In this document: in pieces, positions 1-64,000 of the stretch
How positions within the stretch are numbered: the stretch's first letter is position 1
How the letters are laid out: every line of letters begins with the position of its first letter
Source: Takakia lepidozioides
Lineage: Eukaryota; Plantae; Bryophyta
Assembly: GCA_030704615.1 (NCBI GenBank)
Contig: CM060734.1
Span: 49,910,001-49,974,000, forward strand
DNA length: 64,000 nucleotides
Direction: 5' to 3'
The notes under the pieces: model-generated
The model's input: only the letters and a program-made list of their open reading frames with translations
Told to the model about the DNA's origin: nothing
Database searches by the model: none
Program-made: the position numbers and the translations under genes

Positions 1-116
1 AAGGCTCACTCCAGTGAGATTCACCTTTATAGCATACATTAGTTGAGGCCCTCTATAGGTTTTTCAAACAAGGCCTTCATTAAAGGAGGGGCAAAGACAC
101 GGAGAAAAGCCTCCAC

Positions 117-3100
117 CTGGAGAACCTTGGAGACTAGCAGAGCTAGTGCACGCTGGTGCATGCAGAAAAACTGGCGACGCACTGTTGCATGTGCACGCTC
201 AAGTGAGTGCTCCTTGGTTTGCAGGTCCTGCAACAATTTTGTAACTCGTGCAAAATCATCAGCCAGCCGTGAGTTTTGATCGATAAAGCGTTTCTCCAAA
301 TCAGAGTGCCGCCCCTTTAGAGTACATAAAGTGTCCCGCTGTTTGTTCAGCTTTCTCTTCTGCTGGTTGGCTGTAGTGTAGTTCTCGCGATCCCTCTCTA
401 TCAACACCAGAAGGTTATACTCCAGCTTTTCAGCGTTGAACTGGTAGGCTGCCTGTAAGCTAAGAGGTTCATGTTGTGATATTCCGCTGGTTAAACAAAG
501 GCCATGTGGCCACAGAAGATTGAGAGATGGCGAGAGTCTGATGACACCAAAACCTGGACAGATGTACAGCTGAACACAATCACACGGAGGACAATGTAGG
601 CATAATAAGGTGCCACAGACCACAAGTACATGAGACTGTCCATTGAAATGTGGGTGAGAGCCCAACTATTCTCACCAGATATGGTCTACCTTGGCCATGG
701 GGCCCACTGTGGACTTTATCAATCTCTTTCTTTCTTATCCTTACTCCAACACAAGAACAATGTCGAACGACAAATTGTGCATGAATTGATAGAAAAGAAA
801 GGTCCATGGAAAGTTCCTGCATTGTCGCATGGTGTTGCTCCAATGTCTGCATATCTGACTCCAGCCGTATTTTGAGTAGATTATACTCCTCAGCATCAGC
901 ATCACAAATATCGTCCAAAACTTTGGCAAACTCCTCTTTCCGGGCTTGCATGTCCTCTTGGAATTTGGTTTCCATAGCCAGACGCTCTTTAATCAGTGCC
1001 ATCATCTCGGCCTTGTTGCTGTAGATAGCAGCAAAAGGATGATAAGATTATGCCATACTGCTAGGTTGTAAGAACCCCCTTGATCTTTCCTTGCCTCAGT
1101 GCCCCTCCCTCTCTCTCCCTGTTCCGCCCAAACTGGGTGTGGGGTAAATGGCCACAAGGCTACGGCAAACAACATTCTCTTTCTCTCCCCCTCTAATCCC
1201 TCTTCGTCCCTTCAGTCTGACTAAGGACATATGCGGCAAGTTTGTCCTAGCTAAAAGTATATTTGTCTTTTTCGCACAACATGCGTCACCTCAATGTTGA
1301 GGCAGAGATTAGCATATTGATATCGCAAGCTCGAGGATTAGATAGGCTCGGGATCCCTACAGATTGGGTGTAGGTTGGGAACTAGTATAATGCCAAGCTC
1401 TCAAATCAGCATTCAACCAGCTGTAACTGCTTTTCTACCTACGCATTCGCCGATATCGTTCTTTGAGTACTCAAGTGGATGAGTGTGAGGGACTCTGTGG
1501 AGGGGGGAGTCCTCTCAGCTTAGTATACTAAAAGTCCTAGGAGACGAGTTCCATAGGACCTGTGATCCACCCGTGGATGTACTAATTTTTTTCTTCTCCC
1601 CTGCCTATTTAAAGTTTCTCACACTGAAGACACTTCTTCTTTTACTGCCCTCTTTACTATGAGATCCACGAGAGATTCCACTGTCTGTTCCGTGACACAC
1701 AATCTCTCTCTGAAGTCTTCCATTATGAGGATCAGAAATGCTTGGCAGCTTTTCTGCATGAGGCTTTGACCCTTAGGCAATCCTTTGAGCATTAGTTGCT
1801 TTTGGGCTGCTTCTGGCTCCACTTTTTATTCTTTCTTGTTTCTTGCTTTCCTTTTGTCCCATAAGCTCTCTGTGCTTTCTGCGGACATTATAAAGTTCCA
1901 TTTCATTTCTTTCTCTCTCTGTCATGAACCTTGCATTAGTCAAATTTGGTACACAAGTTGCTTTAGTATGTTTGAACTAAGTAGAGTAGTCATAGTTCAA
2001 AAATGTGAAAAGCAAGTGCTGTTGATCAGTAAACACGCCACATTCAACCAATCATCTCCGACGGCAACTGTAACCACATGAGAACAGAAAACCACCAGCC
2101 AAGCTATCATTTCTCTTCTGAAATCAACAAGTTGTGAAAAGAACAGAAACATGCATGAATGGGTCTGATAGTTCAAAGAAATGCATAGTCATATGAAGTC
2201 ATAACAGAAAGGGTTGTGGAGATAGGAGGATAAGGACCTAGTAAGAAGCGTTTGACGCTGTTGAAGAAAAGCAGTCTCAATAGTCTGAAGCTCTTTTACA
2301 TAGGCTTCATGCAATGTACTGACCTGGAATAGTTTATATAAAAATGTACAAGGCAATGAATGCTGAAATATCAGATTCTATGACCCTGAAAACTCATTTC
2401 TATGTTTGAATTCCATTTCAGGGATCCAACAGCTTGCTTAGGATAAAAGAGAAATTCCATGATGGTCATTACATGCCCATATCACACAATATCATTAAGG
2501 GGGAACAATGACCAGTGGAATAAGAGGAGTGGGGATATTGAAAGTTTTCAGGGTTGTAATCGTGCCATACTTGAGCACACATTGATTTTATTTCCTGTGA
2601 TGCTGAACATGACCACATCCAAACTCTTATAGTGAAATAGAGCTCACACCTGACGCGACATGGCCGCTATGATGTCATCAATGTCCTTGGACTGCTGCTC
2701 AATCATTAGCCTGTAGTCTTCATCTTTGTCCTTAAGCTCAGCAATTATTTCGTCAATGACCTTGTCCTTTGATTTCAGCACTTCACCACAGGCCTGTTAT
2801 AAGCTTTTCATTAGCTATATAGATAAAAAATTTATAGCTATATAGATATAAATATAGCTATATAGATATAAATTTTTATCTGCACCTCATTGATGAGGTT
2901 AGAAATTTGTATATACTGGAGGAAATATGCATGCCCAACAATGAAAGGAAACGGCAAAAGTTTGGCAGGGAACCTGCCGTTGCAGTGCAATCTGCTTGGC
3001 CAGATCTTGAGGGACTTCAAGTGCGGACACTTCAGTCCACTTTTGAGCGATCTCTTCATTATGCTTGCTGCTGTCTTCTACCTCTCCTTGGACTCGTGTC

Positions 3101-6100
3101 TTCAGGTTCTGTAAAAGGGACAGAGGAGTCATGCCAAATAGAAAAGAGTGTACAAACGCAGCCCTTCATTTCCTAGGAGCTTCAACGGTGATATCGATCA
3201 GACAAGCCAGTCCATAATAAAGAAAAGTGAGACAGTAACTCAGGTTCTCTCCCCTCCCAATCAATACAAGTTCTTCAAAGGTACCAACCTCCAGATATTG
3301 AGCCTCAACAGTTCGATGCTGAAATTCGAACAGATCTGCTGCATCGCGCAATCCCTTGACTTCATCGTGCAGTTTGACCTGCATATATGGTGCCACAACA
3401 TACAGTCACGTACATCAACATGCCTTGGTGACTCAACTCACATGAAACTCTGCATAAGACAGGATTCATGATGCTTAATCAGGATAACAGCCAGAATGCA
3501 TGATTGCAACAACAAATCTCCCCCTTTTCTCTGCCCTCTGTGGACGATTTAAGATTCTTTCTTTCTTTCTTCACTGTTTATTCAGTGGAACCCAAACTCT
3601 CACTGATGTCTTTCACTATGAGGATCAAAAATGCGTGGCAGCCTACCTACACGAGGCCTTCACCCTTAGACAATCGCTAGAACATTAATTGTGGTTTCTG
3701 GATTTGTTCCTCTCTCATGTTTTCTTCCATTTTGTCCCATAAGCTCTACGAGCTTTCCGCGGACGTTATAAAGCACCATTTCATTCAATTTCTTCATGAA
3801 CCATCGGCTTCCTCTTAGACAATCCCTTGAGCTTTAGTTGCTTTTGGGCTGTTTGTGGCCCCTCTCTCTTTCTTGTTTCTTCCTCTTGTCCCATAAGCTC
3901 TATGAGCTTTCCACGGACGTTATAAAGCACCATTTCATTTCATTTCTATTGTGTGCAATCAGATACTCTCCTACACACGAAGTGGCTCCTTATGCACACT
4001 GCCAAGGTCAAGAGACCAGCAATGTTGGTTTGTTCTCTTGTTGTTTTTCTATTCCCGGCAAAACAGGGGCTGTGTGGATCATATCTTCACTCTAAGCCAG
4101 ATTATCCAGGGAAGGAAAAAAGTAGGGAAACCCACTTATGTCTTTTTCCTGGATGTCAAAAAGGCTTATGACACAGTGTGGAGGGATGGCCTATGGTTCC
4201 GCCTCTGGTCTTGTGGGATCAAGGGAAAGATGTGGAGAGTTGTCCACAACTTGTATGCTCACACCAAAAGCTGTGTCACTGTTAACGGACAGAAGTCCAA
4301 CTTCTTTGACATAAACCAAGGTGTAGCTCAAGGATGTACTCTCTCCCCTCTGCTCTTCAATGTTTTCATCAATCAACTCCTCGAGGATGTGGAAAGTGAG
4401 GGATTTGGGTTAAGGGTGGGTGATACCACCATACCAGCCCTTATGTTTGCGGATGACTTCGCAGGCATAGGGGAGACTCCAACCAATCTCCAGGAGTTGA
4501 TTGATTGCGCGAAGAGATACTTTGATCTTTGGGGGCTAGAGGCTAATGTCAGCAAATGTGCAGTGGTAGCATTCAACGACAGAGGAGAGGGAGGAAGTGA
4601 TCTTAAGTGGCAGTGGGGTAGCCAAGAGATCCCGGTCCTCCCTTCCTACACTTACCTGGGCGTTGAGTTCTCCTCCAATTGTAATTGGGATGCACATATC
4701 CGGAAAGTTGTTCAAACTGGCAAGGGCAAAGCTCTGGGGCTCACTAAATTTTTCCACTGCAGAGGGGTCAACTCTGAGGTTAAGAAAACGATGCTTTGTC
4801 GCGTTATTAGACCTGCCTTGGAGTACGGATCTGCTATATGGGTTGATAACTCCAACCAGGCTAAGTCTCTAGAATCCATTCAAGTGGGGGTGCTTAAGGA
4901 GTGTATGTCAGCATGCACCAAAACAGCCAATGTGGCTGTTCGGGGTGAGTTTGGCATTCTGTCCTTAAGCTCCCGACAAGATGAATTCAAGGTCAGATGG
5001 TGGGGTCAGCTGCAACATATGCCCAACACCAGATATCCTAAATTAATCGACTCTATATCTTGGAAACAGGACCGCCCTGTCAAACAGGCTAAGTCCTGGC
5101 AGAAGAGAGTAGAAGAGATCCTCAAGGACCTGGACCTGGATCCGCAAGTCTTGACCCTGCTGGATAAATCTGACTTAGAGGCTGTAGTGTCCTCAGCCAT
5201 GTCTGTTGCCATGAGATTGTCTGATGAAAATGAAGTTAGGCAGAAAACTTCCCTGAACTTGTTTCCAGTCTGTGACATGGGGGAGGACATCTTGGATGAC
5301 CTCAAGGGTCTACCCACTCTCGGCACTAGACTGAAATTTAAACTCAGGGCAGGAAGCCTACCTTTGAACAGCAAACAGAAGCAGAGAGGAAAGGGAGAGT
5401 GCAATTGCCCGTTGTGTGGGCAATCTGAAGACAGTATTCATTTTCTGATACACTATCCGGGGTTCTCTCACCAAAGAGACGCTCTCTTCAAATCTATTAA
5501 GGGAATTGTGCCTGTACCCCTGTTTACCAACTTTGAAAGTCTCGAGGCTGAGCCAAAAGCCCAGGCCCTCCTGAGGCCTAGTTTTTGGGCAAATCACACA
5601 CAGCAGATTGATGCTTGTGTGAAGGGATTTCTAGAGGATATCTGGAAAACCCGGATTAATTCTTTATATGGAGGTAAGTCTTACTACCAACGTCAGCCCC
5701 TGACAGAGGTAGGTTCTGTCCCTTTTGTTCCCGCTCAAACTGGGCGCGGGGTCAATGGCCACAAGGCTACGGCAAACAACGTCTTATGAGTACAATCTAT
5801 TCCCGGCAAGGGTTTTTCCTCTTCTGCCTCTTACAGAAGAAGGTTTTTCAAAAGCAAAACTGGTACCTTAAGGGAAGCCAAAGTATGTAGACTCTTTGAC
5901 ATTTGTTTGTCGCCTGGTCCTGCATCCTTGTCGTCTTCTATACTTGACTTTCGATCTGCAATTAAGACAGACCCAAGTTTTTAACTGTTCCAAGTGTAAC
6001 TCCCCCTCTTTCTCCTCCTCCCTGCATCCCCCTGGAAACTATAAAGTTCCTTTGCTCTGTCTTTCTTTCTCTCATTCATGAGTGACCCTTGTCCATTCAC

Positions 6101-6535
6101 AGGGATCATATCGGGGGAAGTCACCTATTGGAATTTGGCGAAAAAGAGAAGGAACCACTCATGACCGGTCTACTGACTACGCCCCAGGGGTCTTCAAACG
6201 TTCACACGCTCAGTTCGGCGTTCACAAACACAAGCTTCATAAGGAACCAACGCACAAGATCAAGTTTCAAATTGCTGAAACGAATTCACAATTCACAACT
6301 GAGTCACGTTCCTTCAATGCAATGCAGAAGGCTGTAGGACAGCGAATTCTTACCCTCCACTCGAGAATGTGACCTTCGTGGAGGAGTATTGGAATGAAGA
6401 CATAATCACAGATGGAGATAAGAGGGAGAGAGACAGCATACGATCTTTCTGAGAAGCGTTTGCTGCAAGAAGGCGCGCTGCAACGCGCGCGCGTCTGACT
6501 GCAATGCGCGCATCTCTTGCCCCTACCTCCGCCAT
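117..6535 (-). CDS. DRC1: Dynein regulatory complex subunit 1 (DRC1/CCDC164), multi-exon; 3' part runs off the left edge of the window
   Basis: Exons read on the minus strand: 6535-6442, 5955-5867, 3378-3289, 3108-2974, 2793-2650, 2323-2238, 1018-817, 452-117. Phases are compatible and all junctions are GT-AG except one donor (GA at 816-815). Peptides ARIAVRRARV, EVPQDLAKQIALQRQACGEVLKSKDKVI, DAEEYNLLKIRLESDMQTLEQH and YQFNAEKLEYN match the DRC1 family as recalled from Chlamydomonas DRC1. Confidence 0.9.
1118..1176 (+). mobile_element. Short 3'-end fragment of the LINE family seen at 4062-5795, in a DRC1 intron
   Basis: CAAACTGGGTGTGGGGTAAATGGCCACAAGGCTACGGCAAACAAC is near-identical to the end of the LINE ORF at ~5736-5780; it is flanked by CT-rich sequence. 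Confidence 0.75.
1595..1910 (+). mobile_element. 3' fragment of a second LINE family (RTE/RTEX-like ORF2 C-terminus, 3'UTR and CATTT tail), copy 1
   Basis: Encodes ...CPLYYEIHERFHCLFRDTQSLSEVFHYEDQKCLAAFLHEALTLRQSFEH*, followed by a UTR ending GCGGACATTATAAAG...CATTTCATTT; homologous to 3530-3790 and 3812-3947. Confidence 0.6.
3530..3947 (+). mobile_element. Two further tandem 3' fragments of the second LINE family (~3530-3790 and ~3812-3947)
   Basis: ORF 3500-3688 ends VFHYEDQKCVAAYLHEAFTLRQSLEH*. The motif TTGTCCCATAAGCTC...GGACGTTATAAAGCACCATTTCATT occurs twice here and once (variant) at ~1855-1908. Confidence 0.6.
4062..5795 (+). mobile_element. 5'-truncated non-LTR retrotransposon (RTE/RTEX-like) in DRC1 intron 2, antisense to the host gene, with a 14-bp TSD
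   Basis: Uninterrupted RT frame to the stop at 5789 (FLDVKKAYDTV, GVAQGCTLSPLLF, MFADD, RPALEYG, C-terminal CPLC...H motif). TCTATTCCCGGCAA is duplicated at 4048-4061 and 5796-5809. Confidence 0.92.
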
Positions 6536-9500
6536 ATATCTTTGATTTGTTCTCTATTCCAATGATTTCAAGGCTGCTGCAAGCCCAGAAAAAACATGAG
6601 GCCCCATCAAATCCTCCCTGAACCATCACTCCATTACAACGCAGAGAGCACCCAGGCCACTCCCTTACATCCATTTTCGCTCAGCAAAAGCTTGTGATAT
6701 AATAACAAGAATTCTAGATTAGCAAGGAAACGAAATATATACACGAACTCATGAAGCAATTCACCCACACGAGACGGCAATGAATCAATTAAGCGATCGA
6801 CGAATTACTTGGACGAACATGCATCCAGCCGTTGAGAGAAATGTCAGGGAAGCTCCACGAATCCTTCCAAGATAAGAAAACACATAATACTCCGGTCTAA
6901 CAGACTTCCAGAGCAGGTGAGGATTACCAGACGCACCAACTACAGGTTTTCATACGACAGATGCCTGCCAGATATCCGAGAATAAATTTGGGATGATAGT
7001 TGAAGCTGCGGGAATCAGACACGCTTCCTCACCATTCCGGTCGTACTCAAACCTTACCGACTATCTTGGAGGTCTCAAGTGTCAAGTCCCAGAGTGCGTT
7101 TTTCAGATGATAATTGTCAGTACTCTCGGGCATGATCGCTTTTGTTGTCTTAACGAAAATTGTTGGTCCATCTCGATCGTGGAAACAAAATCGCGAATGG
7201 ATACAGCCGGCTAGGAATTCTGATGAATTCTCATAAGCATCCCTTCCATAATTTTGCGACATTCTTGGCAAACCATCTGCTTATGGATACGAGAGGGATG
7301 CTTCGATGATTCTAAAATCTCCCGATGCAAGGAGGGCTGCAAGCCGTGCAAGCCTTCAAATAAACTCTGGGAGAAGAGTACACATGTACGTCAAACGAAA
7401 CCCTGGCCCTCGGACAGATGAAAACGTGGATACTTACATACACCTTCACTTCTGTTTCTAGATGTTTTGTCTGATCAAACCGCAAATGCTAACATGTCGG
7501 GGCTGCAGTTCTGCATCACTGCCTCAACACAAAATTATAAGACACCATATTTGATCCTCTGGTTTATAAACCCATCAATGCCCTTCTCTTAGGCCAATTG
7601 GCATTGAACACAGTACTGTTTATTAAGTTTTCAAACCGCTTTCTCTCCTTTTGGCTTTAGTTGATGGATTTTGGAAATTGAAATGAAAACCCGTTCCCTA
7701 CGTCACAACCCTAATTTCTGGAGAAGATAACATATTAAAACAGGTCGTAGACAAGTTGTGAATTGTGATCTGTGGTTCCCACATATGCTTCCTCCACATG
7801 CACTGTCGCGGTCATGTTACCTGATTCGAAGTCTACATGTATGGTGTAATCTTCAGCCCAGACTTACTAGGGGCAGCTCCTTCCTTGTCTGTCAAGCTGG
7901 AAAATAGGAGACAACGAGTGACCAGTGAAAGGGAAAGAATGAATGAAGTTTATTAGTCCACAAAGAGGCTGAACCCATGAGACAGACAGAGCACCAGATA
8001 AAGCTACAAGGCATACATGCAGTACAACACTACTTTCAGAGACATGTAAGATGGTGAGGTGAGGAATGGGAGCAAAATGAAGAAATTTGAGAGAATGGCT
8101 ACTCATCTATGCACTGAAGTTGCCACTACAGTGAATGGATATTGAGAGAAACTAAGGGCTTGTTCTTTGTCTGCAACTCCATCCTGAAGTTACCACCATA
8201 ATCATAGCTACTTGTCTCCTCACCCGAACCTCAGATGGAGTATGCCAGAAGATCCGCCGCAACCCAATAACAGAGGAATAGGTCCCACCTCCTCCATGAT
8301 GTCACTTGGAAATCTCAGGTTTCTCATGATATGCATCAAATGAAGGACACCCAAAGATTGAAGATGGACAAGCTCCACTTCCCTTGCCAGCATTATTTTT
8401 TGGTGGATGTCAGTCTCATATGTGCATCGTGTGCACCGAGAAGACCACAGGGACAGGGTCCTGAAGTAGAAAACTTCACTGTGGTATTCCAGCTATAAGA
8501 ACTAATCGACAACCAAACATCATCAACGAACTTCCCACCAATTCCCCTGCAATGTAACCCCACAGCCATATTGCAAGAACCAGTTAGCGAGAGAAGACAT
8601 GGTGCCTGAATGTGAGCACGAGTTCCCTCCACACCTCTACTAATGTATCTAACATAATCTCACATTTGTGTGTTTATGTAACCAGCCGTGATGAAGGGAA
8701 AACAGGTGTATATGATCTTCAGGGAGAGCCTTTCCCACCTTGGGTGATTGCATGAAGTCAATTAAAAATAGCAGACTTCTTCACATGTTTCAAGATCACC
8801 CGTGACAATTCCTCGTGGAGTTCCTCCACAGCCCGAGGTACCTCCTCCTTCTAGAAAATAAGATTCAACATTCCCAAAGTTGAGGTTAGCCACAATATGC
8901 GAGTAGACCTGAACATAGCAGACTAAGAAAGAACGAGATAAAAAGAAATACCATCAGTAGAGAGCCACATATAGCCATGGGACAAGGCAGAATTTACCAG
9001 AGCTACTTTACAATACATCCAGTGCTGCCCAAAGACTGTGCCTCAAGCAGGTAGATGCGAGACACATTGGATTTTCGCAGCTGAGACTCCCCACTCAACA
9101 TTGGGAAGCTGTAAGGAAATAACAGTACGTCTCTTGTAGAAATTTAGTATGTCCAAGGGAGGCCAAAAGGGCCCAAAGGACACAAGTAGAACAATGGAGA
9201 ACAACAGACTGTACTCATACGACATTTGCTAGCCTTGGAGAACAGCAGAAAGAGAGAGAAAGAAAATAAAAGGAACTTCATTGCTTCCAGGGGGTCCTCA
9301 TGTTCCCATGGCACCAGTAGTAGAACGAGGAAACCATATCAACAGATTCCAAAGCACTCAGACAAATTGTCTCGTGCAGGTAAGTTGCCAGGCACTTCTA
9401 GTCCTCGAAGCTCAGGCCTTTGGCAACCAGGAATTTCTAAAGGGACAGTAGTATCTACCCCTGATCTGTCTTTACTTCTTGGGACTATAGCAGACAGGAC

Positions 9501-9929
9501 AACCTTGGCGATGTCCATGGAGAGAGAAGAGAGAGAGTCATCGTCATGACAAGTGTATCTTTTGAAGTCTGGCCAAAGACACTGGACCTGATTTGGACCA
9601 GAAAAGGGGCCAGGGTTGGGAAGAGAGGCAATAGGGCAACTTGGTTCTAGCCTTGTCTTGAATAGAGAGACCAAGGAAGAAAAATTCCTTGCATCCACAG
9701 GACGGCCAGAGAGGGCTATGAGAGAAAAAGAACTGAAATTTGTAATGAGAGTAAGTCTTGGCAGAGATATAGGTGCTGAATGCTTCTGGAGAACAAGGAC
9801 AGAACTTTACATTGTCCACAGGGAGATGTGAGAGCCCATGGACAAAATACAACAAGAAACCGCTTCAGAAAGGGCCCAAAGACAAAATGCCTCATGCAGA
9901 GGGGGAGAGAGAGAGTGTGGAGCCATTAC

Positions 9930-12391
<2,462 letters not shown>

Positions 12392-15300
12392 TTGATATCC
12401 TCCATATTGTCATGGTCACCAAACAGACACATAGAGTGCGTTTTTGAAAGCCACAAGCAATGCCTCTAAAGTCAATTTGGTACAGTAATCAGCCGAAACA
12501 ATTAACAGGGGTTTAATCAGTATGCACCTTGGACTGCCCGTTTTGATTAGGGACTGGATCTGCAACTTCTGGTAGTACAGGAAAAGCCTTTATTTCTAGC
12601 TGCCACCACACACCTCAGTCAGTCACGGACAACCTCCCACATGCATGAAGGAAGAATTGCGAAAATTGGAAATACCATGCCCATGGATGTAGGGGTAGGC
12701 TTGGAAACAACCAACTCAAAGAAGATTCAATATCTAGATGCAATCCAAGTGTGCAGAGTGGACTAATGACTGCAAATTGGAGACAGTTTTCAGTGGAGAC
12801 AACTCTCATCTCGACAACCAACAACAAGCACAAGCTTGGCTGTTTCCCAACAGTGACAAGGATCCGACAAACATTCAACATTTGCCAACATTCATTCAGG
12901 CCTGCTTGTAAGGAACTCTTAAGTGATCTTTAAATTCAAGCCCTACACATGAAATTTGAATCATTCTCATGCTCACAGTAGAGTGATATCTGATCCACAT
13001 AGACCAATCAATCGACACTGGGCGTTACTTTGATAGCCAGGGCTCAACATTTGCAAACCACGCATTTGGATTCCAACTTGTCCCCAATAAAAGATAAATA
13101 ATTTCGGAACAATCTCATATAGCATGGATAGTTGAATGCTCCACCTCAAATGATAGTGTTTTAGCCCCTCAATCTGGAATTACAAATTTCTCATTAAGCT
13201 CATCGGTGAGATGACAGTGGCAGCCTAACCCGTCTCAGCCAGTTCGACACGTAGCTCTAGGCAGTATACATGTTCTTGGCGGGTGAGTGTCCCACTACTA
13301 CTAATACAAAGTCATCAAGCTCGGTAAATTGAAAATCTGTTCCATCTGCAACCACGTTCGAACCATGCCCGGAACACGGTGAAGCCACCATGTCTACCCG
13401 TCTCTGCCGCGCTCTCTCTCACAATCACACAAACACATTCCCACAACCAAGAAGGACACAGGGACGGAGATCAGCATGGACAAATGTGAAGCATTCCGTA
13501 AACTACAATGCGAGGGTACGCACAAAAGGATGCAAATCCACTTGAAACTCAAAAATTCCGACCTCTCCCCGACTGAACAAGTGACCTCTTACATAACTAA
13601 AGGTTCATAGGTGCTCGACACTCCATCTACTGGCACGGGACTGAGGCCAAGCATTGGGAAGGTGAGCCACGTAGGAATATCAAACAGGGATCACCAGGCT
13701 CGTAGATGCTACAACTATGGCTCCATCTACTAAAACAGGACTGACGCCAAGCAGAAGAAAAGTTAGCGCAGGAAGATCAACCACACAATAGCAAGGGACC
13801 AGAGACGACCACCAGGTGCGATGCAGAGACAGACAAGACGCGGCGGATCAATGCCTGATTGGCCACAACAGTGCAACAATCACCGGACGATTTTCTTTCC
13901 CCACCATGCCCCTGACCGATCTCCGGCAATCTTCAAAGCTCGACTACCATCAACAGAATTCCTTTCTCCACCTCTCTATGGATCTTCCTACCCCTTAGAC
14001 TCGATCTGCTCGGGATTCCTATGGATCCACAAGCCTCTCAATGCCGAGCTCGCGTGTTGTATGATCTCTCTATTAAGACCCCACTTCCACACGTGCGATT
14101 CGGTGCCTGAGTCAGTCTTGATTATACCACTGCTCACTGCTCACATTGGTTTGAGTGACTAGTGAGTCACCAGTAGGTTCTATCTATTGTTTTAGGTTAG
14201 TGACTAGTTACTACTAACTACTAAGCCCCTAGGAGTGGGTAAACCAAATATCAGTTCCAAATATAGTTTCTCACAGGCCCCTGTTTATCTATATATATAC
14301 ATATATATCAGATATTGATGATCATTTCTCTCATATTGGAAAATCTTTCTGGAAAAATATTTTAAAAAAAAAATCTAATGTGGAGAAATGGACCATGGGT
14401 CAATAAGTTAGCCCCCCAATAATGTTTTGCGACGATTTGAGCATCTGTAACCCGAGCCGGGCCGTGTTGCTAAGTAAAAATAATGGTGCTGTCACAGACT
14501 TAGCAGCATATTTCATGCTAATGTATGTGAATATTATGTCTGTGATTTATCAATACTGCCCATGGAAAAAAGAATTTAAAAAATGGCTAGTTGCATAGTA
14601 ATGGCTCCTCCTTGTGAGGTAAGCACTAAGCACTCTAGGAATGAGAGGTGATTTTGAAAGGTCATAAAAACATGGAAGGTGGGAGCAGCCAATGGTGTGC
14701 ACGGCAGGGATACGTTAGACGGGTTCAATTGCACGGCGGGGTGCACTTCTGTAAAGACATGGCGGGGGTATTTTCCTCTGTATTTTTGGTTTCCTACCCC
14801 AGAAATCAAGTCACAAGTCGTTAACCATGTAAAATACCAATTCTTTACAAAATGGAATGGTCTCCGGAACGACATAGAAGCCGCCTCTACTGACCTGTAA
14901 GGAGGTATACATCAACTGATACATATAGAAGGTGCACTCATATTATTTGGGCCTTGTCCATGCGGGGCCTGACCTAGACACCAGGGGAATGGGCTCTACA
15001 TAAGCGCAGGGGCGAACTAAAAATCTAAACTGACCATCACTAGGGAAACAATAGAACTTTATGCACCGTATTTTGCCGGACTCCAAAGGGGAGCCCATGT
15101 CAAATCCTCATCACCCCCTTTTATCTCAGACTCACAGTAGGGAATTTTAGAATGTGGATGGTTAGAGACGAGTAGTCTGCTGGTAAGGTGATGGATAGAG
15201 ATGCATAATTTGACTCTTTTTGGATGTCCATGTCTGTCCCCCGGGCAGTACAGTTTATGTCACCCCGATCTGTGCCACCTTGGTCCGTGTGGTTTGTGTC

Positions 15301-16678
15301 ACCCTGGTGTTAATATTCCTCCTAGTATAGTTTATATTAGTCAAATTTCTAGACGCCAAGTGGGAGTTACGCCCAATTCGAGTAACGCTCCCTTCCATGT
15401 CACCCCGGTGTCTGTTGGATCACGTCATCCCCGTGTCACCCCGGATGATGTCATCCCTGCCATCCCAATTTGTCACTCTTGAGAAGATTGGGGAAAATTT
15501 TGATATGCCTGAACGGCGTACTACACTGAGATCGCACGAATGCATTAGGTTTGTGGGAGGTTCCACTGAGGGTTTGGAAGCTCCTAGTTGGGCAAGAAGG
15601 TCCGCTGCCTCGTTTCCGTTGATTCTTACAGTATTCTTACTAGTGGCCTAACATTGAGCACAGATTGTATTGTCGTTTTATTAAATATGTATGTATTTAC
15701 AATAATGACCATGTGTTCATACTCAATTGACTAGAGGAAGAGAATGCTATTATTGACTGAAGCTTGAAGATGCAAACATTGGGATGTTCAATATCTTTGT
15801 ACACGTTTAAGACATTCAGGAAATTTTTACAAGTTGCCCACAACTCAAGCTACTTCTTCCAGCTGCAGAAATCTATCGGGAATTGAATCCACTTAACACA
15901 AATTCAGATGTGAGATGTGTGCCATTTTGCATTGCACATATATGCTCTAGCTAGAAGGAAAGTTGCCGCTTCATAAAGAACCGGCAGGTCAACTGACAGA
16001 CAAAGATGACAATATCAACAACAAAACTAAGCTTGTTGCCATTTGAAATTATACACTGCCATGGGAAATGCGAAAAGAAATCATAGATACAAATTGGTCA
16101 TCCTAATTACTGTGCATGCCTCCTGTAGAGCATCAGGCTCAGCATCCTATTACAATCCCTGGACAATGCTCTGCCATACATTTGAAACTAGATGATGTGG
16201 GGTTGAAGAACTTGAATTCTGGGCAAATATGGGTGTTGCATCATTTACTTCAGTGTGCCCATTGTGGTGCTGATGTAGTTACAGCAAATGTCCTCTCAAT
16301 CTTTTTAATGTAAATATCAAGCAAGTTCTTTGATGAAGTTGTGAAAAACCGAATTTTCGCCCTTCTCTACTCCTTCCATTAAAATTCTGAGCAGTAATTG
16401 ATTACACTGAGCTTGTCACTGGAGTTCCTCTGCTGTCTGAAGACATGCACATGTTGCTCAAGCAACCAGTATTACAGGAATTGCAAGGCCTCTATTTCAA
16501 ACGCACGATTTCACAGAGATTCTAAAACTTGTGTCATTTACTAGTTGGAAATTTTAATGGCTCGATGGGCTCAATTATGGATGTTCATAAATCTCCTCCA
16601 ATTTATATCTAGAATGCAAATGAGTTGGGTGTCATGGCTAGGTGCAATGCATAAGGAAAAGTCATTGGATTGAAATAT

Positions 16679-18187
16679 TGTAATAGGGCCCACCCCCGAA
16701 AGGGGTAAGTAACATTTCAAGAGAAGGCAGCATCAAATTTGTTTATTACCAATCAACTGTCATTTATTAGTCCTAGTTGGTCATTCATTTCGCATTAACA
16801 ATCAAACTCCATTCAAATAAGTTTTTAGGGAGGAAATAAAAGAGAAAAAAACGAAGTATATTTCACCTACCTCTTCATTGTCTTGTCACATATTAATGTA
16901 TGGTTGAAGTTGTTATGCATGCCGTGAGCCACAATCTCATTTCTTCATGAAGACCACCTCCAATGAGCATGTGCTCCAAGCTCTTCAATACTCTAGGCTT
17001 GGTTTCACATCATCATGGATAGAATTCTCACCCACATGCTTCCCTTTGGAGTCATCTTGAGCTTCTTGATGCTCTCCAAGTGGTTGCTTTTGTTGTCTTC
17101 AAGCCCTAGCCTATGTAGCTCATTGTCTTTTCTTTTACAACATGCACCACCTCATACATAAGGAATGAACTTGCTCACTTCACCTTCTAGCTCTCCTCAA
17201 GCTTGAATTGGAAGCCACACTTGGAAAGCATGCTCCACACACGCACCACTTGCTTGGTCAATCACTTGCTTCACCAAGAGCAATCCAAGAACTCATAGAA
17301 CTAGCAAAAACACTATCTTCTAGCGCCGCCTTTGCTTGCTTGTTTGTCAACCAAATGAAACCCCACTTGGCTTCATTTCACCATGGATAGAACAACCACT
17401 TCTTAGCTTCTCTTGAACTACTCAATGCTCCTCAAGCTACCCTTGTTGTACTCCTTCTATGGTGTTTCCAACCCAAGCATGTGCCGCTCTTTGGCTTCTC
17501 TTTCACACCATGAACAAGTACTAGAGCTTGCTCTTGAAACCCTAGTGTCTATCTTCTCCACACACAAGACATTTCTCTTGTGATGCAAGAGCTCTTTTCC
17601 AAGCTCTCAAACCCTTAGTGCACATACAAGCACTTACTTTGCAAAACCATGCAAGCTTTGTGATACAAGAGCTCTCTCCTTAAGCTCTCCACCTCTGCAA
17701 AGTCTTGTAACTCAAGAGCTCTCTCCTTGAGCTCTTCACCTCTTTGATGCAATGCAAAAATACTCATCCTTGCAACACCTTGCAAGCCTTGTGAGATACT
17801 TGAGTTTTCTTAGCTCTCTCACTCCTTGGTGTACACCAACACAAGTGCTAAAACTAATCCTTACACCCCGCACTCACAAGCATAAGGTGATCTTCTTATA
17901 GTGATAATGGAAGTGAACACACAATGGAAACACTCCACTCATAAATCCACTCAATCACATAAACTAAGTTAAGCCAAGGGCACCGTTGTTAAAAGAATCC
18001 ACCCTACAAAGCCCTCACCACACTCCCTCTCAATATCTAGAGCTATGGAGGTTGGAGAGGCTCATGGAGGCTCAACTACAAGAAGATGAGCCTCCTCCAT
18101 CCTCACAAGGGAAAACCTATCCCCATGTCCCAAGTGAGGCTCGACACCTCACTTGGCATGTGAGACCCAATGAAGTCCCAACACACA
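16679..18187. mobile_element. Probable solo LTR (~1.5 kb)
   Basis: Starts TGTAATAGGGCCC and ends ...GTCCCAACA(CACA); AAATAT flanks both sides (16673-16678, 18188-18193). Non-coding, with internal imperfect repeats (CAAGAGCTCT...). The left terminus has an inverted homologue at ~24117-24147. Confidence 0.45.
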
Positions 18188-19406
18188 AAATATAAATATA
18201 AATATCTAAAATATCCTAATTAACTAGAAGTAGGTAATTCTAGATAACTATGACTAAAACCATGACACAATGGAAGTGACAAGCATTTCCTTGTCTTTGT
18301 ATTCTCGATCTCAAAGCACAATTGACGAGTGACTATCGTTTTGAAAACCGTTATTGAACCACAAACATGCGTCGCTCTCTTTGCACACCAAACTTTGCTC
18401 CTCCCCACTATTCATGGCCACTGCCCAGACCATACAATTCTAAACTTATGAGAAAATATGAACCATTAGTTCGGGCCTTCACCAACATGGTTTGCACACA
18501 CCCCCATTGAATATTACTATTGTACGTGAAGGTGACGCCCATAACAACAATAGGGGGCAAGGTATGACCAACATAAGGAAAACTTGATCATTAGATAGCG
18601 CAACAAATGTTGTGCGAATTTATGTCCATAAAAGGCCCAAAATTTAGCCAATTTTGGAAATTAAAAGCTTATGCTATATCTAAACTACTTAATCTAATCC
18701 CTTGTGACTTTGTTTTGGCAAAATCTGACCATTTACAAGGGGAATGTTTTGTAAAATTGTTATTTGGGCACTAGTAGGGTCCTCTATCCTATGCATACTC
18801 CGAGGGTATACAAACTCCAAAACTCCAATTATAACCTGAACTGCCGCCTATGTTGAAATCCCTATACCCGCCCAACACTAGTATAAAGCCTACTGTAGAT
18901 GGCCTGATTTTTAATCATTTTGCTCAGAAGAAGGCCACAGCATTGGGTGCATGCAAGGGAGCCCGCCAAGTGTCGTCAATTGACATGTGGCACTTCATGA
19001 TTGGTGAGACCATGGAATTCTAGTGTACTAATAATAAGAAGTGTGTTCTGGACTCACATGAGTTCATGGGCTCTAATTAAATTGGATGGCTCTCATTCAT
19101 GTAATAGTGGATGAACTACCGGGGTAGTTCATTCATCCTCTTCTTAGCTTGAGTGGCACGTTCTGTGGTAATATTCCCACACGCTCGTCATAACTAAACA
19201 CCTGGGTTAGTGAGGAGCTTAGTGAGTTGTAGTCTTTACTTAGTCTTTACTTAGTTCTTAGTCTTTACTTAGAGCAGCAAGCGAGGAGATAGCGGTGTGA
19301 GAGTGGGGGAGAGAATCCGAGAGCTCAGCAATCCATTGTGCTGCTTTAGAGATTTCTAGGGACCAGCTCGGATTGTGCAGAGGTGTTTGATCTTGTCGTG
19401 TCCACC

Positions 19407-21353
19407 ATGAATGTCATCGCTCCTGCCTCGTCTCTTCAGTCTGTCTCAGGGGCCATCAGATCTCGGCATGAGCTGCACACTCGTTTCAATTATGCCAGGG
19501 CAGGTGGGGCCCCTGGATCATTTTTCCTGAGGCGTGAGGGATCTCTGGGAAGCTCATTCTGCACAGGGAAGCGCATTGATCTGGTCTCGCTAGGAACATG
19601 CAGAAGTCCTGGAGAGAAGAGTGAAGGTGGTCTGTGTTGCAGGGCGAGCTTGGTGGAGTATGCCCCATTGACTGCTGCTGTGTACGGTGCTTCGCTTCTT
19701 GGAGGCGGTCTTTTTGCTTGTAAGTTTTTCCCATCTCCATGTGAAGAATCTTGTGTGCTTGCGTGCCGCTGCCTCCTACCAGTCCGGTTCTGTCTCCATC
19801 CACCATTGGAGCTGGGTGGCGGCTCTGTTACTAAAATGTTGGATCAAACCGATCGCATTTGTGGCCTGAAATCAAGCAATGATAAGCAGGGCTCTTCTTT
19901 CCATGGTCTGTCCCCTTTCTCTATTCAACTCCGGAACCAGGAAAGGGCAGTACTATGGCTCACACACTAACCAGGATGAGTGCAATCGGGCCCCTTGGCG
20001 ACGTCGAACTAACTAAGGGTAACTTTGTCGGCGTTTTCAACAAATTTTCTCGTGCAGTTGTCACATGGAATCCGTCCCCTTGTGCCCGCAAATGATCCAG
20101 ATATGAAGTCTGCATTTTCTGGGATTTTGTGATACTGGAGATTACCTTCACTAATTGGTCACGATGTTGTAATGTAAAATTTGACCTTTACCAAGTGTTG
20201 ATTATAGTTTGCAGATTGGGTATTAGTAATGTACTGAGCCGACAACAAGGGGAAGTTGAGCCTGAAAAACTAGTATTCAGTTTATGGTACATCTGTATGG
20301 TGGATGAGCCACTGTTGTGTCTCCAATGCAGTTCAATTCTGTGTGTAGATGCTACATTGTACAACCTGTATTTTCCAGGAGCTGATACTCACTGTCCATG
20401 TCATGTTTTGCTGATCCAACAGAAAAGTAACATGATTTATCTTGTTTTCTGGGAAAAGCTTGGCATCTACAAAGCACATATATTAGCTATGTGGGGTTGT
20501 CTCATGCCCTTGTGACCGTTATGAAAGTTCGATTGGTCGGGTGGGACAGACACGAGGACTGGCAGTAAGGGCTCTCTAGGAGGTGGGATTACTGGCGGTG
20601 TTGCACTTGGTGTGGTAAGTGATGAAATAAGTGTATCCTGTGGCGTTTTACCTTTCAACAGCCCAATGAGTTTTTGGTTACTGGTCGTTTAACTGTTGTT
20701 TGGCACCTTTATAGTGTGTAGTGTGTACCTAAGGTATCCGTGATCCCGACTTCTCTTCTCTTCTGTATATCTTATGGTAGTAGTGGGGGTTTGTTCTCTT
20801 TTGGGGGGCACGAGCAGGCATTCTTCTTGATGCAGGTGCCCGAGACTCGAGACCTTGGTGAAGCAGTTGGTTTTGGTGCTGCAGTTCTCTTTGCGGCCAT
20901 TTTTGGTACAGCCCTCTTTTTGAGAATGGATTTTGCACAGAAGTTTAAACCTTTCATTATATTGCCGATGATGACAGAACCTAGACTTAGGTTAGGTTTC
21001 TTTTTGCCAATAACCAACTTAGCTTTCTTTTGCAAGTTGAACTGTGCTCATAGCTCCACTTGTCAGTTGGTAAGTCACAACCTGAAGGTTTTAGTGGGGA
21101 CATGTGGATGGTTTGTTGTAAAATTCAAGGGAAATGCCTCCTCAAAAGGATGAAAATCCAGGATTGCTATCCACTCTAGGTGACAGCAACATTCCCATTT
21201 TCAAAGGTAACCCCTCTCTGTGGTTGTGCAGGTATTCGACTGGTAGCTACTGGCAAGCCCATGCCAGCAGTGCCACTCTTGGCTTTGAGCACTGCTGCCT
21301 CCCTGTTGTTTGCTTATGCGTATATCCAAACGAGAGTGTTATTACCGCAGTAA
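19407..21353 (+). CDS. FAX4: Fatty acid export protein FAX4-like (TMEM14 family) with an N-terminal plastid transit peptide
   Basis: GT-AG exons 19407-19719, 20550-20614, 20818-20905, 21232-21353 give ...AAVYGASLLGGGLFAYTRTGSKGSLGGGITGG...PETRDLGEAVGFGAAVLFAAIFGIRLVATGKPMPAVPLL...*. The S/R-rich N-terminus resembles a transit peptide. Confidence 0.88.
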
Positions 21354-24300
21354 TTTTTACCTATCTGGTCTCAATTTTGCAATGTGGCAAGCAACAGTTG
21401 CTGGACTTGTTTGCTCTCCGGTTAAAACTATCTGTTACTGCAATTGTCCTGCTCCTCCAGTGCCTGTTCATTGACATGTCCGTGACGGGTGCCTCTTATT
21501 CTGTACACACTTGGGAAATGGTTCTCAAAATTAGAGACACTCCCATTTGAGATACTCGCCATGTGATAAAAATAAGCCTCAGTCGTGGTGTAACAACAGG
21601 CTGGTGTAAAGAATCAGTGAACAGCTGAACTCTGCATGATATGTGTGTGGATCATTTACCATCTCAAATCAGAGAAATGCATTTCCCATTTCAATTTGCT
21701 CTTATTGTCGTAAGCACTAAGAGTTGCTCGAGGAGAAGGGCAGGTAGCAAACTTGTGGATCATCTAGATGTTGAGATGTCCCAATGTGGACAGTGGACTA
21801 CAAGTCTGACCAATGTGCACACCAATTGGACTTGGACCACTAGTTAATAAAGTTAGCAAGATGTGAGCATCCTGTCACCCAACCTCAGAGGCCAAGTTTG
21901 TGAATGCCTCTTGCCTTGGTCTACAGAGAGAAGTGGAAAGTGGAATTGGGGATTGGTTGATACAATGACAAATACAATGACAAAAATCCATTTACATGTG
22001 TAATCATGTACAGTGCTGAAGATGCCAAGCTGCTGTGAGTGTTAACTACAATCAAAATCTCATGGAACCGTATAAACTATAAACATCCACTGTGGCGAGA
22101 TTATGGGGATGATCAGTGGAACTTTGTATGTGCAAGGTCCGTAAATGTGTACTGGGATAGTTTTCCAAGTCCTTTGAGGAAGTCTGAGACGATGTCCACA
22201 GTGGAACCCGCACGATGGAGAACCCAAAAGAGTAAAATCTATTGCCTTGTTTTAGATGGACGATGAGTACCTATGTCGTCCAACAGGAACTGAACGAACG
22301 GAGAGTTGGACAAGGTATGGAATGGACGATGACTTCTTCGCTCTCCTGTCTTGTCCCGCAGGAGTGGACCGACTCTTGGATACCGCTCCCTCTTCCAAGC
22401 CTCTGATTATTACAAACACGCGGGTAGTTTCTCGATTGATATCATGTGGTGCCCAGTTGGGTTCTTTCATTCATGGTGTTTTGAGGAGGATTGCAATTAC
22501 AGATTGCAGTGTGAGAGTGTTTGTGGGGTAACTAAAGTGGATCAGTGATTCCCGGGCGCGATAGATTCTCCCTCTTGTCAAGAAATGGACACCCAGATCG
22601 ATCCATCGTCTCCCACTCCTGCTCGCAAAGGTTTGTATCTCCGCAGCCCCATAGATTTTCTTATTCATTCCCACTTCCAGAATCTTACATGACCGCAAAT
22701 TTTACTCGACATAGGTGATCACTATCGATCGTTTCATACCGTACTCATGTTGGACTATTCCAGAAGTCTCACTGTGCGATACTATTGGAGACCTCGAATG
22801 CCCTGGGCCCTTTTCAAGGAAATGGTATAATTTTTAGGCTTGCAACATGCTACCTCTAATGGTCCAGAGGAGGTGGCCTAATGGAAAGTGGAAACAAACC
22901 TATGGCCCATACGAAGGTTCAAATTGTTTCTCAGTTCTACCTAGCATACACGAGATAGAAGTGGTTGTCCTTGTACTGTCGTTCACTATGTGAGTGGTAC
23001 ACTGTTAGAGATAGTGCACCCTGGTGTCTGAGTCCAAGAGAGAGACACATTGCTGGTCTAAGGCAGGGGTTGTGGGAGTGCATGAGTACAGTTGTGGTGC
23101 TCTTCAGGGCTACAGGGGACGCACCCATTCTCAAGATATCAAAGTTTAAGGTGCATCCTTAAGTTATCCACATCTTTCCCTTCTTTCCAAATTTTAGTAT
23201 TGGCTCTACCCCTTGCGTGCATTTTTAGCATTAAGTCATCTAGTTAATGAAGGGCAACTTGGGTGTGTAGATTGGTGGCACGGAGAAATTCTCAAAGGTG
23301 ATTGATTTTCTGCGCAAGCAGCTTCACCGCGACACATTGGTATGAAGAAAATCCGTCCTTTTGCCTCATGACCCATCCCTTCTCCTTATTCTTGCTTGTG
23401 GTAATTTGTATCCTGTGACTCTTTTCTGTAGGAGTTGGATTTTGTCAAGATGGAGGCTTTAACCTGACAAGGATACATAACGATGACAAGGATACATATC
23501 GTTATGTTGAGATCTGAAAGATATTTTTTTGGTCTGGTCCACAATCACCTTCGACAAAACAAACATGAAGAGTACTAGTGCTACAATTCTATCCTTTGAC
23601 TGCACACATCCATTGCAGCTAGTACTGGGAAGTATGAGAGTTTCCTTGGTCTCATATTCTTTACTACATGTGAGAAAATGCTCAAGGGGACTGTAACTAA
23701 ATCCTGCAGGTCCCCTAAGTGGTGATTTTGGAAGATACTTGCTCTTCTGCTTGACGAAAACATCGGTGCAACCAGTCCGCACTTTTAAAGACTCATATTT
23801 ACCATCGATGCAGAAGACCCAGTAGGACAGGACCAGACCCACATCTAACTGTGCCTGCCTCTTAGCCTTGAGCAAGTTGCAGGCAGATTGATAACTGGTG
23901 GCTGTGGTTCCGTGGGCAGTACAGTTTGTGTATATCAACAGTGCTTTCTCTCCCAACCCTGATGAGGTCATTTGGGATTTGTTTGAGGTAAGCCTTCCTA
24001 TTGCGTCAATCCAAGGAGGCACACTTTGTTTCCTCTGTTCTGGAAGAGAGCCTCCTAAAAGAGAGAGAAGACTCTGGCCGTAGCTGGCGTAATTCAGAGC
24101 CACTTCACCTAATGGCTACCTCCCCCTTTCGGGGGTGGGCTCTATTGCCTCCTAAAATATTATACTAGCAGTCTGTAGGATTCAGAATTTTTGTTTAGTG
24201 TGGGCAATTTTGGGCTGTGTGCGCACATGTCAGTATACCCCAATGCTGTTTGCTGGAAAGGTCTTCAGGTTCAGGCTTTTGCGCACCTTTCTATAGCCCA

Positions 24301-24499
24301 GCTCTTGCTTGGATAACATAAAGCTCCCTTCATGTTTGTATTTATTCTCAAGAGAGATTCTCTTGTATTGCAACTTCTTTGATTGATAGAGTGCGGTGGT
24401 GCAGAATTTTGGCATTGATGGGAAGCTGGTGGTGAACTATGCGTGTACCATGGCCTGGGGCTGATTCGCAAGTGTTACTGCAGAGGGCTAAGCCCAACT

Positions 24500-27350
24500 T
24501 TTGACCACTGCTTTGGGAGAGAGGATGTTTAATTTTCTTACAGGTAACAGTTTTCAAACACCAGGCTCATAGTCCAGTTTTGTCTAGGATTCCAATTGCG
24601 CATTGAAACGACTTGAGAAAGTTAACCGGAAAAACCTGAGAGCCATATATGACCATCTTCATCAGCTGCCCTCACCTGCATGAGAGTTGTATCATAAATT
24701 GTATTATTGGCACCATCTGCATAGCAGTGGTTGAGAGTTTTATACTTCCAAAATGTTAAGAATTTAGGGTTCAAGTAATATCTATTGCTCGCAACTAGAG
24801 TTTGTTATTTGAAGCAGCAGCCTTGAGTGCTTCTATTTGGTTTCTGAAGGATCCAAGTTTTAAAGAGATGAATATGGCCAGAATGTCAAGTCTGACTTCA
24901 ACAAAGAGGTTTGTGCAGGCTGCCAAATAACCAGTTTAGTGAATTCAACTGGCTCTCTCTGTTGACTGTGGGATCGCAGTTTTGTTTTCCACCATCTAGG
25001 GATCTAGAAGTTGATTTGATTATTATATGTGTATCCTTCATGGCAATGGAATTGAAATAACAACTTTGCAAAGATTTGTTGCAGATTAAGAGCATGTGTT
25101 GTTATCTGTGATCTTTCGATTGTAATCAGCTTGCTTCCTGGACATCACGGGAGCTGTTGAGGGCTTCTGTGGGGTTGAAAAGTCAGTAGCGGAGAGTGTG
25201 TCTCTTGTTGCTCTTGATATTCTTCAGGTGTGGAGCTTAGTATTCCTGTATAGATTGCAATAAACCTTAGTTATTTTCAGCTCAATAGCATATGGACCAA
25301 TCTCGTTTTATCACTCACCAGGGTCCATTTCACCAATAATCAGGATTCTCATACAGTATGTCAACAATCATTTACCTCATGAGCAATTTAGAAGGCACCC
25401 CCCATCCCATTTAGAATTTGCTTGGTAAGAGATGCTCGCCTGTCTCAAAGTCTCCTCTCTTGAACCACATGACTGTCCAATTTCACATCCAAAGTGAACT
25501 AAACTCATCACATAATACTTGGTAGACGTGTATCAATCAGCCAATGCTGTCTGTTCAGAGGCAACTGCATGACAAATCATTTTTCTCATCTTCCTCGCTC
25601 ACTTGTGGCATGAAGGTTGTTTGGTCAACATGTCACCCTCCAAGTCTGAGACGAGGATGTTGTTTTCATCTGAGATACCCGCCCCACTTGTCACGGTGAA
25701 GGAAACATTGGTAGCAATTGCCATGCCCACTTTGAAATAATTGTCCTTTGGATTTCCACTCGTCCATAGCTCAATCCTCTCAAGGTAAGATTCCACACCT
25801 ATGAAGACAGTCAACTGACAGACGCTCAAACTGGGCCTCGGTCCGTTCAATTATGGCAGGCATGTCGAAAAAGATCAAGGATTAGTTTCACCGAATTTAC
25901 AGAGGGGCCGATGAATCGTTGAAGACACGTTTGAATGCTCAAACAGGATTGTCATAGATAAATTGATAATACAGGTCGAGGAGATTTTGTGTGCCGCATA
26001 CGAGGGGAGGCTGAAAACTCCAGGAATTTCACGAATGCGCAATTGGCTCCCCTTCTTATTAGGTGGAAACTGCTAGGATATCCCGCTCCAAGTGATGCAA
26101 CCGCCTACGCAAGATCGAACTTAGTTCTGAGACAGAGCGCATCCACGCATAGATGATACCAAGCTTGGCGAAGTTCAGAGGTGAGGGCGCACTGATGATT
26201 GACTGGGAAGTCAGCTAATGTGTTGGACTCATTGAACTACATCACATTTTGCTCGGTTCGATTCCCTGCTAAGCTTCTTCTCTCCCAAACCCTGGAGGGC
26301 TGAAAGTTAACACTGGGGTGATCACTCCAAAGATTTTGTCCTGCATTCAATATTGTAGATGACGACCCCCGAATGTCAGTTTTGAAGTTGAATCTCGAGA
26401 CTCTCGTTGCTGCAAGCAACCTAAGCTAACTCGGTTGATTTCATAGAATGGCTCTTTGCAAGGAAAAGGGGCTGTTAGGTTGTTTGCGAAGCTGCAACAG
26501 TGTCGAGCAAAATGTGTGGGCATACATCTTATTCAATCGTCCCTTCCTCTCAAGCCTGGTTCTACTTTGCTCTGGACTCTTTGCCGAGGAATTTCTCTAG
26601 TGTATCTCCAATTTTCCATCCTTGGGAATCTAAAAATGTGAGAGGTATCTAGACGATCCCTGATTGGAGCTCATTGAACCTGTGATGAGTTCGCTGCTAT
26701 CTCAAGTTCGCATTGCCTAGTCTTTAGTACCCCTTTTTTGCCAAAATGTTTCTCTTATGATTTGGGGTAACTGGCTTTTACCCATAGTAGCAAGTATTTG
26801 TTCTGAAACCCTTGTGGATGCATGAACCAGTATGGAAACTCAGATCTTCCTCTTGAGAAGTTTTCACATCCTGTCTCAGACTAGTTGTCTGCCATCGGTG
26901 TACCCTCAGCAGTTGGAGTCAGCTGCAGGCGGCGTTCGATTAGGATTTGCATATGGAAAAAGTATTGTTTGTCCCTAGCAGGCTAGTGAGAATAGTATTG
27001 TGCATGAAGGCATCAAACTTGATTTCTTTTGACCAAGTCCAAGTTGTGTGTAGTCCTTTGGGTACATTATCTTGTCTTTGGTAGGTATAATTCCCTCATA
27101 GAAGTTTTGTCATCCTTGTGGATATCACAGCTTTGGTGAAGAATATGGGCTATTAATGCCTTTGTAGAAGAGAACTCGAAGTGTTGACTAACGTGGGTTG
27201 CCAACTGTTGTGCAGATGACAGCCTCATCCGCAAGTTCTCATACTGATAGAAGGTTTCACCCTCAAAACCCTGGTGGGTGAACCCCACAAGAGGCTCCGT
27301 GAGGGTTATTCCCACTGGGTCAAAGGCTGTAAGGCTATGGCAAGCCAATG
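24500..27350 (-). pseudogene. Possible heavily decayed HAT1-like (GNAT) acetyltransferase remnant
   Basis: Collinear fragments resemble HAT1 motifs: GFTHQGFEGETFYQYENLRMRL (~27290-27220), HWLIDT (~25540), GMGVPSKLL followed by IVDILYENP (~25410-25345). There are many stops and frameshifts; the resemblance is by eye only. Confidence 0.25.
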
Positions 27351-30300
27351 TTCGCAGGGAATGTCATGAGTACATTCTTTAACGCCCCTAGCCAGCTCTC
27401 CTTCCAGCACATTATAAACTTTCTTTCTCTATCTCTACTGTGGATCCCATGAAGATATTAATGTCTTTTTAGAGATTGCTCATCCCTAGAAGAGGCCTTT
27501 AGTTATACCGACCTAAAGTGCTTACTAGCTAAGGCAATCCATCTTTGTGCAAACATTCGACATTTGAATCTAGTCTTCTGTTTTTCTACTCTGAACTTTT
27601 GAGCCTCCCGTAGTTGAAGTATTTTCTTGCTCTGGGTTGAGCCAAGGTCGAAGTGCATTAGCATTTTTCATTGTATAGCTAGGATATTTCATAAGGTAGC
27701 ACGAGGTTTTACTATGTCTTTGGCCATGGACCCTTGTGTGGAAGGAAGGTATGGTCATACATAGACTGCTGGGCACAGTCTTTTTGTCACGGAGTCAGTT
27801 CCCAGTGTGGCTGAAATAAGGGGGGGAAGAGACAAGGGTAGAGCAGATGGAGCTACTACCATAACAGAATGTTTTTTACAGACAGAGATGGAAGGAAGAG
27901 TGAGAGGCAAGCATGAAGTGCAGGTCATTTGTGAGCACATTTGATCGCAAGCCCCTCAATGAGCTCCATCAAGGTCTTTTCAACAACAATATGAGTTCGA
28001 CTCACAAGGTATTGTGCTTCTCTCCACTTCTTTGGAACTTGTAACTTCAAAGTTGTGAATTTGCCATTTGTATTCAAATGTTGTAAGTTCTAGATTTACC
28101 TTGAAAGTTTTGAACTACTGCGTTGATTCACTTCCCAGTCCTTCTCGGTTCTCTTGTCCCTTTTATGGACAAACATACAAACCAAGTGACTGGTGGATAT
28201 TAAGCAGTTGCTTTTGAGAGAGGGAGGAGTTCTTGTTTGCCTAATTTGTCAGATAAGTTACTTATGGCTGAATGGATTCTCATCCCAATTTGTGCACCAT
28301 CTTCGCACTTGACCACTAAAAACACCTCAACAGAGCCGACATAGTTGTGAGTAATGGGCCTCATCATATTCAATCGTGCAATGTTTACAGCCTGTGCCAA
28401 TACACCACTGCCATCTGAGTGACGCCTCAATTTGAGGCAAGCCCACCCCAGCCTCTCCATCTCTCCTTGCATCACACTGCATGCATTGTCAATTTTCACC
28501 AGGACACATAATATCTTTAAAAACAAGTTCTACTGAGCAGGATCAGTATGAACTATGAACCTTCACCATGAGCTTCACTTCCTTCTACAAGTGGTCGAAT
28601 CTGTGATCAGTACAGCGAAGGCTATGTATCATCGACTCCTTCGACAAGCAGACAGTTGATCATCACACTATGTTGACAGTATTAACTTCACCAGTGACTG
28701 AAACATAAGAGCTAGAGCAAAAGCATGCATCTGATAATGATAATGCACACACCGACATAGTGCCACATACAACATTACCCTTCTGTCATGCAAATCTTTC
28801 TGAACTAATATGCTCTTTCTCTCTCCCTCTCTCTCTCCCTCTCTCTCTCCCACTCACAGGGAGTGCAACATCCCTCACCCCACTTGAGCTTCCTTCAAAC
28901 GGATCTAAATCGAGCAAGAGGGTTTCGGACAACGAGCGGACGACGGATCAGCCTGTCCATATCGGACGAACGGATCGAACATTCTGGCAGCTCAGGAGCA
29001 TTCAATGCTTTCATCATTGGGCTTCGCCATTCTCGCCAGTTTGGTGATCCAGGGAGACAAATGTGTTGTTTTATAATGAGTTTTCAGCTCATGAGGGTGA
29101 GGACAGAGACTCAGCTGTGAGGGTAATAATACCCTATGAGTGGGGCTACAACTTGAGAGCATCATAGCATTCTTATTACTTGTCATTGGCTGTCAGATTA
29201 TCTGCAGACGATCGCTGGTACAGTCCTGAATAGCAGATACCAATGCTCTACAGCTGGGATTCTTATGCATCAATGGAGCTGGCCAGCCCTGGGCGTGAGC
29301 AGGGCGTGACTATCCTGGGACCTGGCTCTGTCCTCAACTGGTCCTCAGTCACTTTTATTTTCTCTTGATTTTTTGAAGGGATCACTTTGCTTTGCTCATT
29401 TCAGTGGGCTGGTGTTTGTATCTACCTGTGCAAACCAAGGATGAAACCAAGCCTCCTTCGACCCTATTGGGTTGTGTAGATTTGCAAGCAATCTCAAAAA
29501 AGGGTTCATCACCCAACTTTCTAGAATTGGGACACAACTCACAGAGCAAGGCAAGAAGGAGAAGAAGAAGAGAGAATGGGATAAGCCATGATGAAATGTT
29601 GAATTGGCCTCTGCAAATCATACATGCATGACAAACTTGCTGGTATGGGGGACAAAACTCACAAAAAATATATATATTATATATATATGGGACCAAATGT
29701 TGAGTCAGGGTGCACATATACATCCAAATTAAATTATGGCCTACTGAAACATGGGCTGCCAATTATAATCCTGGACAGATGAAATAAGAGCCTGGGAGAA
29801 ATCCTAAAAAAACAGAAAAGTATTTGGACAACAACACTGTTGGGTGACTGCAAGAATGATTCAGTTATGGCTGTGGACCCCCAGTACAAGAGGGACACCA
29901 TTTCTTTGTCATTTCCAGCAATCTTGGACGATCGTCTTCCACCCAATACATTTCCTCCTCACTCATTCTGCAGGGGTCCCACAGAGTTTGACATTCTTGG
30001 CTTCCCTTCACACTAGTCTCCTCAGATCAAGTTTTTATTTGAACATGCTCTCCTTGCTCTTGTGGGAGGCGTGATGCATACAGAGCCTGCTTTTTGGGTG
30101 AGTGGCTGGCTTGTGTCTCCTGTTGTCAAAGCATGTGCTCCTTGGAGTTTGTCTTGTAGGGAATGGCGTACACCTATAGTCAAGTTTGGAGGTGGATTTT
30201 ACCTGTTCCCACAACTTAACTGCAAAAGTATCAGTGGAACTCTGGGTCCTCCATCCTGCCTTTGACTAGGACTTGACCATGCCATAACTCTTGTCAGGTC

Positions 30301-32829
30301 AATCGCCAGACTTTAGCCATATTTGGCAGGGCAGATCAGATGGAATCCTTTTTCATCATATGTCCCCTTTCAGCCAAATGGTATTTTTCTTTGATTCATC
30401 AGAATCTTCTGTCAATCAACCTTGCCAACTCAGGAGGAAACTCCGGTGGAGCACCTATCTTTGCTCTACTTGACACTCTATTTGGTTTGTCTCGGATAAA
30501 CTTTGTCATTTCATCTCTCAACTGTCTCTAACCTCTTTTGACAACCACTTTTTGGTAACTACAATAGAGATGAGGAAGCCCTCATCTCTTGTACGAAAAT
30601 GTGGGCTCACTCAGGAGGCTGCTGGAATTTCCGACACGTCCACATTTTGGAAAATGGCTCTCTCTTGCATGTGGTTATTGTCACAACCTCTATGTCGACT
30701 AGTCGTGCGGTGGTAGGTTGGTATCTGATAACTGAAACCCGTTTCATGGGTCTCCCTCTATTCTTTTCCAATTAACCAGTGGCTTCTTTCAGTTTGGCTG
30801 GGAAGAGCATACATCTCCAATCTTTTTGCTCTTTATATCACATTCTGCAATGCTGGTTTACTGGATTTAGAGTTCATAACTCTGGTTCTCTTTATGCTCC
30901 TTCCAGGGCTGTTGTCCCTAAGCAAGATGCTATTCGAGTTTACTGTCTTACTTCAGAAAAAGTATCACGGCCTTTTGCCATGAGGGCAGAGGTCGAGATA
31001 CAAAAAGGGCAATCTATGTGATGGGGGTATAGGCAGCAGTATGAGTGGGGACTGAACAACCCTTGAGTCCCGAAGGCACTCAAGAAGGCAGAGGCGCTCA
31101 CTATGTGGAGCCCTGCAACCCGATTGCGGTGGGGGCTCCAAGTGGGGTGGTCGTACTAGCATATTAGGAACTTGTAGCGGGGGTGGCATATGTAGGACTC
31201 ACCGCGGGGCTGAGGCCTTGCGGTGGGAGACATGGGAAGCATTGGGGCTCACTGTGGTCCATTGGGGTTGTGGTGGGTGGGCCAAGACTCATCGCGACTC
31301 ATCATAGGGAGTCGAGGTTCACGATGGTGGTTCACCAGAAATGATATGGGCTGTTTGTGTCACCTCCCCCGACACCTATAGAAGTATATGTAGGGAGTTG
31401 TAATCGTGAAAACGGTGCAAGCCCGTTCAGCAACCAAAATCTAGTGAAGTAAGCAAGCGAATTGGAAAGTGACAAGTGTGGGAGCTAGTCCGGACTGCCT
31501 TCAACCAATAGGGATTTCCACCGTACCCGAGTGGTTGGGGATCATGTGAGGGGGGACGTTATGCCCCGGTGAGCAACCGAAGCTCCAAGTTGGTCCAGTG
31601 GCCAGTTTGAGAATTAGATGCACGCACCAAAGCGAGTAACTATGACTTGAAGGGGAGTTTATCAAAGTAAGGTGCGCATCAAGAAGTTAACCTCGTCCCT
31701 CCAATTGACATCTTATTCGGGATCTATTCGCTGGTTCCTCTCTGCCCTTCTCAATCAACTGCAATTTGATTTGATTAGGGGAATGGATTTGGATGGACAA
31801 GAAGCACAAACTTTCTTTGGTTATTTTCACTCCTCAAACTTGCGTTATTGATGAACTCTAAATGGTCCCACAAATGGGATCATCTTCAAGGTACTCCTTC
31901 TTTCTAGAAATAAATTTGGAAATATTTAGATAAAAGATCAAGCCTCCAAACTAAGCGGGATCCTTTGGAAAATAGTTAATAGAATATTATCAGTTGGAGA
32001 TTTCATTTTTTAGAACATGTCACCTTGTGAATGTTGTCTTTTGCATCAGTCAGTTTCAATCGAGCATTGTTTCATTTGTGGCACTTATGCTTATACAGCG
32101 TGGCATTATGCTCTTTCCTACAGACATCTTCCAACAAATATGTTGGTTTTCTTTCTTAGTCTCCAGTTTGGTTCTATTTGGAATCAATGCCCTGTTTGGG
32201 CATCTCTTCGTGCTTATGTTCTCTAGCATATATAAAGACCAATGGATAATTTTGTACATTCATTCCAACATTCAAGAAAACAGCCATTAACAGCGGGGAT
32301 GAAGGAGAGGGGGCCATAATGAGGAGGATGAAGGAGAGGAGGAGACAATGTGTTGACGAACCAGTAGACTCTAGAGGGAGGAGATATTGGTGACAATTCA
32401 TGGGAATCATTTGGGAATCATTTGGGAAACAGTGTCAAGATTTGAGATTGATGATCTATCTATCTCATTTTACATGTGCGTGAGCCCTTTTGTTTTGTCC
32501 TGTTTCTTAATTTGCAAATTTTGGAAAAAATGACGAAGCCCCAAAAGATGAGTGTGGTTTTTTTTTTTTTTTTTTTTTTTTGGTGAACATGGTACAGAGG
32601 CCCTGGATCGAAACTTTATTGAGGAATTATTTGAAGGGAAAAAAATTAAAACCTTTGAGTGCCATAAGGCTGTTCGCACGGAAGCCGTGCTGGATTACTA
32701 AGAACCGTTACTGGAAGATATAATGTGGACTTGAAACTCCACTAGAAGACCAAGGCCTTGATCAGGCATGCTGCCTAAGGTAAGTGAGCCCTTCTAAGGG
32801 GGCTTGCACCCATGATGGATGCCAATTAA

Positions 32830-33481
32830 CCCTTAAACGCCCAGTGCCATAGTTTGATTTTTTCATAAAACATGACCCCTTAAGTGAAAAAAAGGTGTAA
32901 CTTTCAGAAAATTAACTTTTTAAAGAACTTGACCGCACATTAGGTGCGTACCTTCCTCCTGCATCCACCTGCCGAATTTGAGGCCAATCAGCCCCAGATC
33001 CACAAAACGACATCGTTGAATGTGGGCCCCATTATTGGGGCCCTTTTGAGAAACATATCCATTTTGGGTAATTTTTTTAAAGATTTGAGTGACAGGATCA
33101 AATGGGATTGAGGCGAAATTAGCAGGGTTTCATCCTCTTGAGATCCCTCATCCAACAAGCCAAAAAGTATCCAATTTGGCCAATGCATGTGATGTTGCCA
33201 CTTGGTCAAACCCGGGAAAATCCCATGTTTCTCTCCCTCTCTCACACACGTGTGAAGAATGAAACAACGAGAATTACCTTTATCAAATCGTGACCCCCCT
33301 GCTCGCGTGATGAGACCTCTTTGCAACTTGGCAGATCCGAGGCAATCGGGCAATGAATCTTGGTGTGCCAGGTGCCCAAGAACACTATATTTTTTTTCAC
33401 ACAATTACATGGAGAATGCAAAAAGTTATTCAGATTTTCTTAAACCCAAAAGCCCGAAACGGGCTACTGGGCGTTTAAGGG
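32830..33481. mobile_element. Non-autonomous piggyBac-type element (652 bp)
   Basis: Perfect 16-bp TIRs CCCTTAAACGCCCAGT (32830-32845) and ACTGGGCGTTTAAGGG (33466-33481); TTAA on both sides (32826-32829, 33482-33485); no transposase ORF. Confidence 0.85.
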
Positions 33482-34340
33482 TTAAACGACTAATAGCGAT
33501 TAGCTAAACGGCGGGCTGCCTAAAAATGCAGAGCTTAACCAAAGGGGAATTTGTCCATGCTGGGCAAAAAAGACTAAAGCGAGGAAGCTGAGCAGGGGGA
33601 GAGAAAGAGAGGGAGCCCTACAGAGAGGGTAGGGTGTAGGTGCCCTTTAACCTCAATGGGAGGTCCCCTCTTTAAGAAAAGAAAAAAGAAAAAAGAATAA
33701 AATGGAGGTTATGTTTGTAAAGCCCCATACTTGCTTAGCCTGGAAATAGCCCGTTTCATCCAAAACGGCGATACACATCCATAGTATATTTTTTTGGCGT
33801 ATAAAGCTGTTAAACCGTTACAATGATATCTAGGTTAGGGTTAGTTTTTGCCGGTGGCTCGATCCTGGCCCTTCATCAGATCTAGGGCTACAAGGCGGTG
33901 CCGTGGGCCTTGGCCTGTGATGCCTCGCCACGCGGCGGGCCACTATGGTTAGGGCTTTTGTATAGTGTATATGTGATTTGAGTGTACAAACTTTGGATGA
34001 GAGCTCCTGTCTGTCAGATCCGCCTGCTTGATCCTCCTCTCGCGCATTGCCTGCTCTTTCGCTTGCCCCTTTGTTGTGAAAACACGTTTCTTGAGAGGAA
34101 GGGAGTATATGCTTCAGGCTCGTTTTGTGGTGGAGAGAAGTCGGGTAGCGTCTAGGTGTTTTAGCATCCACTGCCCACCCTGATAGCATTTGTTGGGTTG
34201 TTGAGGGATATGCGCGCTAATCTTTTGATCGTTGCTCTCTAATCAGTCTGGTCTGATGGCGGCCAACCACCTTGCGATGTTTTCTCCTGCTGTTTCGTAT
34301 TTGCTTTCTCACCCTGCTTGTTGTGTTGTGTTGCAGGACG

Positions 34341-35460
34341 ATGGCCTCTGTGCGTAGTACTAGCCGTGTAGCATGCAAAGAGGGAGAAAGCCTGTCGGTG
34401 CAAGTTGAATTGGTTTTTGAGATTAAGACTTTGACAGTAGCGATTGATCTTGCTGTCACTAACCCCTCTTGACGTGCGCTGCTTGGCATTGTGGCCTCGC
34501 CAGTGTCACCCCTGCCTGAACCCAGCACTGATGGTCCTGGTCTTGTCGTGCATCTGAACTCAGCTAGCCTTAGATATGATGTTGATGTGAATGAAACCGA
34601 GGTCTGGTCACCAAGAGATGAGATGTCACCCAGCTCTTTAGATAGCTGTGATCCTGAGTATTATAATTTTGACAATTTCTATGATCCAGGTCCTGATTAC
34701 GAGTGTCCGAGAGAACGAGAGAGAGAGAGTTTGAGAGGGATATTGAGCGCTCTCAGGAATATGATGAGTCTCTAGGAGAGTTGCTTTCGGAGGATGTACA
34801 ATGGTTTGAAAAGTTTGAAGCATCTGTTCGCGAGGATGCTCGTCGTCTGAACAGTCATCACGAAGCGATTTTTGTGCGACCTGGGTCTAATTCTGGCTTT
34901 GGGAGAGAGAGTGCGTTGTGCCATACCTGAGCAGTCGTGGCTGTCATGAACTCCCTACGTTTGCGGCCAGAAGTGTTCAAGGGCGCTCGTCTTTTTCATC
35001 ATCGGCAGGTGGCCTGGGAAGCGCTCGGGCTCCACTTACCATTATCAATTCGCAGTGAGTCGGGTTTGTGGCAGACGACCAAACGGTGTGTCGTAATTAC
35101 AAGCCCACGACAATGGACTTGATGGATGGTCTCGTGGGAAATAGTTTGCATGTGCAGTCATTCGACATCGTGATTTTGCCAGGCACCTGCTTTAGAGAGC
35201 AGCGTGTCCTTTGCCCTCGCGTTGCAGATCACCTGGATAGCTTTCCCAATTCCTCAGTGTTGTCTCGGACGTGGGAGGATAACGGCACGACACGGGTGGG
35301 CTTATGGATTAAGGACGAGAAGGTGTGGGAGTAGCTAGCGTTGGCAGTGTATAGTTCCGATTCCCACGACCTCCTCGAGCTTCTTTCTTACTCTGTTTGG
35401 ACTCCCGAAGCTTCACAGGTGCCAAGCCCAAGGCTGCAACTGCTCATCCTGGCGGCTTAG
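34341..35460 (+). pseudogene. Disrupted intronless ORF of unknown family (~370 codons, acidic central part)
   Basis: ORF pieces 34272-34472, 34491-34775, 34703-34930, 34937-35122 and 35068-35334 chain together through in-frame stops and two frameshifts, one in a (GA)n run. Confidence 0.4.
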
Positions 35461-35541
35461 AGGTTCTTTCTTTTCCACGATTGCCTTTGTTTTTGCATGC
35501 CAAACACATTTGCAAGTTCTTGGTTGCAATCTGGTAGACAG

Positions 35542-36184
35542 TGTCAAGGACGAAAACTGAACACAAACAAGAGATCAGACTAGAGGTACAAGACTAGACA
35601 AGAAGTCAAGGTCGGCGTGGCCGAATGCATGGTGGATAAACATGAATCAAGATGATCTTTATAACAATGGACAAGAGTACAAGATACTGGAACTCGACTC
35701 GAATACTGGAATGCTGGAAACTAGACTGGGGTATCAAATACTGGAAACTAAAAACTGGACTAGAGTATTGGAAACCTGACTGGAGTACTGGGAACAAGAG
35801 TAGCTTGAACTTGTGTTGGCGAGACTGAAGAGTCCAGTCTCGCCTCCTATATATACTGGCTACTAGGAAGCTTCCCTAAGAAGCTTCACAAATAATGGTT
35901 TCTTGCTGGAGAAGGTTCCAGGATTAAACAAAGGTTTCATGATGGAGAAGCTTCCTTAAACAAATGAGGTATCTTGATGGAGAAGTTTCTTCCAAATGAT
36001 GCTTCCTGAGCAGTTTCCCAAGTTATTCTTGGTAATTTGGTAAACTCCCGGTAACTTGATAAATAATGATAAATCATGGTAGATCATGGTAAATCGCGGT
36101 AAGTCATGGTAACTTGATAATATGATAACTTGATAACTTCTAGTATTTATTCCTGGTAAGTTCCTCTGGGCTATGTCCGTGATA
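35542..36184 (-). repeat. 3' LTR of the Tcn1-like chromovirus
   Basis: Directly follows the PPT on the minus strand; terminal inverted motifs T(A)TCACGGAC...GTCCTTGACA; internal CTGGAA-type and GATAA-type short repeats. Confidence 0.75.
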
Positions 36185-39100
36185 TCACCCCCTCCTCTAG
36201 CGCCGAGTTCCTCGAGGAGTGGTAAAATCTTAGACTTGCTTAGAGTTGGAGAAAATCCAAAATCCGACGAATGGTACTTGTCAAGTATTCGGTTCTTCGT
36301 TCTTGACTCAAATGATTTATAGGTCCCTGCAACCATCGATAGTGTCCAACACCTTGAACTTGGGACCACGCAGTGATTTGAGCATTCTGATTCTCGAAGC
36401 TGCCTTCAAACAATTTCGTTGCCCTTTGCGTCCGAAACCTCAACCTCCAACAGAATTATCAGACTTCGAATAGGCTTCACTTGCCGTCGTACGGGGTCCA
36501 GACGAGGAAGTACGTCACATTGGTGGCCCATCGTCTCGAGAGCGTTGGCGTGATGTTGAAGGTCGTGAGAGTCGGAACGGCCGATCTGGTAGCTGGGTAA
36601 GCGACAACTCCAATGTATCTGGTTATTGTGACTCCATACTGCCAGTACAAGATGCAAGAGTGCTGGAAGTGTAGCTATATACTGATGTGTGGTGCTCCTC
36701 CCTGCTTAGCGTGTATCAGGTACATTGAATGTGGAGTCTTCACCTTGAAGCTAACTTGACTGACATCATCATTAGCTTAGCGGGATATCGTTGATGAAAC
36801 TCTTGGACTTTGTCAGATGCATTGGCGAGGTTGGATGAAGGTTCCCACGTTCATTCGCTGATGTCGTAGTCTTTCCAATGTATGAAATACTCAAGACATT
36901 TATATTTGATGCGAGAGTCTAAGACTTCGTCGACTTCATACTCAATTTTCTGATTGACTTCGATTGCGATGGATGATACAACTCCAATAATGAAACATGA
37001 AAGACTGGATGGATGCGCATACTTCGTGGGAGTTCAAGCCGAAAACTGACCGGATTTATTGTCGAATAATTTTGAATGGTCCCAGGCGTTGATAATCCAA
37101 CTTCCTTGATGGTCGCAAGGTCTGTATGTCCCGTCGAAGAAGCCACACACGATCTCCGACCTTGAATTGGGGTTGGAGTTGGCGACGTTGATCTGCATAA
37201 TCCTTGTATTGTTTTTGAGCTTCTGCGAGGTGGAATGTAAGCTCCTTGTGAATCATAACATGATGAGTAGCAAGGTTTTCTGCAGCAGGGTTTCCAACAG
37301 TCTTCATGTGGAAAGGGTTTGATCGAAGATGATGACCATAATTGGAAAAAAAATTGAGTTTGTTTGGTCGAAGAATGTATAATGTTGTTGTACGCAAACT
37401 CAGCCAATGACAGAAGGTCCGTCCAATTATCTTGGTGATAATTTATCGTACAGCGAAGATACTGTTCCAAAATCTGGTTTACACGTTCGATTTGACGATC
37501 AGTCTGTGGATGATTAGCTGTAGAGAGGTTGATCTTAGTATCCAATATGTGAAATAATCCCGTCCAGAAATTTGATATGAACTGTGGTTCTCGATCGGAT
37601 ACGATGTCATTCGGGAGTCCATGAATGCGGTAGATATTATTGAGGAAGAGTCTTGCAGTTTCCTCGCCGGTAACCGTCTCATTACATGGAATGAAATGTG
37701 TCATCTTCGTAAAATGATCTACAATAACAAAGATTGAATCGGTGGTCTTGGAAATTGGAAGGTCCGTAATAAAGTCCATAGACACGGACGACTTTGGACC
37801 CTTGGAAATGGATAATGGTTGAAGAAGGTCGTAAGGTCGATGTCGTGGCCCCTTCGCTCTAGCACACGCGTCGCAAGATTTGATAAATTCTTTCACGAGT
37901 TTCCACATCTGTGGCCACCAATAGTCCCTGGATATCAATTCCATTGTTTTATTGAAGCCGAAATGTCCTGCAGCCGGAAGATCATGACATGTTTGAAGAA
38001 TTCGAAGTCGTATAGGTCCTTGAGGTACATAGAGAAGTCTCTTGAAATAAAGTAAGTCATTTTTGAATTCGAAGTCGTTTATAACATGTGGGTTGTCTCG
38101 AGGTCGATTTAGTTGACTTCGTGGTGTCGTGGCAAATTGGTCGCTCTTCAATGCTTCCAGGATCTCTTTTATGATCTCTACATCATCATAGGTGGACATG
38201 GATAGCATATTCACTTGGAGATTTACTAGTGTCAAGATGATGGATTTCTGTTGGTCAAAAGCTGCATCCCCTTCTTTTGGCGCAAGATACGATCGTCGAG
38301 AAAGAGCATCTAGTTTTCCTTGAAGATGTCTGGGACAGTAGGTAATAACAAAATCAAACCTTGCTAGTGACATACTCCATTTCGCTTGACGTCGATTCAA
38401 AACACGAGCACTCATAAAATACTCGAGGTTTTTGTGATCGGTATAGACTGTGACCTGATGTTTAGCTCCATCCAATAGATGACGTCACTCCTCAAAAACA
38501 TCAATAATCGCTAGAAGTTCTTTGTCATGGATTTCATAATTGATCTCCGCAACGGAAAATTTGCGAAAACCAAAACAAACAGGGTGAAGTCGGTCATATG
38601 TACCGTATTGAGATAGTACCGCGCCAAGTGCAAAGTTCGATGCATCTGCTTCAAAAAAAAATGGTTTAGATGGGTCTGCATGTACAAGTATTGGAGCCGT
38701 TGTGAATGCGTGCTTTAGCCTTTCAAATGCTTGGTCAGCCTTCTCGTCCCATACAAATTTGTCCTTCCCTTTGAGTCGTGTTAATGGTGCAGCAATTTTG
38801 GAGTAGTCCTTGATGAAGATTCTATAGAAATTTACAAATCCTGGAAAACATTGTACATCTCCGACCGAAGTTGGTTTAATCCACTCGATGATGGTTTGTA
38901 TTTTCTTCTAATCCATAAAGACAATAATGTAGCCCAAAAATGCGACTTCAGATTGGTGAAAAATATATTTTCCAACTTGACATATAGTCATTTTTTCCTC
39001 AATTTATCAACGATAAGGCATACATGGCAACCATGTTCTTCTTCATTATGTGAAAATATCAAAATGTCGGCTAAATAGATGACTACAAAGTCATCTAAAA

Positions 39101-39400
39101 ATTCTCGAAAGATGTCATTCATCATGTGTTGAAAAATTGCTGGAACATATGTAAGACCGAAAGACATAACACTGTATTCGAAATGTCCGTACCTTGTGCG
39201 AAAAACAGTCTTCCATTCGTCTCCTTCTTTTATTCGTAAATGTTGTAATCTCCTCTCAAGTCGATCTTTGTGAAAAAATTTGCTCGTCCAAGTTGTTCGA
39301 GGAGTCCGAAAATCAACGGTAGTGGGTAACGATTTTTTATAGTGACTTTGTTGAGCCCACGATAGTCCACACACATGCGTAACGATCCGTTCTTCTTTAT
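35542..39400 (-). mobile_element. Decayed, 5'-truncated Ty3/gypsy chromovirus (Tcn1-like): RT, RNase H, integrase, chromodomain, PPT and 3' LTR
   Basis: RT ([29 protein letters not shown]), RNase H (YTDHKNLEYF), integrase (HDLPAAGHFG...CDAC, SMDFITDLP, SDREPQF), HPVFHVSLL, and chromodomain EYEVDEVLDSR...YFIHWKDY...TWEP (~36940-36830). PPT AGAGGAGGGGGTGA at ~36185-36198. Many frameshifts and stops. Confidence 0.93.
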
Positions 39401-40050
39401 GTAAGTGACAATAGTTACTATGTTTAGGGTTCACTCAGACTTATTGTTTGAGACCAAGAAGGCTTGGCTTGGCTTATGTTATGTGTACATAGTTCTTCTC
39501 AAATGTGTCGATGAATGAAAGTTGCAGCTTCTCAATGGCTTTTGACGTCACATGAGGAAATGAGGTCACCTTTGTACAAGACAAAACGAATAACGAGTTG
39601 ATTGGAACGACACCCTCCTGACAATCTAGGAGGTCGCCTGGACCAGAAAAACCCGTGGTCAATTGAAGACATAGATGTAGTTTTAGAAAACAAAAATTCT
39701 AAGACCCAGCTTTCATTTGAACCCACTAAAAAGAAGCGTAGTAGCTTTTGATGTCCTTCTTCTTGCAGTTTCTTAGGCATCAATTTTATGTGGTTTTGAT
39801 TACGGGACAGTGCCCCCCTTCTTCATCTCCATGGCATGTTATTCAAAATGTTATTTTTTCCTGCTTATGTGTAAAATGCAGGGCTTCTGCCATTTGAATA
39901 TATAAGTGATTTCCATTTAGGGAGATATTTCAAATATACCATGGTCACAAATGGGGAATGACATGGGTGGGTTCCATTTCTATGTCAGATTTCATCACAT
40001 CTTTTTCGCTTTTTCTGTACTCTACAATTGAAACCCTAAATCACCCTTAA

Positions 40051-40688
40051 CCTCTAAACGCCTTTGGGGTTCGTCGACTTTTCCCAAAACAAATGACCCT
40101 TGCACAATAAAAAGAATTGTACTTTGTGGAAAATTTGGAATCTGGAAAATTCAACCAGACAATATGTACCCACCTACCCCCTGGATGCCCTGGCCAAATT
40201 TCAGGCCAATCAAATGAGACATGCAAAAATGCTACCATTGCATGTGGGGGCTTTTATTTGGTATATTTTCCAAAAAAAAAAAATACAAATAAAAACGGAT
40301 ATACTAGGTTTTCGGTTTTGGACGTTGGGTTGAAATTTGTTTGGCTTGGTGGAGACAACCTTTCATCCCAACTACATCTATCTTCAAACCAGCCCAACAC
40401 ATTCGAATTTGGAGCACATTGCACAACGTGGCACTTGGTCAAAGCAAGGGGGGTGAAGAATTGTCATATGAAGTATGAGACAAAAGTTGAATTCTCACAA
40501 GAGTCTCTCTGTTCTTTCTAGCAATGGAACTCTGACAAGAGTCTCTATCTCTCCTTTGAGAGATTGAGAGAGGCAGCAATTACTGCACAAAGCTATGAAT
40601 AAGAGGCAACAACAAGAAGATGCAATAACAACAAATGCAAGACATGAACAAAACAAAACAAGATAGGATTTGACGGCAACAGCAACCT
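40051..40688. mobile_element. Left part of a second piggyBac-like non-autonomous element, interrupted by the gypsy insertion (remainder probably ~53295-53600)
   Basis: TTAA followed by CCTCTAAACGCC resembles the 32830 terminus. Shared internal motifs include AATTT(G/C)AGGCCAATCA and CACTTGGTCAAA, and GTGCCAGG on the far side. No right TIR was found. Confidence 0.4.
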
Positions 40689-41015
40689 TGTCAAGTTATT
40701 TTACCACTAGTGTGAAACTAGCTAGGAAATAGCTATCTTTTACATATTGACATTTGGGATTGGCCCAAGTGTCAATCCAGGGGTCAAGGCAGATTTAGGC
40801 CCTGGAGTGGTTATCTTCACGGCAAGCGCGGGAGGCTCATCTTTCTCGAGTTGAGCCTCACTGCGCCTAGCTATGGCGCCGTAGTGTGGATTCCCCATGG
40901 CGTGGGGTGCACTTGGCTTGACTTGTATTTGAGTGATGAGGTTATATATGCATGAGTTTATGCTTCAGCTTTGTGAGCTCGCATGAGCTTGTGCTTGTAT
41001 TCTTCTTCTTTATCA
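40689..41015 (+). repeat. Terminal repeat segment A1 (327 bp; contains the presumed R-U5)
   Basis: Near-identical to 52257-52583 and 52775-53101; TGTCAAG...TTTATCA. Confidence 0.95.
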
Positions 41016-41027
41016 CTCAAGAAAGAT
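41016..41027 (+). promoter_or_regulatory. Putative self-priming primer binding site
   Basis: CTCAAGAAAGAT sits immediately after A1, lacks the TGG of a tRNA PBS, and is 11/12 complementary to ATCTTTCTCGAG at 40839-40850 inside A1. Confidence 0.6.
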
Positions 41028-42548
41028 CAGCTCGTATCTGTGAGTGCCAGATACGAGTTAGTTGTAGCACTTGTGGTTTTTGCTTGAGAATGAGAGAAAC
41101 CAAGTTGTTATGCAAGGAGCACCGTGGAGCTCTTAGTTGTTAGAAGCGGAGGCGATGTGGGTTACGAGGTGGTAGACATTGGCATTCGATCTTCAGCTTC
41201 AGAGATGAAAGCACCATGCTGCAGGTAATTCCAGAGCACCTTGATGATTCCAGATTGTGTACATGCATGAGCAAGCACGATTGGGAAGAGGACCAGTCAA
41301 GAGCAGGTTATAGTGGCTTTGGTGGCAAAGCTGAGAACTGGACTTGGGAATGCGAGCTTTCATTGTGTGAAGGATTGCAAGACCAAACGAAAGGGCTGAT
41401 TTTGCTTGGGGCAAATCAGTGCACTTTGTGGAGTATGGTGAGATTGGGTTTCAATCTCGAGCTTCAGCATTGAGAGGGCTCTTGTCATGGCAAGAGCAGG
41501 GCTGGAACAGGAGCTAAGAGGTGCGGCAAGGCCATGGAATGTGCACCTAGGGTTTCAGAGCTTGGAAGAAGAGTTCTTGCACCACAAGAGAAGTGTCTTG
41601 TGGCTGGAAATGTAAGCCTTAGGGTTTCAGGAGCTTGGCAAAGGCTATGGAGTGCTTAGTCTTGTCATAGAGAGCATCAAGGAGCCAAGGAGCCAAGATA
41701 GGGGGCTGATATCTCTTGTGTGAAGAGGTTGCATGTGTGGAGCATGTATTCAACTCATTGAAGCTTCCATCTTCAAGCTTGGAGGGCAAGCAAGGAAGAG
41801 GGAAGGGCTGACTTCCCTTATGTGAGGGCAATGTATGTGTGGAGCATGCTATCAGCCTGGTGAAGGCTTGCACTTTTAGGTGTGGGAGTGCAAGAAAGAA
41901 GGAAGGGGCTGGTTTCCCTGTAGGGCATGTAGAGCATGCTTTCAGCCTGCTGAAGCTTGTATTATCAGGTTTGTGGGTGCAAGAAATGAAGCAAAGGAGC
42001 TGATTCTCTTATGGTGAGAGTGGGGCATGTGTGGAGCATGCCTTCAGCCCATTGAGGATCTTGTTTTCAAGCCTTAGAGAGCTAGAACGGAAGGTCTAGG
42101 GCTGGTTTCCACTTGGAGTGAAAGAACAGCACTTGTAGGGCCTATGTGAGTTGGGGTTTCAACTTCAAGCTTGAAGGGAGCGCAACTCTTGAAGCAACAG
42201 GTGTAGAGGGCTGGAATAGGCTCTAAGACAGATGCTATGGCCATGAGGGAGTGCTTGAATGAGTGCTCACAAGGGCTGGGAACCAGCAGGGCTTGGTTGT
42301 TTGCCATTGAGTTTAGTGGCGTGTTTGGGGAGGCTAAGTGAGAAAGAAGGCTTGGTTTGTGGCAACCACCTCATGGCTTAGGGCTACTATGGTGGTGTGT
42401 GGGAGCCGAAAGAGCAAGGATACCTTGCTGATTTCCTCACAGCCACCATAGCTCGGTGGAAAGAAGCCTAGAGTCCAAGAGACACAAACCCTAGCTTGGC
42501 GTGGCTAAACCCCTTGGAGAAATGGCTAAACTGCCAGAGCGGCCATGT

Positions 42549-44230
42549 GTGGGGCTGTGACAGGCTGTGGCAAGCTGTGACGGGCTGTGACGGGCTGTGT
42601 CAGGCTGTGGCGAGCTGTGACGGGCGGTGACGGGCTGTAACAGGCCGTGCCTGAGGCCTGTGGGGCTGTGACGGGCTGTGACAGGCTGTGCCCATGGCCT
42701 TTGGGGCTGTGATGGGCTGTGAGGGGTTTGTGACAGGCCGTGCCTGAGGCCTTTGAGGCTGTGATGGGCTGTGATGGGCTGTGACAGGCTGTGCCCTGTG
42801 CCTGTGGGGCTGTGACGGGCTGTGTCAGGCTGTGACAGGCTGTGCCCAGTGGCCTTTGGGGCTGTGACGGGCTGTGACAGGCTGTGCCCTGAGGCCTGTG
42901 GGGCTGTGACAGGCTGTGACAGGCCGTGCCTGAGGCCTTTGAGGCTGTGACGGGCTGTGAGGGGCTGTGACAGGCCGTGCCTGAGGCCTTTGGGCTGTGA
43001 TGGGCTGTGCGGGGCTGTGACAGGCTGTGCCCTGAGGCCTGTGGGGCTGTGACGGGCTGTGACAGGCCGTGCCTGAGGCCTTTGAGGCTGTGCCGGGCTG
43101 TGAGGGGCTGTGACAGGCCGTGCCTGAGGCCTTTGGGGCTGTGACGGGCTGTGAGGGGCTGTGACAGGCCGTGCCTGAGGCCTTGAGGCTGTGACGGGCT
43201 GTGAGGGGCTGTGACAGGCCGTGCCTGAGGCCTTTGAGGCTGTGACGGGCTGTGAGGGGCTGTGACAGGCCGTGCCCATGGCCTTTGGGGCTGTGACGGG
43301 CTGAGAGGGGCTGTGACAAGCCGTGCCTGAGGCCTTTGAGGCTGTGACGGGCTGTGACGGGCTGTGACAGGCCGTGCCCATGGCCTTTGGGGCTGTGACG
43401 GGCTGTGAGGGGCTGTGACAGGCCGTGCCTGAGGCCTTTGGGGCTGTGACGGGCTGTGAGGGGCTGTGACAGGCCGATCCTGAGGCCTTTGAGGCTGTGA
43501 CGGGCTGTGAGGGGCTGTGACAGGCCGTGCCCATGGCCTTTGGGGCTGTGACGGGCTGTGAGGGGCTGTGACAGGCCGTGCCTGAGGCCTTTGGGGCTGT
43601 GACGGGCTGTGAGGGGCTGTGACAGGCCGATCCTGAGGCCTTTGAGGCTGTGACGGGCTGTGAGGGGCTGTGACAGGCCGTGCCCATGGCCTTTGGGGCT
43701 GTGACGGGCTGTGAGGGGCTGTGACAGGCCGTGCCTGAGGCCTGTGGGGCTGTGACGGGCTGTGACAGGCTGTGCCCATGGCCTTGGGGCTTGTGGGGCT
43801 GTGTGGGCTGTGAGGGGCTGTGACAGGCCGTGCCTGAGGCCTTTGAGGCTGTGATGGGCTATGACAGGCTGTGCCCTGTGCCCTGTGGGGCTGTGACGGG
43901 CTGTGACAGGCTGTGCCCTGTGCCCTGTGGGGCTGTGACGGGCTGTGTCAGGCTGTGACAGGCTGTGCCTAGTGGCCTTTGGGGCTGTGACGGGCTGTGC
44001 GGGGCTGTGACAGGCTGTGCCCTGAGGCCTGTGGGGGCTGTGACAGGCTGTGCCCATGGCCTTTGGGGCTGTGACGGGCTGTGACAGGCTGTGCCCATGG
44101 CCTTTTTGGGCTGTGACGGGCTGTGAGGGGCTGTGACAGGCTGTGCCTGAGGCCTTTGAGGCTGTGACGAGCTGTGAGGGGCTGTGACAGGCTGTGCCCA
44201 GTGGCCTGTGGGACTGTGACGGCTGTGACC
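42549..44230. repeat. 1.7-kb GC-rich tandem array inside the element leader: 10-bp GGGCTGTGAC monomers in 41/51-bp higher-order units
   Basis: Directly visible, e.g. GAGGCTGTGACGGGCTGTGAGGGGCTGTGACAGGCCGTGCCTGAGGCCTTT repeated; minus-strand ORFs show the matching 17-aa periodicity. Confidence 0.95.
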
Positions 44231-44724
44231 AGTGAGCTGTGTGGGCCTGTGCTGGTCTGTGGTGGCCCGTGTTGACCTGTGGATGGCCTGTGCTGACTCG
44301 TGGAGGCACTGGTGGACTAAGGACTGGCATGTGGTCTGGAAGGCCGAATTTTGAAGCTCGTGGAGGGCGGTTTGAGGAGTATCTTCATGATATTCCCATG
44401 GTCATGCAAGTTCAGGTGTAGGCTATGTTAGGAACTTAGTATTCCAAACCATAAGCCGCAACAGGTTCTCTACCTGGTTACCTTGTGGAGAGGGGGTTAG
44501 GGCATGTTCATGACCGGTTGAGTGTCAACACGGAGGTGCCACTAGTTGCTGGGGACAGTGCCGGTTCGAGCACTAGCGATACTAGTGGGTACACGAGACG
44601 AGGTGTGCGGTTTAGGCCACCTTCACCTCCTGTGTCTTCCACGGAAGGTTCTGATTCGGATTGTGAATCAGGAGGGCTCATACCGGCGGTGCAAGTTGTT
44701 TCTTTGCCATTGTTGTGGGACACA

Positions 44725-46431
44725 ATGGAGGAGATGTATGGAGCTACCAAGGGGCCACGAAGGTACTCTGGGGCGGTGGGCACCATTGAGTTGGATGATT
44801 TTATCCAAGAGTTTGATAGTTGGTGTGATTTGCAGCAAATGCGCAATCCACAACTATTTACGCCGTTCATGGCATGGAAAGGGCTGTTTCAGCACCTTGA
44901 GGGGCCGCCTATGGATGATTACCATGAGTTCAGGCGGGGGCATGAGGTTGAGATCGAGGAGTGGAGGATGTACTGGTCACCCGACTATGTCTCCATCACT
45001 AGGGGCACTAGAGCCACGAGGGCAGTGGCTACACCTGCCGCTGCACCGGCAGCTTCAGCAAGTAGCAGTGGGACTGGTGGTACAGTAGCTACGACATCCA
45101 CCCAAGCCACTACCGCACCAGCACTAGCACCCGTGCCTGCCTTCAACCCTGTTGTGGAGTTCTTCGAAGAGTTGAGAGGGAACTACCAAGGGGTGAGGAC
45201 AGAGAAGTTGCGGAGCTTGCAAGAGTTCCAACGGAAGCCGACCGAGAGCTTGAGGGAGGCTTTCACTCGCATGAGGCGCTTGATAAATGTAACCCAAGGG
45301 GTTACGGAAGCTCAGGCAGTCCAATTCTGGTATGGGATATTGGACAAGGAGCTGAGGAGAAGGGTGCGGGATGCAACTCTCCTACAAGCGGCCCAACCCA
45401 CCTTAGCAAATGTGTTTTTGCTGGCAGAGCGGATAGAGCTCAACATGGTGGAGGAACGAGTGGTCATGGTGGGATTTGCTAAGGAGACACCACGGGGTAG
45501 TGGTGCTCCTAGCCAACCACTACCTCAACGTGCTCAAGGCAACAAGGGGGCTCAGGTGAAGCTCAGGGAAGGGCAGAGAGGACCTCAGATGCAGGGGTCT
45601 CTCCCTTCATTTGCTGGCCAACAACGGGCGGATGTGGTGTGCTGGACATGTGGAGGACCCCATGTCAAGAAGGATTGCCCAGAGGGAGGCAAAGGGTCGG
45701 CACATGCACAGCCTGCACAGTTGCAGTGTGGGCATTGTGGCAAGCACGGGCATGGAGAGGCCCAGTGTTATAGTTTGCATCCTGAGTTGCGCCCAGGCCA
45801 GTTCCAAGGGAACAATGGTGGCCGGGGGCGAGGTGGAGCAGCCCAGAGAGGACGAGGTGGCCAGCCACGAGGTGCAGGCCAAGGGCAAGCTCAACGTGGC
45901 CAAGGACGCGGAGGTCAGGGTGTTGACCAAGGCATGGCCAACCGGCTTCAGCAGCTAGAGCAGAGGCTCGCTGCCATGGCTACAGCTCAGGTGGTACCGG
46001 CTCTAAGGCCGGATGGTCCACCTCCTGCTCCTGAGGGAGGAGATATGGGAGGCATGGGATTCATGTGTGGAGCAGCACTACCACTAGTGCAGGTGGAGTC
46101 TGCTGCAGCCGTGACTCGAGGAGCAGCACGAGTTCCTGAGCCACGAGGTGCAGAGGTGGAGTTGGATCCACAGCGTGGGGAGGCAAGCCGTCAGGCTAGG
46201 CTTCCTCAGTCATTCACATTGGCGGAGACAGTGTCGACGCCATCCATGGCACCTAGTTCTCGCCCGACTGTTACCGAGGCGGAGGTTACTATGCCATTGG
46301 GGAGAGCTACACGGGTAGCACCACTACCTAGTGTTGCCAAGGCTACGGCAGCTAGTGTGCTGTTAGGAGCGGCCACATCTGTGTGCCAGGCTCCATTGTT
46401 CTCGGCTACCATGATTGCGACGCCGGGGTAA
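44725..46431 (+). CDS. gag: Gag with two CCHC zinc knuckles and an RG/Q-rich tail
   Basis: ORF 44485-46431, first ATG at 44725. Gag-like core (LQEFQRKPTESLREAFTRMRRL...AVQFWYGILDKELR), knuckles CWTCGGPHVKKDC and CGHCGKHGHGEAQC. Confidence 0.85.
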   Translation: MEEMYGATKGPRRYSGAVGTIELDDFIQEFDSWCDLQQMRNPQLFTPFMAWKGLFQHLEGPPMDDYHEFRRGHEVEIEEWRMYWSPDYVSITRGTRATRAVATPAAAPAASASSSGTGGTVATTSTQATTAPALAPVPAFNPVVEFFEELRGNYQGVRTEKLRSLQEFQRKPTESLREAFTRMRRLINVTQGVTEAQAVQFWYGILDKELRRRVRDATLLQAAQPTLANVFLLAERIELNMVEERVVMVGFAKETPRGSGAPSQPLPQRAQGNKGAQVKLREGQRGPQMQGSLPSFAGQQRADVVCWTCGGPHVKKDCPEGGKGSAHAQPAQLQCGHCGKHGHGEAQCYSLHPELRPGQFQGNNGGRGRGGAAQRGRGGQPRGAGQGQAQRGQGRGGQGVDQGMANRLQQLEQRLAAMATAQVVPALRPDGPPPAPEGGDMGGMGFMCGAALPLVQVESAAAVTRGAARVPEPRGAEVELDPQRGEASRQARLPQSFTLAETVSTPSMAPSSRPTVTEAEVTMPLGRATRVAPLPSVAKATAASVLLGAATSVCQAPLFSATMIATPG

Positions 46432-47060
46432 GACCAGCTGAGGTGTTCAGGCTGGCAGCTACACTCTGTGAGAGTGGGGAGGTTACTTCATCTTCTGCGG
46501 AGATAGTGGGAGGTGTAGTGCCGGAGGGATCCTCGGATTTGAGGGTCAAGACTGCCACGGCGGCGCCATGGCAAGCTGCAGCTGCCAGGTTGATGGAGCT
46601 GCCAGCTAGGCCAGCCATTGAGCGCGCCATGGTGACACCTGGAGTTGTCATGTTAGACAACCAGGATGGCATTTTCTGTTTGAGTGGACCGGCAGGCAAG
46701 AGGTACCGGCCACTGCGAGTCTTGTTGGACTCGGGAGCTCAGCCACTGATGCTGGGCAGAGCTGCTATTGCAGGCTTGGGCCTCACGGAGGCGGATATGG
46801 AGCCTTGTCCTTTCCAGATACAGACGTCTCTGGGAGGATCGGAGCAGGCTCGGGGCATGACACGGCATGAGTTGGCTATCAGACTACGGCCGGATCACCC
46901 TACAGATGGCTCAGTGATGCGAGCCAAGGCCATTGTGACAGACGCAGTCTCATACGATGTCCTGGTTGGTGGGGCAGTGTTGTACCCCATGGGCTTCACC
47001 CTGGATTTTTGGGAGGAGTCAGCTTCCTATAGGCCTGCATGGCAGTCAGGGGAGGGCCGG
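46418..47060 (+). CDS. Retroviral-type aspartic protease region of the polyprotein
   Basis: RVLLDSGAQPLMLG catalytic motif and downstream YDVLVG in ORF 46383-47864, reached by a -1 shift from gag near 46420. Confidence 0.85.
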
Positions 47061-47441
47061 CGTGTGCAGCTCCCTGTGACGTTCATAGGAGGAGTTGCGG
47101 TTGCCCAGCGAGGCAAGATGCCGACACTAGCAGCATTCACAGCGGCAGTGAGTTGGCCTAGAGAGTTGCTTGAGGGCAATGCTCATTCAGAGGATGTACC
47201 ACCTCCGGGAGAGCAGGATGACATGTATGGTATGGCGGAGTTGCCTACCATGGTTGCTCAGACTCCATTGTGGGGCACGAGCAAGGATTTGCAGCGGGAT
47301 GCTGATCGACGGGTGCAACAAGCCTGGGTGGAGGCTTTTGTACCGTCAGGAGAGGAGGAGAGTGTGGGGATTGCACCAGGACCACCTCAATTGTCTCCAT
47401 TGGACACCACACCTATTGTGTGGCAGTCTCCGGATGAAGGC

Positions 47442-48390
47442 ATTTGTCTTCTGGACTTGTTTGGCGGGATCAGCACCGGATTGGCTGCTGTGTTACAGGC
47501 AGGTGTACGAGTTCGGCGTTACCTGTATGTGGAGAGGGATGAGACTGCACGACGCGTTTCACTTCGCCATGTTGCTCAGTTGGTGCAGCGGTACCCTGAG
47601 TTGTTGTCGGTGTCTGCAATTCGTGGATATCAGCAGGCCTTGCCAGCAGACATTTCGTTGCTGGGGGCGCAGGATTTGGAGCGGGTTGGCTCCATTGATC
47701 TGGTAGTGGCAGGTTGGCCCTGCCAAGGCATTCATCAGCCGGGCATGGCAATGGATTGCGAGACTCGAGGTCGGGTCTGTTTTGGGAGATGGTGCGGGTT
47801 TTGCGCCACTTGCAGCTTCATCAAGCTGTATCTCCAGCATACATCTTGGAGAATGTGCCACTGATGGGCGATTCTCGGGCCAGGGTGATGGCCAGTGTGC
47901 ATCAAGTCCGGTCGTGGCTTGGGTCAGCAGTGTTGCTAGATGCAGCTACAGTGGGGTCACGGGCTCATCGTCCACGGCTATGGTGGACTAACATGATGCC
48001 ACCCGCACTGCTCAAGCGTGCATTTGATGGGGTGCAGCGGCCAGCACATCTCACAGTGGATAACATTCTGGACACAGGGAGGCAGTCTCAACGTGTGAGA
48101 CACGATGACCGTTCGCCTTTGGCAGTGGTCAACAAGGTGGGTCAACCACGAGCAGCATTACCTACACTGCTCAGCTTCCCAGGATCGCATGCTTTCCGGG
48201 ATAGTGGACCTGGCCTCCTGTGGGATGCTCAGTTGCAGCAGTTAGTGGAGCCTAATGCTGACGAGCGTGAGCGGGCAATGGGTTTTACCACTGGTACCAC
48301 GGCGGTGTCGTCTCTTTCTGAGGCATCACGTCGTCAAGTGTTGGGGCAAGCAATGGATCTCAATTGCTTGACCTGGATTATCAGCTTGGC
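47442..48390 (+). CDS. C5 cytosine DNA methyltransferase domain (DNMT3-like) embedded in the pol polyprotein
   Basis: Motifs in canonical order: I LLDLFGGIST, II YVERD, III ADI, IV IDLVVAGWPCQG(H)SSAG with the catalytic PC, V GLRDSRSGLF, VI YILENV, VII DAA, VIII AHRPRLWWTN, IX ERERAMGF, X RRQVLGQAMDL. A one-base frameshift at ~47728 follows PCQ. Confidence 0.93.
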
Positions 48391-48688
48391 TCTAGCTGAG
48401 CAACGCAGAGTGCGGAATACACTTCCCTCAATGGTCTCTCTGCCTACCGAGACGGTACAGGCAGTGAGTGGGGGCGAGCATATGAGGACCACGGGGTGCA
48501 TGCATCCATGGCACACGTGGGAGGTGCTCGAGGTTCAGAGGGAGTTGGCAGCCAAGGCGGCTGTGATGGATGAGGTTGGGGATTCTTCTCGAGTTGAGGA
48601 GGTCCTCAAGGATGAGATGATGGGGCAGGATGATGCCTTGTCATTGACTGAGCAGGTAGGGAGTACTGCTCAAGAGGTTGCAGCATAG

Positions 48689-49740
48689 CAACCACGGGAC
48701 GCGTCCTCTACCTCTAAGCCCACTGGACTTAAGGTTGTAGTTACGGAGGACAATTGGGAGCCTGACATTGGACCCATTGTCACCGGAGGAGAGAGACGAC
48801 GTATACGGCGGTTCCTGAGGGCTTACAGGAATTGCTTTGCCTTCAGTTTGAAGGACTTGGGAGCACTGAAGGGTCAAGAGATCCGTATTGAGTTGGCCAC
48901 TGACACGCCAATCTTTCGGAGACCCTATAGATACAGTGACATGGAGAGGTCTTTGATTCAGATGAGGACTCAAGATCTCTGGGAGGCAGGTTTGGTGGAG
49001 CTCTCTGGTGGAGAGTATGCTTCAGCCACAGTGATGCCAGCCAAGAAGGATGTCTATGGCAATTGGACGGAGAGACGTATGTGCGGTGATTACCGGCCTG
49101 TAAATCGTCAGACCAAGTCCGATAAGTATGCCATGCCAACACCAGAGGAGATCTTTGATGCCATCGGGCATGCTAAGGCCTTTAGCACTTTGGATTTACG
49201 ATCCGGATATCACCAGTTGCCAATCAAGGAGGCGGACAAGCAGAAGACGGCATTCTGGGGGATCAATGAGCACGGCAAGGATTGCCTATATCAGTGGCGG
49301 TTCTTACCATTTGGGCTTAAGAATGCTCCTGCAGAGTTTCAGAGAGTCATGGATAGGATTCTAGCAGGGGTGGACTTTGCTCGGTGCTACATAGATGACA
49401 TCATCATCTTTAGTGTTACGATGGAGGAGCATGAGAGACACCTTCAGGTGGTATTGGAGCGCTTGAGAGCGCACGGATTGAAGTTGCATCCGGGGAAGTG
49501 CAAGTTTTTCCACAACCAGATTGAGTATCTGGGTCACATGATATATCCTGGAGGATTGGGGGTACAGCAGACTAAGGTAGAGGCCATTGCACAAATTCCA
49601 CGCCCCACGGATGTGAGCCGAGTTCGAGCTTTCATGGGGTTGGCAAACTATTATAGACGGTTTGTCAAGGGATTTAGTACCATTGCAAAGGCTCTAACCA
49701 AGCTGACCAAGGTGGACCAGGAGTGGCAGTGGAAGATGAG
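48689..49740 (+). CDS. Ty3/gypsy reverse transcriptase
   Basis: PIFRRPYR, RMCGDYRPVN, FSTLDLRSGYHQ, LPFGLKNAPAEFQR, YIDDIIIF, YLGH. Same frame as the DNMT C-half, separated only by a TAG at 48686-48688. Confidence 0.95.
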
Positions 49741-51822
49741 CAGGAACGAGCTTTTCAAGAGCTCAAGGCGAGGTTGACCTCGGCGCCTATCTTGAGACGA
49801 CCTATCAGGGGGCGTCCCTTTCAGCTGCATACGGATTGGAGCATGCTGGGGCTTGGAGCGGTGCTCACACAGGTGGATGATGAGGGAAGAGAGTTCGTAG
49901 TGGCTTACGCTAGCCGCTCGAACAACGCTGCAGAGGCTAAGTACAGCTCATATGAGGGAGAGTGCTTAGCTGCAGTGTGGGCCGTGGCACACTTCAGGTG
50001 CTATCTATACGGCAATCTTTTCACCCTTGTCACGGATCACCAGCCACTCAAGTGGTTGATGGAGTCAGACAAGCTTACGGGGAAGCTTGCACGGTGGGCA
50101 CTTATACTCCAGGAGTATGACTTTCAGGTTGTGCATCGACCGGGTTTGGTCAATCGGGATGCGGATGGATTGAGTCGCAATCCATGCATGAGCCAGCAGG
50201 ATGACACTGGAGCTCGGTGGCATGGTGAGACGGACGAGGAGATGGTGCCGGGATGGCACGCATCTGCATTTTTGTGTATCTTGGCATCGGGAGGTCAGAT
50301 TGGACCTACAACAGGGATGACTGTAGACGGAGTGTCTGAGGACCCTGAGGCTAGTGATGAGCTAGGTGGTGCCAGAGATATACATGAGGATTCGGCTGTG
50401 TTGGACTACCTCCGCACGGGAGACACGGCAGCCATTGTGACTGCCAGGGAGAGGGATCGGATCCTGCAACGAGCCAAGAGGTTCAAGTGGGAGGGGATAC
50501 ACCTACTTCGAGTGTGGGAGGGTGGTCGGGTGAGGATTGTGCCTCACCCCACACAGCGTGCACGGTTAGTGCGGCATGCCCATGAGGAGTTGGGGCATTT
50601 TGGAGTGCGACGCACTCACAGTTTACTGCAGGGGCAGTATTGGTGGCGTGGTATGCATACAGAGGTGCAACAGTTTGTGGCTAGGTGCATGGTGTGTGAC
50701 AGGGTGCGTGCTTCATTCAACGCCCCTACACCACAGTTGCATCCTTTACCTATCATGGGATTGGGCTACAGGTGGAGTCTTGACTTCGCAGGACCGTTGC
50801 CACTGACTATGCGCCACCACAGATATGTGTTGGTGATGGTGGAGCACTTCTCCAAGTGGATTGAGTTGGTTCCATTGCCTGACAAGGCTAGTGAGGGGGC
50901 TGCGTATGCATTCTTGGATCGTGTGCTTAGCCGATTTGGTGCTCCAGCTGAGGTACTCACGGACCAAGGGAGAGAGTTCTTGGGGGAGTTTCAGGCTTTG
51001 TGTGATAAAGCCTTGATAGACCACCGCACCACTTCTCGGGATCATCCTGAGGCCGATGGCTTAGCAGAGAGAGTTGTTCAGACGGTGAAGAGGGGTTTGC
51101 GCAAGTATGGCTTGCAGAAGGGACACCTAGGAGATTGGGATCTTCAGGTTCCTTGGTTAGCCATGGGCTACAGGTTCAGCAAACAAGCATCACTTGCCTC
51201 CTTCTCACCATATTTCCTTCTCTTTGGCCGAGAGCCGGATTTGCCTGCAGCCATTCGTAGGGACACTGCTCAAGTCCTTAACCTTGACGATCCGGACGTG
51301 TGGGTACGTGCATGTGATCAGCGTGCAGAGTTGTTCAAGAAAGTCATGCCCATGGCTTTTGAGAACCTTGCCATTGCACAGCACCGTGATACGTTGAGGT
51401 ATGCCACTATACGTGGTGGAGGATATCGTCCTGGGGTTCGGAGGTTTAGCCCTGGTGACTATGTTTATTTGCAGCAGACTGCTCCTACGACTCTGGATGT
51501 TACTGCAGGGCGTGTTATTCTGAGGGTTCGAGAGGTGTTGCCCTCAGGGGTCCTGATCTTAGAGGGTCGGGATGGCATGACTTGGAAAGACCATGTGCGT
51601 AATTGTGCGCCATGTCACTTTCCCAATGTCGATGGCAGAGTTGACCCAAACTTGGCAGTGGTACCTGCAGGTTTGAGGTGCATGCTTTGTGGGTCTGCCA
51701 AAGGGGCAGCCACCATGCTGGTGTGTGATCGGTGCTCAAGGGGTTGGCATATGGGATGCTTGACACCACCTCTTGAGAAGGTTCCTGACGGAGATTGGTT
51801 GTGTCCACACTGCTTGGGATAG
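49723..51822 (+). CDS. RNase H, DDE integrase and C-terminal PHD finger
   Basis: RNase H (LHTDWS, YASR, EGECLA, TDHQPL); integrase HHCC (HEELGHFG...CMVC) and D,D,E (SLDFAG, LTDQGREF, DGLAER); C4HC3 PHD CMLC...CDRC...WHMGC...WLCPHC at 51679-51813. Confidence 0.95.
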   Translation: MAVEDEQERAFQELKARLTSAPILRRPIRGRPFQLHTDWSMLGLGAVLTQVDDEGREFVVAYASRSNNAAEAKYSSYEGECLAAVWAVAHFRCYLYGNLFTLVTDHQPLKWLMESDKLTGKLARWALILQEYDFQVVHRPGLVNRDADGLSRNPCMSQQDDTGARWHGETDEEMVPGWHASAFLCILASGGQIGPTTGMTVDGVSEDPEASDELGGARDIHEDSAVLDYLRTGDTAAIVTARERDRILQRAKRFKWEGIHLLRVWEGGRVRIVPHPTQRARLVRHAHEELGHFGVRRTHSLLQGQYWWRGMHTEVQQFVARCMVCDRVRASFNAPTPQLHPLPIMGLGYRWSLDFAGPLPLTMRHHRYVLVMVEHFSKWIELVPLPDKASEGAAYAFLDRVLSRFGAPAEVLTDQGREFLGEFQALCDKALIDHRTTSRDHPEADGLAERVVQTVKRGLRKYGLQKGHLGDWDLQVPWLAMGYRFSKQASLASFSPYFLLFGREPDLPAAIRRDTAQVLNLDDPDVWVRACDQRAELFKKVMPMAFENLAIAQHRDTLRYATIRGGGYRPGVRRFSPGDYVYLQQTAPTTLDVTAGRVILRVREVLPSGVLILEGRDGMTWKDHVRNCAPCHFPNVDGRVDPNLAVVPAGLRCMLCGSAKGAATMLVCDRCSRGWHMGCLTPPLEKVPDGDWLCPHCLG

Positions 51823-52071
51823 TGGCAGTGGACATGACTGGAGGCAGCTAACAAGACATGGGAGGCCAAGCTCATAGGAGTCAATACATGAGATCCCAAG
51901 CTCAAGTTCACAGGTTGCAAGACGGCGACTAACGATGGGGCAACTCTTGCACCCGGCCTCTTGATCTATCGAGTTTGAGTGTAGTAGGGATAGTGGTGGA
52001 GGACTTAGTGAGGCTATGGTCACTATCACATCTTGTGGCTACCTGGACTTAGAGGGACCTAAGCACCAGCT

Positions 52072-52081
52072 AGGGGGGCGA
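52072..52081 (+). promoter_or_regulatory. Polypurine tract
   Basis: AGGGGGGCGA, then T, immediately before the TG start of repeat B1. Confidence 0.7.
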
Positions 52082-52082
52082 T

Positions 52083-53290
52083 TGTGTGGACTAGTGACTG
52101 CCATAGTGGGCAGCGTAGTGGCAGCCTAGTGACTGACTATAGCCTAGTGGTTGGACTAGTGGTAGACTAGTGGTATACTAGTGTGTGGTGTGCACATGTG
52201 TTGTGTGGTTTTGGACAGCGATGTAGTTGTGTAGCGATATGTATGCGCACGACAGCTGTCAAGTTATTTTACCACTAGTGTGAAACTAGCTAGGAAATAG
52301 CTATCTTTTACATATTGACATTTGGGATTGGCCCAAGTGTCAATCCAGGGGTCAAGGCAGATTTAGGCCCTGGAGTGGTTATCTTCACGGCAAGCGCGGG
52401 AGGCTCATCTTTCTCGAGTTGAGCCTCACCGCGCCTAGCTATGGCGCCGTAGTGTGGATTCCCCATGGCGTGGGGTGCACTTGGCTTGACTTGTATTTGA
52501 GTGATGAGGTTATATATGCATGAGTTTATGCTTCAGCTTTGTGAGCTCGCATGAGCTTGTGCTTGTATTCTTCTTCTTTATCATTGTGTGGACTAGTGAC
52601 TGCCATAGTGGGCAGCGTAGTGGCAGCCTAGTGACTGACTAGTTGTAGCCTAGTGGTTGGACTAGTGGCTGGACTAGTGGTAGACTAGTGGTATACTAGT
52701 GTGTGGTGTGCACATGTGTTGTGTGGTTTTGGACAGCGATGTAGTTGTGTAGCGATATGTATGCGCACGACAGCTGTCAAGTTATTTTACCACTAGTGTG
52801 AAACTAGCTAGGAAATAGCTATCTTTTACATATTGACATTTGAGATTGGCCCAAGTGTCAATCCAGGGGTCAAGGCAGATTTAGGCCCTGGAGTGGTTAT
52901 CTTCACGGCAAGCGCGGGAGGCTCATCTTTCTCGAGTTGAGCCTCACCGCGCCTAGCTATGGCGCCGTAGTGTGGATTCCCCATGGCGTGGGGTGCACTT
53001 GGCTTGACTTGTATTTGAGTGATGAGGTTATATATGCATGAGTTTATGCTTCAGCTTTGTGAGCTCGCATGAGCTTGTGCTTGTATTCTTCTTCTTTATC
53101 ATTGTGTGGACTAGTGACTGCCATAGTGGGCAGCGTAGTGGCAGCCTAGTGACTGACTAGTTGTAGCCTAGTGGTTGGACTAGTGGCTGGACTAGTGGTA
53201 GACTAGTGGTATACTAGTGTGTGGTGTGCACATGTGTTGTGTGGTTTTGGACAGCGATGTAGTTGTGTAGCGATATGTATGCGCACGACA
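52083..53290 (+). repeat. Right-end repeat block B1(52083-52254)-GC-A2(52257-52583)-T-B2(52585-52772)-GC-A3(52775-53101)-T-B3(53103-53290)
   Basis: Read directly. A copies are 327 bp; B2 and B3 are 188 bp and B1 is 172 bp. The B/A junction is the palindrome GACAGCTGTC. Confidence 0.95.
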
Positions 53291-54159
53291 ACCTGTAGCA
53301 AGGAATCACAAACAACCTACAAAGGACAACAAGCGCGTGAGGCTACGTGAGAGAGAAGAAAACGAATGGCCATACGTGAAGAAAACACGTGGGATCTGCC
53401 CAAACTAGATCCCCTCTCATTAAACCCTAATTGCAGACGCGTTACATGGAATGTGGCCAATCGGAGAAGAGATGCACTTGGATACTCTAGGCATGCTTAT
53501 AATTTCTAGGAATTTGGGATAGATCTACATAAGTTACAACAACGAATTTGGCTCAAATGAGCCGTATTAAGTGCCAGGATCCAATGACAGCTCCAAGCGC
53601 ACCTGGGTGAATCCCTCCAAGAATTAAAGAGGCGCTACTGGCTTAGATAGAATATTGTAAGGGGAGCCCCCACGGAATCGCCCCTTGCGAAGGGGCGCAA
53701 AAAAGACGTCCCTTCACAAGGGGCAATCCAGTTTCACAGCGCCCCCACCTAACACCTTTGTCTTTTCCTACAGGCCGGCAACCTTATAGAATACTATTGA
53801 TTTCCATCCACAATAAGTTATATTTTAGGAGAGGGAATGATTTTTTACATCATCATCCAAAACTTAAATTAATTGTCATTTACTATGTCATGGGCCTACA
53901 TGGCAATTGGTGCCAAGATTTTTAGAGGGGTGAATGGAAAGGTGTCTATAGAACCACCCTTTCTCTTTTTATGGGGTGATTCCCTCATGGGGCGCTTGCT
54001 TCGGGGCGTTTGGGAGTGCCCATGGAACCTGGCACTAAATAAGGTATGCACAGCCTCTGTGTAATAATCTACTGCGTCGTATCTAATAATGTAATGCATG
54101 TGTTTATGACAGAGGCATACAGACCACCATGTTTTCAATATATTTTCTTTTGTTTTGGG

Positions 54160-54281
54160 ATATTGTTGGGACAATTCAGAAGGATTTCAAACAGTGACTC
54201 GAAGCTTGTGGGGGTTGGTATATTGTTGGGACAATTCAGAAAGATTTCAAACAGTGACTCGAAGCTTGCGGGGGTTGGTAT
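54160..54281. repeat. 60-bp tandem duplication (2 copies)
   Basis: TATTGTTGGGACAATTCAGAA(G/A)GATTTCAAACAGTGACTCGAAGCTTG(T/C)GGGGGTTGGTA starts at 54161 and 54221. Confidence 0.9.
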
Positions 54282-54437
54282 CCTGTGAGCACAGCGTGGG
54301 CACGCTCACGTGAGCATGCTCACGGTTGTTAGGGTTGTATGTTTTTAAACCGCGGTCATAGGAATTACCTGTTTTGAGGCACGGTGCATTTTATAGGGTG
54401 CAGTTGCACCAAAACGATAAACTATCTGATCTATTTC

Positions 54438-54952
54438 AATTTCGCATTGAGAAAATAAAATTAAGTAGTAGTTTCGGGAGTGAGAGTTTTAATTTCGCAC
54501 TGAGAAAATAAAATTAAGTAGTAGTTTCGGGAGTGAGAGTTTTAATTTCGCACTAAGAAATTAAAATTAAGTAGGAGTTTCGGGAATGAGAGTTTTAATT
54601 TTGCACTGAGAAAATAATGTTAAGTAATAGTTTCGGGAGTGAGAGTTTTAATTTCGCACTGAGGAAATAACATTAAGTAGGAGTTTCGGGAGTGAGAGTT
54701 TTTATTTCCCACTTAGGAAATAATATTAAGTATGAGTCTCGGGAGGGAGAGTTTTAATTTCGCACTGAGAAAATAAAATTAAGATGGAGTTTCGGGAGTG
54801 AGAGTTTTTAATTTCGCAATGAGAAAATAAAATTAAGTAGGAGTTTCGGGGGTGAGAGTTCTAATTTCGCACTGAGAAAATAAAATTAAGTAGGAGTTTC
54901 GGGAGTGAGAGTTTTAATTTCGCACTGAGAAGATAATATTAAGTAGGAGTTT
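54438..54952. repeat. 53-bp tandem repeat array, left part (~9.7 units)
   Basis: Unit AATTTCGCACTGAGAAAATAAAATTAAGTAGGAGTTTCGGGAGTGAGAGTTTT starts at 54438, 54491, 54544 and onward; no unique spacers. Confidence 0.95.
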
Positions 54953-55212
54953 ATTTTTATTTTTTATTTTTTTTATTTTTAAATGTGAAATATATCATTT
55001 ATTCCAGAATTGAGGGGAAAAAAATAAAACCCCTTTTGCACCATGAGGGCTACACACTGTAGTCAGTGAAGGGCGATCCATTGCCTGCTACTAAAGTGTA
55101 GCAGTGTGCTAAAAGAGAGCGAACCTCTCACAACAACCTAGCCCTGACCGAGAGACTTCTAAAAAGTTAAGCCTGCAGCTGAGATTATCGAGGAGCTAAT
55201 CTACAACTACAC

Positions 55213-58200
55213 TTAACGAAAATTTAGCCTGGAAGTAGTGGTGGGGTGCTTGACGTGTTTCCAGTTCACGTCTCTCTCAAATTCCGGCGAGGCCATGGAG
55301 TGGAGCTCTGAGGTCTCTCCAGCGCTGAGGGGGGAGAGCGTTCCAAATACAATGTTCCTGCTCGTTGCTTTGACGAATGACGCCATGGCAGGCCCACGTC
55401 GCCCTGAATGATGCATGGATTGCTGGCGCTTGCCTTGGAGTCCTGTGCAGTCTGCAACACATTTTGCCCAAGCTTTTTTCGACTCTGTTAAAAGATCTTT
55501 GTACACCATTGCCAACAAAGCTGAGGTACTGATTGTCTCTTTGCTAAAGGTCTTTTTACATCTAGCACGCCATAGGTGCCATAACGTAGAAGTGCGAAGA
55601 GTCTCGAAGACTGGACATGGAAAGGATCAGCCCTTGGTTGTTTTGTTGTAATTAAGTAGCAGATCCAGCGGGCCAATATTTGAGAGACTCCAATGTCTGT
55701 AGAATACCTTGATGAAGGGCCAGATTTTGGCTGGAGCTATACAGGTCAGATGGCAGTGCTCATGAGATTCAATGATACTCGAGGAGCAGCATCGACATAG
55801 AAGGGCTTCATGGAATTGCAGCCATTCTCCCACTTTTAGGGCTCTGTTTGCTACTTGCCATAAAAACGCTGAGATCTTGGCCGGCCTAATTTTTAGCCAG
55901 ATAGAAGACCAGATTGCTGACCAGTTCTCATTCAAGAAACCAAAGTGACTCCATTTGCTATTCCACTTAGTGGAGAGGGCTGGCTGTGTGTTAAGAGCCC
56001 TATAAGCCATCTTGGGGGTGTAGGTAAGAAGGGGTGATGCAGCTCGGCCAAAGGTCCATTCCCATTCCTTGGGGTCCAGCTGGAGGTCCGCCAGAGGTCT
56101 TCCCAGGATCCAAACAAATGTGGAGGTATTGACCCAGGACAGGACAGGTATGGTAAGAGGTGGTTGGGGATCAAACTCTTTGAACTTAGATGACCAGTTG
56201 CAAATTCTCACTGGGGTATGAATGAAACGGGGGAAGAGGGTTTGGGATTGCGAAACCAAGATCAGCACAAGAGTTCGGGATTTATATGGTAAGCAAACCC
56301 TAAGAAGTGAGTATCTGTGGCAAAAATCACCAATATGATGGTGAGCCTGTTGCTTATGACTCCTAATGTCCAGCAGTTTGTGGAGGGGGTCAGTGGTCCC
56401 GCCTGCAGCGACAGGGACCAGGTTTGAGGTATAGAATTTATGACCGCCTGTAGCCCGACCTTGGCTCTGATTGACCCCAGAATAGGGCAAATTGTGTCAA
56501 TATGCAGGAAGCCTGTAGGCGACCACAGGTGTTTTAGTTGACTGATGCCCCTGCTGTCCCAGGCAGACCACTTTTTTGCCAGCGATTTTTCAGATTGTGT
56601 GGGCATGTTGGTGTTCAAAAATAGGTGCTAGCGGAGGGTTTCCTCGAATGTTTCTGGCTCTTTTTTGCGGAGAAAAGGTCTCAGTGTAGCCCAAGCTTTC
56701 CAGATGACGTTCCAAAGGGACGATCCCACTATTTTGTGCTTGAATCCCTGTGTGATCCAGCGAATGGAGGGGTGCCATCTAGAGGTCTTTAGGGGACTTG
56801 CCATCACCAGATTACCCACCACCAAAAACAACCACCAACCACCTTCTAGGCCTAAGAATCTTGGCAGCCATTTTCCGAGGAGTGTTGTGATTTGGATTTC
56901 TGGGTCCAGAACCCCCAGTCCTCCCTGTTTTTTTGGCTGGCAGATGGTGCTGGTCCTTGAGGACCTGTTGTAGTTGTGGTGGAACTTCCACCAAGTGCTG
57001 GCCCTTGAGCATTCCCTGCTACTGGCCCCACTATATTCACAGTATTCCCAGCTCGAGTTGCACTACTTCCCACACTCCCTGTCCCCCCAAAGCTAGATCC
57101 AGGCTGCCCGCCTGATCCCCCTGAGCCGACACCTTCGTTGGCATGTGATCCAAGTGCTCCACTTGATCCAGGTCCAACCCAATCTGTCTCCAGGAGACCT
57201 GTGGCCTGACTTTTTGGCCCACTTTGCTAGCTCCCCAAATGAAATTCCGCAATAAGGCTTTGTATTCCCCAATTTGTCTTTTAGAAGGGCGCCATGATGT
57301 TGCGTAGAACCATAGGCCAGCTGAGAGAATTTGGTTGGCCACAAGTGCCCAACCTGTGATTGAGAGGAACTTAGAGCCCCAGAAAGTGAGGTTTCTTTTA
57401 ATCTTGGAAAGAATGGGTGCGAATCGTTGTTCATCGGTGATATCAAGCCCATAGGTGTATCCTAGCAACGTTGTCGTCTGGTTAGGTTGCAGCCATGTTA
57501 GGCCCCAGGCCTGGCCCCAAGAGGGCAGTTGTCCTAGAAGGGATTTGGATTTATCTCCAGCGAGGATGGCACAGGTTTTGTTCCAGTTGACCTTGAAACC
57601 GGAAGCTTCGCAGAACTTCCCCAAAGTTGCTGCAGTTCTGTCGAGGTTGGTCTGGCTTGCTTGCAACATAAGGAAAGTATCATCTACATACATGGCTTCC
57701 CTGATGTAAGCAGGCTGGTTAGTTATGTAGTTTGTGATTCTAAGACCCAAAATCTGTGTGTCTGCTTGTAGCATGTAACCAAGTGTGTCGGCGGCAATAA
57801 TGAAGAGGAAAGGAGCCACTGGGCAGCCTTGACGGACAGATCGAAACAAGTTGAATGGCATTGACACTGCACCGTTGATGATCACCCTGCTGGTTGACCC
57901 CTTCAATAGAATGCGCACCCATCGACAAAAGGAGGGAGGCACACCGATCTTGGCCAGGGTGCCCATGAGGAAAGGCCATTCTACCCTGTCAAACGCTTTC
58001 TCAAAGTCTAGAAGGATTAGGGCAATAGCCTGCTGGGTTTGAAGGGCATATTGGGGAAGCTCCTGTGCCAGAAGAAGATTATCCATGATATATCTTCCCT
58101 TAATAAAGCCCGAGTGGCTAGGTCTAATGATTGACGGGAGCAGAGGCTGAAGACGTAGAGCCAAGCATTTGGCTATAATCTTATAAGCAACATTGAGGAG

Positions 58201-59793
58201 GGTTATGGGCCTGTAGTTGCTTAAGTCCGTCCTGTCACCCTTTTTGAAAATCAGAGAGATGACTCCATGTGACATGCTCCCCAACATATGGTTCGCATGA
58301 AAGATGTGGTTGGCCGTGGCCCCAAAGTCAAGCGAGATGTCAGGCCACAACCTTTTGTAAAATTCCACCGGGACTCCATCTATCCTTGGACATTTCCCGT
58401 CTTTCAGCTTGGAAAGGGCCAGCTCAAGCTCTCCTTCTGAGAGAGGCCCTTCTAGAGCCTCGGCTATAGGTGGGGCAATGAGAAGAGGGGAGTGCGCCAG
58501 GCAAGCATCAAGTGTGTCTGCTTCTACAGGTCTGTCACTCATAAAGAGGGTCTGAAAGTGGCTGGCAGCGAATGAAGCCATGGGTTTGGGGTCTGTGAAT
58601 GTCAGTCCCAATGCCCTGTCAGCTAGTTCAGAAATTGTCTGCCCTGCCTTTCTAAGCCCGGTTTTTGCAAAGAAATACTTGGACATTTTTTCTCCCTTGG
58701 ATGACCAGTTAACACTTGCTGACATCGTAAGCTTCTGCTCCTGCAGGTCTTGGAAGAATTGCAAGTTTTGTTTTGCTTCCAGGTAGGTATTGTATCTTGA
58801 TCACAGCGGGGAGATTCCATTTTTCTTTGACAGACTGAGAGGCATTTGATGAGGGCCCTTACCCTCCTTTTCCTAGTGGCTGCAATCTCTCTACTCATCT
58901 GCTGACTGGCTGCCCCCACTGCTACGAGCTTGGTCATGAACCTATCTGAAGGGTTCTGGGAGGCCGCACCAGCCCGAGACCAGGCTGTCCGCAAGCCTTG
59001 TGCGAACTCCGGGATCTGTAACAGAGAGACATTCATTTTGTAAAGACCCTTGCCCCTTGGGCAAGTGTTTGGAATATCCAATGAAGCCTCAATGACGGCG
59101 TGATCAAAGCCGGGGTGGATGGGCTGTTGAGGTAGCCTCCGGGACCATTGAATGCAGTCCAAGGAGGCGTAGAATCTGTCCAATCTGGCCATCTGGAGAT
59201 CGGCGAGGGCTCTGTTATTTGACCAAGTGAAGACAGGGCCTGAGGGGGGCGGAGGCCCCCTGTTCACCATTTCTATTTCCACCATATTGTGGTTGAGGGT
59301 GAGGGAGTGCCAGTGTTGAGTCTCTGTCACGTCTGGGTTAAACTGACCAAGACCCCGTCTGTCGGTAGGAGACTCAACCATATTGAAGTCCCCTGCCAAC
59401 ATCCAGAAATCTATGTCCTGTTTTAATTTCATGTTGGTGTTTATGGACCCCCAGCCGGCCACCGTTGGCTGGGAGGTCTATGGCACAATACTGAACTCTA
59501 CCTGGAACCCAAGAGCCTTTTGAGACAATATACTGAAAGAGGGATGGGGAAACCAAGATGGCGGTGCCTCCTCTGGAACCTTTAGAAGTTGGTTTTCATA
59601 GGGAGTTTGCTCGTGGCCAGAGATTGTCTGAGAGTGAAGCGATTTTCCCTAGATCGATTTTGTGTTCTTGCAGGAAGAGAATTGCATCTTTCCGAAGATA
59701 AGGGGTAAGAAAATTCTTGACGCTAGCGTGCTTTGGGGAAGCATTATCCGCCCCAAAGCCCCTGATGTTCCAATAAGCCATGTCAATCAACAT
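55213..59793 (-). pseudogene. LINE ORF2 (APE endonuclease, RT, zf-RVT), split by several frameshifts
   Basis: WNIRG, FLQEHK, LAGDFN, FTWSN, ARLDRFY, FDH; NYRPITLLN, LLDFEKAFDRV, SVRQGCP, YVDD; KISAFLWQ...CRCC...ESHEHCHLTC. Confidence 0.92.
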
Positions 59794-60255
59794 GGGGATG
59801 GAAGGCAAGGCTGAGATGATCAATCTCATTTGATGGCCTCTGACTTAAACACTTGAATTTAACCCTCTTATCAGAGGGGAGGAGGCTGTTGACCCAAACG
59901 TAAGGGCTGGGAGGTGAGGGAGGTCTTTTTAGGATTTGAACCATGATGAGGTGGGAGGTATCCACATGAGAATTTGGAATTATCTGATCTGGGTGCGGGG
60001 TTGTTGCCAAACAAGAGGGATTTTGGGAAAGTTTTTTGAAAAAGGCTGAGTTGCTTGTGCTAAGGATGGGAGGGTGATAGAGGTCAGAGAGGTAAGAGAG
60101 GTCCGAGGGTGATGCATCTATAGGCAGGCTGATAGCCGGGAGGGTTTTCCTGGCGGAATGCCTAGCATCAGCAGAGGGGCGGATACATAGAACCCAACAT
60201 CTCTTCCTATCCTTTGAGTCAGCCTGGAACAGAAAGAATGGCAGGGGCTGGGGGC

Positions 60256-62604
60256 TTACCTTAGAGAGAGGAGAACCCGCCTCATGGGAGGCATCTGGTG
60301 GGGGGACCAGGTGAGGGGAAGCCGATGGAATGGAGAAAGAGTCAATTGCCGCCTGAACTTCTTGGTCGATGGAGGGAACAGATTGGCTGACCTCCGATTG
60401 TCTTCTGCAGATTGGCTCTCGATTTTGCTCAATTGGCCCAGGGGCTCCAGTCGGGGTGGGGCCTCCTTTTTTTTTGCCTGCGTTTGCACCCCAGGGGAGC
60501 CACTTGAGGAAGATGATTCAGAGGGAATCCCTCTGAGGTGATCTCTTGTCCTTTGCACATCATCTTGGTGGTTAATATCTGTCAAACGTTGGTCCAACAG
60601 CCTGGAGAGAAAGGTAAAGGCATTTGATAGCACATACTTTGCCCTGATGTGGGCTGGCTGCGTGCCCCAAGGTTTCCCCAAACAATCCTCCCTGATCCAC
60701 CAAGACTTGCCTGGGGGGGGGGTGTGGTAGATGTCTGCATCCTCCATTAGAGCCAGCACCTGGGTGTTAGGCCTGCAGTTCAAATAAGGGTGTTCTTCCA
60801 CATACGCCCCCCAGGTGATGGACGAGGATGGAGAAATGAGATAGCACGGTAGATGATTGGCAAAAAAAATCCTGTATTTTAGCCATGAGCATGCACTAAG
60901 GGCTGCTCTTGGGGGGACACTTTTCAATGAAACTTAACACGTCCTGATTGGTGATCCACAGTGATTCCAGATCATGCCTATCTTCAGATGTAATGAGAAT
61001 TGAGGCTGGGGGGCCTATTTTGAAGACAATGGGGGTAACACAAGAGGCTTTGGGAGCCTCGTTGGTGGACAAGGCTGAGCATCCTGGAAGCACCAGGTCT
61101 TGGAATGATTGAATGGATTTTAGAACAATGGCCACCGTCGGACTGCTTGCAATCGCTGAAGGAGAGAGCTTCATAGCTGGGTCCGCCTCTTGGGAGGAAG
61201 GAGCTGCGGGAGGTGGAGGGGGATTGGAGGCCTGTGCTGTGGTGAGAGGGGGATCCTTATGGGCAAAAGGAGGGGCAGACAGTGAGCAGCTAGCCTCTAG
61301 ATGCATAGGATCCAAGGGGTCTTTTTGTTTTTTGGCAATGTGTACTGGACTAAACTGCAGAAGATCAGCAGATAGAGATGGGGTTGGAGACAGTAGAGAG
61401 TGCGAGGGGAAGGGGGGGTTAGATGGAAGAGGAGGGGGGGGGGGGGAGAGAGAGGTAGGATGGAACTGAGAAGAGGCGTGTGGGTTAGCCGCAGGCCCTA
61501 CAACTAAGGACCTTTTCCTCTTACTGAAAGTGCAATTTACCTTAATGTGTCCATGCTTCCCACAGCCAAAGCATGCTGAATAAGATGCATCTTCAATCAG
61601 CCGAATTGTGAAGTAGTTCCCTTCAGTATCGATTGGCAGTCGCACATAGCCCGGCAGCACTGCTTCATAAGGCATCATCAGCACCATTTTAGGACAACCA
61701 TCTTCATTCATTTTTGTTGCGATGGTGGCCGAATTCCATGATGGCATTTTCCTGAGGACATCAGTGTTCATGAGAGGATCAAATACCCCCAGACAGCCCA
61801 AGTACTCTCCAAAATGGTTTGCAATGTCTGGTAGATTTGCCAGGTACTGATCTGGGATAAAAGGAATAGAGACAACTCTAGGTCCCCACAATTTGTCGTT
61901 CTTGTTGCCCAGCTTAGACGACCAAGGGAAGATATTTACGTTAAAACCCTTATGATGCGGGTTGAATTGCAGGGCCTTAGCTGCCGCAACTGCCGATTCA
62001 GACATCACTGAAAAGAAACCACGTCCTTTGGCAATGCAGAAGTGGTGGTTAAGCTCACCCGGGCCCCAAGGTAGCGGATCGCCCAGTCCCTCACGTAGGA
62101 TCTCTTGACTTTCTGCCCGGAAAGTGTAGTAAGACACCAGAATTCTCCATACCTGGGATTCTGATGTACAGATCTTGTATATCCAACTTGATAAGGGGAA
62201 AGACATTGCTCATTGCTTGCTGCTCCTGCAGGGGGTCAGTGAAAAACTCCTCTTCTTCTGGTACTGGAGGGGAGAGGCACTGCTCCAGGATGTGCGGGGG
62301 TCTTGCCTCACTGATGTGGGCTTTCGGGGGCAGATCCGTCGAAGGTGGCGGGATTGCTTAGGCCTGTAAATTTGCCTTGAGCTGGCCGATCTTTCCTGGT
62401 GGGCCCAGTAGAAGCCTCGGCTTGAGCTTGGCTGGGACCCCTTAGGCGGGTGCCTGCTTGAGTGACCCGACTGGCGATGCGGCTAGTCTGAGGACTTGGA
62501 GCGAAGGAACATGGAATTCGGCACCATGGCACGCAACACAGAGAGAGGTGCCTGGGAAGGATTAGGGACACTAAGAGAGGTAGTAACGAGTGAATTGCAA
62601 ACAA
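60256..62604 (-). pseudogene. LINE ORF1 region (core ORF 60896-62206) with a CCHC zinc knuckle and Pro/Ser-rich tail; flanking pieces probably joined by frameshifts
   Basis: CFGCGKHGHIKVNC preceded by a plant L1-ORF1-like region (KGRGFF...IFPWS...IANHFGEYL); position upstream of ORF2. Confidence 0.7.
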
Positions 62605-62716
62605 CTAGAGAGGAGAAAGCAGGAAGGCAATTAAGGTAGCCGGATTGAGCACCGAGAACTAGACTATAAAAGAAGAAGCAGTCATACTGAATAAGGAGAA
62701 TTAAACCGGCAATGCA

Positions 62717-63049
62717 GACTCTCAGATGGTTCTACTGCGGAAATTAACAGGGAAGCCGAGAGAATCTGGAGCTAGGATGAACACAGGCCACTAAACACAA
62801 TAACACGAGGCCACTGACTACCTCGTAACGAGAGCCTGGGGTGGGAGAAGCGCTAAGCGTTGGCTCCAAGTGGAGTGACAGGGACAGCTCAAAACGCGCT
62901 GAAGACTCTCTGATGGATCTACTGTGGAAATTAACAGGGAAGCCGAGTGGATCTGGAGCCTGTATGAACACAAGGCCAGCAACTACCTCGTAGCGAGAGC
63001 CCGGGGGATGAGTTAGCTCCAAGTGGAGTGAAAGAGACAGCTCAAAACG
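62717..63049 (-). repeat. Two diverged tandem monomers (~185 and ~147 bp) in the LINE 5' UTR
   Basis: AGACTCTC.GATGG.TCTACTG.GGAAATTAACAGGGAAGCCGAG...CTCCAAGTGGAGTGA...GACAGCTCAAAACG starts at ~62717 and ~62903. Confidence 0.8.
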
Positions 63050-63360
63050 TCATTGATATCAGCCGGCAACCGAGAGGGGGGAAGCAAAGTTAAGGGGCTG
63101 AGGCGGCGGAACACGCACGAAATGATGAATGAGACAAGGCAGGTATAGGATGAACCGAAGGGATGTCGAGGTAGTCACCAAAAGATCAGCGAAAGAGGCT
63201 TAAATGTATTTAGAAAATCATACAAACCAAGTGTTTAAAGCATGGACTCCATTTGCTTCCGGGGAGGCCCTGCTTCAGCTGGCGATCGGTAGAGAGAGAC
63301 CACATGAGAGAGACGAAGTGACCATTGGGCCTCGCTCTCACCGCGAAACGCGGAGCCCCC

Positions 63361-63527
63361 AGGAGTTTTAATTTCCCACTGAGAAAATCAAATTTAGTAG
63401 TAGTTTTGGGAGCGAGAGTTTTAATTTCGCATTGAGAAAATAAAATTTAGTTGTAATTTCGGGAGTGAGAGTTTTAATTTCGCACTGAGAAAATAAAATG
63501 AAGTAGGAGTTTCGGGAGTGAGAGTTT
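63361..63527. repeat. 53-bp tandem repeat array, right part (~3 units)
   Basis: The same unit as 54438-54952 resumes immediately after the LINE 5' end. Confidence 0.92.
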
Positions 63528-63652
63528 CGTCTCGATGAATTATCCATGGACATGACAACCTTTAAGGTCTCTTGGAGTCTCAGCGCCCTTTTCTCAAGAC
63601 TATCATGGAAAGGGCAAATCCCACGCCTATAGGGTAACATGTTTATCATGTA

Positions 63653-63759
63653 TAGGGGTTACCAGTTTCTTAAGTGTTGTTGGGAGGGCCTATGTGAGCA
63701 GTTAAAATAGGGGTTACCTATTTCTTAAGTGTTGCTGGGAGAGCCTATGTGAGCAGTTT
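63653..63759. repeat. ~55-bp tandem duplication
   Basis: TAGGGGTTACC...TTTCTTAAGTGTTG.TGGGAG.GCCTATGTGAGCAGTT occurs twice. Confidence 0.8.
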
Positions 63760-64000
63760 TAGTTTCGCAAAATTTTTAGTTTCTCAATTTCTGTTTCGCT
63801 GAAGAATATTCGAGAGGCATCTTAGGAATATGCAGTATATTCGCTTGTGCTCACGCCCACATGGGCATGCTCATGCCCTACCCAACCTGAAGCTTGCTAG
63901 CCCAAGGCTACGCGGTATTAGGAGGGAGGTACAAGGATCCCACTAACTTAGCCCACTACACAAATCTCTGCCCGACCATGCCACCAAGATTTGAACCCAG

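Follow-up and report, generated by a model that had tools for sequence, protein, structure and literature searches.

A PHD finger at the integrase end of a DNMT3-type Ty3/gypsy element in Takakia lepidozioides, and what it may read

The closest described relatives of the element analysed here are the KnitGypsy-Dnmt3 elements of Klebsormidium nitens (PMC5890265), with which it shares the gypsy order of protease, reverse transcriptase (RT), RNase H and integrase, a DNMT3-like methyltransferase domain within pol, and DIRS-like repeats laid out as A-coding-B-A-B. De Mendoza et al. 2018 suggested that a retrotransposon DNMT could methylate the element's own cDNA, and a KnitGypsy DNMT construct was inactive in yeast, an outcome that the authors call inconclusive (PMC5890265). 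PHD fingers have also been described or proposed in retrotransposons (PMC9940879, PMC6673714, PMC8557442, bioRxiv 10.1101/2021.11.30.470311), and PHD-guided targeting is not new as an idea, having already been put forward for such elements (PMC9940879, PMC6673714). PHD-bearing retrotransposons, DNMT3-bearing gypsy elements and elements that combine a histone reader with a methyltransferase are each already in print. Our literature search, outside which lay most subscription journals, theses, figures and preprint supplements, turned up no report of Gypsy-DNMT3 with a PHD at the integrase C-terminus, nor of the stop codon or repeat junction described below, and in the literature searched we found no test of PHD-guided integration in retrotransposons.

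The window, by which we mean the whole stretch of 64,000 nucleotides that was analysed, contains a 12.6-kb Ty3/gypsy element at 40689-53290 that starts with TGTC, ends with GACA and is flanked by a 4-bp target duplication (Table 1). Its domains are ordered gag, protease, DNMT, RT, RNase H, integrase, PHD. The gag zinc-knuckle and protease motifs follow what we take to be the usual patterns, and all 16 PDB matches of the second half of the DNMT are DNMT3A. Besides one in-frame TAG, three shifts of frame (near 46425, 47727 and 49731) break gag-pol here, and we read these shifts as lesions of this copy or assembly errors because the length at each of them varies among copies in public runs. Between the three copies of A, 1-2 of 326 positions differ, so the insertion is taken to be young. 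The family is clearly very large: one public run has 132,792 contig records on the window, with a summed depth over the coding region some four orders of magnitude above that of a unique-flank contig, a figure that is not a copy number. Host runs give dense coverage of every bin that holds the PHD, DNMT, RT or integrase. Parts of the element are also covered by run X12, which we guess to be RNA and which may be DNA. At 0.46-0.55, the element's CpG observed/expected ratio lies close to that of the window background, 0.45, and is not informative on self-methylation. The window is rich in other elements, and the closest named proteins to those of this one come from liverworts (Marchantia, 76-80%; Calypogeia, 75%), which agrees with a non-seed land plant as the probable host.

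Table 1. Features of the element, with positions counted from the first letter of the window
Feature	Position	Strand	Basis
4-bp target-site duplication ACCT	40685..40688, again 53291-53294	.	flank comparison
Terminal repeat A1, starts TGTC, ends CA	40689..41015	+	repeat comparison
Putative self-priming site	41016..41031	+	complementary to 40835-40850 inside A1, 14/16
G+C-rich tandem array, 10/42/51-nt units, in the 5' leader	42500..44400	+	sequence repeats
Gag (zinc-knuckle-like motifs at 45640 and 45727) plus an aspartic protease whose DSG is at 46728	44725..47100	+	frame change near 46425
DNMT3-like C5 cytosine methyltransferase	47451..48376	+	Pfam PF00145; split by frame change in this copy
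In-frame TAG in stop-CARYYA readthrough context, DNMT/RT boundary (readthrough putative)	48686..48694	+	family comparison
Reverse transcriptase frame, YIDD at 49388	48689..49777	+	frame change towards RNase H in this copy
Frame of RNase H, integrase zinc-binding domain, DDE core, CTD and PHD	49678..51822	+	ORF, Pfam
SH3-like beta-barrel integrase CTD, immediately upstream of the PHD (limits approximate)	51433..51633	+	model residues 32-98, fold matches
C4HC3 PHD finger, integrase C-terminus	51679..51813	+	Pfam PF00628 E 1e-10; PDB sequence and fold matches
G-rich polypurine tract, directly 5' of B1	52073..52080	+	sequence
3' repeat array B1-A2-B2-A3-B3, element ends GACA	52081..53290	+	both B/A junctions are the palindrome GACA-GC-TGTC

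A preliminary description of this DNA held that a complete C4HC3 PHD finger ends the open reading frame, and ligand spacing, profile and fold all bear this out. The spacing is C-x2-C-x11-C-x2-C-x4-H-x2-C-x14-C-x2-C, with both the eight zinc ligands and the PHD fold present; the Pfam match covers the full profile and scores above the gathering score; and the stop at 51820-22 comes two residues later, closing a frame of 714 codons that includes RNase H and integrase. An AlphaFold model of the last 160 residues of this frame, built on a 29-row alignment, has from N- to C-terminus a helix, an SH3-like barrel and the finger, the last with pLDDT of about 90. The top fold match of the finger is the ATXR5 PHD-H3 structure (Z 9.8, rmsd 1.3 A over 52 residues) and the third is ORC1b PHD with unmodified H3, and its leading PDB sequence matches include CHD4, KDM5B/KDM5A PHD1, PHF12, ATXR5, DPF3, BHC80 and BAZ2A. 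The barrel before it resembles SH3, Tudor and KOW folds, including the CTD of foamy virus integrase (Z 6.6), and no chromodomain fold is among the 50 listed fold matches of the integrase-tail model.

The finger is a family-wide trait under purifying selection. As relatives we used 79 metagenome loci, picked by an integrase pattern as the best 79 of 416, many of which are degraded or replicate copies of a few families. Of these best 79 of 416, 67 could be tested for a PHD: 59 have a PHD match behind the integrase tail, and remnants of one are found in the other 8. Protein searches gave counts (13/15 and 35/39) that are less fair than the locus count, being biased because the query contained the PHD. 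Against 10 related loci the pN/pS of the PHD is 0.34, compared with 0.20-0.31 for the element's other domains. Because P0077 and P0288 have a DNMT and a complete integrase tail with no PHD, the finger is dispensable in at least one branch. Behind the PHD some algal branches may carry a Tudor-like module and an amino-type methyltransferase, as their motifs suggest to us; the algal long tail gives weak Pfam D12 matches and Atlas matches under 0.9.

It had further been claimed that the PHD replaces the chromodomain that chromoviruses have at this place. The shared position after the integrase tail stands, and the Tcn1-like neighbour (~36700-39434, minus strand) that was said to carry a chromodomain does so in degraded form. 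The element itself has no Pfam Chromo match, its integrase ending in the PHD and then the stop; a small local profile matches the neighbour only, and finds no chromodomain in any family protein and none in-sense in the 79 loci. In an RT-RNase H tree of 72 of 133 rows kept after dereplication (IQ-TREE LG+G4, quick search; rows without named reference lineages), the element falls in a clade of 22 rows with SH-aLRT 100 that includes Klebsormidium nitens (P0015) and Haematococcus lacustris proteins, and the four chromodomain-bearing rows fall in another group of 12. A tree that joins the element's clade with the chromodomain-bearing group is not rejected (p-AU 0.56), nor is one that joins the family with the neighbour's pair, at 36 log units worse (p-AU 0.14). 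The RT phylogeny proposed earlier yields a clade of its own, and since the family is separate and neither join is rejected, "replaces" is true of position only: an evolutionary replacement is neither shown nor rejected by the tree. A stricter version would make the PHD the stand-in for a chromodomain lost from a chromovirus ancestor, sending copies sharply into heterochromatin. Such a history would suit the position of the finger, the joined trees, the abundance of other elements in the window and a self-priming habit that is common in Tcn1 (83% in REXdb, PMC6317226), but it has to contend with the well-supported separate clade, with a 4-bp duplication where REXdb gives 5 bp for Tcn1 and Chlamyvir (PMC6317226), with the want of any chromodomain by the local profile in family proteins or in-sense in the 79 loci, and with a finger that has no methyl-lysine cage and so would be unable to read H3K9me as a chromodomain does. 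We consider it improbable.

What the finger may read can be judged from its residues. PHDs known to read the H3 N-terminus include those of KDM5B (PHD1), UHRF1, ATXR5 and BAZ2A (PMC4225485, PMC3214078), and the element's finger has the same fold and A1/R2-binding residues. We mapped it by alignment onto KDM5B PHD1, with residue roles from PMC4225485, where L325, D328, P347, G349 and W351 bind A1 and R2 of H3; UHRF1 D334 is likewise cited for an R2-type contact (PMC3214078). Equivalents of all five are retained, making up an A1 pocket (P-x-G-x-W and Leu) and an R2-binding Asp, and the D328-equivalent Asp is kept in 44 of 46 family PHDs. The aromatic-cage Trp of H3K4me3-reading PHDs of the ING/BPTF type stands, we assume, two residues before the zinc His. 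That position is Gly in the element's finger and aromatic in 0 of 46 family PHDs, which makes cage reading of H3K4me3 or H3K9me unlikely (cage residues of methyl-lysine-reading PHDs are named in PMC4225485). Unlike H3K4me0 readers of the KDM5B/BHC80/AIRE type, the element's finger also has no D308- or E321-type acids: the equivalent of K4-binding D308 is Ala in this copy and acidic in 11 of 46 family PHDs, and that of T3-binding E321 is Ala here, with an acid at this position in 19 of 29 long-tailed members and in 1 of the 17 short-tailed ones. Single mutations at D308 or E321 of KDM5B are reported to lower binding 6- to 12-fold (PMC4225485), and because both equivalents are Ala, H3 binding may be weak or lost in the short-tailed branch.

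Taken to its end, that loss would leave the PHD of this branch unable to read histones, with a structural or protein-interaction role in the intasome, the particle or nuclear import instead. We think this rather unlikely: the surface residues for H3 A1 and R2 (L, D, P-x-G-x-W) are conserved along with the zinc ligands, and the UHRF1 PHD binds H3 mainly via R2 with little K4 selectivity (PMC3214078), even though the K4 and T3 acidic contacts are gone, loop acids are few in short-tailed members (mean 0.8 vs 2.3) and the linker between SH3 tail and finger appears short in the model. With the A1/R2 residues kept, no cage, the K4/T3 acids gone and UHRF1 as precedent, one would expect a nucleosome tether with at most a mild anti-H3K4me3 bias. 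We therefore lean towards the reading that the conserved PHD ending KnitGypsy-Dnmt3-type integrases likely binds the free H3 N-terminus (Ala1-Arg2) and would in this way anchor the integration complex on nucleosomes, its avoidance of H3K4me3-marked promoters probably being no more than mild. Steering of integration by the PHD is a plausible best guess because the finger is conserved family-wide, is most like PHDs that read an unmodified H3 tail, and is located where chromoviruses have their targeting domain.

Since the same element carries a DNMT, the preliminary description saw a single polyprotein in which reader and writer form a unit like DNMT3A. Neither claim is supported by comparison with relatives, and a single reader-writer polyprotein is unlikely for this subfamily. 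DNMT and PHD lie ~3.3 kb apart, with RT, RNase H and integrase in between, and at the DNMT/RT boundary an in-frame TAG (48686-88) is followed by CAA CCA, in keeping with the plant readthrough consensus stop-CARYYA (PMC5397192). At the equivalent site 10 of 26 loci have TAG or TAA followed by CAR, and an 11th has TAG; one divergent family has the full CARYYA consensus in different letters, and most relatives read stop-CAA-CCY, which is not the full CARYYA. No variant is listed at 48684-95 in four public runs, where 27 other positions of 241 vary. Among long RT-bearing proteins, 41 of 43 have no DNMT motif and start 198-297 residues before YxDD, which fits a break at the stop. That the TAG might be mere decay in a dead copy was considered and rejected, the stop being shared by relatives, invariant in the public runs and in line with the starts of those 41 of 43 proteins. 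No stop lies between DNMT and RT in a second subfamily or in P0002, P0015 and P0133.

The processing of Ty3/gypsy polyproteins is expected to split DNMT from integrase-PHD. Most ribosomes would stop at the TAG and yield Gag-protease-DNMT, and a minority would read through, adding RT-RNaseH-integrase-PHD; the protease would then free DNMT and integrase-PHD as separate proteins, and the abundant DNMT would have as its main substrate the cDNA that the element makes in the particle, as proposed in PMC5890265, rather than chromatin to which the PHD leads. For the two domains to be a reader-plus-writer, the PHD would have to recruit the DNMT3 to H3K4-unmethylated chromatin, as the ADD domain does in animal DNMT3A, so that the pair methylates insertion sites or host chromatin. 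The DNMT is indeed DNMT3-like, both domains are kept across a deep clade (among the best 79 of 416 loci, 30 allow the test and 27 of them place the DNMT between protease and RNase H), P0002 and P0005 have uninterrupted DNMT...PHD frames, and in the long-tailed branch the DNMT sits between RNase H and integrase, adjoining integrase-PHD. But the conserved stop parts the two in this subfamily, the three intervening domains and the expected proteolysis would separate them, the DNMT occupies two different places within the clade, and each domain occurs alone, P0007 and P0037 having a PHD and no DNMT, and P0077 and P0288 the reverse. We give the recruitment idea little credence. DNMT and PHD probably work as separate proteins and not as one reader-writer machine, which is the simplest reading because of the conserved stop, the loss of each domain without the other and the two positions of the DNMT. 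A conserved stop would predict far more DNMT than integrase, which fits own-cDNA methylation and offers a handle on the role of retrotransposon DNMTs (PMC5890265).

The termini depart from those of an ordinary LTR element. The repeats are laid out as A-internal-B-A-B-A-B, one unit more than A-coding-B-A-B, and each of the 3 elements whose two ends could be read is flanked by a 4-bp duplication. The sequence that follows A1 can pair with a stretch of A in all 6 elements compared, although the letters involved differ between families. By these priming signals, a G-run before B1 and a complement after A1, the LTR is B+A, yet integrated copies begin with A and end with B. Of 56 related 3' regions, 16 contain the strict palindrome GACA-GC-TGTC, as do 2 of 253 controls; the strict pattern alone was used, since a degenerate version of the junction matched 96 of 253 control segments. 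An A/B-like repeat pair in loci L078 and L079 belongs to a different repeat and was excluded from the terminus analysis. Cutting a 2-LTR circle at the palindrome, with the two nicks 2 nt apart, would produce exactly the arrangement A...B-A-B and its CA ends, and we infer that the element's termini are circularly permuted LTRs opened at the palindrome, with self-priming. Reverse transcription would yield a [B-A]-internal-[B-A] cDNA, which would circularise, and integrase would open the palindrome to give A...B-A-B insertions. Foamy virus integrase cleaves a palindromic 2-LTR junction (PMC1180852), a shared precedent for a DDE integrase that opens a circle at a palindrome to obtain processed ends. 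There, however, the palindrome is the end-to-end junction (PMC1180852), whereas in the element it lies inside the priming-defined repeat unit, so that the putative cleavage would permute the LTRs. If true, the permuted ends would show, in nature, a DDE integrase that uses circles as its substrate. Annotations of plant genomes probably miss many members of the lineage, since the usual LTR finders look for a pair of equal terminal repeats.

The stop and the permuted ends make the element no less interesting than the finger does, the permuted termini being the more surprising feature; a young, very abundant family also offers a well-defined domain for assays and numerous insertions whose sites can be mapped. 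As a tentative and more doubtful picture of the whole, we speculate that there is an uncategorised green-plant Ty3/gypsy lineage, from chlorophyte algae to land plants, with self-primed reverse transcription, a DNMT3 that a leaky stop brings to Gag level and that methylates each cDNA inside the particle, integration that always proceeds from 2-LTR circles cut by integrase at an internal palindrome, and a PHD that guides the choice of chromatin; in some algal branches the PHD would be followed by a Tudor-like module and a second methyltransferase, of the amino type.

Several known groups invite comparison. Chromoviruses (Tcn1, Chlamyvir and MAGGY; REXdb, PMC6317226) share the Ty3/gypsy order, a chromatin reader after the integrase tail and, as in Tcn1, self-priming, but the element differs from them in its PHD in place of a chromodomain, its DNMT, its 4-bp and not 5-bp duplication, its permuted LTRs and its separate RT clade. 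Compared with Phygy and Selgy, non-chromoviruses as REXdb describes them (PMC6317226), the element has no tRNA-Trp or tRNA-Ala primer site, having a self-complementary site instead, and a central CG of the Phygy NCGN target is found in 1 of 16 right-flank tetramers. Where DIRS/PAT elements have a tyrosine recombinase it has none, but an rve integrase, and its insertion left a target duplication. In Chlamydomonas, Gypsy-7a_cRei and REM1 are also PHD-bearing gypsy elements for which targeting has been proposed (PMC9940879; REM1 via PMC2774666); the legend for Gypsy-7a_cRei gives the order RH, PHD, INT and no DNMT (PMC9940879), REM1 is described with a truncated reverse-frame integrase with a chromodomain (PMC2774666), and P0200, with the order RT-PHD-IN, falls outside the element's RT clade. 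EpiLTRs and DAM-LTRs (bioRxiv 10.64898/2026.05.21.726589) are likewise LTR elements with a histone reader and DNA methyltransferases, but they use a chromodomain, DAM and a DNMT4-related enzyme, and their authors set them apart from streptophyte Gypsy-DNMT3. With its DNMT3-like domain, its A...B-A-B repeats and its RT clade, the element is to be grouped with the KnitGypsy-Dnmt3 elements. The K. nitens protein KFL_009030040 (P0015), which from species and domains we take to be one of the elements of PMC5890265, has the same protease-DNMT-RT order and lies in the same RT clade; unlike the element it has no stop between DNMT and RT, and, being partial, it ends before the PHD position. The text of PMC5890265 has no occurrence of PHD, which its Fig. 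4c may show, and in the parts of that text covered here we did not find the junction palindrome, the self-priming or the readthrough reported here. In contrast to KnitGypsy-Dnmt3, the element is found in a land plant at high copy number.

The junctions at which repeat unit B of the element runs into unit A carry a palindrome that recurs in related metagenome loci (L-numbers; picked by integrase patterns, best 79 of 416; see table). In its strict form, GACAnnTGTC, the junction pattern matches 2 of 253 control segments, but 16 of the 56 3' regions that are related to the element's. A site inside A is complementary to the bases 3' of A in all six elements, with 11-14 of 14 bases matching (window 40835-41031 in the element), and the sequences of this site and its complement differ between families. 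This putative priming region gives a long hairpin on folding. Directly 3' of the putative priming site lies a perfect 10-bp inverted repeat (41030-41056).

The element has an in-frame stop at the boundary between DNMT and RT, which is conserved and sits in a putative readthrough context. Elsewhere in the window there are further retroelement remains and repeats; the CpG observed/expected ratio is 1.01 in the counted stretch of the degraded chromovirus-like element, vs a background of 0.45.

Features of the element and of the rest of the window, with related loci that share them
Feature	Window position	Strand	Also in
B/A junction, palindrome GACA-GC-TGTC	52251-52260 and 52769-52778		L003, L020, L039, L041, L073, others
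In-frame stop between DNMT and RT	48686-48694		L003, L005, L006, L009, L011, L012, L013, L020, L040, L047, L073
Long G+C-rich tandem array in leader of the element	42500-44400		
Degraded chromovirus-like gypsy element, SH3_Tf2-1 and broken chromodomain	36700-39434	minus	
Broken LINE-like element, endonuclease-like and RT frames	55627-62209	minus	
53-bp tandem repeat, flanking LINE-like element at either side	54381-55027 and 63313-63587		
Second frame bearing RT	3906-5789	plus	

Two gene models of Marchantia polymorpha that carry a PHD-protein annotation (P0016, P0018) are fragments of the element's retrotransposon family. Another member, P0220 (CAA9586175.1), is labelled as coming from an uncultured cyanobacterium, and is likely plant DNA inside a metagenome bin.

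Long-tailed relatives (P0003, P0005, P0031, P0046, P0047, P0166) extend beyond the PHD with two putative modules, one Tudor-like and the other resembling an amino-methyltransferase, which are labelled partly by their motifs; these modules are frequently degenerate. The position of the DNMT differs between two branches of the family: the order is RNase H-DNMT-integrase in the branch with the Haematococcus protein (P0001, P0003-P0006, P0008-P0013), and protease-DNMT-RT in the branch that holds the element, P0002, P0133 and the Klebsormidium nitens protein KFL_009030040 (P0015).
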